Below are positions 1 through 64,000 of a stretch of 64,000 nucleotides of DNA, piece by piece; position 1 is the first letter of the stretch; every line of letters begins with the position of its first letter. Position numbers and translations under genes: made by a program. Where the stretch lies: positions 11,718,001-11,782,000 of the forward strand of contig NC_135258.1 of the NCBI RefSeq assembly GCF_964204865.1, in the 5' to 3' direction. This DNA comes from Styela clava. Taxonomy: Eukaryota. The notes beneath the pieces are model-generated. The model was not told where the DNA came from, ran no database searches, and was given only the letters and a program-made list of their open reading frames with translations.

Positions 1-1052
1 ATAATTTTGCCGAGCAAATAATTGAAAGGCTTCTGATCATATATTAATCGAATCTGAATCTTGGTTGAATGTTTAATAAATAAGACATATCGTATTTGCT
101 CGTTTTAGAGCCCGGGCCCATATTTTTTTCAACCAACTCACTAACCGGGCCCCTATTCGAACCGGCCCATATTCAAGCATGGGCGCTTGTTATTTTCGAT
201 CGTTACAATAATTAATATATTTTAATTCCAGTTCTCAAGTATGATTTATTCGAGAATAACGAAAATTTTGACTTTTTCTACGCACCGCAGGTACAAATCC
301 GCAATAAGAAGAAAAGTTTTGCGACGCCCTATCAATATTGAAACGATGCACAGTTTGAGAACCACGGTGTTACGTAATCAATGCTATCTGTTAGGTACTT
401 GGACGCCTAAGGCGTGAGTGTTATCTACCGGCGCTCAAAATTCAACAGCGTTGTGACAAAAGCGCTTCTTATTTCCTATTGTCCTCTACCACTAAAAAAT
501 CAGCTTTTACATCGGGCGGGTATTCAAGCACCGGCCCTTATTTATTTTTATGTTCTGTTCACACGGGCGGCTATTCAAATGGGCCCTTAATTAAGATCGG
601 GCGGTAAAACATATACAGTAGAGCATGTACGTTAATTGTGGTTCGGGCTTCCTAATTTATATTCTATACCACTGGCCGACACAGACTGCCGCTGCTACTA
701 CAATATAGGGTACTAAGTTAGGAGGAATCAGAATCTTTTCTCCCGAATACCATGTAGTCTATCCAAATTTTATAAAATCCTGGTTAGGTTCACCAGGACT
801 GACCATAAGACTGATCAGGACTCTCACCAAGTTTATGTGTATACATTACCCTACCCTACAAATTTTCATAAAAAACAGCTAAGCAAGGATAACATTTACT
901 AACGAATGAAAATGAACTAAATTTTACAATGCGATTTGGATAATATCAGCAAACCATGTACATGAAATTATGGGGGACAATGAGACTATAACAGTAATTT
1001 GGCCTCATAGTATGGAACTCATTAACAAAATTGTTGATGAGAATGTACAAAC

Positions 1053-4000
1053 CGTAACAGTTTCTTCAATGATAACATCGGCAATGACAGGTACAGGGTA
1101 CGAAATGAACGGAGATTTGATCAAAGAGCTTATAAATTCTGCATGAGAATTCGCAACTTTGGTGATATATTCATTCGTTGATGAAACATCGAAAAATGCA
1201 GTCACTTCATCAGTTGGCACCAGTTTGGCCTGTAACGGAGAGTTATATTTGATAAATGAAACATTTGGTAAGATTTACTACTAGTTTTATATAGTACTAG
1301 TTTTTTTTTCAATCAGAATACCTTAAAATAGTTGGAAATAGTTGAAACAATCCCTTCATCAGCATCGAATTGATAAGCAGGTCAAAAAAGTATTTGATAG
1401 GTATTACTCGACCTACTGGGTTGATAATCACAAAGTTATCAAATAATAGTATTTTAGAAATATTCCATTTTTCACGGGGAAACTATTAAAAAAAGCATAC
1501 TATGACGCAAAAAATAAAACATCGTACTTTAATGAAGACCGGTAATAATAAGCAATATTTGTCTCATTTACAAATACTCTTTCAAGAACCACAATTTATA
1601 TGAATAAAATTACATGCTCATTTATTATGCCATCACATTTAAAAAAACAACAACAACAATAAATCACTACCTTCTTCCTCAACTTCTGAATACGATTGAC
1701 AATTTCTCTTGCGACACCTTCATCGATCATACTTGGATCAGGGGTAACATCAAGAAGAACCAGAACATCGTTGTCAGAATGTGCTGCATATCTAGAAAAG
1801 AGAACAGTGATTTACAAAGTATGAAAACTTTTCATTTCTATTGGTCTCGGCAGCTAAAGATCTGACGAGTAAACTTTGCAGAACATACAAGATTCTAACC
1901 ATTTCAAAATTAGAGACTTCTGGGTTTTTCATACCTTCACTCCGAAAAAGGCTCAGAACAAGCAGCTGATACACAAGGTGCTACAATTTATGCTTAACAT
2001 GGTCAAGTTTGAAAGAACTTTTTATGACCTATGAGGCTATGACCCGCAGTCTGTCCCCATTGTTTACTATAATTTGTAATCAAAGTTTATATAAGTAAAA
2101 GAAGAGAATCGAAAATAATCATTAATCATACTTCGATGGAGCGTCTCCTGAGGCCGATTCGAAATGATAAATAATTCTGAGATCTCCCTCACCAAGTTGA
2201 TGGCCACCAATCTGAAAAATATAAGAAAAAAATTAGAATTTAGCTATCATTTCTTGTGAAAGATAAAATGAGAAAACAAATAGTTAAACTGACCTCGATA
2301 GATCCTTTCTGCAAATAGTCTTCAACTTGCTGACTTGATAATTTAGCTATTTCTGCCGATACTTGTTTGAATTCACCTGTAAAATGTGTATATTAAACAA
2401 CTTTGCTAGTTGAGTACGTCGAGAGCCCTAAACTGAATTAGAATGATCATTGACAAAAATATGGTAAGCAACTAATGAATAGAGCTACGAATAGATGTAT
2501 TATTCATTTGGTTATGCTATATTGCCTATATAATACTTTGAAGTGATGCACATTGTTAACTGTCAATGACGCAATAACTCTTTAAGCTGTGCAAAAACAG
2601 GAGTGCTACTTGTGAATAACTTTAGTAAAGTATCTATTAAAGATTAAACAAAAGAAGCAATAGATAACGAAGAAGGAATAATAAGTTCCAAAATTCCAGG
2701 AGGAGTTTTAAAAAAGGTTGCGAACCACTGGATTAAGATTTTTGTTAGAAACCAGATTGTTTGGTATTCTCAGTTTGTGATTAGAAGAGGATTAATGTAA
2801 AAATGCAACATTTAGTAGCAGGCTTTATGAAAATTTGATTTCAAAATTAACAAAAAAAATGGGAAATTACCTTTCAAACGTTTCCCGAGAATCATGTGAT
2901 CAGGTTGTGCGCGAAGACTAACTTCATATTTGTCTTTATCGGAAGAAGTCGTGATCTTGCGTACATTCAATTCCTCGGAAACATATCGCTCCAAACTAGC
3001 AACATCATCCAGATATTCTTTGCTTTTGTGGATGATGACAACCTCAGGCAAAGGGTACTGTAAGAAATTAAATTTCATATAAGCTAACATGAAAATAATT
3101 GTACTGGAAAGAGATCTGCAGTTAAATCATGCCTAACAAACAATAAACTATTAGCATAGCTTGACTTGACTTGACTGGATGAAAGCACGGGTCGCACCTT
3201 TATATAGGCTTTCTAGTAGTTGCTTGCACAAAAATTTTGGTTATTGATCCTATGACATGCGTTGTTCACTTCGCACAAGCTAGCTGTTAGGACATTATGA
3301 CGCAGACAGTAAATTAGATAATAATGAGTAAGATAATAGTAGTGGAGAATAATGCATAGATAATAAATTAGAGTAGACTAGAGTATAGGCTTTGCAACAC
3401 AAAGGGATTGGAATCCCTCGCATGCACCAGATTAAACCAAATCAAAAATTTATCCGCGGGCCACACAATTTTTTCTTGTGGGCCACAATCGGCCAGCAGG
3501 CTGCAGGTTGTGTATACCATTGAGGCTGGCATCAGTAACATGCTTACAGAAAAATAACAATACAAAATAAGACTATTTGCACAAACTTGCAGTGACATGT
3601 GAAATGAAATGTTTGCCTGCAGTTGACGACGACAAAATTTAAAACCAAGTTTGATTTGTTAACAGAGAATGATTATTTTAAATGGCCGTCTGAAAAAGGA
3701 CTGAATCTTCATAGTTTTTCCTTCAGAATGACAAAAGAACGAAGAATCGTATGCAGTCGAAATCAGTTAATACCTTGATTGGCATTGTATTTCTATCTCT
3801 GATTATTCTTCCTAATTCAATAACAGTTTGCATCCTTGAAACTGCTCTCTCAATTTCCACATTAATCAGTTTCTCACTAAAATTGAGAAAATAAAATATA
3901 AATAATTTACAATGAATATATAAAACTATAAACGCTGGTCTTATAACATAGATAAAGCATATCAGTAATTCTAAAGAATATTTGGATTACTGTATTTGCA

Positions 4001-7000
4001 TTATCTATGATTGCCTGCGTTTCGTGGAAATTTATGAATAGTCAGAAACAAAATGAATATAATTTCAGTTATCGCTGGCTATAATTAACAATACAAATCA
4101 GTAATTTCTATGTTGTTGTCTATTTGGTTGTATTAAAATGAGATTGTATGAAGAAGGATCATGATGGAAATTCCTAGAGTGAAAATAAGGCAACCATATA
4201 CAGTGGTCACAATTGATGAATCACAATTTCTCCAATGGTTTATGAAAAGAGTAAATTAAGTTCTTGAATATCTTACTTCGCATCTGGGAACATCAAATAA
4301 TGGATACTTTCAGCATTTTCTTTAGATTTCAAAACTTTCTTGAGATTTTGATACATATGCTCAGTAAGGAACGGAGTAAATGGACTCTGAAAAAAAAAGG
4401 ATTACAGACTGCATAATAGATGTATTTTTGTTATCATGTGACATTTTTTGTGCGGCTTATTTACAAGCCTTTTGCTCCAAACAAGGAAGTAAAGTCATTA
4501 ACAACTAGTACATATTCACTCGCTAAAATCCAAGGCCACCCACCCAAATAGGCCACCCAAGCCCCCCCCCCGAAGCCGTGCCTTGCAATAAAACACATAA
4601 AAAAAATCATTTATAGTAAAATGGCAGCTGATCTGCATTTTGATTAAAGATAGAGTTTTGGAATCATAAAAACTTACCATTTCTCTAATCATTGTGTACA
4701 GAACACTATAAAGTGTTTGCAATGCTTTTTGACAATCTTCAGGTCCACCGTCACCCTGAAACATTCAAAGAGTCAAGTGAATTGTCAGCTATAACTTGCT
4801 CTTTGACCTGATATTATATAAACAAGATTAGAAGAAGCTCTATAATAATATAAAAAGTTAATTAGACAACTTCAAATCAATATAAAAAGGATTGTTTATC
4901 ATTTAAATAGAGAATAAAAAAGCATAGAAAAAGAATTGTAATAAGGATAGGATTTCATATTTATACCAGGGAGAGAAGAACGACAAAAAGGTTTACCTCT
5001 CGTCCGGTTACCAGTCCATGTCAGGTATGGGATTTGTTAGCCAGATATTTTGTTTTTGAAAAAATGGAATTGATGGTGGAAGTAGCCATAAGCCCCATGT
5101 AACATTGATTAAGAAATAAACTCAAGAAAAATTTCCATTTTAAAAGCCATTTTATAGTCAACACACTTTAAAATATGTATTTATAATAATATATACGTTA
5201 ATAATATAAGTTACATTCGCTGATTCAAAGTTGCATCATCCAAAACTGATAAAAGAATTTCCATAAAAGGCGACCTAGTCATAGGTAAACATATTCTATC
5301 ACAGAAAACTACTTGTTTTTGAAGTTTGGCAATGAAATTCACCTGGAGCTCAAACAAGGTTCTATTTGTAATCCATTCTGGTTATTTCCTACAATGTTTA
5401 CTTATCTGATAATATTATCAAAGGTTACTTTGAGAATTTGGAGTGTTTTATACAGAGTAAATAGTAATATTAGGATTTTTATTGGCATTGCTATCCAAAA
5501 AATTGGATTTTCTTAATATTAAATGTCACCCTTCTTTTGATAAATCGAATAAATCAAAATGAAATTTAATTCCAGACGTAAAAGCATATAAGATTGAAAA
5601 TCTAGACAAACAAATAGTGATTTATCACTGCACCCATTAGGGTAAACATGCTGTAGTATACCAGAATAAGCGGTGTGAGTAGTAATGGCGTATTAAAATA
5701 GATATATGTTGATTAAACCTTCAACAAAATCTCAGATTTTATTAAAAATCGACAACCTATTTTAAAAGTAAAATAATTCTCTGTAATAGTAAAACTACAA
5801 TATTAGAATGCAAAAAATGCTATTTTATTGAGGCACAATGTTATCTTCCAATAACGTTATAAAACTTATTCAATTACAGTGCATAAAATAGAGATAAACG
5901 TGTTTAACTAAAATTTAAACACACATATTCCCAATAAATATCATGGACATCCACAAATTTAACTAAAACAAGCAAATATAAAAACCTTCAATCTTTTCCT
6001 GTTTGATCTGACGTACCAGTTTGTCAATAAATCCACAAATTTGACCAATCGAGGAACGACAGTATACAAGTGGTATGCTGCAAAGTAAAATATCCAATTC
6101 ACCAAATAAGATAGTCTTAATGAAAATCAATTATTGAGAAGCGCAAGTCGCTGTGTTATGAAAATAAAGTAGCACTGCACAATGAGACCCACATGGCTTC
6201 ATTATCATGCAATGTCATTTGCACAGCATACATCATGGTTGTCAATTGCAATATATTTTAAAATCTCGTTCGTTTATGTTGATACAGTAGCAATGCTCAA
6301 GATAAAATCCTAAAATATTATGCAAATGATTTTCTCTAAGGATTCAACTTCAAAATGTTTTGACAAATATGCAATAGAAGTCCATGTTTATTTGATCATG
6401 AAGAGATATGTTCGATAAAAAAAATTGAAACATTTTGATAAAGAAAATTTTGGAATTTTGGCCAAACTATTGGCAATTCAGATTTAGCTTGCACACACAA
6501 TTTACATGGATACGATGATAGGCTAAAGTTTCAACTGCGATTGAGATATCACACCTTTCATTTCCTTTTTCACATACAGTACAAGTGATTGTATTGATGA
6601 CAGAATCCATTTGTCCATTATGTTGTCTGAACTTCCAAGATCATCTTCTTTGTATTTGAATTCAATGCCTTCTTCCTTTTGAAGCCTTAAAACAAGTGCA
6701 ACTTCATTTTATTGAAATAAGCAATGGATGAAATTTGCATTATAATTTTGAACAAATAGGAGTGAATATGACATTGGAGTATTTGGTTGTATTAAGGTAT
6801 AAAAATAGGATCGCTTTAAAATGACTACGGCTGCTTCTCATTAATATAAGACATGATGGAAATGCTAACACATTCCCAATTAAACCAGAAGAGTGATTAA
6901 AATTTAATAAACTGAAATTTTTGTTTCTACAAATTGAAATTTGAATTGGTCCAAAACTTACCTTATTACGTTCTGCACAAAAAATCTGTATGCATTGTAC

Positions 7001-10000
7001 CAAGGTAGAAAAACATCTTTCAAAATATCTCGTACACCATTTTCCTAAAAATAAAAAGAAACATTTATATTGCAAAAAATATTCCCTATTTATAACAAAT
7101 AAAAAACAAGCAATACAGTACCTGAAATCTCAAATTCTCGGCACGAACCACAGGTGAATTGATCAAATATAATCGGAGAGCATCTGCACCATATGCATGT
7201 ACAACTTTGATTGGATCAGGATAGTTTTTCTTCCTTTTGCTCATTTTCTGACCATCGCTGAGATTAAGTATTAACAACATTGAATTATGAACAACATGAA
7301 TAAATCAAAAATGGTATTAACAATATCGATGCCATACCTGGCAAGAACGAGTCCATTGACAATTAGATTTTGAAATGGAGGTTTCCCAAACAAAGCAGTG
7401 GATAATACCAGCAAGGTATAAAACCATCCTCTTGTTTGATCAATTCCTTCAGCAATGAAATGAGCTGGAAAACTGTCTTCAAATTCTTTCTTGTTCTAAA
7501 GACATAAAAATTATGAATAATTACCACAACTGGTTTGCCATAGAATATTTTTTATGCTTGGGAAATTTGGATAACTCTCATTGCTGTGTGACCAGACCAC
7601 TAACAATGATTCCAATGCAGGTTAATAGTGAAGCAATAATAATAGGCCTAAAAGGAAACAAAAATTAAGGTATAATCCATGCTAAATTCCAAATCAAGAA
7701 AGTCTTGGCAGTTGGAATGCATCATAGATTGAGACATAAGAAACCAAAAACTTGAAACAATTGAAATGAAATTTACGCAATTGCTTGACTTGTGAATATG
7801 ACTGAGCATTTTGAATCAAATATTTGAACAATAATTTTTTTTAAATGGTTCAGATCAAACTTTCGAATGATCGCCATCTTTTTTCTAGTCTTCCGTTCAA
7901 GGTCAAGAATCTTTCCATTTTTTTATTGCAACCATATTCTTAAAATGCAATCTTGTCGTATGACATTTTTTCTACTAGTGAGATATTGATAAAATCTGTT
8001 TCTTATTGTGGGTGACAACTCAGCAATTTGTCTAAGTAATAGATTCTATGTTTTCAGTAATTTATGTGTATGAAGGACATATGGCGATAAAAAAGTTAAT
8101 ACATACAGTTACCCTTTTCCAAGTATTCGAGATTCGATTAGATTGAGTAAAATTTTTTGATTCAATTCAGAAATCATCAGGTATTCGAAAATACCCACCT
8201 CATATGTTGTATTTATTAAATGCATGCATATATTATTAAGCTTTTCCTTGCCCAGTCCAGTGAATCAAGTTCCAGGACAGAATCTTAAGGCATTGAGGAA
8301 ACAGAACTTTAAGGCATTGAGGAAAAATAATAGCATACCTCAAATGGATAATGCATTTGAGCATAAGGCATAGATCCACTTTCAAACCAGCAATCAAATA
8401 CTTCGGATATACGACGTAAAACTCCTTTTCCAAGGCGTGATGGTATAGTGATGCCATCAACACTAAAGAGAAATAGCAAAGCATGAAGTTGGAAAATTGA
8501 CAGACAATAAGAAACAGAAGATTGACAGTAGTTAAAAACAGAAACAAAAGGATTATCCGCTAAAAAAAATAAAGGCTCTCTAAAAAGCAAAAAATTTGTG
8601 AATTTTCATGTATATACATAATGTTGAACTTGTCAAATAATTATAAACGAATGATGAAGATCAGATAATGATTAACAAAAGAAGCAAGATTTCAAAAGCT
8701 TGAACTAAATTATAAGTAAATTATGACACAGATAAATGTTAATATGCTAAATGCAGGGGGCATAGCCATTTCAGAACCGAAGTTTCAAATTCAAAATCGG
8801 AGATTCGCCTGCAATGGCTTCTGAAACCACCTATTAAAAGAGGTGATTCTTCTGAGAATACTGATTTTTCTGTTGCATAAAATATGCAATCCCTGTCCAA
8901 TAGAAGCATTAAGAATGCCTTGCCATATTAATTAATTATGTTCAACTCACGACTCGTTGACATACGACAAAATAAAAACATCATTACTCTAAAATACCTT
9001 TCTCTATGAAGATCAGTGACTTTGACCCCAGATAATTGTTCCAATTCCTCTATGGACCCGATGCAAACGATTTCTTCGAAATCCTCGCTGACCCACAATG
9101 GTATTGGAGTACCCCAATATCTATTACGAGAAACGGCCCAGTCATGAGCATCCCGAAGCCAGTTTGCAAAACGTTTTTCTTTGACAAAATTAGGAACCCT
9201 GAAATGGAGAGAAAATTATAATGTGAAATTAAATAGCTGAAAGTGACATATTATTTTTCTTATGTATCGCATTTCTGAGTAGTGAGAGTGGTCGGCCTAA
9301 GCTATGTTGGTGTCACAGGTCAAAAATTTCTGGTTCAATCTCAGAAGCTGACTTCGCTACCCGTGTTGTAATTGGATTAGCAATGGAATCGACTGGAAAG
9401 ATTTCAATTCATCAAAAATGGTAGATAATTATGTTGTACGATGCCTATGTTGCAGGTTAGCAATGGACTGAAAGGCTCCAATCCATCAAAATCAGTATCT
9501 AATTACGTAGTCACTGGCCTTCGAAGAGAAGGTATGAAAACACCTCATAAAATGACCATGGTTCGCATAATTTTTTCTTCCACCATTCGGTCAATGCATC
9601 CACAACAATTAGCTACTTCCACCTAGTCTTGTAACTAGAAAAACTGATAACTTGTCATAAGAGTATGTCGTCTGGCACCTTTTTTCTTCGAGCTAACCAA
9701 GATAACCAATAAATATTTCAATAATACTCACAAAATAAAAAAAACTTCACTTTGCATCACATTTCATTGGCAATTCATGATAATATTTTCATATTTATCC
9801 CAAGGGAGGGAAAAGCTGAAAGATGGATTAACCACCACGGCCTATGTCTGGTTATCGCTCCATGTCGAATATGGTTTCAGTTGGATGATTGTTTGTTTCC
9901 AGATTGAAGCTATCAATATTTAACTAGCAGTTACATGACCAACCCTAAAACAGCAAGGATGTGCAAAGCAATGTTTTGCACATAGATATCCCCAATAGGA

Positions 10001-13000
10001 TTTGAACCTGCAAACTCAAGCAGTGTAATCAGAGTTGTGATGGCGAGCGTATTTCTAATGTTTAGCTTGCTGAACAGGTTATAAAACTATGACTTACCAA
10101 TATGTCTTAGCATTGTTCTCCAATAATTGCTTTGTAATATTTTCCACTCTAATGAACCAGCTTGGTACAGCTTTGTAAAGAAGAGGAGTTTCAGATCTCC
10201 AACAGAAAGGATAGTTATGTTTTGTTGTGCTTTGGTGAACAAGTCTGTTTGTTCCTTTCAGATGACGGCAGATAAGTTTATCAGCATCCTGGAATTGGTA
10301 TTGATATTTCAATTTTTGTTTTTTAACCTTTATCACAAGCCAAACTGATTACCTTATCTAATCTTAGATAAGACATTTGATCTTAGATAAGATATTCCAT
10401 GATTTATATACAATTTTGGTATCAATTTCTGTAACTTAGTGAACGATATTCAATGAAAACAATGACTCACAACCTCGTCTGCTATAATGGAAGGCGCAAT
10501 AATAAAATGGCCTATCACTCGGTAAACCTTGTCAACAATAACGAATCAATATTCAAGAGGAAATCATATAACCTTCACATATACTCCAGCAAAATCCTTC
10601 ACTTCATCAGTAAACTTTCCACTAGCATCCACAGGACAAACTGGAAGTCCATCCTTTGCCACTATTCCATTGCTTGTACAGATGCGATAATCATCCTAAA
10701 TTGTTGGTAAATTTGAGAATTAATACACCATTAAAAGAGAGGTTAGCATCTATTCTAGCTGGACTATTTCAAACCACTCAGATCTAGCCAGATAGATACT
10801 TGGTGATTGGGAATTTCACAAATTTTATTCTGTAACATCTTATCTGAGGAAAGTCAGAATTCCTCAGATAAGTAGTTTATAGCAATTACAAGATAGGAAC
10901 AACAGTATTGTTTAAATATACCGAATGACAATAAGCATAACGGCTTTTAGGAAATGAGAAAGTATGAAATGAAGAACGAAGCTTTTTTGATCATATCAGG
11001 CTCAAATTTCTTTAAAACTCAGGCTGAAAAAGATTCATATGAGCATGATGGCGAAGAACTGAGGTCAAGTCGACGATTAGTGAAGAGTGTCATGGTTGGT
11101 CAGTGATGACCATTCCGTCAAGGAGATAGATTCAAATAATATAATTTTTCGAATCTATCTCCTCGGCGGAATGGTCATATTCCTTCAAAAAATAATAAAA
11201 TTTGATAACATTTTGATGGCACGAGAAAGAAAGTAAGTTCTCTAGAATGTGTTTCTAAAAGACATAGACAAGATTGTAAAATGACTTGTAAACTTACCGC
11301 TCCAAAGAAAGGAGCTTGATGAACGACTCCTGTACCACTATCATCAGTTACATATGTATCACACATGATACGGAATGCTCCTGTGCTTTTCATCTGTACA
11401 TAATAATATACAAGAATACAGATGTAATACATAAAAATCGAAAATCAAGTTCAGACTATGAAGAATTATTTGTAAAAAAAATCTGATGAAACTCAATGAC
11501 ATTAACCCAATAACAGAAAATGATTACGATTGCCTCATTAAGTTAAATGTCTAAGACCGACTTGCTATCACTACTGAGTACACTGTAAGACATAAGGTTA
11601 GTAAGAAAATTGTAACTTCTTGACTTGTGCTATGCATATTCTGAGGAAACAATCATTAAAAACGTACAAAATTATCTTATATTCGGAGCTTCAACTCACT
11701 TGAGCAAAATATGGAAAGAGAGGTTGATATCCTTTACCAAAAAGAGTTTTCCCTTTGAAAGTATCAAGAATTTCATATTCAGTTTCTTCTTTATACAATG
11801 AAATAAGACGATTTTTCATAAGGATGTAAATCTCTTCTGTTTTTGTATCTCGGACCTGAAGAAATTCAAATAAATTATTGATGAAAAATTTGGGCAAATA
11901 ACAAATTTCCTCGATAGTTAAATAGACTGCGCCCTAGAACTCGATTAAGCTATATTATGTAATTTCCACCTAATGCGCTAAATGATAAAATCTTATTTCT
12001 ATCCAAACTTGTATAGGGTTATTTTACCCCTAATCTTAGCATGCCCATACAAACAGCAAATTAGATGCAGTAAAATTGGTAAAAAAATTTTTTCATTTGA
12101 CAAGATAGCATACCATGGGCTATTGGTTACCAATCCTCCTCCGGTATGGTAAAAGGTGGAGCAACCACTCTGCGATGAGAGAAATATTATATAGTTGTCT
12201 CTCGCATATAATAATCCCCGCAGGATTCAAACCGGCGAACCCACTCAAGGTAAATAGAGGAGCGATGGCAAATGTTTTTCTAATGTCTAGCATGATGTGC
12301 CAAGCCCCGTCGACCTTTTTGCATTAGATATATTGCATTACATCAGCCTTGAGGCACAAATCACAATAACCTGTGGAAAGCTGAAGTCGGAAAACAGACT
12401 TCACTAAAGTGAATTAAAAATCTTATAATGAAGATCAGACATGAAGGGTTTCATGTTTTCTATTCAAGTATTGGATTTATTTAGAAAATATAGATACCAA
12501 TGTCCCATGTTCCATCTAGTTAATAATGCTCTACAACATTGGGATAAAGTCTGTTCAAATATATTTGGGCTTGATAAATCTCTTATCTGCGGTCAATTTG
12601 AGAAAGTATATTTTCAGTAGAGGGGAATTTTAACCATAAAACATTCCTTGTATGCTTTAGTGTTGCATCATTCAAAATGAGGACGCATCTTTATGTACTT
12701 ATTTAGTCACGTAGACAGGTATTGAAATAGTTTAAAAACCCACAAAACCATTGAATATCAGCAAAAGAGGAACAAGACGATTGGTGGTTTGACATTTTCA
12801 TTTCGAAGAAACTATGTTCCTCTTTCGCTAGTAAAAACATTGTTTTGACCGAAACTAAAGATAAAGAATATTAGTCTTTGACTGGAATAAGAAAATCAAA
12901 ATTGATAGCGATACAACACGACCCCTAAAATTGACAAAAACTTGGGTCATTTGGAACATGTTCAAAAGAAAACATAACTTTCGTGCAAAGCTCTTCAACT

Positions 13001-15787
13001 AACTGAAATTTTTGAGTGCAATCATACACAAATAGAAGTATTGAATAAATTTCCTTAATTTTCATAGAAGCAATACATAAACTTCAGGGTACAGGGTTTT
13101 CGGGGGTCACCCTGAACATACCTTAACGTAATCCATATCTGGATGAACACAGAGAGCGAGATTGCTCGGCAAAGTCCATGGAGTTGTTGTCCACGCAATC
13201 ATTTTCACTTTTGGATCTTCATCAAGAGGAAAATTGATAATGACAGCTGGATCAATAGTGTCCTTGTAATTCTGTAGAATATAAATTTAAAACATATTAT
13301 TCTATGCTATATTATAGTAATTGTAAATTTGTAATACTATAGGTTTATTAATGATACAGCTATACTTTAGCACAAGGTGGGAAAACTTGATGCCAAGCCT
13401 TTTAAATTAGGGTAGTCCTAATAAATTCAGTATTTGAGATCTCTACATTCAGACTCGTTTATTGTAGTTGTAGTATTGTAGTGGTTTAAATGAAAACATT
13501 TGTCAGAGTAAATATGTGACACACATTCTAAAAATATAAAGTATTTACTTTATGCTCTAATTTTACAACAAAATTGCATTGCTTAACAAGATAAATTATA
13601 AAATGATGAAATCATTTTTCACTTCTGAAAGAATGATCAATAATGGTGCAATCACTACGAATGTCATGAAAACTAATATCAAACTATAAAATATCATGTT
13701 CGTATACTTCGTATATGGTTTTTATTGAGTGATTTGTGAATCACAACGTAAACGTGATTGTATTGCATATACGTATTGTATACGTATATGTATACAATAC
13801 GTATACGTACGTATTTAGCCACAAAATGTCAATGTACAAAAATGAACTTATAAATGACAAGGAAATATTCACATACCTGACTGGCTTCGAAATTTGATAG
13901 TGGAGTATGACAACCCGTTGAATATGGCATTACTTTGAAGCCTTTGTAAACAAAACCTTTGTCGTAAAGTTGTTTGAAAACCCACCAAACACTTTCCATA
14001 AACCATGGATATAAAGTCTTGTAATCGTTCTTAAAATCAATCCAGCGTCCCAAACGATTCACGATGTTCTAAATTGAAAATGAAAAACTGATAATGATAA
14101 AAAATTTGGAATAACATACTGATATTGCCACTACATTCATCTAATATGCTGCTAGCACTTTCATTTTCAACAATACTGTAATTCTATTAATAAAAAACCC
14201 AATTACCTCCCAATCAGCAGAATATCTCATGACAATAGATCGACATTGTTTATTGTATTCCGCGATTCCCATTTTTGCAACATCTTCTGGTCCTTTAATA
14301 CCGAGAGTCTTGTCAATCTCGTATTCCTGAACAAAAAAGTCACATTCGAATAAAAATTGAAAACAACTAGCCATGTCCAAGGACTTTAATTCAAACCGAA
14401 TGTTTTCAAAAAAGCATATTTTTTCTTGGAAATTTATAATTTTTTTGAATTTTAAAAATACCAAACAATTAATCGAAGTACAGAAAGCCCTAAAACTCCC
14501 CACAACCAGACTGGGGTGCCATCATTTACCATTCAAGAAAGCAAAACCAATAATGTTCAGAAATGAACATGCTATTGTTAGCGATTACAAGTAAAATAGA
14601 ATGTCGATGTTAACTGAGATTGTAGAAGTTACATAAAACCTACCACAGGAAGACCATGACAATCCCATCCAAATCTTCGATCAACATGAAACCCGCTATG
14701 GTGAGCATATCTCGTCACAATGTCCTTTATGGTACCAGCAAGAATATGACCATAATGAGGAAGTCCCGTAGCAAATGGAGGTCCATCATAGAAAGCATAT
14801 CTACAAAGACAAGCATTATGATCAATTTTTGAACCATTGTTTCGTCACTAGAAACCATTCAAAGATGAATAGGCAAAGAGTACCAACTTTGCTGTTTTAC
14901 ACTTGATTGAATAGTATACTATGGTTCTTTAGAGTTAAACAACACCTTTGATGAGGTTCTAATGTACGGTATCTCCTATTTAGAATGAAAAAAATCGGGT
15001 CTCGCCAAGTAAACGCTGTAACGGTTTAAATAAAACCAAACACAAATGTGGTGTGAATTTGAATGCTGTATGAGCTTAATTAACACCAAACAAAAATGTG
15101 ATGTGGAAATATAACACAAATCCCGTTTTTTTTATAAATAAGAGTCCCTCTTGTGCAACCACAATATCTTAAACGGCATGAGACATACCTGACTAGTTGA
15201 AATTGAGTAGGTTTGGTAAGAATTTCTTCCTGCATCATAAGACTTTTTTTTAATTAAATTAAAATTTTGACATCACATAAAATCTCATTTTTTTGTTTGG
15301 CCTTATTTGGAGTAGTTACGACGTATATTTTGAATCACATTTTTGTTAGGCGTTATTTAAGCAGCCACGGCTTTTACTTCACTAGTCCTAAAAAAATCAT
15401 ATTAAAACATGTTCTGAAAATCACACTAAAAATGTTTTAATATTAAATTTACAGTAATCAATAATTGCGGTATAATTTTTATGTTTAAAAAAAAGGTAAT
15501 CCTTAGATCCCACAATTCAGGTCACATAACAGCATTACCATATATATCAGTTTATCGGTAACGAAAACTTGTGCTTACACTTTAATATAGAACATTTACA
15601 CTAGAGTACCCAACACACACATGTAGGGTACTAATTTCAAAGTGACAAAAAATACAAAAGCGTTTTACCTCGGCTTTCCTTTAGATTGTTTCAATGAATT
15701 TTGGAAACAATCATGTTCATTCCAAAACTTTAGAATTTTCTCTTCCTCCGCTGGGAAATTAATATGTTCGGGGACCGCCTCAACCAT
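1053..15787 (-). CDS. IARS1: Cytoplasmic isoleucyl-tRNA synthetase; about 21 exons in the window, 3' end lies left of the window
   Basis: ATG at 15787 gives [22 protein letters not shown]. Exon 14644-14800 has [15 protein letters not shown] (HIGH motif) and GWDCHGLP. Later exons give [11 protein letters not shown] (~13122-13272), [13 protein letters not shown] (~11298-11393), [15 protein letters not shown] (~8998-9198), [24 protein letters not shown] and [12 protein letters not shown] (KMSKS motif, ~7122-7258). Last visible exon ~1053-1230 ends in a GT donor with no stop. Exon flanks read are GT-AG. Confidence 0.97.
9280..9430 (+). mobile_element. Second SINE-like repeat; inverted relative at ~40815-40950
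   Basis: CAATGG...ACTGGAAAGATTTCAATTCATCAAAAATGGTAG resembles the reverse complement of ~40820-40870. Confidence 0.45.
11106..11178. repeat. 73-nt hairpin with 28-bp arms (2 mismatches) in an IARS1 intron
   Basis: ATGACCATTCCGTCAAGGAGATAGATTC ... GAATCTATCTCCTCGGCGGAATGGTCAT. Confidence 0.85.
14998..15390. mobile_element. ~390-bp TIR MITE in IARS1 intron 1; related copy at ~50438-50783
   Basis: Inverted ends with AAGTAAAC...AAACAAAAATGTGATGTG versus CACATTTTTGTT...TTTTACTT in both copies. Confidence 0.55.
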
Positions 15788-15942
15788 TTTCCGATCGTCG
15801 AATAATCCCACTCGAGTGCCGGCTTAGTGAACACCAAGCAATCTTACAACAGCAGACAGAAAACCGTAAAACGCCAACTGCGACGAAGACTGGATATTCG
15901 AAACTGCTACACGATGAACAAACGCCCCCAACACACCTAGCA

Positions 15943-15951
15943 TGATGAAAC
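15943..15951 (+). promoter_or_regulatory. Candidate C/EBP-ATF (amino-acid response) element TGATGAAAC upstream of IARS1
   Basis: Matches TGATGxAAx about 155 bp upstream of the ATG in a relatively GC-rich stretch, next to a GTGACG half-CRE. Confidence 0.3.
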
Positions 15952-16918
15952 GTGACGCCGTGGACGAAAAAGGCCGTTGCCACATACCGGCCCGCCCTGT
16001 AGCTTTTGCTACGACTCTAACGGATTAATAGAATTGCTATTCAAAATAAGATATCATTTTTGAGTCAACTAAAATTTTAATTTTACATAAACAGACAAAA
16101 AATCCAAAATTAAAAAGTACAAATATAAAGCATATGTATGGTTGTGCGTAATGTCAAGAATCATCCCTCACAGAATGTGTTTACCAGCGGCATATTGTAT
16201 CCATCCGTTTGGAACATCTACCTAACTCACTTGCTATTCCCGCCCCGAATGATTGCAAAACCAAGCACGGGCTTGCGGTCACCGTGCTAAGCTTTTTAAA
16301 AACGACTCCCTGACCCAAAGAATGAAAATCCGATCTCAATACTTTTGAACGAAAGCTGCTGTCCTAATAATCACAGAACAACCTTTGCAATTCATGAAAA
16401 CTTTATTAAATTTTACGAATATCTTGTATCAAAAATGCAAATAACAGGCACCGACCACCTCATGTACAGCTATAACACTATCAAATGCGGATTGAAAATT
16501 TATGTTTCTGATACTGGGATCTAATAAATTTTCTGTACAAGAACGTGGCGAAGCGGTGAGGATCATTGTTGGCTTTATTATTCACTAAAATGTTGCATAT
16601 GAAATCTACCATCTCTAGCTAGACTTGCAACTCTGCTGTGAATTGACTTGGGCTTGTACTCGACAATGGTTAAGCGTAAACATTTTGAATAATTTGTCAG
16701 GCACACAACTTTATATCAAACCAATGGAGCATATCTCTATAAAGTGAGAAAATATCCTTATAACATTTTGTAGTTTTTGGATTGTTTTAAGAATTGCTGT
16801 CGTTTAACAGCATCGAACAATTGGAGTCTACACACAAAAGCCTCTTGGCTCAATACTTCATTGACAGAATTTTATCTCCTTCCTCTTTAGGAAAAATTGC
16901 CATTAGTAATAGGTAGTA

Positions 16919-19900
16919 TCATCTTCTACTCTTCTTCAATTTAGGTGTTTTTGCTGGCCGTAGGTACGGATTATCAATATTATCAGGAGTCCTCTCATTC
17001 GACTTGGAATCATCAGCTACCCTTTTCTGGCTAGATGATTTGTTTTGTCGTACATTTTGTTTTCCTGCATTATTCTGCAAAATTTGAAATTCCACGAATA
17101 GGTCAAAATTAAAAATAATATTTTTATGACTTGATTAAAATCGTTTTTATACCTCAGCAGCTGCTTCTTTTTCTAATTTCTCAGCCAAGTCATTCTCACA
17201 AGGCAGCAGAGCAGATAAGTACGGAATTGCAGGAGGAACTGCAGCAATCACTATTCAATACAAAAAATAGCAGTTAAGGCGAACAAAGTTGTACAGCTAT
17301 GTCACTCAATGAAAAAGTATATAACTATTTGTCCATGTGAGTTCTCGACTGGAAAAACCATTAATCCAATTTACATAGACATCCACTTCATGATAGCTAA
17401 TGATGCACATTCAAAATTCATGCAATAATAATTATGTTCACGATGGTTGGAACGTATGGGGACTCTGGTTTAAATCTGTAGGTGGATGATAATATTAGAC
17501 ATTAGAGATTATTGTTGTCACTTTGAAAACATAAAGGTTCTTCATGTAGCAAGTAGATCACAGCTTAATCTATCCAAATGAAATGTTAAAGTAAAACATA
17601 TCCTTATAATGCTCCCAGGTGAGAAACCATAGTTCATGACATCATTACACATTTTAATGATTATTCTCAGGAAATCAGGACTGATTTTCTAAGAAAACAA
17701 AATCTACTGAGGTGATTAAAGGGAGTAAAATTACATGGAAAAGCAGATTTGTCATCAGGAAGTAGTGCATGACTTGAACCAGTCTTTGCAATGAATCTTG
17801 TAAGAGCTCTTTCAACATCCCATCTCTGTGATGAACCCCTTTCTCGCAATAGACCATAATTATTTTCAGGTTCTTGTCCTGTCTATACAAACAGAAAGGT
17901 AAACTATAACCAGAAAACAGAAAATTCAGATAACTAGATGTCATGACAATAACACCCTTTAATCATGCATTCACAGAACAAATTCAAAAAACTAAAACGA
18001 CATTTCGGCATATTGAGTCACCAACTTCTACAAACAATAAATTAGTAACTTCCAATAAATCTTTAAACCTACACAAAATAGTAGCATATATTTTATATTC
18101 AGTATTATGTATTTTGAAATGCTCTGTACTTATGGTTTACAAGATGAACAATAATACCAATATCATCCATATCATTATGATATAATTACAATAGTCAGAA
18201 AATCTAACTTTTATCAACAAAATTTGTAATCCAGATAGCCAAGAATAGCTAACTAAATCCAAAAAAATTTGGAAAATTTCTGAGGGCTAATTTTGAATAA
18301 TCTTCTTGTACTTGCTATAAAGTTTGAGAATTTCAATTAGCAAATCGCAGGTTGTTTAAATCAATGATTATCTCAAAGATTGATTCTCTACTCAAATGTG
18401 CACACGCCTTGGTGTTTAGCAATATCATTACAAAAAAGTATTCTTACCAATGTCCTAACATAAGTATGAGGATCTGGAAATTTAGGATAAGTAGAATTTT
18501 CCGGAATATGTGTTGGAAAGTTTCTTCGTTCACCAACAAGAAGAACATTTGGATTTTGTGAAGATGTTGTCTTGGAAACTATAAACATATAAATAAGACT
18601 TTAATACTTTGTGAGACTTCAGACTTTAATACTTCATTCAGGTGATGAAGTAGTCTATTCAATAACCTAAAAATGTAGTGATCGATAATTGAATGATTAA
18701 TTGTACACTTTCTATATCGTTAATCCCGCAATGGTTAGCAAATAAATTTCAGCAATTTGTTATGTTATGTGAACGATGTTTAGAAAGAAAGACATTTTGA
18801 AATTCGAACACTCTGCTACTTAAATTAACAAATTAACTGGGTAATTTTTTTTTCAAAAAGAATTTTCAATATGACTGGTCCAAACCATAATTCTGTGTTG
18901 CACAATTTTTCCTTTCTTCCAATAAATTTACATATTTCTTTCAGCAATTTATTCATTTTTGGGTCATAATTAGTTACCTTGCTTTGAGAGATATATTCAT
19001 ATGAAAAATTCAAATATACAAATCATATAAGTGTTGAAATATAAAAAGTCAGAAGCAAATGAATAACAAAGACATACCAAATTCACCTACAGGGGTGGTG
19101 ACTCCTTTAAGGCCCATGGGCCGGGGCCACGGCCCATCTAATTGGGCCACATGGTCCGTGGCGGCCCATCAGAAAAAATTCAATTGTCCTACCAAAATTT
19201 TCAATTCTTACAAAATTGTCAATATTCGAACAAAAAAAAATCGCGGGATGCCATCAAACCTTTTTCTTGCGATAAGCCTTTACATAACAAGATAGCTATG
19301 CTCAAATATATGGACACGTAGCGCCACCTAGTGGGAATAATTTTAATGACGTCGTAGTGAAAAAAAAGTAATAGCCTTCTGGAGAAAAATTTTATCTTCA
19401 ACCACTAAAAATTTCAAAGCAATTGGTCCAGTATTCGAAGAGAAAAGCGATTTCTTCAAAACGTGTCAAAGAACAACAGTGAGAACAACAACAACATAAT
19501 ATTGAAATGATCGCTATGTCCACTACGTGTCCAAAAATAAAGCAAAATACTAAGCTACAGAAAAGGATACACCTGAAGTATGTGTACCAGGTTAGGAAAT
19601 TAGGACAAAACTTTGTTCAGATTTTTCACATTATAGTTCTATTATAAGTTCGGGAAGTGGGTAGGATTTACATATTTATTAGTCTTTATTATTTCATCCC
19701 ATTACACAACTTGATGGGCCGCGGCCCATTTCAATGGGCCGTAGACGAATCACCACTCCCACTCAAATTCACCTACTCCACAATCATAAACCTTTTGTAT
19801 GAAACCGAAAAAAGAGTTTGAACATTTTTGAATAAGTTGAAAAATAACTAACTGACCTTCACCAATGGAAACTCTTCGCTTATTTCTTATAAAGTCAGGC

Positions 19901-21236
19901 AGTGTATTGAATTTGAATCCTGCATCAGCCAATGCAGTTTGAATATCAAGAAGTGTTGGAAGACTTCGTCCTCCTATTTCGCAGTATTGGCGAGTACTTC
20001 TGGCTATCTCTGTTAAATCTTCAGTGAATAAAATACATATTCAGTTTCAATTGAACAAATTCTATTGATGTAATAACTAATCATTAACACTGATTTAGAT
20101 GCAATGATTAATTCCATTTCACTGAGTTTCAATATCCCTACAAATGTGTGGAGAAATTGGTCTGACAGGTCAAGAATAATCTCTTTTTTAATGTAAAATT
20201 CACTTCTTAATGTAAAATTATTCAAATATTGACAACATGTATTGCTTTTTACCTATCTCACTAATAAAACTAACTACACCATGCCATATTAATATCACTC
20301 TTTGTGAAATAACTAACTTAGATGTTCAAAAACCTTGTTCAGTCGAGAGATTTATTAGCCATTGAAAACGTTAATGATGTTGAACTATAGAAATAAGTTG
20401 CCAAGTTGAACATTATTTGACATAAAAATATAAAAACGACCACGGCTTATCGATTAGGCAGGATTAAAAAAAATTTCAATAATAAAGGTTATTGTCAAAA
20501 CATGTGAAACTGTAGAAAGAACAAGCTAATATAGTTAGCATTGCAATTATATGATGAAATCTGGAAATGGTTCACTTGCAAAATAAATAAAAGCACTTGG
20601 AATTATAGAAAGATCAAAACATAGTATTCAACAAAACTCCATTTTGTTATGTATATTACGTGCATTGTTATGATAATATTATCGATTTATCATGGTTTAG
20701 ATTTGATGTAAATATCTTCAGTTAATCGCAATACCACTGGTAAATAGGGAAAGAAGAACATTACCTCAATTAACAACATATATCTATATATTGCTGTATC
20801 AGTGTACTAAGTTTGTTAAAGATTGAATTTTATATTTCCAACCTTTCAAGACATTTAATTTATGGCATTTACTTACATAACAGCCCGAAGTTCAATACAT
20901 TAGCGTATTTTTGTTTGTTTATGTCTGGCCCAAATCTCTCTATAGCAGGTTTTTTTTTTTTGTAATTTTTTTGTGCATGTGCTGTTTTAAACTTTTTTAA
21001 AGGTTTTGCTCGCTTTCCAGAATTCTTCATTTTTGTGTATTATGGAGTTTTCAGAATTAACTATCTATCTATCATTGACATACAAAAATCCACTTACAGC
21101 TTTGTGCAATTTCTGTCAATGTCTCCAGTGCGGACTTTCGAACAAACTCGCAGCCGTTTTCCACACACACTGCACCAATGGCTGCAGTAAGGCCTTGTCT
21201 ATATGCCACAGATGGATCAGTTCCTTCTTGAGACAT
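16919..21236 (-). CDS. TAF8: Transcription initiation factor TFIID subunit 8 (6 coding exons)
   Basis: ATG 21236 MSQEGTDPSVAYRQGLTAAIGAVC...SALETLTEIAQS (21098-21236); YLTEIARSTRQYCE...PTLLDI (histone fold, ~19857-20018); PTHIP...FPDPHTYVRT (~18449-18579); SQRWDVERALTRFIAKTG (~17735-17884); LIAAVPPAIPYLSALLP (~17153-17250); IDNPYLRPAKTPKLKKSRR* with TGA at 16919-16921. AATAAA on the minus strand at ~16402-16407. Confidence 0.93.
19090..19760. mobile_element. hAT-like MITE hosting the HINE and a Merlin-MITE fragment (TAF8 intron)
   Basis: CAGGGGTGGTGACTC...GGCCCAT repeats at the left; ATGGGCC repeats...GAATCACCACTCCC at the right (imperfect TIR). Confidence 0.55.
19286..19536 (-). mobile_element. 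Helentron-associated non-autonomous element (HINE / DINE-1-like)
   Basis: Asymmetrically placed subterminal inverted repeats TGGACACGTAG (19311-19321) and CTACGTGTCCA (19523-19533); short terminal hairpin; (AAC)n tract; A/T-run flanks; no TSD. Confidence 0.65.
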
Positions 21237-21359
21237 TTTAACAACTGAACACGAAATTTCTGCAACATCAAATGAAGAAAAGCTACCCACGGAAGCTGTG
21301 AAAAAACTGCTGTATCTTTGGTGGCGAATGTGTCCTATAGTGGTGGTAGCATAAAAGTC

Positions 21360-21640
21360 ATATTGGGGATGGCAGAATAGGGATGGCGAAATACGGTCGA
21401 AAAGTGGCAGATTAGGGATGGCGAAATAGGGACGAAAAGTCAAATTGGGGATGGCGAAATGCGGTCGAAGCGTGGCAGATTAGGGATGGCGAAATGCGGT
21501 CGAATGGTGGCAGATTAGGGATGGCAAAATGCGGTCGAAGCGTGGTGGCAGATTAGGGATGGCAAAATGCGGTCGAAGCGTAGTGGCAGATTGGGGATGT
21601 CAAAATGCGGTCGAATTGTGGAGCAGATTAGGGATGGCGA
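21360..21640 (+). repeat. Tandem array, 35/38-bp unit TTAGGGATGGCGAAATGCGGTCGAAGCGT(GGT)GGCAGA (left arm of outer element)
   Basis: About 8 units read directly. Confidence 0.9.
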
Positions 21641-21734
21641 CGTTTGAGAAAGTGAAGGGCATGGTGTCAGTGTTACCGTACCGTACATCGGTACCGGTAC
21701 CATTAGTGGTGGTAGCCTAAAAGTCTCATTGCGC

Positions 21735-22450
21735 GCAGCGCATTAGGAGCAGCGCATTACGCACAGTGAGGCCGCATTAGGAGCAGCGCATTGGGCACAG
21801 TGAAGCCGCATTAGGCGCAGCGCATTGGGCACAATGCGATATCGCATTAGGAGCAGCGCATTGGGCACAATGCGTGGTGGCATTAGGAGCAGCGCATTGC
21901 GCACAGTCAGGATTGACAATTCATCCATCCATTTTATCATTGTTTATGGAATCTATAATGACAAGCTAGACACGACTTTTAAAAAGTAGCAACAGTAATT
22001 CGACTTGAATTGGTACTCGAATTTGCTGGAACTCGGCTGATGATACGTTACTGTAATTTGCTCGTTGCGAGCATCGCATTAGGAGCAGCGCATTGGGCAC
22101 AGTGAGGCCGCATTAGGAGCAGCGCATTGGGCACAGTGAAGCCGCAATAGGCGCAGCGCATTGGGCACATGCGAGATCGTATTAGGAGCAGCGCATTGGG
22201 CACAGTGAAGCCGCATTAGGCGCAGCGCATTGGGCACAATGCGAGATCGCATTAGGAGCAGCGCATTGGGCACAATGCGTGGTGGCATTAGGAGCAGCGC
22301 ATTGCGCACAGTGATGCCGCATTAAGAGCAGCGCATTGAGCACAGTGAAGACGTATTAGGAGCAGCGCATTGGACACAATACGTGGTCGCATTAAGAGCA
22401 GCGCATTAGGCACAGTGAGGCCGTATTAGCAGCAGCGCATTACGCACAGT
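21735..22450 (+). repeat. Tandem arrays, 34/36-bp unit TTAGGAGCAGCGCATTGGGCACAGTGAGGCCGCA, in two blocks (~21735-21910 and ~22070-22450)
   Basis: Units read directly; each block is followed by a related CAGGATT...GGAATCTATAA...TTCGACTTGA segment. Confidence 0.9.
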
Positions 22451-22889
22451 CAGGATTTAGCATTATTTATGGAATCTATAAAGTCGAACTCGACTTTTAA
22501 ATAGAATTCGACTTGACTTGGCAATCGAATTTGCTGGGACTCGGACCGGTGATATGTAGCCCCAATTTTATGGGGTATTCCATACATCCCATTCAACAAG
22601 GCTTTGCATAAGAAGTTACTAATACATCTGCTATGCATTTTAGAAAAAAGTTATGAGTGTTCCCATAAATATGTGCGATTAATTCACATGATGATTTCAA
22701 CTTTCCTCCATCCTGAATTGAATGCAATTATATCGTTCTTAACCTCGATCTTTATGCAAAATAAAAACAACAGCAGTGGAAAATGATATTATGTTTAATT
22801 ATACCACACACATAACATAAAGGAAAGAGATTTGAACTGTCATTTATTAATATTTTTTTCTAATCACTTATAGTCATAACATATTTTAA

Positions 22890-23318
22890 TTATTTGCTTA
22901 TATCTTTGAAGTTTATGCTCAGATGTCTCAGCTCTGGAAGGAGTTTCTTCTGATGATATTTTAATTGTTTGACCATACGGCGGGTTCTTTTTTGAAATTT
23001 AGGTCCATGTTCACTTCCACCTTCATGCATCAAAACCCCAGCTGCGTGAACCATTTCGTGTATTATTATTCCCAACCTTTTCTCCCTAGATTTGATAAAA
23101 ACGATTGAGAAGTCTTTATATATCGAAACTTATTTATCCGTTTCCTCTGGCTCATTTTTTGACGACTTCATGAAAATGTTTCGTAAAGCTTCGAAATGTA
23201 TCCCTGTGGATTCGCAGTCGTCGCAAGTCCATTTCGAATCTTCTTCGTGGTTTACTTCAGGAGGTTCTCTTAGACATTTTCTGTGAAACTAAGTTCCGCA
23301 TGCCACGCATTTATGCAT
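22890..23318 (-). pseudogene. PHD-finger + SprT-like zinc metalloprotease fusion, disrupted by 2 in-frame stops (cargo of the inner foldback)
   Basis: One frame: MHKCVACGT*FHRKCL...KWTCDDCES...FEALRNIFM...DK*VSIYKDFSIVFIKSREKRLGIIIHEMVHAAGVLMHEGGSEHGPKFQKR...*. Stops at 23289-23291 and 23130-23132. CxxC-x4-HxxC...WxCxxC fits a PHD finger; HEMxH...HGxxF fits the SprT/GCNA family. Confidence 0.72.
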
Positions 23319-24004
23319 TTTTCACCGTCGTCAGGCATACGGCGCGCGTATTAATTTGAATTCATACTACAGTATAGGAAGACGTGCACTTGTGATATTT
23401 ACTGTCCGAGTCCAATCCACCTTGGTTGGCTTTTATATTGGGTGCATTGCTGTTTTATTCTTTATATTTAATCTTAGTCTTATTTCGGTGGGTGTGCAAA
23501 GCGTGTTATATTGATAAAATATATATTTTTAAACATAAAAAATAATGTAATTGAAACTGATTAGCTATTTTGGGGATTAGACATTGTAGATACTGAGAAT
23601 TACATTCGATTTTGGAATGTTTAGTTTCCAGGACTGGTGCATATAGTAAAGTTGCAAAATTGCGTATGTCCCCAAGTCATTGACACATTTCTGACTAAGT
23701 CACAGTGCGTTAATTAACTGCGTCATACAAATTAACTCAAATCCGGCAACAATCAAAAAATTGAACCATGACAAATTATTGACTCTCAATGGCATAACAA
23801 TATCATTAGGAAGTTTTTTATGTTTTTCTCAAAACTGCTAAATATGACTTACGCAATTCGGTTATTAGCGTGACGATATTTAAAAAAAAAACGATTGGAA
23901 ATGTTTATTGATAAATGGAAACTGGAAAAGAGCAATTTTGGAAAAAGTTTTATAGTTACTCATAGCCATTTAGGCATAAACAATCAAAGTTGTATAAGGC
24001 TTTG

Positions 24005-24114
24005 GGTACTCGTGAAGTATGTGCACCAAGATGTCGCACAACCTGAACCCTAACCTTGTGTACAACCTGAGTTCAGGTTGTGCGCCATCTTGGTGCGCAT
24101 ACTTCAGGTCGTCC
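24005..24114. mobile_element. ~110-bp palindromic MITE, Merlin-like
   Basis: 8-bp TSD AGGCTTTG (23997-24004 and 24115-24122); starts GGTAC; near-perfect foldback TGAAGTATGTGCACCAAGATG...CATCTTGGTGCGCATACTTCA. Confidence 0.8.
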
Positions 24115-25359
24115 AGGCTTTGTTTAATAAAAGTTCTATAGATTGCCTTTTACCCCATTGAAACAACTCGAACAATTTAAGCCACATGTTTTGTGTTTCT
24201 GGCTATATTTTATCGGTGTACATCACCCACACATGAATATGCATTTAATGCTACATACCGTCAATATGATGATAAATATCATTATGATAAATACAGGAAA
24301 ATCACAAAAACAACATATAAAATGATTTGATTTTAAAATAAACATTGCCGCAATCAGAAAATGGTTTGTTTTTAATTTTCTATAAGATTTGCGCTTGACC
24401 TATTCAGTTTAAAAAAGTATTCAGACATAAACTGGTACTTCCATGAACAGTTTACCAGTTACATTTCCTTAATAATTTACATTGAATAATCAAAATCTAA
24501 TAAATACTGCCTCACTTCTGAAAATATACTCTGAAGTTCACAAATATGTTAAATCTTGTAACGCATTATCGCTTTTATATTTCTCTATTTTAATGTTTTT
24601 TCCACGATTTAAATTAATTTTGAACTCAATCTATATCTTCAATGATTATTCTGAACTGAATTATATGTGATTCAGAATCATGGGGCAAATTTAAGTCAGA
24701 TGTGTTTTTCCAACGTTTCGTTGGATCATAGCAAGAATTCTTTGAACAAACATACTTATGATAAAAAAGCAACCGCAAGTAAACATGCACAGTGAGAATC
24801 GCGCCTGGTATGTTGAAGAATCAATGAAACTTTTGAATGCATCATTAACAGTGGGGAACTTGGATGATAAAGCTGATTGAAAAGTATTCAGCGGATTTAT
24901 ATTGAGTAATTTATGTCAATAAGTATGGCATTATCTCTTTTCACGAAATAACAGGTATATTTGTAAGCTTTCGTTAGATCATAGTCTAACTCCTTTAGAC
25001 AAACAAGCTATAACTGCAGATATGAATGTTTTCTGATCCTCATGTCCAAAATAGTTTGCAGTCGTCTATAAATCTTCGGTATGTCTTAATAATCATTATA
25101 TTCTCATCGAAGTTATCTGGCACAATAAGACAAATATATTTTCCTATTGTTTCGTCTGACCAATTTCAGACATACATGATTCCACTGTAACAACAAAAGG
25201 CAAAGCTGTTAAATTACAGTAACGTGTCACCAATCTAGTTCTATCAAATTCGAGTACCAAGTCAAGTCGAATCACTGTTGCTACTATCTAAAAGTCGAGT
25301 CTGGCCTGTCCTTATAGATTCCTTAAACAATGATAAAATGGATGGATGAATTGTCAATC

Positions 25360-25612
25360 CTGACTGTGCACAATGCGCTGCTCCTAATGCGACCTCGCAT
25401 TGTGTCCAATGCGCTGCTTTAATGCGATCTCGCATTGTGCCCAATGCGCTGCGCCTAATGCGGCTTCACTGTGCCCAATGCGCTGCTCCTAATGTGATCT
25501 CGCATTGTGCCCAATGCGCTGCGCCTAATGCGGCTTCACTGTGCTCAATGCGCTGCTCCTAATGCGGCCTCACTGTGCGTAATGCGCTGCTCCTAATGCG
25601 CTGCGCGCAATG
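25360..25612 (-). repeat. Inverted copy of the 34/36-bp array (right arm of inner element)
   Basis: Reverse-complement units such as TGTGCCCAATGCGCTGCTCCTAATGCG. Confidence 0.9.
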
Positions 25613-26256
25613 AGACTTTTAGGCTACCAACCCCTCTCACCGGTACCGTACGAACATTTTAAGGTTCTTAAGTTTAGCATGTAGCCTAAATGTACCTGCA
25701 TATGCCAGGATACGGTAATAGGTACCACCTACCGGTACGTACCGTAGTGAGTACGGTACCGGTATGTGGCCCATTACAGCATTACCGTAATCTGTTAATG
25801 CTAATCCAGTCCTTGACGGCATGGGCAGTGTAGAGAATGGCAGTAGACAGAAAATAAGAGATTTAACATTCTTCTGGTTCAAATTAGGCTACTCTGGCAA
25901 TTGTTTTGGTGGTAATTACAAGGACAGTACGGTACCGGTACCGTACCAAGACTTGGACTTTTAATTAATATGGTAACGGTAGACTACGGTACCGGTACGG
26001 TACCGTATCATTGGACTACGGTACCGGTATGCCTTCGCGGTGGAATTATTGTGTGGCAAGATGTAGGCACGAACACGGTATGTCAAATTGAGACTGGTAA
26101 CATTGCAGCATTGTGTGGAGCAAGCGATAAACTAAAAAGTGAAACTGCTAAAGCCATTTGACTGTTTGAGTGAACTCCGCAGACCTAAGCAAAAAGTTAA
26201 TATGCATTCTAACCATTTGATATATTTAATTGCTGAATTGTCTAACTTCAAATTAG

Positions 26257-26535
26257 CAGTGGTGTGGCTCATCGCATGCTAAGCCTGTGAGCGCAATAAG
26301 CTTGGCATCGCACCTCTTATTACTTACACTATGTCAGTCTGTGTAGGTTCGCAGGGTAAATGTGGAGATTGTTAGGAATACGCTCGTCACCCCATGGTTA
26401 TGTGCGAGAGGATTACTGGACTCCTCGTCGCAGTTGGGTGGTTCACATAACTGCTGGTCGGTCACAGCTTCCTCCACCATCCAGCCATCTGGTCCATTAT
26501 CTCTCTCCTGGGATAGATATGTAGATCCTATCGTT
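26257..26535 (+). mobile_element. tRNA-derived SINE-like element; relatives at ~4944-5100(-), ~9785-10078(-), ~12110-12315(-) and ~34795-34929(+)
   Basis: A-box-like TGGCTCATCG head; B-box-like GGTTC(A/G)AATCC seen in sister copies; shared 3' end CTCTCC..GGGATA(A/G)ATATGTA(A/G)ATCCTATC. Confidence 0.6.
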
Positions 26536-26782
26536 AATCCGAGCGAGACACATGTCATGTTAATTAACTGTAGTAAAAGCCCCGAACTTCCAATTCCATT
26601 ATAAAATTTGATCGTAAATGACATTAAGTCTATAATGACTACTTGAAACTCTGTCAAGTATTTTGATATAATTTCAGATATGAAGATTAAGGTTATCTAG
26701 TCTTTAGGGATATTGCTGCAATGACTGAAGTGAGTCTATTTGTGCCAGAAAGGGGATCAAGAACTTTATAGTTTGCACTTTC

Positions 26783-27152
26783 AACAAGAGAGCGATGCTC
26801 AAATATATGGACATGCAGCCTGAGCGAAGCAGTAGTCCAGCTTACCTTTGACGGTTCGCTAAACACTAGAAGCACCAATGTTCGCTGACCTCGTGACCCG
26901 CTGCGCACGATGAACCGCCACATGGTGGCAATTTTTGATGAGGTCATAGCACAAAAGAAATGAATTCCATGCAGCTCTCAGAAATATTGGAAATACATGA
27001 AAGTAATAGCCTTCAGGCAAATCAATCTTAAACCATTGAAAATTTCAAGGCAATTCGTCCAGTAATCAACAAGAAAAGCGGTTTTTCAATATGTGTCAAA
27101 GAACAACAACATAATAACAAAACGATCCATAGGTCCACTACATGCGCACAAA
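26783..27152 (-). mobile_element. HINE copy, same family as 19286-19536
   Basis: Shares ACAAGAGAGCGATGCTCAAATATATGGACA, AAGTAATAGCCTTC, AGAAAAGCG and GTCAAAGAACAACA...GTCCACTAC. More diverged relatives at ~55465-55710 and ~57040-57190. Confidence 0.62.
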
Positions 27153-28147
27153 TGAATTGTGACATGGGACTTGATATAGTTTTATCTCCAAAACTATCTT
27201 TGTACTTCAAAACTGTGTTTTGAAGTTGATGACCGGCTCACATACTCTACTGTGTATTGGTTCAATCTGCAAATATTCTGAAACTTGAGAATGTTTATGA
27301 ATTTGAAGTGCTGAAACTTACGTTTCAGTTCAGATTTGGTATCATTGCTTCGGACAACTCATTAAAAAGTAATAATAATCGTTCAGCAGACGGAGGTTCC
27401 TATTTTGTTATAGTTAACTTTACCCTGGTACAAAAATGTATTGAAGATACTTTCTAACACAATAGCTCCGTGTAGTATTTCACAAGTTCTTGGAATATGA
27501 TTATGTTCAAATTTCATAAAGGAACCATTCTAATCTAGTAATATTTAATATTTATTCAGCATTTTAGCTTATAAGGCAAATGTTAAATGAGAAATTAGAT
27601 ACTTGTTATTTGTAAAGGGCATATAAAAATTAAACTTTAGTGTATGTTTGCTAATCCATGTTAGTAAGAGCTGTTTATTTGCCATAATTGCTTCTATTAA
27701 AATAATTTTCCTATTTTTGTTAATGTAACTTGGATCAATCATAAAAATCACTCTCATTGTTAATCTTGTTTTATAGTTTATTTATTGCTACTGTTTTTTA
27801 TGCAAACTGTATTCCAATTGTTGCATCCAAGGTTATCCATCCAGCTAATCTAAACATTTTTATGACAGATCAACTTTTTCATAGATTTCACCTAATAGCA
27901 CATAGTCAGCCCTATAGTTATCATTTTATTTACACAAACATTTGAAAGAGTGCTATCTCCTGGTCTGATCCTTTACTGCCCCGAATATTTTATCATTTCG
28001 ACTTGCTACTAGTATGCAATCTCACTTACTTTTGTGATTTCCATTTTCGTGTCTTGAAGACATTCTCATAAAATTCAGTTCCTAACCCTACCTAAAATCA
28101 CTGAGATCACACAATCGCTGAGTTTGAATACCTTTATATGTTTAATA

Positions 28148-28275
28148 GGTGCTCCCGTGTGTGCATCCCGTCCCAGCATGTGCACCAAGATGGCACACAG
28201 CCTGAACATAGTATGTGTACCACGTTAGGGTTATCAGGTTGTACGCCATCTCAGTGCACATACTACAGAAGCGTC
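28148..28275. mobile_element. Merlin-like MITE, same family
   Basis: 8-bp TSD GTTTAATA (28140-28147 and 28276-28283); starts GGTGC; shares TGTGCACCAAGATGGCACAC. Confidence 0.75.
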
Positions 28276-30691
28276 GTTTAATAACCTAATAGCTCTATTT
28301 GTGCTACTGTTCAAATTAATGTCACTGACTTCAACTTGTGTACACAAATTCCAAATATTTATTTTTTTTCTTCAATTAACGTGCAACATACTAAATTGTA
28401 TTTGTTTGAGATTCATTTTTCCAAGATACAGAATTATGTTTTAATTACCTTTCAGTATTTTTTGCCAATTATTAAACACTATTTATGGGGACTGTAGCAT
28501 TTGTGTACACGATATTATATACTTTGTCTAGTCCTTGTTTGTTTTGAAGTCAATCAATAAGATCTGATTTCATTCATGAATCATAACCACTTTGTACTAA
28601 TGCATTGTCTGCAATCCTAAAATAACAATTCCTCTGCTACTACTCCATACTGTGTTATTTTGTTCTTGTTATAAGATAAACTTGTTATTTATGTGGGTGG
28701 GTGCATATGCTGTTATATATATTCTATAATGAAGTTCCTGATTACTTTCTGTAGCAATAGTTTTCAGTGTGTAATCTTGAAATCTTGCAGTGAAAATATG
28801 TCTTCCCCCAGATAGCATTTCCTAGCATTTACTAAGTCCTTTGGTTAAGTTCATGTTTTAATATGCCAAACTATGCATGGAAACACAATGTAATTGTGTG
28901 ACAACATTTCGAATCAATATGATATACTGGTGTTATATGCTTTCATTATTATAAAATATTGTAAATTAATTTCTCAATAATGTAATAATTTTTTATTGGT
29001 TGGATATCCCAATTTTTGTTTTCACATTTTGAACCTTACTGTAAATGATGTAGGATTTCCCATTTTGCATTTATACCCGATATCTTTATAGCATCATGTC
29101 ATCTCAAATGTCATCTCTTTATTTCCGTTTACAACTTCTTTCTTGCGCGCATGTATGAATAAACATGCATGGTTCACTAGCATTTGCATGTTTTCTCATG
29201 AATGTCCTGCTTATAATTTTCTTAAAAGCAGAATGAAAAACTATTGTAATTTATAATTTAACGTTGGTGTTCTTTCTTCTATTTTTATTAATTCCCTGTA
29301 ATCAGGGAAATGCTGATGCTGACACTATTGCTGATACTAAGCGCTCCAATTAGCATTTAACCCTCACTCTCTATGTCTTCCAATGTCATATATTTCTTGT
29401 TGCTTGTGAACACTATTTTTTCAAAAACGGGAATATTCAATTCATCACTTTCATTAGGTGCTGTATACATGATTCATTCTGGCCATTTGAAGGAATATAC
29501 GCTCACTCTCATGTCAGTGCGCTTTCGTTTCTATAATATAAAGCTTTCAAAATCATATCATATTACATGAGCCAACTTTAATGTTGCTCAATTTTGAAAT
29601 GATTGATGATGATGATTTTTTTAAACCTACTTAGTTACAACAACTAGACCATTATAGTTACTTTTTAATGCCTTATACCTTACTTTGAGTCATTCACCAT
29701 TTACATATCTTAAGTAACCAATGCCATTACCTCAAATTTGAAAATACCGTAAAACCTACGATCTCTGGTCGTTCTTAGAGCATCGATTCACGGGCTTGTC
29801 AAACTCTCTGGTCATTTAGTTCAGGGACATTTAATTCATCCCTACATATATACCGTTCAATATGTTTTCAATGTTAGTCTAGTCTTGGAAAGTTTTGAGA
29901 TTGTTTTTATCGTGGAAAACTGAATAAAATGAAATAAAGAGGCCTCCTCATTCACTGTTTTTATCGTGGAAAACTGAAAATGAAATGAAGAGTTTATAAC
30001 GCCTCTTCAATCACGTAGTCGTTAGAGGGTTGTGATTAGAGTGGTAGTGACTTCAACGTGGCAGAAAGCCACTCTGAAAATGCAATTCTCATACAGTGAA
30101 ATCCCGTTTCAAAGCTCTTTTGAAACCACGGGAATATTTACCGTAGTCCGTAGCGTTGGAACATATTTCGGTAATTAGTATTACACAAATTACATAAAAT
30201 CAAGTACAAGATATTACCTTAGTCCTTCAACGTCAAAGATAACGAGTCTAACGGAAAAATTGCGGTAGCGGGTTTACCTACGAGTGGCCAATACCGAATA
30301 GTTCACTGTTTCGAATACATTTGAGGTTCAAAAAACGCTTATCTATAATATGCGAAAGAATTTGCATGGAATAAACAAGGAATAACTGGCTATATTACCA
30401 GGCATTTCATATTTACAGATTACTGCGATATATATTTTAGAATAGTAACGCTTTTATTTTTTCACAAGTCGACGTAATCATGAGTTAGTTACGTTAACAG
30501 ATTTAAATTAAGATGGCAGGGCATTTGAAATAGTGGTATCGGTCATGGATTTGAATATTTGGCGCAACACAAAATCATCCTGGTAAAAAGTTCATACTTT
30601 CAAATACCAACCATTATTCAAATTATTTGCCAAAAAGCGGGATAAAGTATAAATTATTTTTCCGACTTGGGACAATTTTTCCAAGAGTCTG

Positions 30692-31172
30692 AAAATACGA
30701 ATAAAAAATTAATTATATTCAGGCGCTTTACCACACATTTTAAGCCCACAAATTGCCGTTGTATTTTTGAGTAATAATACTTTTATTATTTTGTGAATAC
30801 GAAAATACGAATCAGCAATTAATTATATTCGGGCACTTTACCACACATTTTAAGCCCACAAATTGCCGTTGTATTTTGGAGTAATAATACTTTTATTATT
30901 TTGTGAATACGAAAATACGAATCAGCAATTAATTATATTCGGGCACTTTACCACACATTTTAAGTCCGTGTAGTGTATTTTTGAGTAATATTATTTTGTG
31001 AATACGAATCAGAAATTAATTATATTCGGGCACCTTGCCACACATTTTAAGTCCACAAATTCCAGTAGATTTCAGAGTAATAATACTTTTATTATTCAGT
31101 AAATCCGAAAATAGGAATCAAAAATGAATAATATCGGGCAGTTCACTACACATTTTATGCTCACAAATTGTC
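30692..31172 (+). repeat. About 4 tandem copies of a ~110-120-bp unit, bracketed by a ~200-bp direct repeat (~30487-30678 and ~31186-31395)
   Basis: AATACGAATCAGCAATTAATTATATTCGGGCACTTTACCACACATTTTAAG recurs four times; GGTATCGGTCATGG...AAAATCATCC...TTCCGACTTG.GACAATTT occurs twice. Confidence 0.85.
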
Positions 31173-33079
31173 GTCGCAACCATAAGTTACGTTAAACAAA
31201 ACTAAATTAATAACGCATAATAATTTTATATGCTGGTATCGGTCATGGGTATAAATAATTTGCACAACAGAAAATCATCCCAGTAAAAAGTCGAAACTTT
31301 CAAATATCATTATCAAAATTATTTGCCATAAAGCGGGAAAAAGTATTGATTATTTCCTCTAATAAATCGACTTGTTTTCCGACTTGCGACAATTTATTGG
31401 GTATCATAACAATTACGACATTGAATAACCTTCAATTTCTTGACGTAATGAAAATGAATGTGTAAAATCGTTTGAAGATTCCCGCAAAAACGAAAAACCG
31501 TGTTTACGATGAAAAGAGATATTATTCGAAAATCAGCCGAAAATGTATTCGAATATTTGATTCGTTTTGGACAACCCTGTCTACGAACCACAGTCTTCTT
31601 TTCTACAATACAACAATAATTTTCGACCCAATTCTTTAAAAAGGTTCGCCATTCCTGCTAGACTAACCCATCAAATTGCGTGTTCCCTGACTACTACATG
31701 AAACATTAGCGTTTTCTGACCATCAAATGTTTGAGATTGTTTTGTAAAGTTCAAAAACAATTAGGTTGAAAATTTACAGTTGCAGATTAGTAGTAATTTG
31801 ACTCCAGTGTAAATGTCGAATATTCAGGGAAGTATTTCACTGGCTTTATTTCGCTAAATGTCCGTACAATTATAGAGACCCTGCTCAGCGCAGAATGTTT
31901 TCAAAACATTTCGCCTATAAGTTTATGAAAGTATAATTTCATTTGATTTCAATTGAAAATCTAGAAAGGCTTTTTGTATCTTATACTCACCAGAACAAAT
32001 ATTACAATCATTAGATATGAATATTGAACGTATTACTAGCTCAAAATTAATTCCTCATCAAACGCATTTGAACGCGAAATAACGGTGCACGAAACTACGC
32101 CAGTTATAAGCACCATTAAATATTAAACAATGCGGATATATATAGCACCAAGGTCTAACCCACCCTATTCCAAACAGCACGGAAAATTCGTCGCAAATGC
32201 GTCTTTCCTTGGAATTCAATTGCAACAAAGAACAAGACTTGCGTTACACGTAACACATTAATTTATAAGTTGCTCCTTCGCTATCCAGTAAGACATGGGT
32301 TGGATTCTGTACCAAGTAATGGTAATTATGTTTCTCAAGAAGTAAAGCATGCAAGAAGATTCCTAAAAAGTCAAACTAGTCTTCGACATTTTCTTTCTGA
32401 AAAACGATAAAATGGATGAATTTGGGGGTTTCCAACATTTTGTGTTGAAATCTTCTATTAGTTGGTTTTTGAACTGTTTATACCAAAATCCCTATGTTTA
32501 ATTACCTTGCCTTTTGTAGATTCTTTGCCAGTGTTATACAAAAGTCGCATTTTCCTTTTTACGCAGTTCAAATAGTTTGTCGCGTTTTCATGAATAATAT
32601 TATACAAAAGTGAGTAATACTACAACGTATATTCCTATTCAAAGACTCTCCTCTAGATAGGAATTCACCCAATATCATAAAAATCATTTTATAGCATAAT
32701 ATATCGAACACATCTTTACATCAAAAGGTTATATTCAAATTATAAAACCAATTAACTTCGAAAGAAATTTTGAGAATTGAAATTAACGAAACACGGAGAA
32801 TGAACTCTTCATGCAGTGTGATCGTGAATTATGCCAAAAATATTTTAAAGCAAAACAGGATTCTTCTACATATATACTTGAGCAACTTAAAATATTTGTA
32901 ATTGAAATGAATTGTTTAATAACAGTATTTGGAATAGAAATATCGCAGGCTTCGGGGTGGCGTAAAAAATTGTAGGGACAATAATACCAGGGAAAAATTG
33001 AAATTTTCATGACGAAAGAGATAAAACATATGACCTCATAAATGATGGCACGATCCACAATGCTATGCCAGCCAATGCA

Positions 33080-33189
33080 GACCTCTTGAAATATGCGCAA
33101 CAAGCTGGCGCACAACCTGAACTCAGGTTGTGTACCAGGTTAGGGTTCAGGTTGTGCGACATCTTGGTGCGCATACTTCAGGAGTACCC
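33080..33189. mobile_element. Merlin-like MITE, same family
   Basis: Reverse-complement match to 24005-24114, ending TACTTCAGGAGTACC; TSD not evident. Confidence 0.7.
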
Positions 33190-33439
33190 AAAACTTGATG
33201 AGAGAAACGTAATAATATATCAAACATTAAAAGATTGTATTAAAATTATTAATCAGAAAAATATAAAAAAAAAGTTCAAGACTTGATGAGAAAAATGTAA
33301 TAATATATAAAACAATAAAATTAATCATAAAATAAAGACACGATGTAAAATCGGACAATACCTTTTAAATGAATTTTAAAATGTGAAACACTGATCAGAT
33401 TAGTTCCTTAAATTTGACAATGTTCGTTTCCAAATCTGA

Positions 33440-34215
33440 CACGCATTTCGCCATCCTTAACATGACACCCGTCAACCCACTGCCTTATTTCGCCCTCCTT
33501 AATCTGACACGCATCGACCATATTTCATCATCTCTAACCTGACAGGAGTCGACCCTATTTCGCCACCCCCAATTTGACACGCTTCGTCCGCATTTCGCCA
33601 TCCCTAATCTGCCACGCTTCGACCGTATTTCGGCATCCCTAATCTGCCACCACGCTTCGACCGCATTTTGCCATCCCTAATCTGCCACGTTTCGACCGTA
33701 TTTCGCCATCCCTAATCTGCCACCACGCTTCGACCGCATTTTGCCATCCCTAATCTGCCACGCCTCGACCGCATTTCGCCATCCCTAATCTGCCACGCTT
33801 CGACCCCATTTCGCCATCCCATTTTGACACTCATCGACTGTGTTTTCCCAGCCCGAATTTGACAGGTACTAATCCATTTCATCAGCCCCAAATCTAAACA
33901 CTTTGGCCATATTTCTTTGTAATTTTGAGGCAATTGTTTATTGTTATCTGTATACTAAACAGCGCATTATGACAGTCGATTTGGCAAAAACTGACAGCCA
34001 TCGACCGCATTTTGTCATCCCTAATCTGCCACCACGCTTCGACCGCATTTTGCCATCCCTAATCTGCCACCATTCGACCGTATTTCGCCATCCCTAATCT
34101 GCCACGCTTCGACCGCATTTTGCCATCCCCAATTTGTCTTTTCGTCCCTATTTCGCCATCCCTAATCTGCCACCTTTCGACCGTATTTCGCCATCCCTAT
34201 TTTGCCATCCCCAAT
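33440..34215 (-). repeat. Inverted copies of the 35/38-bp array in two blocks (~33440-33900 and ~34000-34215), right arm of outer element
   Basis: Reverse-complement units such as CCATCCCTAATCTGCCACGCTTCGACCGCATTT; units degrade away from the centre of the inner block. Confidence 0.9.
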
Positions 34216-34257
34216 ATGACTTTTATGCTACCAACCCTCCTCAATGTGTCTAAAATT

Positions 34258-34400
34258 GGGGAAGTCCCTACTAAAATTATTTATTTGTGATGTAACAATT
34301 AAATTTTATTTTAGTTATACAATATTTTGTAATATGGTACCGGTATCATGTGTGACGACATAATTAATTTTTTCGATAGGTTTTATTTAGGGACTTCCCC
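34258..34400. mobile_element. Small TIR element upstream of ELAC1
   Basis: Perfect 13-bp inverted repeat GGGGAAGTCCCTA ... TAGGGACTTCCCC. Confidence 0.55.
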
Positions 34401-34558
34401 TATTAAATGTACAAAATGAGCAACTTTGTGTAATGCTGATTCTTAGATCACGTTTGCAATCAGTAAACGGTGGAGCGAGGTGTCGATATCCTGGTATCTG
34501 TGTTGGTTTATAAGTAAGATTCTCAACTGGCTTCGATCTCTAAGAGAGGAGATCAAGA

Positions 34559-37500
34559 ATGGATGTCGCATTTTTGGGAACTGGATCCGGCTATCCATCA
34601 CCGTGTAGGAGTGAGTTTTAAAATATTTATTTCCACAATCTTGTAATTTGGTTTTCAGGTTATCAATTCTCATAAGCTTCAAACATGAACCTGAAATGGT
34701 TGTTTTAACATTAATAATAAATAATAGATCAACATGTATAATACGATAATAACAGAATTGTTCAAAGTATATCTGATCAAGTCCATGCTTCCGAAAACAA
34801 ATAACTAAATAATCCCGTACCGTACCCGACATAGAATGGTAACCCGGACGAGAGGCTGTGGTTCGCCATATGGTTAAGCCATCTTATCACTTTCCTCTCC
34901 CCGGGATAAATATGTAAATCCTATCCTATTTACAGGTGCTTCGTGTATGGCAATAAGACATGAAGGAGAAGTCTGGTTGATTGATTGTGGGGAAGGATCA
35001 CAAACACAAATCATGAAAACAAAACTGATTCGACCGGGAAGAATAACAAAAATTTTCATCACCCATCTGCATGGCGACCATTTGTTTGGCTTACCAGGTA
35101 CAGTTATTTAGAATGATCACTATAATCATTGACATTTCCAGATTGATATTTTCTTGTGAAAAAATTGAAAAATACTCAGGTCTTCTCTGCACAATATCAA
35201 TGGCATATAAATCTTCTAATGAAGAAGCAATGGAAGTTGAAAAGGAAGATATTGATCCCACAGATACTATTGTTGAGATATATGGACCATGTGGCCTAAG
35301 GAGGTAAGTAAAGACTTAATCTACAAGCGTAAACTAATCAAAGTATGGTTTAGTTGCATATGGTTATTGTCGATCATACTCAATGTAAGTTTGCTTAATA
35401 TACCAAATGTCAAAAAAAGGACTTCGAGGACTCTTTTTTTTGGTACTCCTGAAGTATGTGCACCAAGATGTCGCACAACCTGAACCCTGACCTGTTACAC
35501 AACCCAAGTTCAGGTTGTGCGCCAGGAGGTCCCTTTTTTTTAGTATGAAATTACATCATGCTCGTGTAGTTTTGTCCAATATTTGTAAATTCCTATTTGA
35601 AAACATGGTCCCAGAATATTTTTATTTTAATGATTATTCTTTTTTCAGATTTCTGAGGGAATCTCTCAATTTATCTCGTTCTATATTATCATTTAAATAT
35701 GTTGTTCATGAACTAGTTCCCGAAAATAAACAATATAATCATATTAAAGGAGGAGATCCTGACTGGAGCAAGTGGAGTCCAGATCATATGGCAACAGGTA
35801 GGCAGGAAATTTACAGTAAATTATCATTTTTCATTTTTTATACTAAATATTTTTATGTTTTATATTTTGATTTAGGCAGTCTTCACATAAATGAATGTAA
35901 ACATGGACGTGCAATATTTTATGATATATCTTGTGAAGGTTGGTTTATATTCAAGGACGAGAAGATCACAATACTGGCAGGTCAGCTCTGTCACCGGTCA
36001 GTTGCCCAAAACTAGCTAGCTACCTTTAAATATTAGAATCACATAGATGTTCGCATTTACTTGAAGTGTATTCGGGAATACAAGCTGTAAAACAGAAATG
36101 GGCATATTATCTTTGGTTGAAAATACCTAGAGGTAATTGAAGTAAAACATATTGAAATTTTTTTCTATCAATATCAGAATATAGTCCATATTTGCGTATT
36201 CAGCAAATCCAAAGCAATGGAATGAAAATATTTTTTTCCTTTTCATAAAAAATATTGAGTTTTAACTTCAAGAGATTTTAATGTGAAGTTTTTTAAATAA
36301 ATAGACGGTGATGCTATGGAGAGAACCTAGTATCAGAATTGGAGAAATAAATTTTCTGATAATGGCAACAAAAGATAAGAATATTGATTAATTATAAATC
36401 TTTACAAACTAAATATGATAGTGAAATGTTGTTGCAACATATTTTTTCTATAGTATTCCTGCTTTTGGCTACGTTTTCTTTGAACCTCCGAAACCTGGTC
36501 GTTTAGAAAGTGAAAAACTACAAAAAGCTGGCGTACCGAAAGGTGAGAAGCCTCTAGCATTCAATACAACATCCCCACAACATCCCCTAATTAATATTTG
36601 TAAAACTACTCTAGGACCACTGTATGGAAAAATCAAGCGAGGTGAATCAGTGACACTCGCGGATGGAACAGTTATTAACCCAAGGGATTATATTGGTCCT
36701 GAACAACCTGGCAGAAAGGTATGATTTTTCTTGCTCAATCCTCTAACTCTGGATGATGAATCAAATTTTGTTTTCTAGTAGTTTGTCTCTATTATACAAT
36801 TTTGGAGGAGAATTGAGAAAATTCATTGGTAACATTCTCAGTAGTTGTCTTTAGTTGCGAATGCACAAATAGGTTTTTATTTATATTTTTTATATGATTT
36901 ATTGATATCTAATGATATGTAAACAGCCATTTCTGAATCTTTTTGGTTAGCGATTGCCTACCCAATTTCTTACACCCTAGACGAGGTGGCTAAGATTTCG
37001 GTCCCACATTTTATTCAGAATATCTTGATATCAGACAATATGAAGCTGCGTTGCTTTTTATGCTATAAAAGTTCCTGAATCCCCATTTTTTACATCCTCA
37101 GGTAGCTATATTGCAAGACACTCGTGATTCCTGGTCAACTCTTTCAATTTGTCAAAACTGTGATGTCATGATACATGAAGCAACAAATGAAAATTCACAT
37201 TATAAACAATGTTATGATAACGGACATTCAACGCCGGCAATGGCTGCAGAATTTGCAACTGCTGCTAATGCTTCAACATTAGTTCTGACACACTTTAGTC
37301 AAAGGTGAAATTCATTTATTAAAGATTAGATGCTTTTTTATAAATTCTGGTTGGTTTGGATGCTTGAAACTGATCAAATGTGATCATCTGTCTGGTTTAT
37401 TTCTCTATCCAATGTAGATGCAGAGTGTTACAGTATTAATTCCCTCAGTTTTAAAATATTGTTGATTACGAGACTGATGTTGATAATATGTTGTGGGTTT

Positions 37501-37972
37501 AAAATAAAATTATTACATGATTAGTTTTGGGCCGATTTCGATTATCTACTTTCTGTGTAATCAGATAAATGCATTTTTTTCACATCCTACAGTTACTATT
37601 TCTGTTAATCTCATACACATGGGTATAGGGTCTATTTATTATTATATTAAAAAAAGCAAAATGATCATTTCTAATTTTTAGTTAATTTAGGAAATTAGCA
37701 ACACCTTCAAGTATATATATTAGTGATTTGAAAACTAATCTTTACAGCTATCAATTGCAGCAATTGCATTTTTATTGGGTTTGTATCACTCTCCAAATAT
37801 TGTAATTGTTATCTCATAATGCAGATACAAGGATCCACATTTGCATGAGGAGATTGATGACACGGATCTCACCGTGGATAAATTAGTTGAAGAAGCTGGT
37901 GAAGGGTTTTTAGGAAATGTGATTGCGGCATATGATGGTCTTATTTTACCTGTAACAAGGAAAGTCAGATGA
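34559..37972 (+). CDS. ELAC1: tRNase Z short form / zinc phosphodiesterase ELAC1 (about 9 exons)
   Basis: Exon 1 34559-34610 [17 protein letters not shown]. Exon 2 from 34936 gives [15 protein letters not shown]...[16 protein letters not shown] (HxHxDH motif). Then [32 protein letters not shown] (flexible arm), QDT, IHEAT, GHST and [10 protein letters not shown]. Last exon 37825-37972 ends with TGA. Confidence 0.95.
35442..35533. mobile_element. Merlin-like MITE, same family, in an ELAC1 intron
   Basis: GGTACTCCTGAAGTATGTGCACCAAGATGTCGCACAACCTGAACCC..., flanked by T8 on both sides. Confidence 0.72.
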
Positions 37973-38208
37973 TTCCATGACTGTCAGTATTCGAAATGAT
38001 GGCTATCAGTATTGGTTTGCCTTTCACACCAAGATTGCGAAAAGTTCGTTCTGTTTTGTTATAATCAGTCTAAGATTGTCTGTTATGCATTATTAATTTA
38101 TCAAAACATCAATTGCTTTTTGTCATTTTCTTGTAGCTTTCGAGATATTGAATACAGTGTCAAAATAGTACAGCCTGATATTGTTGGCAATGTTTCGGTC
38201 AGTAGTTC

Positions 38209-38405
38209 TCAAACAGTGGGGCGCGCCCCACAAGGGGAGCTTAGACAATTTTTTGAGAGGGCGTGAAGCTATTTAAAATTAAAAATATTTGACAGATTTT
38301 ATTGATTGACAGAAACATACTTTTGCCTTATTATCTGGTAGTCGTAGCTTATTGTTATTGCTAGTCATTTTTTAGGTTCAGGCTTAAAAAGTTTGGGAAC
38401 TGCTG
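38209..38405. mobile_element. hAT (Charlie-like) MITE; similar remnants at ~228-366, ~3385-3525, ~42342-42600 and ~56220-56457
   Basis: CAGTAGTTCTCAAAC...GTTTGGGAACTGCTG terminal inverted repeats. Confidence 0.6.
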
Positions 38406-40369
38406 GTTTATGTAATTGTAGAGTTTGTAAAAATAATTGCAGAAACGAAAGACAATAATGAACACCTGAAAAATTGGGACAACTTACTACACCTTTAAAT
38501 AGAGATGTAAACAAAAGTGTGCCAGACTACCTGCAAACACATCAACTCTGTATACAAATACAGTAATAAAAACGCAAATGTATATTCTTGAGTTGTCTAG
38601 CTTCTGGGCTTAAAGACACTGCAAGCACAGCGAAGTTTTAAAATATCCATCAGCACTGGCTGTTAGGGAATATCAAGCGAAAATAGTGAGTGTAAGCAGT
38701 AGGTCAATAGTGTGTTGTTAAATCAATCTTGGTCAGGAATTCATCATTATGAACGCTATCTGAAATCAGTGGCAGCTCTAGGCACTAATACGGGTAGTGT
38801 GTGTATAAATTCTGAAATGTCTTAAAAATAATTGCCTCATTGTGAGTGCAACCTAACTTCAGTTCAGTATGTAAAGTAATACATGAAGCAGTGCTTTATA
38901 TCCCTGTGGAATCCCTGATATGCTTGTTGGTTTAGCACACAGCCCCTATCAATGTATATTCAATTACCCATAAATGTACGAAAGTCCCATATTTCGGTAT
39001 TGGACACTCTGACAATACCAAGAGATGCAGGATATTCAATGACCCTACTGCTATTGCATTTCTATCACAGACTATTACATCATGGCTCCAAGTGGCTCGA
39101 TGAAATATTTATGCCCATTCCAGTGACTTCTGTTTTTATTCTTAATAGCTGTTAAGCAAAAAATATTGTTTCACACAAACAGAAACTCTTACCCAACCCC
39201 ACAGAACACCCAAAACCCCAATTAAAAAGCACTGACAAACTGCATTTTTTACCTCTTCCAGTACTGAAGCATATAGCCCATATTTGTAAAGATGGAATCA
39301 GACCTCCGAGAACACCACACAGAATAACCTATGGAACAGACACCATGGCTAGCAGGTATGCCACCCTGCCAAGCCCGCTTTTTATTTGACCCCTACGATA
39401 TACGTCCTTACACTATATTTCTGTATCACACAGAACTTGATAAAATTGATGAATGTTTATTGCAATACCTCCAATGTCTTTCGAAAATCAAATAAAAATA
39501 TGCAACAGTGATGATTGTGAAATAAAGAATTTTGCTACAACAATAAAACAAAATTGTAATAAACAGAAAACTTTGAATTAATGGATCACATTTAGACCAT
39601 GTTACACCTTTTTTCAGGTAAGAAGGACTATTATTAATTAGAAACTTATTAGCAGTAGATCTCACAATACTGGCTAATCGTCTCAATAATATAGAATATT
39701 ATGAAATAAACAATTTTGTATGAATAATAATTTATAAGAAACAATCATGAAACACCATAATATATAAATATTTATTTTATAACACTGCTAAAAAACAAAA
39801 AAATTACTCGTCATGCCAAAGTACACACATTTTAATAAATAAGAACTCTACAATCAAGAAAACATGCATGCATTTTCAATGGATTGTAAACACGTCTATA
39901 ATAAATTACAAAACAAATTTCAAATTAGTATGGATTGTGTAGTTCAATTAATTCAAATGACATATCTAAATAGGTAAAAGCATCAGGTCATTTGAAACAT
40001 GGGTACTCCCGTATGCATGTTAGGATTAGGTCATAATTTTATCAAGATTTATTTTAATTCTATTACGAGTTCCGGGACTGTTTGTGTTAGCCAAGTGAAT
40101 ATATCCCCGACCCTTTACACAACTTGATGTAAAGTAGGCGAACAAAATTAGTTACCCCCACATCGGTACACATACATTGTTACATATTCTAGAATCTAGA
40201 GAGAACATAACTTTTGTGCAAAGTATCCTATATTACTGGACTTTTGCATACAATCATACACAAACTGAAGTTCAAGCGTTAAATAAATTTCCATAAAAAT
40301 ATATGAGAAAGTTATAGATTCCATTTTTGAAGTCACTCTGTATATGAGTGCACCAATTCTAATTACTTA

Positions 40370-43300
40370 TCAAGATTTAGAACGATTATATATATCTTTG
40401 AGTTCCTGCAGGTTTTCACTTAAAATACAGGCTTCGTCGTAACGTTCAGCAAAAGTCGCTTCATCCACACATTGTGTAATATATTGAATTTGTTGTAATA
40501 ATGGGTCTTCACCAGTGTCGTTTCGTCTTGATGATAAATTAAAACTGTTTTGCGACGACATGCTTGCTACTTCAAACGGGTTTCCTTCTGGAGGTGTAGA
40601 AGGTGTAACCACTGCGAATGCTCTTGCAGTTTGTTGTCTTCTGTATTCAGTTTTCAATTCCTCCATATTTCTTTCCAAACTTTCGGCCTCAGCTTCCATG
40701 CCAGCAGCACGTGCCTGGTATAATGCAATTTCAAAATTAAGAAGAAAACTTTTTATACGATGCTTATTCACAACTTTCGCTCTGTACAAGCAGCCACTGA
40801 TATAAACAATATGTGAGGAACTACTATTTTTGAAAATTGGAATCTTGCCGGTTCAGCATACCCATCCATTGTATTGAACCCTGGGTGACATGGTAGGCAT
40901 GAGATTTGACCCCAAGTTTAACCTGCGACGCCTAAAATCGAAGTTGCTCTTTATTTAACAACCCCTGAGCACTCTAACAGGAGGCCATTCAAATTGTGTT
41001 TTGAACCATATATGACTCCTTATTGACAACTTGTAATATAAAATTTGTAAATAAATTTTCCAATGAGTCATGGCAAAAGCTGAAGTGATGAAAATAAAGT
41101 ATGGATTACTGGATAAAGGAAATATAATCCTTGACATTGAATTCCTTTACCATGTCATAGCATAATTGGAAGAGATTAAATGACAATAGCAACACAAAAA
41201 AAAATTCACAATCACAAGACCATTATTTCAAAGCCCAAGAAATGCAGCATCATAATTATTTACCTGTTTTGCAGATTCTTTTACATATTCTATTTGTTCT
41301 AACAATGGATTCAATGGATCATCAGCATTAGATTCAGCAGCAGAACCATTTCTTCCCAAATCTTCTTCTATAAAAAAAATTTGAAAATTATAAATCCCTA
41401 ACCATAGATTTACATTAGAGAATGGAGATAAATTGTTAAAACTGGCCATTCGATTACTATTAAATCATCAAATTTTGTGCAATTGAAAGTTTTCACAGTC
41501 TCAGTCTGATAAACCCTGAATGACCATTTTCCGAGAAAACATTAAGTAAACTTATGGATAGTTAATTGTGAAAAAAATCAATTTTGTCTGAAAAAATGGC
41601 CAATTTATATATATCAAACACTATATAGAGTTTCCAGTACATAAAAGTGGAATACATATATTCGAGTCCATAGACATCCATTACTTATTTTACCCCAAAT
41701 GTTGCTGGTTTTTATAGTCCATAGGCAAACCCTCTGACATTCGGTACAATTCTATCGACTTTTAGCTGGAATTTTTCTGTCATCTTGATGATGAAGTTGA
41801 GCCACGCACCCATTTATCTGAGTATTGCTTGTACTTTGATTCAAATGTCAAAGCCATGATTTTTTTACATCAATGATTTTACTGCTCTACTTTTTAATTT
41901 AGAATATTCAACAAATATCGTGGAAGTTCTATATCATTAGGCGCAAATACCATGCCATATTGGTATAGTATAAGGTAAAGTGGAAAAAATTATCATAATG
42001 TATCAATTCGCCGGTTTTATTATTTGTAAATACAACTTGCTCACCGTCATCACTTGTGTAATTTAGTAATTTGCTGTGTTTTGAAGAGTTTGATGCAATC
42101 GAAATGGCGTCAGCACTCCAACCAGAATCTTTAACAATCAATACATTCGGTCTGTTATTACTGTTTGAGAAAGTAGAATAAGCCACAGTGTCATTCATTT
42201 GCTGCATCTGAAACAAATTGTAGATGAGATATAGAAAACATTCAGCTCACCCTAAATATAACAGACTAGAATAAACTAGAAGCAGGATTTGAGGTGAAAA
42301 CAACTCAAAATTGAGCTAAGATACTATTCATTTGTCTATACCCGACATGGGCAAACTACGACCTGCGGGCCAAATCCAGCCCGTTGGGTGATTTAATCTG
42401 GCCCGCCTGATGCTGCTCGTGCACTTGCCACAAGTTTCAATTCAGTGCCGACTAAGTTTCTAACGTCCGCATAAATGCTATCTTAACTAAGTTGGATCAA
42501 TCTCAGTGTGTCGCACGAATCGCACAAATCCTTTATGTCACGCCTATATGGTCCGCCAGTCTAATTAGGAAAAAGTTTTGGCCTGTGCTCCACAAACCAA
42601 GCTTACCAAGAATTCAAAAACCCTATGTGACGTACCCATATGTATTTCATGTTGATTCACAGAAGAGGCAACAATTAGAGCCCTATTCCTCCAACAAGAA
42701 TAGAATAAGAGCATATCTATCTGGAGGGAGAGGAAATAAAATATGACCAATATAAACAATTAATCATTACATATGCATAGACGCTAAATAAGGGATATAT
42801 AAGTGACTAGTGGCACACCAACACACATAATCATTTTCTCAATATAAACAGCGTCACTAATATTCCAGCTGAAAAAAAAAAACTGTTGTTTTTGTTTTTT
42901 GTTAATGCCATCAAATATAATAAAAAATATTGTCTTTTTTGTCAAATAAAATTCTTATAAATTGAAGCTTCTTTCAACAAATTTGCTATGAATGCTCTTA
43001 TACATAATTTTTGATCTAGTATAGAAACATAAGATCTCACTTGCTCTTCTTTTCTTGCCCGTTCTAATTCATCCCTCTCTTTTTGTAATCTTTCAACCTC
43101 TTGCTTTCTTTTTTCTTCATCCCGTAATCTTTGTGCTTCTATTCTTTGTTGTCGTAATCTTCTCTCATTTTCCGCTCTTCGCTGAGCTTGCAATACAGTT
43201 AATTTCGGTTGTGAAGGAAGTGAAGGTAAAATAAGCATGTATTCCTGAATATACAAAAGAAAAAGTTGAATAGTAATTAAATAACAGAATAATATGTTGT

Positions 43301-46300
43301 ATAAAAGCTAAAGTAACACAAAAATTCCTAAAATAATATTGAAATTTCAGAATGGCTGATTTCAACCAACATTTTTTTTTAAAATGGTAAAAATCATTGG
43401 TGTGGTACTGTGATTAAATAATGTGATGATTTCCATAAAATTGTAAAAAATTTATTTAAATTGTGTAGCCACGATCCCAAATGAAGTTTACCCATGCCAA
43501 TGCTGGAGAATACGAGCTGTAGAACAGTGGCTAGTTCTAAAATTTTCATTTATGACCCCCTTTTCAAAGACTCTTGTGGCCCCGTTCTTAACTTACAATA
43601 CCTAGTTTTTCTCTTACTGTGTTGTCATCAAATATTTTATGTGTTACGTTGAATAATGAAAAATCAACAATGAAAGTAGAGGAAAATGCATAACAGTAAA
43701 AGAATTAAACAAATCGCTATCCGCTTCATAGGCTCTTTGCATATACTTACTTGCAAAAAGCCACATGCTGCACGCCGAATAGATGTTTGCAATTTGAGTT
43801 CACCCTGTGTTGGAGGATCATCTTCATCTTGTGTATCAAGTGCTGCAATTTTTTTACTTATAACATCTACTGCTTCAAACATTTGCATTAATCGAAGTCT
43901 TTTTTCAGTTGCTGCATCAAGTTTATATTCTTCTTCACCATTGCTGAAGATTATGAGACACATAAACTAGAATCAGAATACCACTAGTATGTATGTACGT
44001 TTATTAGTATCGTAACAGTAAGAAACATACCTACTGGCCTACATACTGGCCTGAACAAAGATGTGCAGCATGCACCTTTCTTGATGAATATTAAAAAAAA
44101 GTCAAATATGTGTATAATACGGTAACTCGTACAGACAGTTGTGCAGAAGGGGAATTGATAGCTGGAGTGTGGGTGGAGTAACAGGGTTAACAGTGAAATA
44201 TACAAAACAGTTTGTACAAGAGAGTCTATAATACATAATATTAAAACTTTGAGTGAAAATACAGCACCCGTAACATGTAGCGCGTAAATACAGTGATATA
44301 ATTTAGGTTGTAAGAGGTAAATGTGCATTTCTTGTGCTTATGAGCCACTCAAGGGTGGTTGTATAAACAAGTTGACTATTAACATTATTTAAATCAATAT
44401 GCCTGCCTTTTCATATTTTTGAAGCCCTCTCTCGAGTATTGGAGAATGAGTAATAACTTGACTGAATGGGGAAAAATAAAATATTGATTTGCTTAGTTTT
44501 ACAAATTAATTATGTACATACTTTAATGATTCAGCCATCTTTTGAAACTCTGGAGATGAATTCACTGCTGACTCCATAGCTGTCTGCATTTTCTGAAGAA
44601 AGATAATTTAGAATAATAACTGTAAAAATCTTTATGGTATTCTACATTAGTGATCTTAAAATATATGAAATCCATTGTGTAGTTTAGATTTTTGAAGTAT
44701 ATATTTTAAAAATACTGTAAATCATACATTTCAAAGAACTGATTTTAACAGAGAACGAAGTATCAAATAGTATGATAATCAAATGGCAAAAAAACATCGC
44801 GCAGGGAGTGATAGCATCATAGACAGCAAGATTTGAAAGTCTGAGTCAGAGCTTAACTTGTTTTCATTGGAGCCAGAGCTGATTTCAAAACTCCCCCGAG
44901 TCAAGATTTAGAACTTCAAGAAGGGAGGAAAAGTGTGAATTCCCGACTTCCAATGCTGATAATCACAAATTGATCCATTTCGAATAAAAAAATCAAAAAC
45001 ATCATCACCTAATTCGTCAGCAGTTTAATGGTACATGTTTTAAGAATTTTTATAAAATAAACTACACAACAAAAGATGATTCTGAAATGTTAGCTGTTTC
45101 AAAAATATATATTGATTTGAACAAAACGAAAGGAGCAACTTACCTTGTGCAATGTGACCAATAGTGATGGATTAAATCTTCGATCAAGTCTTTCTTTATT
45201 ACGTTGAAGAACTTTGTCACATTCGTAACAAATTCGAACGAATATTTTTTCAATTTCTTCATCGGGTATATTATTTACAGATTGTTGAAGATTATTACGA
45301 TAAGCACGAGTTGGAGATTGTATATTTGTGTTGTTAATTTGCTTTATCAATTCCTCTGGAAATGAAAATCAATAAAAGTGAAGTCAAGAAATTTCATTAA
45401 TTTTTTATGTACAATTTGCTCTTGCCAAAACAACCTTTTCCCCAAACCAGTGTAGAAATGCACTGCAAGTGTTTCATTTCAAACCTTGCATATCCTGATT
45501 TTAATTTGGTTGCTCATAACTTCATATTGTTTAACATAAGGTTATATCGAGTGAGTTCTGACCTTGTTTTGAGAAATCCTACAAGCTACAAAGATTACGT
45601 ATTCTACAATTTAGAATTTGAAATATGCTCAATATAGCCAGACTTACAGAATTTTGGAGCCAGTGGCAAAAGTCATTGAAACATAAAATAAACATGCAAC
45701 TTAGAATTATCAATGAATTCTGTTTAATCTATGCACTATCCCAATGAGATCTATTTTTAAATTAATAAGATTGTAAATGCAGTTCTTCAAATTGTAAAAT
45801 TTAACTATTTTAACATAGAATTTCGATTCATGACAAAATTTGACAATGCCAAGATTTTTCATAAGATAGATCATTCAAGTCATCACGAGGAAAAATTAAA
45901 CTATGAGCCATACCAGCAACAAGAAATGGTAGAAAGATAGAACATTTTGTACACATGATGGCACCACAGAGTCTGCAGTGATGTTTTCTTCTTGCAACAT
46001 TAAATTTATCTCCACAGGTAGGACAAAATGGAACATCTTCGTCTCGAACCCAGGGCACCAAACTTTGTTCAAATGCTGAATTTATAAATTGTAAAATGGG
46101 TGAATACAAAAAGTTTTTAGTAGTTGAAAATAAAAGACTGTTATATATTACAGAAAACAAACGAGACAAATTCAAGTTCTACCTTTGGATTGTACACTCA
46201 TTCATCCAACAACTTTTTAAACATTTCGCAATAAATAGAAAAACTATCATTTTAATAGGTCAATATTTCAAATAAGTCAATTAATCTTGGTATTACATTG

Positions 46301-49300
46301 TATTGAATAATATGAATGAAATAAACATACAAAATACAACTCATTTATATTTGTATATAGTGCCATGATGGAACAAAAAACTTCACAACAAGTATGAAGT
46401 GTACCAGTGAGAAAAATTTTAACACTTTGTTAGACAGTTGATATCATCGAAACACATTAAGAATGCAGAGGCTAACAAGCTGTTCATCTAATAAAAAATA
46501 AATTAATATATAATTATTAATATATTAATATTTGGTAAATTAGAGAAAAATTATTTCATGCAAAATGTGCTATCCAGCCAGTGTTAACTTCATTTTATAT
46601 ACAAAATTAGGATTTGAGTGAGAAGCATTGAAGATATATTAACATGAGTTTCGAACAAAAACTAAACACATAAAGTTGATTGATTGGATAAAAACATGCA
46701 GTCATGCATATTACCTTTACGTTTACCAGGATCCGTTTCATCCATTTGCAAAAGCTAACAAACAAACAAACGAACAAAAGTGAAGTTTAATAATAACTAC
46801 TGCAACGAAGTGAAAAATTTTAATCCATTAAAAATGTTGAGAAAAATTAAAAAAAAAGTAGCGCAGCAGAAACATGCAAAGAAAACAGGTTGTTCGACAT
46901 AAAACATAAACGATTAAAGCGAACACTTATCCAATTTGTGCTAATAAATCATGCCTTGTAAACACCATGAAGAGTAGCATGCATAAAACTATGTCCTATA
47001 ATAACAAATAACCTTTGTGATTACGTTTTCCATTAAACCTGACTGGTTTCAAAAGCTGCAAAATTAAGGATAGACATATCCTCATTTACCATAATGCAAT
47101 AATATTAGAGATGAAAAAAAATGACGCATGACAATTTTGAGAATAGTAACATAAAACATGAAATATATCTAGATTATGATGATAGAAATTAGAGAAAGTT
47201 GAAATCTAATGCCAAAAACATAAAATTCCACATATGCATCATCGTTTTTTCAACTATTCCATTACTAAATTGCTTTTCTGTGAAACTTTAATTTAATGCA
47301 TCGCATATATCATGATGGACTTTACAGTGAGACATTATTGTAGGATACAAGACAATACAGATATAAACATCCACACTAGGAGAGCAAGACAACTGATTGC
47401 CAAATGAACTGTAATTGCCACAAAACTACGGTATATATTGTTTCCTGAGTTACTTATGTTTGTAAATTGTAATCCAATGATTTCATTGATGTTTTGATCA
47501 CACTCACCACTACAACTAAGGTATGACAAATGGTAAATGGAGATGAGAAAACAGAAAATAAACTAAGAACATTGAAAAATTGGTAGTGGGATATAAGGCC
47601 AAAAGGTAAAAATTGGCCAAATGTAATACAGAATAAAACAGAAAATACTTAATCCTTAAACATTAAAATTATAAAAAAATTTCCATTTAAAATATAATTT
47701 TCCAAAAATACAATTGGAAATCTATGTATGCCATAATTGTCACAAAATCTGGTCTCAATAAATTTAATTTTACCTCCAGCCCTAAATCCCATAAACTTTA
47801 TATAAGAGTTTCAAATATCAGACGTGTATGACTGCAATACAATTTTACTATTTTAATAAAAAAAATTTGCACAAAATGAATTAGTTTTACTAACCTTTTC
47901 CAGTCGAATAACTATTTTATTCGTTTCAATGACGACTCTGTCAATTCTTGCATCCCTCATAGATTTAAATTTATCAATATGACTTTTAGTAACACCTGAA
48001 AAGCATTGATGAGTAGATGAAAACACGAATGAATAAGCGAAAAAAAATATGGCTGTGGAGTCAGTATCTGGAAGTAAACATTGGGAGTTAAAGCTGAAGT
48101 CATGTTTTTAATCGTGCCAAGACAAAAATCCATAATTTTTATGGTGGTGATCGAAGTCAGATTACAAATGGAAACCTGAAAAGCATTAGGCTGACTAAGC
48201 AGTCTCAATAAACAATTAAACAGATTGTGTACATTGAAGTTTTCATGGTTAAAATTGAGATGGAATCTGGGGTTTTGAGTAACAATTTTTTTAATTTACG
48301 GTTTGGGGCCCAGAGACAAAATTTATTTCATCCAGATGTCACAGCAGAAGTCGTTTTTTAAACATCTCAGAATTTGTAGTAGAGTAAAAAGTTTTCCACG
48401 ACGCAAAAGCCTTTAAAAAAAAATAGGGCACGGAAAACTCCGAAACTGAATAAACAAAATTTTACACTACTGTCAAGTATTCGTACAACCTCAAGTACAT
48501 TAATCATAGAATGCAGTAATATATTGCATGACTCAAATGTGAAAATAGAGAAAAGTAAAATATGTCTATCTTCATTCATTTAATACCTAATTCTTGAGGT
48601 TCCCAAAAAGCTGGATCTACAAACGATAAACTCCTGTTTGATGATGAGGATTGAAAATTTGAAAATGGATTTCGATCATCATCCTCTTCATATTCTCTTC
48701 CTAATAATTTATCTTTGGCTTTGGAAAACAGGCCTGAAAATAGCGATAAATTATGATGAAAATGAATAGTAAGATATTTAAAAAGGTGAATACTGAAGAG
48801 ATTTTATATATATATATATATATATATATGCTACATTGAACAAAACACCAAAAGCATTACTATTCAAAAAGGATGTAATGTGAAGGTGAATATCCAGAAA
48901 ATTTTCAAATCGAACATGATTGGGCATATCTGTTCATCTCAGGATGATTTTTTCAGCAGAGTTAATACAAGTCCCAAAGTCACGAGTTAAGACTGGTCGT
49001 ACGATTCTCAAGTCAAGTTCAACTGGCGGTTAGTTGATTATGAGTCCCGGTAAATGGTGACTGAAATCAAGTCAATGACTCAAGCCTTAATCACACTGGT
49101 TGTCAGATATCAACAGCCCAGCACCAACGACTCAGCAGTGGCAGAAATAAACTATGCCATGACATACGATTGATTTGTAAAAATGAGGCATATACCGGTA
49201 TATTTGGAATCGGCAATTGGCATAAGGAGGGAAAGAGCGAGTCTATATTTCACAAACAACATCAACACTAATGAATAATGTATTACGATATTGAATATAA

Positions 49301-49761
49301 AAGCCACATTTTCAGATAATATTGTTCCATGTCATTATGTGGGTCATTCCGCAAGACTGATGAAGGGGCTCTTAAATCCCGACTTGCTATGTTTCACTGC
49401 GATATGGCGTTCACTCTCAGTACGGTAATCATTTAAGTTGACAATACAAATATTATATACCGAGTTTACCAGATCAGTAGATAAAGAAATAAATAAAAAA
49501 TGAACAACAGCATGAAAAGTCACCTTTAACAGATCAAAGAAATGATAATAGATAGCTTTAAAGTTTGGGGTGTTAGTTTCATTTACCTCTGATTTGGCTC
49601 ATAACAGCCTTATCTTCATTAGAGTGTTCTGATTCAAAATGAGACTGTAGATTATGAAAAGACTGAAGATCCTGTAAACACATTGGACATAGAAAACCCT
49701 CCATTACAGAATCCCCTTCAGTCGAATCCATCCCACTACCAGAAGGCGAAAACGCCGCCAT
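40370..49761 (-). CDS. RBSN: Rabenosyn-5 (FYVE-finger Rab4/Rab5 effector), about 12 exons
   Basis: ATG 49761; N-terminal C2H2 finger EGFLCPMCLQDLQSFHNLQSHFESEH; RVVIETNKIVIRLEK; FYVE domain WVRDEDVPFCPTCGDKFNVARRKHHCRLCGAIMCTKC and VRICYEC; coiled coil; two Rab-binding repeats (NPLLEQIEYVK, DPLLQQIQYI...LSENLQEL); NPF motif; stop at 40370-40372. Confidence 0.94.
48805..48829. repeat. (TA)n microsatellite
   Basis: About 12 TA units read directly. Confidence 0.9.
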
Positions 49762-50936
49762 AAACTGATAAAGACAAAAATAATGCAAAATCAGAAGAAA
49801 TCGATAAAATCCCCGAAAACCAGAAGGTGATACTTCAACTCTTTTGCGCCCTCTCACGATCAGACATAAGGCAAATATCATTTGCAGTGACAGTGTAGTG
49901 GCAGTTCATCAGAGATGGAGGCACTGGAGTACCGTACGGGAGTCATTTTCTTCCAGAATTACCGTAAAGTTCAGGTGAGTTGAGGAATTGTAATGAAAAA
50001 TTAATGTGAGCTATTGACAGGAAAATAGCTTTAGAAATTCATATAGAGTGTTATCGAGAGGTGTGCCATTGACAAAATGTAATTAAAAGATGAATGAATG
50101 CCGGTGAACATTGCACAGTATTTATTTTATGTCTGTGTACGGTATGTAGAGTGCCAACAGACTGCTGAACTAGTACGGTACGTTAACTTCTATGCGGAAA
50201 TGAGATACAATTTTTGCCATATGATGTTTATATATATATATGTTTGGTATGGAGGTAAAGTGGAGAAATATCGAAATCTGTGTTCTCGGTTGTCATAATA
50301 TGCAGTTTCCAGGTTTCTGACTTTTCACACAAATGCGTTCTCATAGCATACCGTAGGCTGGTAGGTAGGTATCTAAATGACAAACACATTCTTAGTCTTC
50401 TTGTATACCAGTAAAAGCATCCAAATCGAAACAGAAGCCTCAGTCTAAAGTAAACTTCGTAACTCTGTAACTCCTCTTAAAATAATGCCAAAAAACAAGT
50501 AGTGGAAGTTAAATGAGTACCAAAACTGCTTAAATAATGCCTAACAAAATTGTGATGTGAAATTTTGATGTTTTTTTTTTAAAAAGTATGTCTGGCACGG
50601 AATGAAATTTTTGATAAATGCCAGTTCACCAAATAGGTTATCAATAAGGTTCCACGTGAGACACTTATTTTTTGAAAAATTGAAGTTTGGGCTGCATTTT
50701 CACATTACATTTTTGTTTTACGATATGTAAGCAGTTATTCAAGGCGGTATTTAGGCACTTACGGCGTGTACTTTGCTAGGCTCGTTATATGATAATATTA
50801 TTAAGTTACGCGATCTTGCACTTGTCCATAATGCATTGTATAAATATGCTTATCCGGATTTTAAAATTCTTAATATTTTTCTAATCAATTCTCTAGATGT
50901 CACTGTAGATTTATAATAATTAAGACATGTTGGAAA
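49762..50936. promoter_or_regulatory. Probable bidirectional RBSN/PCSK7 promoter, with a predicted PCSK7 5'-UTR intron (~49974-50896)
   Basis: Head-to-head ATGs 1.18 kb apart; strong + strand donor CAG|GTGAGT at ~49971-49979 and acceptor TTCTCTAG about 40 bp before the PCSK7 ATG. Confidence 0.5.
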
Positions 50937-53291
50937 ATGATTAAAAGATGGAATCACTTGGTGCAACTTTCAGTCATTGTATTTTTGACATTCATCCATT
51001 TCATTCTGGGAACTAGTAATTATAGTACACATACATGGAACATAAAGATAAAATATTATGACGATAACCATTCACACAAGAAGCATTTTGATGAACTTGC
51101 GAATGGCATTGCTGACGAACTCGGCGTATTTAATAAGGGACAGATCGGAGAGTTGACAGGCTTTTATCTTTTTGAATCAGATACGAATAATCATGACCAT
51201 TTATTGAAGCTTTTTGATAACCATAAACACATAGAGTGGCATAGTAAAGAAGTTGATTTGAAGCGAACGAAACGTTCGCATATTAATGTGCCAAATTTAT
51301 TGCACTTCAATGATCCATTGTATAATGAACAATGGCATTTAAAAAATCTTATTGGATATGACTGTAATGTTACTGGAGTCTGGGCTCGTAACATCACTGG
51401 AAAAGGGATTGTCGTGGCTGTAGTAGATGATGGCGTGGAATGGCGACATCCAGATTTAAAAGACAATTACTGTAAAGAAGGAAGTTTTGATTTAAATTCT
51501 AACGACGATGATCCCTCGCCTGTTTATGATGAAGAAGAAGAAAATAAACACGGTACAAGGTGTGCGGGTGAAATTGCCGCAGTTCCAAATTCAGTTTGTG
51601 GTGTTGGAATTGCATTCGGTTCAAAATTTAGCGGAATCAGGGTTCTGGATGGTACAACTACAGATTCGTCAGAGGCAACTGCTTTTAACAAACATATGGA
51701 TGTAAATGATATTTACAGTTGTTCATGGGGCCCGGAAGATGATGGCAAAACTGTTGATGGTCCTCATGATTTGGGTCGTATGGCACTACAACATGGTGTT
51801 GTCGCAGGAAGGGATGGATTTGGTTCAATATTTGTCGTGGCAAGTGGCAATGGTGGTCTTAAGGGAGACAACTGTAATTATGATGGATATGCAAGCTCAA
51901 TTTATACAATTACAATCGGTGCTATTGATGAAATGGGCAATAAACCATCATATGCGGAAGAGTGTGCTTCTATGCTAGCTTGTTCTGTCAGCTCTGGTTC
52001 TGGTTTATTAATAAGAGACATTGTAACAACAGACTGGTCACTTCCACCTGGTAATTCAGCTGATCAATGTACGCATAGTCATACTGGAACATCTGCAGCT
52101 ACGCCATTAGCAGCTGGAATGGTTGCACTGATGTTGGAAGCAAGACCTTGTCTTACTTGGAGAGATATACAACATATTATGGTAATGACTGCTGTTGAAG
52201 TTGACCATGCAACCGCATGGACTCAAAATAAAGCTGGATTTCGACATAGTAATATCCACGGCTTTGGTCTTCTAGATGCGTGGCGTTTAGTAAATGCCGC
52301 CAAAGTGTGGAAATCTGTGCCATGGTTTACGTCGCTTACTGCCGATACGAGCCATGATAAAAATTTAGCTATTTCTATGGATAGACATGAATCCTTGATT
52401 TTGCACACTGAAGTTACAACTGAGAACTGTAAAAATAATATGTTATCAACATTAGAGTATATTTTATTCACTGTCACTGTAACCCACCATACCAGAGGGA
52501 ACCTGAAGTTTATTTTGCTTTGTCCATCAGGAACTAGATCGGAGGTTCCAACTCGACGGTCCGATACATCAGATAAGGGACTCACCGATTGGAGTTTTTC
52601 AACAGTAAAATGCTGGGGCGAAAATCCAGCTGGGAAATATACATTGAAAGTCATAGACACAAGTAGGAAATTACCACAAGGGGAAAGTTTGGGGGTCTTA
52701 AAAAGCTGGAAATTAACTTTGTACGGATCAAGTTGGACTGCAGATGAAATGAAAAAACGAAAAACATATATTGAATCTGTTATGGATGGTAGTTATCTTG
52801 ATAATTTCAGTCTTCCTTGCCCTCCTGGTACACCTTTAGAATTCGATGTCACATCCGCACTTTCTGATCGCACCATTAAACTTGTAACAATGATATCTTG
52901 CTTTTTATTGTTTTGGGGAGTATATTACACAATTGAAATGGCATTTTGTAATGCAGAAGACAAAGAGGAGAAAGAAAATGATATTGAAAATGATCAAACT
53001 GATGCTGAGCGGATTGAAACACCTCAAAATGGATATGGTACATCTACCGAGAGTGTGCAACTTTTTCCTAATTCTACCTTCATAGGTACAAATGAAGATG
53101 TAGCAATGCTTGATATCGAAGAAGATACTCAAATAAATAACGGCGATCCTGGTACACAAAAAGAAGCTGAATTGAATGCTGCAATGACCATTTCTAATAC
53201 TGATTCATTTCTTTCTGCTGAATTAGAAGTCAATTCACAAATTAATGATGAAAATATTGTAATTGACAATTCAATTGAAGATGTTACGTAG
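50937..53291 (+). CDS. PCSK7: Proprotein convertase subtilisin/kexin type 7 (PC7)-like, 784 aa, uninterrupted ORF
   Basis: Signal peptide; prodomain ending RTKR; S8 catalytic residues in VDDG, HGTRCAGE, ASGNGG and GTSAA; P-domain; TM helix (LVTMISCFLLFWGVYYTI); acidic tail. YSCSWGPEDDGKTVDGPH, YAEECASML and RGN in place of RGD favour PC7 over furin/PC5. Confidence 0.9.
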   Translation: MIKRWNHLVQLSVIVFLTFIHFILGTSNYSTHTWNIKIKYYDDNHSHKKHFDELANGIADELGVFNKGQIGELTGFYLFESDTNNHDHLLKLFDNHKHIEWHSKEVDLKRTKRSHINVPNLLHFNDPLYNEQWHLKNLIGYDCNVTGVWARNITGKGIVVAVVDDGVEWRHPDLKDNYCKEGSFDLNSNDDDPSPVYDEEEENKHGTRCAGEIAAVPNSVCGVGIAFGSKFSGIRVLDGTTTDSSEATAFNKHMDVNDIYSCSWGPEDDGKTVDGPHDLGRMALQHGVVAGRDGFGSIFVVASGNGGLKGDNCNYDGYASSIYTITIGAIDEMGNKPSYAEECASMLACSVSSGSGLLIRDIVTTDWSLPPGNSADQCTHSHTGTSAATPLAAGMVALMLEARPCLTWRDIQHIMVMTAVEVDHATAWTQNKAGFRHSNIHGFGLLDAWRLVNAAKVWKSVPWFTSLTADTSHDKNLAISMDRHESLILHTEVTTENCKNNMLSTLEYILFTVTVTHHTRGNLKFILLCPSGTRSEVPTRRSDTSDKGLTDWSFSTVKCWGENPAGKYTLKVIDTSRKLPQGESLGVLKSWKLTLYGSSWTADEMKKRKTYIESVMDGSYLDNFSLPCPPGTPLEFDVTSALSDRTIKLVTMISCFLLFWGVYYTIEMAFCNAEDKEEKENDIENDQTDAERIETPQNGYGTSTESVQLFPNSTFIGTNEDVAMLDIEEDTQINNGDPGTQKEAELNAAMTISNTDSFLSAELEVNSQINDENIVIDNSIEDVT

Positions 53292-54716
53292 TACTTTTAA
53301 AAAAAAAATGATTGTGAAATTAACACTTCATCTACTCCTAACACTGAATCATTCTTTTCTGGCGAATGGGACAGAAGCATGTTAACAATTTATTACTACA
53401 ATTTGATTTTTAACAAAGATGTTGCATGAGTTGATGATATTGTTTGCAGCAAGAGTTTTTATAACCCGAACGTCCCGAAGTATAACAAATGTCAGTATTT
53501 TGTATGGAAAAGAAACATACTGCGCCGAAAATTTGTTATTAGTCTAGTCTGTTATTAACAGCCGACATATCCAATATGCTGCAATTAGATTAGAAGATGA
53601 TCGTTTGGTATTATTTTTCGCATGCGTAAGATATATTTATATATGAATAGTTTTGCACTTATGGTTGAATCTTTTTAATTTTTTTATGTGAAGCTTGTTC
53701 ACACCAAACAGCCACTATATATTTAAAAAGACCAGTCTTTCTTGTTCGGTATTGCCTACCCAATTTATTACACTACACATTGTGTGAGGTGGGGATATGG
53801 CATTTGTAGCATGCAATACCAGCACAGTCAAGAATGCATTTTATTGCCCTAATACATTTCTGAGCCCTGTGCTACATCACTGTTGAAAGTTTGTTTGCTG
53901 TGGTAGAGACACCATTCTTGTGCCAAATTGCACACTTTTGTGCTGTGACGCAAATTACTTATGTAAAACTGCCCCTCTTATTATTTGATTTTATCCTGGT
54001 GCAATTGTATCTACTTAATGCAATAAACAAATCATGTTATATACCAACTCATTTACAAATTTTATTTAACAATCTAGAAAAAAACTGGCAGTGTACGGAA
54101 GATATGGCATGATCAGGACACAGATCGTCTGCAAAAAAGTTAAATGTGAAAGTTTTAGATAAACCAGTGGATTTTATTACTATATCCACATCACAATACT
54201 ACTAGGTGTGAAGAGGCACAGCTAAGACAAAATGGTTTTTCTCCAATTTAGAAACGCTTTGTTATTTTTCACACTATGTTAGAGGGCATACTACTCGGTA
54301 AACATTGCCCTGGATCAAAATTTAAGCCAAGATGACATTTTGACCAATTTGAGAAGGTGAAGCAAGTTGCGTGTAAATAGTCTGAAAATGTGTCCTACCA
54401 TACTAGTAAAAGAGCAGACATTTCAAACAAGATAACAAATTTTACTGGAAAGATACATAATTTAAGAACTAGTATTTGTGTGGCGAATTTCTTTACATTT
54501 ATACACCACTGAATCATGATTGTGTGAATAAATAAGGAACCTGAGAAATAATCCTAAAACAATTCTATCGTCATTTATTATTCGTCACTCCCTAGTAAGG
54601 CTCAATAGATCAGTTTCCTTTTACTAACTTCATTTCTGCCTCATCTCTGCAATTTTCTTGCAATGTACAAATGAGAAGTGGACTAGTCCTCTACACAATA
54701 TTTGCATGTTTAGTTC

Positions 54717-59991
<5,275 letters not shown>

Positions 59992-61377
59992 CTTGATAAG
60001 AAATAGAGGGGTAAAGAGAAAGATCGACTATGGGACTGAACCATGATCAAACTTGGGACCCCCATATAAACCAAAGAAATTTAATCTAACTTAACCTAAA
60101 ACAAATGCTCTATTAATAAAGTATTATTTCTAGAAGAATCTAATTAAAATGGCTGATGGACAACTCGACTACACGGACAACTCACCAGAAACAACTCGAC
60201 TACAGAGAGGCCTGGTGAGTTGTCCGTCTTTACGCATTTCCTAAGGCGGTGTTTTAGGTCTATAGAAATGCGTTTTTGATATTTTTAGTGCTCAAATGTT
60301 GAGAAGAATACATAAATGTTCTCTAGAAAGCATTTTTATTTGTGTAAGTGGCTTATTTTTCTCATGTTGTATGAATACAAACACAGTCTACAGACAAAAT
60401 TGGAGTAACATTAGCGAAGTAAGACTGTTGACTTGTACGACTGCGTGCGTTTAAATTTTTTAAGTCCATTGTTAATAAATGTTTTGAATGAGCACCTTTA
60501 AGCATAATAAAACCTTTATACATCACAGTAACACTTATTTATTTATGAAGGTGAGCTTAATAGTCTATGGTCGCAGTAGTCTAAACTCGCCTACGGCAGT
60601 CGCTCTGCGATATCGATGCTCAGGTTTCAGTCATAGAGTTGGAATTGCTTTTTTGCAGAAGAAAACCAGGAACAGATAGGCACTGTCGCTGGCCTGGCAA
60701 AGAAACTGGGCCGGAGAACGGATAAGGTATACAAATCGGTGATATCCATGCACAGAGATTAGATAGGGTGCCAAGATCAGCGATAATGACGGCCTGACAC
60801 CTTACAAACGAATACTCAGAAACCGAGGTCGTTTTCATCACAGTTTTATACTGACACGAGTACGATTAACGATATAATAACTCTACAAAAACTACTCAAG
60901 AATTTCAAGATGGAAACTCCAAATATGTGCAAGAGATGTGACGACAATGTTTCCATGAATCAGGAGGGACTAATCTGTGACGTCTGTCGAAATTGGTTCC
61001 ATCGCAAATGTTTCAATAATTCAGATGTGGCAATGACGAGGGAACAGTGCAGACTATTAAAAAAACAGGAGGTTATGTTTGAGTAGGAGTGCCTTGACTG
61101 CTTCCAGGCCCAGGACATTCACCATGACTCCAACCCAGTTGTTCCATCCCAGCAGATGGAACCTAGAAGCCGTCGACTGGTAGATTACTCGGAAATCAGC
61201 CCAATACCTAGGGTGAGTTGTCTTTTTTTTTTATCGATTATTTGTCAACCTATCTAGGCTAGAATAAACTAACATTTTTAATATATTACACTGGACAACG
61301 ACGCATTCCCAGATATTCCGTCAGTGGTTAATGTATCGTCAATCGAGGCTACTGATCCAAGATAATTGTTGATCCAA

Positions 61378-61785
61378 AGAGTCGAAGAAATGGGACAATA
61401 GCCTTCTTAGATGTCCAGATACAGAGAGAAGAAATGGAGAATTGAAGACTGATATATTTAGGAAAATCATCGTAAATCAAGAGAAGAATTCGATGAATGA
61501 CAAAGAAACCACACTTTTCCCGCCTGTGTATAAATCATTGTTTAAATAGTCCCCTTTTTGTTTGAACTTGCGCTAATTTGTTTTTTATATATATCATCTT
61601 ATCATCATCCTTTTAGATTAGAGTTGACGCCATGATATTTTTTTCATATTTTTCCTTTTTTCTTTTTCTTGCTCATATCAACTTGTGTCCTTTCCATATC
61701 ATGCCCTGATGAAGTTTTTCTGTATAGAAATTCGAAACGTCGGCAAATTACATCATTTCGCTAACACCGGTTGTGCTTCTCACCA
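61378..61785 (+). mobile_element. Internally deleted Penelope-like retroelement fragment inserted in the MULE
   Basis: Frameshifted RT segment EENGTIAFLDVQIQRE..GELKTDIFRK joined to a PLE-like ORF end (NSMNDKETTLFPPVYKSLFK*), then a T-rich 3' region with a hammerhead motif. Boundaries approximate. Confidence 0.7.
61702..61745 (+). ncRNA. Minimal type I hammerhead ribozyme (Penelope-associated)
   Basis: TGCC-CTGATGA-AGTTTTTCTGTATAGAAATTC-GAAAC-GTC-GGCA: stem I TGCC/GGCA, cores CUGAUGA and GAAA, stem II TTTCT/AGAAA, GUC cleavage triplet, minimal stem III. Confidence 0.75.
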
Positions 61786-64000
61786 TCAAGGACGCCATCA
61801 GCCAAAGAGGTAAAGCGAAGCTTTACGAGAGGGATGGCATACTCATACACAGTTTATCGCACCAACGCGAATGGAACTGGTCCATCCGTATTAATTACAC
61901 AGTGTTCCATTTTCTATCATCCCATTTCTAATACCTAACAATTTTATTTTGCATTTGCCTGGAGATGCTCCGTAAGGCGGAAAGGGAACGTTTGCCCGGC
62001 AAACATCCTGCAAAAGGACGAAGATTTCATCAGAAAGGAAGCGCCCCATTCACATAGCCCTGTGGTCGGCGAGTGACAACATGGAAAACTGAAAAGATTG
62101 GTGGGGGAACGAGGGTTAGAGAATCCCTACACAGCTTGTGGGATTGTGGCTAAAATGGCACGCAAAGAGATCGCAGCAGGTAGATTGCAGATTGGCGCAG
62201 TAAAGGTGAGTTACTTGACTCTGTGCATTTATAGTAGTTATAGAGATTGTGCAACATGAAGCGACAAAACAACAGACCGTCAGACCCAAGTACAATCAAG
62301 GAGCCTGCAACATCAACACATTCCCAAAGATTTTTTAATTGACGATGCAATAGTCAAAGGCGCACGTCACACAATCTTTTCAACGAGGAAACAGCTGTCA
62401 CTTCTGTCGAAAGCAAACATCTGGTTCATGGATGGGACATTTGATGTGGTTAAAGACTCCTTCATCAGGAGCGGTGGATGCTCAAAGCAGATTCTGTGGG
62501 TCTTTGTCCTCATGTCCCGGCGCCGGAAAATAGACTACATTCACATCTTCAATGTACTCAACAACTTACACATCCTTTCGTTTTCAGGTGCACATGTGAA
62601 GAGGTTTGTGCTGGACTTCGAAGCCGCAACGTGGCAAAGCACTTTCTTCAGTATGGCCGGACGTTGAAAAGCAGGGCTGCTCTTTCCACTTCACCCAGGC
62701 CATAATGAAGAATGTGCGCCACAATACATTTGGCTCGCCTATACAACAAGTGAGTGGTTAAAATATGGTTATATATGTCTTTGTACATCTTTCACTTCTT
62801 TTGATTTAATATGTTTTTATTTTGTCTCAGGGACGCGTGAACAAGAGATCTGATCAAGCATGTCATGGCGCTCTGCTACATACCAGCTATGTTTATTTTG
62901 TCCAGATTCAAATTCCCGAAAAAGAAGATGCAAACTCAATTTCTCAAGAACTTCGCCGAATTATTTGAGAAAACATGGCTATTCAACAGTGTCTGGACTA
63001 CCAAGGATTCGTCAGTATTTGACGGGGAAATAAGAACAAACAATCATTTGGAAAGTTGGCACTGCCATTCCAACAGTATAACTCGAAAAAATATGCCTTT
63101 TTACAGTCTCATCACAACAATGTACGATGTAAGTATCGGGATAGAGGCGGACCTTGTGGACATTTTGGAACAAAATGTTGCGAGGCGTGTCAACGGCAGG
63201 TATGCGGAAGCCAACGAGAGGGTGCAATATGTCTGGGAACAGTTTAAGGACGGAGAGTTATCTGTGGACTCTCTTCTTCATAGGTGTTCTAGGATCTACG
63301 CGCCGCAGTATTGCAAAGAGTAAGTATGTGACGCAACAAATTTCCCTATGACGTTTAGTATTCAAATAAAATTCATTGTTCGTAACGAAAAAGAAAACAA
63401 AATCTTTCATCCATTAAATTTCCCCATAACGTTTAGTATTCAAATTTCATATTAAATTCATTAATCATTACAAAAAATTATTCATCCATTCTTCGGCCTA
63501 GTTTCTTTGCCAGGCGCAGTTGTAAACTCGGCGATACCCGAGCAGGAATCCCGGCGCGCTGCTTCTTTATCACCGATCTGACACCTTATCTAATCTCCGT
63601 GCATGGATATCACCGATTTGTATACCTATCCATTCTTCGGCCCAGTTTTTTTGCCAGGCGCAGCAACAGTGCCTATCTGTTCCTGGTTTTCTTCTGCAAA
63701 AAAGAAATTCCAACTCTATGAAACCTTGTCGTGGCGAGTTGGCTCAAAACTAATATCAGTCGGCACTAAGTAAATGCTATACAAGTAGAACTCTTGGGCA
63801 TGCGTTTTGCAAAGCAATCGCTCTGTAGTTGTCTTCTCCTGGAGCATCGATATCGCAGAGCGATTGTTACTGGCGAGTTGTTTGCCTCTCGTTGCTCTGT
63901 AGTCGAGTTGTCTTCACCTCGAGCACCGATGACATCACGTCGCAGAGCGGTAGCTCGACTGGTTAGTTGACTGCCTGCCGAGCGACTGCCGTAAGCGAGT

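What the first reader, a model, noticed from the sequence alone, without database searches (positions are those of the whole stretch)
21327..34250. Nested pair of related foldback transposons sharing an asymmetric-terminus signature
Seen: two TSD-bounded elements, one inside the other (12.9 kb, TSD AATGTGTC; 3.9 kb, TSD ACCGGTAC). Their left ends are CTATAGTGGTGGTAGC and CATTAGTGGTGGTAGC, and their right ends (reverse complement) are GAGGAGGGTTGGTAGC and GAGAGGGGTTGGTAGC. The outer ~10 nt therefore differ between the two ends of one element but are similar between elements, followed by GGTAGC(A/C)TAAAAGTC and long minisatellite arms. Known: tandem-repeat TIRs with 8-9-bp TSDs occur in Mutator-type foldbacks (Rehavkus, Phantom, FB); Galileo (P superfamily) is also foldback. 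Inference: two diverged subfamilies of one possibly uncatalogued lineage in which left/right end asymmetry is maintained for function.
Basis: partly seen in the sequence, partly recalled or inferred. Interest (0 to 1): 0.85.

Follow-up and report, generated by a model that had tools for sequence, protein, structure and literature searches.

The report
Nested non-autonomous Zisupton transposons, asymmetric ends
Two real cut-and-paste DNA transposons sit one inside the other in this sea-squirt-like genome; they are gene-poor derivatives of the known Zisupton superfamily, not Mutator or P foldback elements, and both families keep different sequences at their left and right tips.

Summary
The outer element spans 21335-34242 and has the 8-bp target-site duplication (TSD) AATGTGTC. 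The inner element spans 21701-25638 and has the TSD ACCGGTAC.

The shared core GGTAGCMTAAAAGTC occurs 120 times in the genome, against 0 for the reversed control. Every paired copy has one left-type tip (..TAGTGGT) and one right-type tip (..GRGGGTT). Of 20 pairs checked, 18 have perfect 8-bp TSDs. Other copies of the outer family show the unfilled site for the inner insertion.

- **Inner family:** its copies carry 3' remnants of a gene encoding a Ulp1 protease, a PHD finger and a SprT-like domain. The window copy keeps only the last two.
- **Autonomous relatives:** these hold an open frame of about 1,242 aa with a CxC4 cluster. It matches a Xiphophorus Zisupton-type protein (E 7e-124).
- **Outer family:** one such frame lies inside a 30.8-kb outer-type element flanked by a perfect TSD.
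- **No Mutator signal:** no MULE domain lies in any element.

The inner copy is 99.4-99.8% identical to two other copies, so the family moved very recently. The end asymmetry is conserved, but its function is untested. This scan had already noted Zisupton elements elsewhere in this genome.

The parts
21327..21334 (.). Left target-site duplication of the outer element (AATGTGTC)
   Evidence: Read directly. It is identical to 34243-34250.
21335..34242 (+). Outer 'A-family' non-autonomous Zisupton-type element. It is 12,908 bp, or 8,962 bp without the nested element.
   Evidence: It is 96-97% identical end to end to copies at C8:10747481, C17:13657144 and C4:14503808. It has no transposase remnant.
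21335..21359 (+). Outer left terminus CTATAGTGGT + GGTAGCATAAAAGTC
   Evidence: Of the 21 A-type left ends held as loci, 18 read CTATAGTGGT.
21370..21640 (+). Outer left arm: 35-bp tandem units, about 7.6 copies
   Evidence: Tandem Repeats Finder. It forms an inverted repeat with 34001-34238 at 97%.
21693..21700 (.). Left TSD of the inner element (ACCGGTAC)
   Evidence: Other A copies carry a single copy of this sequence at the site.
21701..25638 (+). Inner 'C-family' non-autonomous Zisupton-type element (3,938 bp), an internal-deletion derivative
   Evidence: It is 99.4-99.8% identical to copies at C1:9657680-9661607 and C9:4531825-4535754.
21701..21725 (+). Inner left terminus CATTAGTGGT + GGTAGCCTAAAAGTC
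   Evidence: All 9 C-type left ends held as loci are identical.
21739..22454 (+). Inner left arm: two blocks of 34-bp tandem units (21739-21911 and 22075-22454)
22893..23129 (-). Remnant of the 3' end of the transposase gene: SprT-like metalloprotease motif (IIHEMVHA)
   Evidence: Pfam PF10263, E 4e-6, 27.1 bits, above the cut-off. tblastn to P0162 also matches.
23133..23288 (-). Remnant of the C-terminal half of the PHD finger from the same gene
   Evidence: Pfam PF00628, E 0.0022, below the cut-off. It is collinear with the intact ORF L070:6788-7927.
25363..25600 (+). Inner right arm: 34-bp tandem units
25614..25638 (-). Inner right terminus (reverse complement GAGAGGGGTT + GGTAGCCTAAAAGTC)
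   Evidence: Of 12 C-type right ends, 10 are identical.
25639..25646 (.). Right TSD of the inner element (ACCGGTAC)
30691..31174 (+). Internal 110-bp tandem array of the outer element
   Evidence: The array varies in length between A copies.
33486..34205 (+). Outer right arm: 35-bp tandem units in two blocks (33486-33820 and 34001-34205)
34218..34242 (-). Outer right terminus (reverse complement GAGGAGGGTT + GGTAGCATAAAAGTC)
34243..34250 (.). Right TSD of the outer element (AATGTGTC)

Best explanation
The window holds two non-autonomous cut-and-paste DNA transposons of the Zisupton superfamily, one nested in the other. The outer copy is about 9 kb and belongs to what I call family A. A 3.9-kb copy of the sister family C later inserted into its left arm.

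**What moves them.** Neither copy encodes a working transposase. Both are presumably moved in trans by full-length relatives elsewhere in the genome. Those relatives carry one long gene of about 1,240 aa or more. The gene encodes a SWIM/CxC4 zinc cluster, an RNase-H-like DDE core with an inserted SAP domain, a Ulp1 (SUMO-protease-like) domain, a PHD finger and a SprT-like domain.

**How transposition would work (inferred).**
- The transposase recognises the conserved 25 nt at each tip.
- It probably also binds the family-specific 34-35-bp subterminal repeats as arrays of binding sites.
- It cuts the element out and joins it to a target cut with an 8-bp stagger. Repair of the stagger gives the 8-bp duplication.

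**Tip asymmetry.** The outermost 10 nt are not inverted repeats of each other. Each tip type is conserved between the two families. The most likely reading is that left and right ends are functionally distinct in forming the transposition complex, as in other transposons whose two ends are not interchangeable.

**Shown:** the element structure, the TSDs, the copy numbers, the nesting, the recent mobility, the gene remnants, the superfamily of the autonomous relatives, and the fold of the core.

**Inferred:** mobilisation in trans, binding to the repeats, and a role for the asymmetry.
For: **Structure and copies.**
- The ends and TSDs were read directly.
- The core motif occurs 120 times against 0 for the control.
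- Left-type and right-type ends always pair with each other.
- Of 20 pairs, 18 have a perfect 8-bp TSD.
- The inner insertion has a paralogous empty site.

**Coding remnants.**
- C-family copies carry a Ulp1 + PHD + SprT-like ORF.
- The window's inner copy keeps the SprT-like domain (E 4e-6) and half of the PHD finger.

**Superfamily.**
- Homologues of that ORF continue upstream into a domain found in proteins with CxC4, which Pfam describes as a cysteine cluster associated with KDZ (Kyakuja-Dileera-Zisupton) transposases. CxC4 is present in 13 of 20 homologues. CxC7, F-box and SAP domains also occur among them.
- P0254 from Xiphophorus hellerii is 1,393 aa and has CxC7 at residues 1333-1391. 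This matches the platyfish Zisupton layout quoted in PMC12062965.
- P0254 matches this genome at C5:3609436-3612072, with E 7e-124, inside an uninterrupted 1,242-aa frame. The same frame has a CxC4 hit above the Pfam cut-off. It also matches P0158 at 47% identity over 838 aa.

**Link to family A.**
- That frame lies in an A-type element at C5:3600573-3631330. Its left flank GCTAAATC (L025) recurs exactly after its right end.
- Its first 1.5 kb is collinear with ordinary A copies at 86-91% identity.

**Link to family C.** A near-complete gene lies inside the C-type pair C5:13162749..13176887.

**Fold.** An AlphaFold model of the core has mean pLDDT 81.7. Its best match is the IS256-family ISCth4 transposase, with Z 10.3, rmsd 3.6 and 211 residues aligned. 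Tn5 transposase, retroviral integrases and piggyBac follow.

**Recent activity.** Sibling copies of the inner element are 99.4-99.8% identical to it.

**Literature.** Zisupton elements make 8-bp TSDs (PMC12730594).
Against: - The Pfam KDZ core model PF18758 found nothing in a six-frame search of the genome. None of 20 homologues matched it at E <= 1. It was also absent from the Pfam hits (E <= 0.1) of the Xiphophorus Zisupton-type protein, so the model appears too narrow for this lineage.
The 1,242-aa frame inside the 30.8-kb A-type element could therefore belong to a different element nested there. No second GGTAGCMTAAAAGTC terminus lies between the two ends.
- Ordinary A copies contain no remnant of the gene.
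- The TSD of the 14.1-kb C-type element was not checked.
- No experiment or read data show excision or expression.
Confidence: 0.87

Rival explanations
1. The elements are Mutator-superfamily foldback elements (Rehavkus, Phantom or FB type), and are mobilised by a MULE transposase.
For: - The elements have long inverted arms made of tandem repeats, and their outer tips are not inverted repeats. From my own knowledge, such sub-terminal inverted repeats are described for Phantom.
- Some distant relatives of the Ulp1-PHD module are fused to MULE + SWIM transposases, for example P0132.
- The best structural match of the core is an IS256-family transposase. IS256 is the bacterial kin of Mutator.
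Against: - None of the 82 MULE (PF10551) hits in the genome lies within any A or C element or in the long ORFs.
- The full-length gene matches Zisupton-type proteins with E 7e-124 and carries CxC4.
- The TSD is a strict 8 bp in 18 of 20 pairs. From my own knowledge, Mutator elements typically make 9-10 bp.
- P0132 is only 29% identical, and only in the Ulp1 part.
Confidence: 0.04
2. The elements are hAT- or P-superfamily (Galileo-like) foldback elements. Both superfamilies can give 8-bp TSDs.
For: The TSD is 8 bp. The subterminal repeats recall the transposase-binding repeats of Ac or P. The two ends differ, as they do in Ac and P.
Against: - The gene remnants inside C copies and the full-length ORFs are of the Zisupton type.
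- The termini do not show the hAT YARNG start.
- The Hermes and P-element transposase folds score only Z 5.4, against 10.3 for ISCth4.
- The hAT and P Pfam models were not run against the genome.
Confidence: 0.03
3. The left/right tip difference has no function. It is an inherited quirk of a recent common ancestor, and only the shared inner 15 nt matter to the transposase.
For: - All copies descend by copying from an ancestor with one left and one right end, so consistent pairing proves nothing by itself.
- The outermost 4 nt vary in divergent ends, for example TTGA, AGAT, TGCA and CCCC.
- Many transposons tolerate imperfect terminal repeats.
Against: - Families A and C share no alignable subterminal repeats or internal sequence.
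- Against the same reference protein P0001, the A-type frame scores 76% identity and the C-type frames 60-71%. Their identity to each other was not measured.
- Even so, both tip types are kept at 8 of 10 positions in the outer 10 nt.
- Within an element the arms are 97-98% identical right up to position 11 and no further.
Confidence: 0.4

Closest known systems
[quoted passage not shown] 2012; a Repbase superfamily)
   Same: - Both make 8-bp TSDs (PMC12730594) and have terminal inverted repeats.
- The transposase has a CxC-type/SWIM-like zinc cluster, a SAP domain and a Ulp1 SUMO-protease domain.
- There is direct sequence similarity to a Xiphophorus Zisupton-type protein: E 7e-124 to this genome and 33% identity over 842 aa to the bridging homologue P0158.
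   Different: - The transposase region matched here lies in one uninterrupted 1,242-aa frame, and a sister family has a 1,588-aa frame. Published Zisupton genes are multi-exonic (PMC9297572).
- The C-terminus carries PHD + SprT-like domains instead of F-box + CxC7.
- The inverted arms are hundreds of bp long and built from 34-35-bp tandem units. From memory, the fish element has TIRs of about 99 bp.
- The outer 10 nt of the two tips are not complementary. I could not check whether this is known for other Zisupton families, because Repbase was not available.
Kyakuja and Dileera (the other KDZ transposon groups, in fungi)
   Same: They carry related transposases with CxC cysteine clusters. Dileera also makes 8-bp TSDs (PMC12730594).
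   Different: Kyakuja makes 7-bp TSDs and has no TIRs (PMC12730594). These groups are fungal and often carry TET/JBP genes, which are absent here.
Mutator-type foldback-like elements (Phantom, Rehavkus, Drosophila FB)
   Same: They have long inverted arms containing tandem repeats. Phantom has sub-terminal inverted repeats and Rehavkus a PHD finger at the transposase C-terminus (both from my own knowledge). Rehavkus is filed under MuDR in Repbase (PMC4455052).
   Different: No MULE domain lies in the elements. The TSD is 8 bp rather than 9-10 bp. The transposase is of the Zisupton type.
Galileo / P superfamily foldback elements
   Same: They have a foldback architecture with long, repeat-rich arms.
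   Different: From my own knowledge, Galileo makes 7-bp TSDs and encodes a THAP9/P-type transposase. Neither feature is seen here.

Membership tests
Zisupton superfamily | 8-bp target-site duplication | tested here: met
   Of 20 pairs, 18 are perfect, one matches 7 of 8 bases and one has none. The published value is 8 bp (PMC12730594).
Zisupton superfamily | A transposase homologous to the Xiphophorus Zisupton protein, encoded by autonomous members that carry the same termini | tested here: met
   - P0254 matches C5:3609436-3612072 with E 7e-124 in a 1,242-aa open frame.
- That frame lies inside the TSD-flanked A-type element C5:3600573-3631330.
- C-type copies hold the 3' part of the same gene.
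- Caveat: I could not read the DNA of the full-length loci.
Zisupton superfamily | Zinc-chelating cysteine clusters associated with KDZ transposases (CxC type or SWIM-like) | tested here: met
   The CxC4 model PF18717 scores 36.9 bits (cut-off 26.9) in the same 1,242-aa frame. CxC4 is present in 13 of 20 homologues. A CxCx6CxH motif appears in the alignment consensus.
Zisupton superfamily | Ulp1-type SUMO-protease domain | tested here: met
   PF02902 matches the C-family ORFs with E 4e-6. A profile of the homologues matches SENP1/Ulp1 structures with E 5e-9.
Zisupton superfamily | A match to the Pfam KDZ core model PF18758 | tested here: inconclusive
   The six-frame genome search found no hit, and the control genomes also found none. 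None of 20 homologues matched at E <= 1. The family was also absent from the Pfam hits (E <= 0.1) of the Xiphophorus Zisupton-type protein P0254. The model therefore does not appear to cover this lineage.
Zisupton superfamily | Terminal inverted repeats | tested here: met
   The arms match over 238 nt at 97% and over 163 nt at 98%. The outermost 10 nt are not complementary.
DDE (RNase-H-like) cut-and-paste transposases | RNase-H-like catalytic fold with conserved acidic residues | tested here: met
   - The AlphaFold model has mean pLDDT 81.7.
- ISCth4 transposase matches with Z 10.3, rmsd 3.6 and 211 residues aligned. Tn5 scores 7.8, and integrases, Mu and piggyBac score 6-7.
- D110 and D314 are conserved at strand ends, and E424 is also conserved (P0160 numbering).
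- The assignment of catalytic residues is inferred.
Mutator / MULE (Phantom, Rehavkus, FB) | A MULE transposase domain encoded within the element | tested here: not met
   The genome has 82 PF10551 hits. None lies in the A or C elements or in the long ORFs.
Mutator / MULE (Phantom, Rehavkus, FB) | TSD of 9-10 bp | tested here: not met
   The TSD is a strict 8 bp.
P superfamily (Galileo) | THAP9/P-type transposase and a 7-8-bp TSD | not tested
   The P-type Pfam models were not run. The coding content is already explained by the Zisupton-type gene. The P-element transposase fold scores only Z 5.4.
hAT superfamily | hAT transposase with a C-terminal dimerisation domain, and YARNG termini | tested here: not met
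   The termini do not start with YARNG. The Hermes fold scores only Z 5.4. The hAT Pfam models were not run.

The most novel reading that the evidence does not exclude
In this Zisupton lineage the two transposon ends are functionally non-equivalent. A conserved, non-complementary 10-nt tip, together with family-specific arrays of 34-35-bp repeats, would force the complex to pair one left end with one right end, analogous to the end rules of Mu, Tn7, Ac, P or the 12/23 rule. The transposase also carries a Ulp1 domain, a PHD finger and a SprT-like protease. These might process chromatin or DNA-protein adducts during transposition. Neither property has been described for Zisupton as far as I could check.
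Probability: 0.3. Interest if true: 0.55.

Novelty: new member of a known kind. Interest (0 to 1): 0.35.

Why it matters
Zisupton is one of the least studied cut-and-paste superfamilies. No structure or biochemistry turned up in my searches, and few complete families are described outside fish and fungi.

This genome offers a compact and apparently live system:
- Autonomous relatives carry a long uninterrupted reading frame.
- There are two sister families with clearly delimited ends.
- About 60 or more copies carry exact TSDs.
- Sibling copies are 99.4-99.8% identical, which points to very recent movement.

These features would make the family a convenient starting point for a transposition assay. 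Such an assay could also ask what the left/right tip difference, the subterminal repeat arrays and the attached Ulp1, PHD and SprT-like domains do.

For genome annotation, these 9-11-kb gene-less elements would otherwise be labelled as unknown foldback elements or Mutator. They should be labelled Zisupton.

Tried and rejected
**Coding searches within the elements.**
1. ORF scans of five 10.7-kb A copies and the window copy found nothing longer than 168 aa. Ten ORFs scanned against Pfam gave domains only in the C family.
2. I first took the 1.6-1.85-kb stretch shared by the 10.7-kb A copies and one C copy (70-75% identity) to be the transposase or its promoter.
   - It shows no codon periodicity.
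   - It is an unrelated repeat of about 1.66 kb with 30 or more copies elsewhere.
   - So it is a third-party insertion, and my earlier view that the window copy is a deletion derivative was dropped.

**Family searches of the genome.**
3. The MULE search gave 82 hits, none in these elements.
4. The KDZ PF18758 search gave no hits. I do not count this as evidence against, because the archetype-like fish protein is also missed.

**Protein and fold searches.**
5. tblastn of the N-terminal part of homologues against the elements I held found nothing. These copies therefore lack the transposase core.
6. Foldseek against the PDB gave nothing significant. The wider aligner did.
7. A sequence profile against the PDB matched only the Ulp1, SAP and zinc-finger parts.

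**Mapping the autonomous element.**
8. A DNA search with the 8.6-kb window copy scored only 18 of 8,032 candidates. It could not map the 30.8-kb element.

There is no read-level test of an empty allele or of expression.
- The Zisupton type paper (doi 10.1093/molbev/msr208) is not held in the paper library.

Full report
**1. Observation**

- The outer element runs from 21335 to 34242. It sits between two copies of AATGTGTC, at 21327-21334 and 34243-34250.
- The inner element runs from 21701 to 25638. It sits between two copies of ACCGGTAC, at 21693-21700 and 25639-25646.
- The left tips are CTATAGTGGT (outer) and CATTAGTGGT (inner).
- The right tips, reverse-complemented, are GAGGAGGGTT (outer) and GAGAGGGGTT (inner).
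- All four tips are followed by GGTAGC(A/C)TAAAAGTC.
- The arms are long inverted repeats: 238 nt at 97% in the outer element and 163 nt at 98% in the inner one. They consist of 35-bp and 34-bp tandem units respectively.

**2. Is it more than chance?**

The window is C10:11718001-11782000 of a 377-Mb eukaryotic assembly.
- The shared 15-mer occurs 120 times in the genome. The reversed control occurs 0 times.
- The left-type 21-mer occurs 73 times and the right-type 21-mer 60 times, allowing one mismatch. Both controls are 0.
- Wherever two ends face each other within a few kb, one is left-type and the other right-type.
- I examined 20 distinct pairs. Eighteen have a perfect 8-bp duplication, one matches at 7 of 8 bases, and one has none (C4:25341433-25350246).
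- The flanking 8-mers show no obvious target consensus.

The nesting is confirmed independently. Other copies of the outer family carry ...ACCGGTAC|CGTACGAAC... uninterrupted at the point where the inner element sits.

**3. The two families**

I call the families A (core GGTAGCA, 35-bp unit) and C (core GGTAGCC, 34-bp unit).

Family A:
- Copies cluster at 9.0-9.3, 9.9-10.2 and 10.6-10.8 kb. They are 95-97% identical to each other.
- Without its passenger, the window copy is 8,962 bp. It is 96-97% identical end to end to at least three other copies.
- MITE-like pairs of 0.9 and 1.5 kb also exist.
- The 10.7-kb A form differs from the 9-kb form by a segment of about 1.85 kb. This segment is an unrelated repeat of about 1.66 kb with many copies elsewhere. 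A related copy of that repeat also sits in one C element. This explains the non-coding 70-75% similarity I first saw between the two families.

Family C:
- Copies range from 3.5 to 9.5 kb.
- The window's 3.9-kb copy is 99.4-99.8% identical to copies at C1:9657680-9661607 and C9:4531825-4535754. This derivative therefore moved very recently.

**4. Coding content and superfamily**

No A copy has a detectable coding remnant.

C copies carry an ORF on the strand running from the right end towards the left end.
- The ORF encodes a Ulp1 (C48) protease domain, a PHD finger and a SprT-like domain. Examples are L070:6788-7927 and L069:4583-5443.
- The window copy keeps the SprT-like part at 22893-23129 (Pfam E 4e-6). 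It also keeps half of the PHD finger at 23133-23288.

A search of 1.84 billion representative proteins traced the gene upstream.
- It found a 63%-identical Styela clava protein, P0001 (XP_039264229.1), and P0002.
- Both have an additional N-terminal domain that Pfam does not recognise.
- Homologues of that domain are long proteins of up to about 1,500 aa with a CxC4 cluster. Pfam describes CxC4 as associated with KDZ transposases. Some also have SAP, CxC7, F-box, PHD or SprT-like domains.

One relative ties the family to the type element.
- P0254 from Xiphophorus hellerii is 1,393 aa. It has CxC4, SAP, Ulp1, a weak F-box and CxC7 at residues 1333-1391.
- This is the layout reported for the platyfish Zisupton protein, which has CxC7 at 1333-1393 and an F-box isoform (PMC12062965).
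- P0254 aligns with the bridging homologue P0158 over 842 aa (33% identity, E 2e-119).

**5. Autonomous relatives in this genome**

The main locus is on contig C5.
- P0001 matches C5:3608563-3609969 at 76% identity over its whole length, inside an open frame of 1,242 aa without stops.
- The same frame has a CxC4 hit above the Pfam cut-off.
- It matches P0158 residues 176-1013 at 47% identity.
- It matches the Xiphophorus protein residues 48-945 with E 7e-124.

This frame lies between an A-type left end at C5:3600573 and an A-type right end ending at C5:3631330.
- The 8 bp before the left end (GCTAAATC; L025) recur exactly after the right end. A 24-nt pattern combining the right end with that flank hits the genome only once, at this place.
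- The unit is therefore a single TSD-flanked A-type element of 30.76 kb.
- Its first 1.5 kb is collinear with ordinary A copies at 86-91% identity.
- No other terminus with the shared core lies inside it.

For family C, a nearly complete gene (P0158 residues 201-1474, with a few frame breaks) lies inside the 14.1-kb pair C5:13162749..13176887. Another lies next to the C-type left end at C2:18762547.

A third, more distant lineage has an intact 1,588-aa frame at C6:7924828-7929447.

I could not read any of these loci.

**6. Mechanism**

- An AlphaFold model of the core was built from the natural homologue P0160 with an 82-sequence alignment. Its mean pLDDT is 81.7.
- Its best structural match is the IS256-family ISCth4 transposase, with Z 10.3, rmsd 3.6 and 211 residues aligned. 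Tn5 transposase (7.8), retroviral integrases, piggyBac, TnsB and Mu follow. This is an RNase-H-like DDE fold with an inserted SAP domain.
- Conserved acidic residues sit where catalytic residues are expected. D110 and D314 lie at strand ends, and E424 is also conserved (P0160 numbering). This assignment is inferred.
- A DDE transposase that makes 8-bp staggered target cuts explains the strict 8-bp duplications.
- The family-specific subterminal arrays are the obvious candidates for multiple transposase-binding sites. This is an inference by analogy with En/Spm, Ac and Mutator.

**7. The asymmetry**

- Within an element, the arms are 97-98% complementary up to position 11 from the tip. The outer 10 nt match at only 4 of 10 positions.
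- Between families, left tips match left tips at 8 of 10 and right tips match right tips at 8 of 10. The next 15 nt match at 14 of 15.
- Everything further in is unalignable between the families. Against the reference protein P0001, the A-type transposase frame scores 76% identity and the C-type frames 60-71%.
- This pattern argues for constraint on both tip types. It does not prove a function. All copies descend from ancestors with one left and one right end, and the outermost 4 nt vary in older ends.
- I give about 0.5-0.6 to functional non-equivalence of the two ends.

**8. Comparison with known families**

- The family meets the Zisupton criteria that could be tested: an 8-bp TSD, inverted arms, a homologous transposase, zinc clusters and a Ulp1 domain.
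- The only negative is the Pfam KDZ model. That model is also absent from the Pfam hits of the Xiphophorus Zisupton-type protein.
- The family fails the Mutator criteria, because no MULE domain is present and the TSD is 8 bp, not 9-10 bp.
- Repbase lists Zisupton as its own superfamily and files Rehavkus under MuDR (PMC4455052).
- It differs from the fish type element in four ways. The matched transposase region lies in one uninterrupted frame, whereas published Zisupton genes have many exons (PMC9297572). The tail is PHD + SprT-like rather than F-box + CxC7. The arms are long and repeat-built. The tips are non-complementary.

**9. Organism**

The closest named protein is from the ascidian Styela clava, at 59-76% identity. 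I did not verify the species.

**10. Verdict**

The elements are real, nested and recently mobile. They are new families of a known superfamily, Zisupton, not a new lineage and not Mutator or P foldbacks. This scan had already flagged Zisupton elements elsewhere in this genome. The conserved left/right tip difference is the one feature worth an experiment.

Tools that could not be used were fetch from genomes after its first call, the look-up of encoding contigs, and the look-up of sequencing runs, which also ruled out read laying.

Noticed in passing
L063:3721-5568 (= C10:12584020-12585867); also C19:6140741-6142427, C8:8482822-8484505 and others: A repeat of about 1.66 kb with no ORF has at least 30 copies at 87-98% identity. 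It is nested in the 10.7-kb A subfamily. A 70-75%-identical relative sits in one C element (C_C3_042 4240-5881). Its class is unknown.
   Followed up: partly
window 23994-24113 and 33080-33199: A 120-nt sequence is present in inverted orientation in both the inner C element and the outer A element, at 88% identity (pair I6). It recurs in other A and C copies, where its translation shows up as '...MRTKM..NLNPNL...'. It may be a small palindromic MITE or a shared regulatory module.
   Followed up: no
G000:C5:24872171-24872217: Two A elements lie head to tail. The right end of one and the left end of the next abut. Only 17 nt separate the two core motifs, where 20 would be expected. The tips therefore overlap or are trimmed by about 3 nt, with no TSD between them. 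This could be a tandem dimer or an end-to-end insertion. The sequence was not read.
   Followed up: no
G000:C4:25341433-25350246 (L024, L060): This A-type pair of one left and one right end has unrelated flanking 8-mers (GGCCTCTC and AGCGTATT). It is probably a recombinant between two insertions or a flank rearrangement.
   Followed up: no
G000:C6:7924828-7929447 and C19:14073762-14078383: A third Zisupton-type lineage has an intact 1,588-aa open frame with CxC4, the core, Ulp1, PHD and SprT-like domains. It is 52-55% identical to P0001 in the core. Its termini were not seen.
   Followed up: no
for example G000:C13:1018568, C17:367847, C16:20849397, C1:20521700, C3:16339969: Several long open frames of 1,182-1,423 aa contain a Ulp1-like domain only about 29% identical to the one studied here. 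They may belong to the MULE + SWIM + Ulp1 + PHD type represented by P0132. If so, at least two superfamilies in this genome carry this protease module.
   Followed up: no
window about 21243 (minus strand), left flank of the outer element: An ATG opening MSQEGTDPSVAY... reads leftwards, starting about 90 bp from the insertion site. The 12.9-kb insertion therefore sits just upstream of a gene start. Another first-stage note (s1-820002) calls this a TAF8/ELAC1 head-to-head interval. I did not test this.
   Followed up: no
G000:C17:10095020, 10096743, 10106323, 10108046 (L045-L048): Four right-type ends share an identical flank (GTAGATGG + TGCAGGGGTT) and repeat at spacings of 1.7 and 11.3 kb. An old end fragment appears to be caught in a local tandem duplication.
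   Followed up: no

What the first reader, a model, noticed from the sequence alone, without database searches (positions are those of the whole stretch)
22890..23360. Transposon-borne PHD finger fused to a SprT/GCNA-like protease
Seen: one minus-strand frame with two stops joins a PHD half (CVAC...FHRKC...WTCDDC) to IIIHEMVHAA...HGPKF; a frameshifted (R)AVC..DDGE just upstream may be the missing first CxxC. Known: HExxH plus HGxxF/W defines SprT-family metalloproteases (SPRTN, GCNA/ACRC), which remove DNA-protein crosslinks, and MULEs are known to carry PHD fingers and Ulp1/OTU cysteine proteases. Inference: a chromatin reader coupled to a SprT protease as transposon cargo is not something I recognise as well described. 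It might disassemble post-transposition complexes or cleave silencing proteins. This is my best candidate for a new system, although this copy is dead.
Basis: partly seen in the sequence, partly recalled or inferred. Interest (0 to 1): 0.85.

Follow-up and report, generated by a model that had tools for sequence, protein, structure and literature searches.

The report
Zisupton transposase tail: PHD plus SprT protease
The window holds a dead fragment of a cut-and-paste transposon whose intact relatives, in this sea-squirt genome and in corals and sea cucumbers, encode one giant transposase ending in a SUMO protease, a chromatin-reading PHD finger and a Spartan-like zinc protease, a combination I could not find described in the papers I could search.

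Summary
On the minus strand, 22893-23341 reads a PHD C-terminal half joined to HEMVH...HGPKF. That part passes Pfam's SprT-like cut-off (27.1 bits against 25.6).

This copy is a remnant with two in-frame stops, one frameshift, a 147-bp deletion that removes the N-terminal half of the SprT domain, and no upstream ORF. It lies in a 3.9-kb non-autonomous deletion derivative (21701-25638) with long TIRs and an 8-bp TSD. Two other copies are 99.5% identical.

The parent is not a MULE. It is a 12.65-kb KDZ/Zisupton-type element encoding a protein of about 1,500 aa: C2H2 fingers, KDZ core (CxC4), Ulp1, PHD, SprT-like domain. A 52%-identical sister family in the same genome (Styela clava, by a 100% GCNA match) keeps this layout in an intact open frame of 1,588 codons.

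The same layout occurs in Oculina, Holothuria and unnamed assemblies. Fish Zisupton-like proteins lack the tail. HExxH and the third His are nearly invariant, and dN/dS is about 0.1 or less. The model (pLDDT 92.6) is closest to human SPRTN (Z 10.1). Host GCNA and SPRTN are separate, distant genes, so this is not a recent capture.

The function is inferred. First readers of this scan noted the same theme on other DNA of this genome.

The parts
21693..21700 (.). Left copy of the 8-bp target-site duplication, ACCGGTAC
   Evidence: The same 8 bases recur at 25639-25646. Three other insertions of the family also have perfect 8-bp TSDs.
21701..25638 (-). 3,938-bp non-autonomous deletion derivative of a 12.65-kb KDZ/Zisupton-type DNA transposon. 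Termini are CATTAGTGGTGGTAGCC...GGCTACCAACCCCTCTC.
   Evidence: blastn against the full-length copies on C2 and C5. Copies on C1 and C9 are 99.4-99.6% identical, of the same length, and have their own TSDs.
21701..22059 (.). Left long terminal inverted repeat, containing 34-bp tandem units (array at 21739-21911; a further internal array at 22075-22454)
   Evidence: Inverted-repeat arms 21710-21872 / 25467-25629 are 98% complementary, and 21852-22059 / 25211-25418 are 90%. TRF finds a period of 34.
22650..22889 (-). Remnant of the 3' untranslated region downstream of the transposase ORF
   Evidence: About 77% identical to full-element positions downstream of the stop codon.
22893..23129 (-). 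79-codon open piece: the C-terminal half of the SprT-like metalloprotease domain. It has HEMVH and the third zinc ligand in HGPKF, and it lacks 4 codons relative to intact copies.
   Evidence: Pfam PF10263 at 27.1 bits, above the 25.6 cut-off. Aligned to intact copies.
23116..23117 (-). Site of a 147-bp internal deletion that removed the N-terminal half of the SprT domain (49 codons, NSICS...ASISK in intact copies)
   Evidence: The deletion is shared by the 93-100% identical copies.
23130..23132 (-). In-frame TAA stop where intact copies have Tyr
23133..23288 (-). 52-codon piece: the PHD-finger C-terminal half (H-x2-C ... C-x2-C) plus the linker helix
   Evidence: PF00628 at E=2e-3. The intact version aligns to the Spp1, PHF2, PHF8 and BPTF PHD fingers.
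23289..23291 (-). In-frame TAG stop where intact copies have the Trp of the WFH motif
23292..23341 (-). PHD middle part, KMHKCVACGT, and, one frame off, RMPDDGEK. A 1-base frameshift lies near 23318-23321.
23343..23344 (.). Deletion or rearrangement junction: ORF homology ends here. About 5.1 kb (Ulp1, transposase, zinc fingers) is missing.
   Evidence: The junction occurs in exactly three genomic copies.
23344..24930 (.). Remnants of the region 5' of the ORF in the full element. 23344-23879 is inverted relative to the full-length copies and belongs to an abundant repeat.
25211..25638 (.). Right long terminal inverted repeat with a 34-bp tandem array (25363-25600)
25639..25646 (.). Right copy of the 8-bp target-site duplication, ACCGGTAC

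Best explanation
Shown by the evidence:
- The window fragment is the decayed 3' end of the transposase gene of a KDZ/Zisupton-type cut-and-paste transposon.
- It is preserved inside a 3.9-kb internally deleted, recently mobilised non-autonomous copy.
- In intact relatives a single ORF of about 1,500 aa encodes N-terminal C2H2 fingers, the KDZ transposase core with its CxC4 cysteine cluster, a Ulp1 (C48) SUMO-protease domain, a PHD finger and a minimal SprT-like zinc-metalloprotease domain.
- The tail is an old, selected part of the transposase in a marine-invertebrate and tunicate lineage of these elements, not captured host cargo.

Inferred mechanism:
- The SprT domain is an active protease. 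It lacks SPRTN's own DNA-binding zinc subdomain, so I expect it to be tethered to DNA and chromatin by the transposase's DNA-binding parts and by the PHD finger on a histone H3 tail.
- There it would cut DNA-bound proteins. Most likely these are the very stable transposase complex itself, or host proteins piled on it, so that repair and replication can finish transposition. The neighbouring Ulp1 domain would strip SUMO from the same substrates.

My odds: about 0.9 for the identity and architecture, about 0.7 that the domain is catalytically active, and about 0.4 for this specific role.
For: Domain identity:
- SprT-like Pfam hits lie above or near the cut-off in the window piece (27.1 bits) and in homologues (25.5 to 37 bits).
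- A family profile finds human SPRTN as its best PDB sequence hit, across HExxH..HGxEF (E=1e-3).
- The AF2 model has pLDDT 92.6. Its best structural match is SPRTN 6mdx at Z 10.1, rmsd 2.9 A over 107 residues; the next is 7.3 and Wss1 is 7.2. SPRTN is also Foldseek's top hit.

Architecture:
- A 506-aa ORF carries Ulp1+PHD+SprT, and the CxC4 KDZ cluster lies just upstream.
- A sister family has an intact 1534-aa ORF in a 1588-codon open frame.
- The same layout occurs in Oculina patagonica (1659 aa), Holothuria leucospilota (1764 aa) and ENA proteins.

Transposon status:
- The TIRs are long.
- Four insertions have perfect 8-bp TSDs.
- Copies are 98-99.6% identical.

Selection:
- H-E-x-x-H and the third His are invariant or nearly so across 21 sequences that are only 17-33% identical to the first (three same-genome rows are closer).
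- Between families A and B, dN is 0.28 with saturated dS, giving a ratio of about 0.1 for the SprT half, similar to the Ulp1 region.
- All tail-bearing transposases fall on one side of a branch with 100% SH-aLRT support in a tree of the transposase core.

Not a capture: host GCNA (C17) and SPRTN (C2) are separate genes. The tail profile is only 18% identical to host GCNA.

PHD finger: its best matches are the Spp1, PHF2, PHF8 and BPTF fingers.
Against: - There is no experimental or expression evidence.
- The domain lacks SPRTN's zinc-binding and basic DNA-binding subdomain and ends about 40 residues after the third His, so DNA-dependent activation is an assumption.
- The Foldseek E-value is weak (0.038), and Pfam scores are only near threshold for some members (17-25 bits).
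- The proposed role rests on analogy with SPRTN, Wss1 and GCNA, taken from general knowledge. Other roles fit the anatomy equally well.
- In the sister family C the PHD motif has M instead of the conserved W, and the third-ligand motif is HAKEF, so details vary.
- Zisupton membership rests on homology to proteins that the databases do not label Zisupton, and on my memory of the original description.
Confidence: 0.8

Rival explanations
1. Anti-silencing effector. The Ulp1-PHD-SprT tail is aimed at host chromatin rather than at the transposition complex. The PHD finger docks on histone tails, Ulp1 removes SUMO from SUMO-dependent heterochromatin or TE-silencing factors, and SprT degrades them, keeping the element transcribed.
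For: The architecture is the same as in the best explanation. Ulp1 domains recur in unrelated transposon superfamilies, for example Ginger in the title list, which suggests a general benefit tied to SUMO. The PHD resembles histone H3K4 readers.
Against: No substrate is known. A protease fused in cis to a 1,100-aa DNA-binding transposase is more simply explained as acting where the transposase sits. Nothing here separates this reading from the best explanation.
Confidence: 0.3
2. Polyprotein maturation. The SprT (and/or Ulp1) domain cuts the giant transposase precursor itself into separate working proteins, as proteases of viruses and virus-like elements do.
For: A single ORF of about 1,500 aa has long low-complexity linkers between modules. 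From general knowledge, SPRTN autocleaves and Ulp1-like clan CE proteases process adenovirus and Polinton proteins.
Against: No conserved cleavage-site motif was looked for or seen. Fish relatives manage without the SprT tail. The PHD finger has no role in this model.
Confidence: 0.15
3. One reading: a MULE carrying a PHD-SprT gene as cargo, making a new kind of system.
For: The PHD-SprT fusion is real and transposon-borne. The long TIRs superficially resemble foldback or Mutator elements.
Against: Pfam finds the KDZ-specific CxC4 cluster and no MULE or MuDR domain in the upstream ORF. The TSD is 8 bp in 4 of 4 insertions, as reported for Zisupton (PMC12730594). The closest proteins are fish Zisupton-like and HMGXB3-named proteins. 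The module is the C-terminus of the transposase ORF, not a separate gene.
Confidence: 0.03
4. Neutral capture of a host GCNA or SPRTN fragment (Pack-MULE style) with no function for the element.
For: The window copy itself is broken and lies in a non-autonomous element. About 17 further short copies keep only the last 77 codons.
Against: Host GCNA and SPRTN are present elsewhere and are only distantly related to the tail (18% identity). The tail is in frame with the transposase in three Styela families and in cnidarian and echinoderm elements, with the catalytic residues conserved. dN is much lower than dS.
Confidence: 0.03
5. The HExxH domain is a generic minimal zincin (minigluzincin or YbeY-like), not a SprT-family member, and the SprT label is a motif coincidence.
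For: Structural matches at Z 6-7 to YbeY-like proteins, Wss1, abylysin and selecase. Foldseek finds no match at E<=0.001. The SPRTN zinc-binding subdomain is absent.
Against: SprT-like is the top Pfam family in every member scanned, the only other metallopeptidase hits (Astacin, Peptidase_M90) being sub-threshold, with scores up to 37 bits and profile coverage 14-99 of 108. SPRTN is the top hit by sequence profile, by Foldseek and by VIA-align, where it stands 2.8 Z units above the next. hhalign against host GCNA gives probability 94.8%. The third ligand sits in the family-typical HGxxF motif.
Confidence: 0.08

Closest known systems
Zisupton / KDZ (Kyakuja-Dileera-Zisupton) DNA transposons
   Same: Both have a large transposase with the CxC4 cysteine cluster, TIRs and 8-bp TSDs, as reported for Zisupton in PMC12730594. 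The transposase core is 36-44% identical to fish Zisupton-like proteins, some of which end in a Ulp1 domain. From memory, the original fish Zisupton was described with a C-terminal SUMO-protease domain (Bohne et al. 2012, not readable here).
   Different: The Styela, coral and sea-cucumber lineage adds a PHD finger and a SprT-like metalloprotease after Ulp1. The fish proteins fetched lack this tail. Families A, B and C here are single long ORFs, whereas Zisupton is described as multi-exonic (PMC9297572).
SPRTN (Spartan) / Wss1 DNA-protein-crosslink proteases
   Same: HExxH plus a third His in HGxxF. SPRTN is the best sequence-profile and structural match.
   Different: The sequences are about 15% identical. 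There is no zinc-binding or basic DNA-binding subdomain, and no SHP, PIP or UBZ motifs. The domain is the C-terminal module of a transposase. Activity is untested.
GCNA / ACRC (germ cell nuclear acidic peptidase)
   Same: A SprT domain, and a functional link to SUMO (general knowledge). hhalign of the tail profile against Styela GCNA gives probability 94.8%.
   Different: Host GCNA is a separate gene on C17 with a disordered acidic N-terminus, a SprT zinc ribbon (PF17283) and an HMG-like end. The transposon tail has none of these and is only 18% identical.
Ulp1-carrying transposons of other superfamilies (plant MULEs such as KAONASHI, Ginger)
   Same: A SUMO-protease domain is encoded by a DNA transposon, sometimes with zinc fingers (Ginger: PMC2836005; the MULE examples are from general knowledge).
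   Different: The transposase superfamily differs, and none of these is known to me to carry a SprT-type metalloprotease.

Membership tests
SprT-like metalloprotease (Pfam PF10263) | HExxH zinc-binding and catalytic motif | tested here: met
   HEMVH in the window. H101, E102 and H105 are invariant or at least 90% conserved in the 21-sequence alignment. HExxH is present in every full-length homologue.
SprT-like metalloprotease (Pfam PF10263) | Third zinc ligand His in an HGxxF/W motif about 12-20 residues downstream | tested here: met
   HGPKF in the window. H118 is at least 90% conserved and aligns with SPRTN's HGPEF.
SprT-like metalloprotease (Pfam PF10263) | Score above Pfam's gathering threshold (25.6 bits) | tested here: met
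   Window piece 27.1. P0001 30.4, P0002 32.8, P0019 37.0. Borderline or below for L009 (25.5), Oculina (24.8) and family C (17.1).
SprT-like metalloprotease (Pfam PF10263) | SprT / Wss1-type fold | tested here: met
   AF2 pLDDT 92.6. SPRTN 6mdx at Z 10.1, rmsd 2.9 A over 107 residues; Wss1 at Z 7.2.
SprT-like metalloprotease (Pfam PF10263) | Proteolytic activity, stimulated by DNA | not testable with these tools
   Needs biochemistry.
SPRTN subfamily | Zinc-binding subdomain and basic region that bind DNA, plus C-terminal SHP/PIP/UBZ motifs | tested here: not met
   The protein ends about 40 residues after the third His. The model aligns only with the SPRTN protease subdomain.
GCNA/ACRC subfamily | Disordered acidic N-terminus, SprT zinc ribbon (PF17283), HMG-like C-terminus | tested here: not met
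   These features are present in host GCNA and absent from the transposon tail.
PHD finger (PF00628) | Cys4-His-Cys3 ligand pattern | tested here: met
   Intact copies read C-x-C...C-x2-C-x4-H-x2-C...C-x2-C. phmmer to the Spp1 PHD gives E=1.5e-5. P0003 scores 24.3 bits, above the 24 cut-off. The window copy keeps only C-x2-C, H-x2-C and C-x2-C, with a stop at the Trp, and lacks the first pair.
PHD finger (PF00628) | Histone H3 tail binding (methyl-lysine cage) | not testable with these tools
   An aromatic or His residue before the first Cys, and the Trp of WFH, are conserved in most members but not in family C. This is inference only.
KDZ / Zisupton transposons | KDZ transposase with an associated CxC cysteine cluster | tested here: met
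   PF18717 CxC4 at 27.1 bits (cut-off 26.9) in family A and 35.5 bits in the Oculina homologue. PF18758 itself did not hit.
KDZ / Zisupton transposons | TIRs and 8-bp target-site duplications | tested here: met
   TIR arms are 98% complementary. 8-bp TSDs in 4 of 4 insertions. The 8-bp rule is from PMC12730594.
KDZ / Zisupton transposons | Homology to bona fide Zisupton transposases | tested here: inconclusive
   E=1e-91 to 1e-114 and 36-40% identity to fish proteins with the same core and Ulp1, but none is labelled Zisupton in the database, and Repbase was not available.
Mutator-like elements (MULE) | MuDR-type transposase domain; 9-11 bp TSD | tested here: not met
   No MULE or MuDR Pfam hit in any ORF piece. 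The TSD is 8 bp.

The most novel reading that the evidence does not exclude
A lineage of Zisupton transposases carries its own Spartan-like, DNA-tethered protease together with a SUMO protease and a histone reader. On this reading the element brings a private kit for clearing DNA-protein complexes. The kit would either dismantle its own transposition complex or destroy SUMO-marked host proteins at the insertion site. That would make proteolysis a built-in step of eukaryotic cut-and-paste transposition, and would be an independent transposon-side use of the DPC-repair protease fold.
Probability: 0.3. Interest if true: 0.8.

Novelty: new variant of a known kind. Interest (0 to 1): 0.55.

Why it matters
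Transposases form very stable complexes on DNA. How eukaryotic cut-and-paste elements are cleared from their ends is poorly known.

A conserved SprT-type protease, the fold that cells use against DNA-protein crosslinks, is here fused to a transposase beside a SUMO protease and a PHD finger. This points to a testable link between transposition, SUMO and proteolysis on chromatin. The naturally intact ORFs in Styela, Oculina and Holothuria offer material to test it.

It also extends the catalogue of enzymatic modules recruited by KDZ/Zisupton elements; TET/JBP dioxygenases are already known in fungi.

For annotation, it explains dozens of stray 'SprT-like' and 'PHD' fragments in this genome as transposon debris rather than genes.

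Tried and rejected
- MULE classification: rejected (no MuDR domain, CxC4 KDZ hit, 8-bp TSD).
- Host-gene capture: rejected.
- The search for homologous proteins on the tail region of the 1534-aa ORF found nothing. The full HMMER scan of representatives then found 19 relatives.
- The first structure prediction, from a 3-row alignment, was useless (pLDDT 47.9). The 21-row alignment gave 92.6.
- phmmer of the tail against PDB found only PHD fingers. The profile was needed to reach SPRTN.
- The ESM Atlas gave only weak leads, SprT-like phage and bacterial clusters at 0.76-0.81.
- dN/dS between families A and B: synonymous sites are saturated (dS above 2.7 or not computable), so the ratio of about 0.1 is a rough figure, not a measurement.
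- Bohne et al. 2012 and Iyer et al. 2014 are not held in the library, so prior mention of a SprT tail there cannot be excluded.
- Literature searches: Zisupton + SUMO protease, KDZ + SprT + transposon, and Zisupton + metalloprotease returned nothing. In the SprT-like / transposase / Ulp1 search, none of the 20 papers listed contained 'SprT-like'.
- The boundaries of the family C element were not reached within the DNA fetched.
- No clear TIRs were found for the abundant repeat at 23344-23879.
Full report
**1. The observation**

On the minus strand of 22890-23360 a single frame reads, in order:
- KMHKCVACGT
- a TAG stop (23289-23291)
- FHRKCLREPPEVNHEEDSKWTCDDC...EETDK
- a TAA stop (23130-23132)
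- VSIYKDFSIVFIKSREKRLGIIIHEMVHAAGVLMHEGGSEHGPKFQK...ISK
- the terminal TAA (22890-22892)

The 79-aa piece passes Pfam's SprT-like threshold (PF10263, E=4e-6, 27.1 bits against 25.6). The 52-aa piece gives a sub-threshold PHD hit, as half a finger should.

The first cysteine pair of the finger is simply absent, because homology to the gene stops at 23343/23344.

**2. What the fragment belongs to**

tblastn of the 79-aa piece against the window's own genome (377 Mb) gave 48 matches. Copies on C5, C2 and C3 have open frames of 380-521 codons.

The 506-aa ORF on C5 contains three domains:
- a Ulp1/C48 SUMO-protease domain (PF02902, 27.3 bits against 20.7)
- a complete PHD finger (FCCCRMPDDGEKMHKCMACGTWFHRKC...CDDC)
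- a full SprT-like domain

Directly upstream, in the same orientation and separated only by frameshifts, lie three open pieces:
- a 526-codon piece with the CxC4 cysteine cluster specific to KDZ transposases (PF18717, 27.1 bits against 26.9)
- a 276-codon piece
- a 179-codon piece with C2H2 fingers

A 52%-identical sister family on C6 has all of this in one uninterrupted frame of 1,588 codons (ORF L047:3891-8492). A 71%-identical family on C5 has a 1,240-aa ORF with a frameshifted tail.

**3. It is a transposon of the KDZ/Zisupton type, not a MULE**

Two full-length family A copies (C2, 12,654 bp; C5, 14.2 kb with a 1.3-kb insertion) are 98% identical. Both end in long inverted repeats built of 34-bp tandem units.

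The termini are CATTAGTrGTGGTAGCC...GGCTACCAACCCCTCTC. Four independent insertions have perfect 8-bp target-site duplications:

| Insertion | TSD |
|---|---|
| window (C10) | ACCGGTAC |
| C1 | CGCAGTCC |
| C9 | GCGGAGGT |
| C5 (full-length) | AGCAACAG |

Eight-bp TSDs and TIRs are what is reported for Zisupton (PMC12730594).

The transposase core finds fish proteins at 36-40% identity (Danio, Nothobranchius, Cyprinus and others; several are named HMG domain-containing protein 3, and some end in Ulp1). It also finds a set of longer invertebrate proteins. No Mutator-type domain was found in any piece.

**4. The window copy**

Window 21701-25638 is a 3,938-bp derivative of the 12.65-kb element. 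It keeps:
- both TIRs
- the 3' UTR
- the last ~150 codons of the ORF, carrying a 147-bp and a 12-bp deletion, two stops and a frameshift
- parts of the region 5' of the ORF, one of them inverted

It lacks about 5.1 kb encoding the zinc fingers, the transposase and Ulp1.

Copies on C1 and C9 are 99.4-99.6% identical, of the same length, share the 23343/23344 junction and have their own TSDs. The broken derivative has therefore been moved recently in trans. Other copies keep more or less of the ORF. The PHD/SprT reading frame in the window is thus non-functional debris, retained only because it lies near the element's 3' end.

**5. Is the tail really a SprT domain, and is it selected?**

*Rarity and linkage.* A HMMER scan of 1.84 billion representative proteins with the tail profile found only 19 relatives. 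Among the relatives and their cluster members are an 856-aa protein and a 1,659-aa Oculina patagonica protein with the same KDZ, Ulp1, PHD, SprT order. The transposase-core search added four ENA proteins and a 1,764-aa Holothuria leucospilota protein with the same tail.

*Conserved residues.* In a 21-sequence alignment, most rows 17-33% identical to the first (three same-genome rows are closer), HExxH and the third histidine are invariant or nearly so.

*Sequence and fold.*
- The profile's best PDB sequence match is human SPRTN, across HEMxHA...HGxEF (E=1e-3).
- With this alignment AlphaFold gives pLDDT 92.6 and pTM 0.90.
- SPRTN is the top Foldseek hit (E=0.038, probability 1.0).
- SPRTN is also the top hit of the independent all-against-representatives aligner: Z 10.1, rmsd 2.9 A over 107 residues. 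The next match is at 7.3 and Wss1 at 7.2.

*Substitution rates.* Between families A and B synonymous sites are saturated while dN is 0.18-0.31 in every segment, including the SprT half. The ratio is about 0.1, as for the Ulp1 region.

*Phylogeny.* In a tree of the transposase core, all tail-bearing proteins lie on one side of a branch with 100% SH-aLRT support, opposite the tail-less fish proteins. One nested pair has kept the PHD finger but replaced the SprT part. The root is not known, so gain in one lineage and loss in the other are both possible.

**6. Not a capture of a host gene**

The genome has its own GCNA: C17, with a 663-aa ORF inside a 1,002-codon open frame, a SprT domain scoring 86 bits, a zinc ribbon and an HMG-like end. 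It is 100% identical to Styela clava LOC120332162, which also identifies the organism. The genome also has a SPRTN exon on C2. The transposon tail is only 18% identical to host GCNA (hhalign probability 94.8%).

**7. How it most likely works (inference)**

From general knowledge, SPRTN, Wss1 and GCNA are DNA-dependent proteases that remove DNA-protein crosslinks, and Wss1 and GCNA are recruited through SUMO.

The transposon domain is a minimal protease subdomain without SPRTN's DNA-binding zinc subdomain. Fused to about 1,100 residues of DNA-binding transposase, next to a SUMO protease and a PHD finger, it would be brought to DNA and chromatin by its own polypeptide. The PHD finger's nearest relatives are H3K4 readers.

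My preferred reading (about 0.4) is that it cuts DNA-bound protein at the transposon ends or at the target. The substrate would be the stable transposase complex itself, or host proteins marked with SUMO on it, so that repair can finish.

Alternatives:
- an anti-silencing effector against SUMO-dependent chromatin factors (about 0.3)
- self-processing of the giant precursor (about 0.15)
- a non-catalytic role (small, given the conserved catalytic residues)

None of these is tested.

**8. Comparison with what is known, and novelty**

Transposase-Ulp1 fusions in Zisupton are known to me from memory of Bohne et al. 2012, and Ulp1 domains occur in other transposon superfamilies.

I could not find a SprT-type metalloprotease in a transposase described anywhere in the searchable library. 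However, the two key papers could not be read. Database pipelines already tag PF10263 on some of these proteins.

I therefore rate it a new variant of a known kind. First readers of this scan noted the same theme on other DNA of this genome (s1-825793, s1-817566, s1-826011, s1-809848). Those notes were unchecked, and I reached the KDZ reading before seeing them.

**9. Verdict**

It is wrong about the superfamily and about the module being cargo.
- The window copy is dead.
- The family-level finding is real, conserved across at least three phyla, apparently undescribed, and experimentally approachable, but its function is inferred.
- Interest: 0.55.

Noticed in passing
L052 (G000:C17:4863067-4866423), ORF 1189-3180 minus: Host GCNA/ACRC orthologue. 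It has a disordered acidic N-terminus, a strong SprT domain (86 bits), a zinc ribbon and an HMG-like end, apparently in a single exon (1,002-codon open frame). It is 100% identical to Styela clava LOC120332162, which identifies the genome as Styela clava.
   Followed up: partly
L053 (G000:C2:20414025-20417177), about 1426-1617 minus: Exon of the host SPRTN orthologue (MIHALLFVTDNNKDHDGHGPEFCKHMYRIN), nearly identical to the human catalytic motif.
   Followed up: no
window 23344-23879: This segment lies directly after the deletion junction and is inverted relative to the full-length element. It belongs to an abundant repeat: at least 30 copies at 97-98% identity, and 836 first-look candidates. 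It may be a separate small element nested in the Zisupton 5' region, and may have mediated the deletion. No clear TIRs were found.
   Followed up: partly
window 21739-21911, 22075-22454, 25363-25600: 34-bp tandem arrays inside and next to the TIRs produce the repetitive pseudo-ORFs (PNALLLMR...) listed by the ORF finder. They could be transposase binding-site arrays.
   Followed up: no
L014-L030 (for example G000:C9:14956701-14956904): At least 17 copies of a roughly 50%-identical family keep only the last ~77 codons of the SprT domain, nearly all with an in-frame TGA. This looks like a second, older non-autonomous family derived from a related element.
   Followed up: no
P0051: An 864-aa protein annotated as a 'MAG: hypothetical protein [Sedimenticola sp.]' has the eukaryotic KDZ core and the SprT tail. 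It is probably a eukaryotic contig mis-binned into a bacterial MAG.
   Followed up: no
P0038/P0040: A related ENA lineage keeps Ulp1 and the PHD finger but has a different, non-HExxH C-terminal domain in place of SprT. One member also has a second Ulp1-like region at its N-terminus.
   Followed up: no
window 21236-34559: Other notes describe the 3.9-kb element as part of a 12.9-kb nested insertion between TAF8 and ELAC1. I only defined the 21701-25638 element and did not examine the outer element.
   Followed up: no
G000:C5:13163778-13165112: The C5 full-length copy carries a roughly 1.3-kb insertion, relative to the C2 copy, between the left TIR arrays and the 3' UTR.
   Followed up: no
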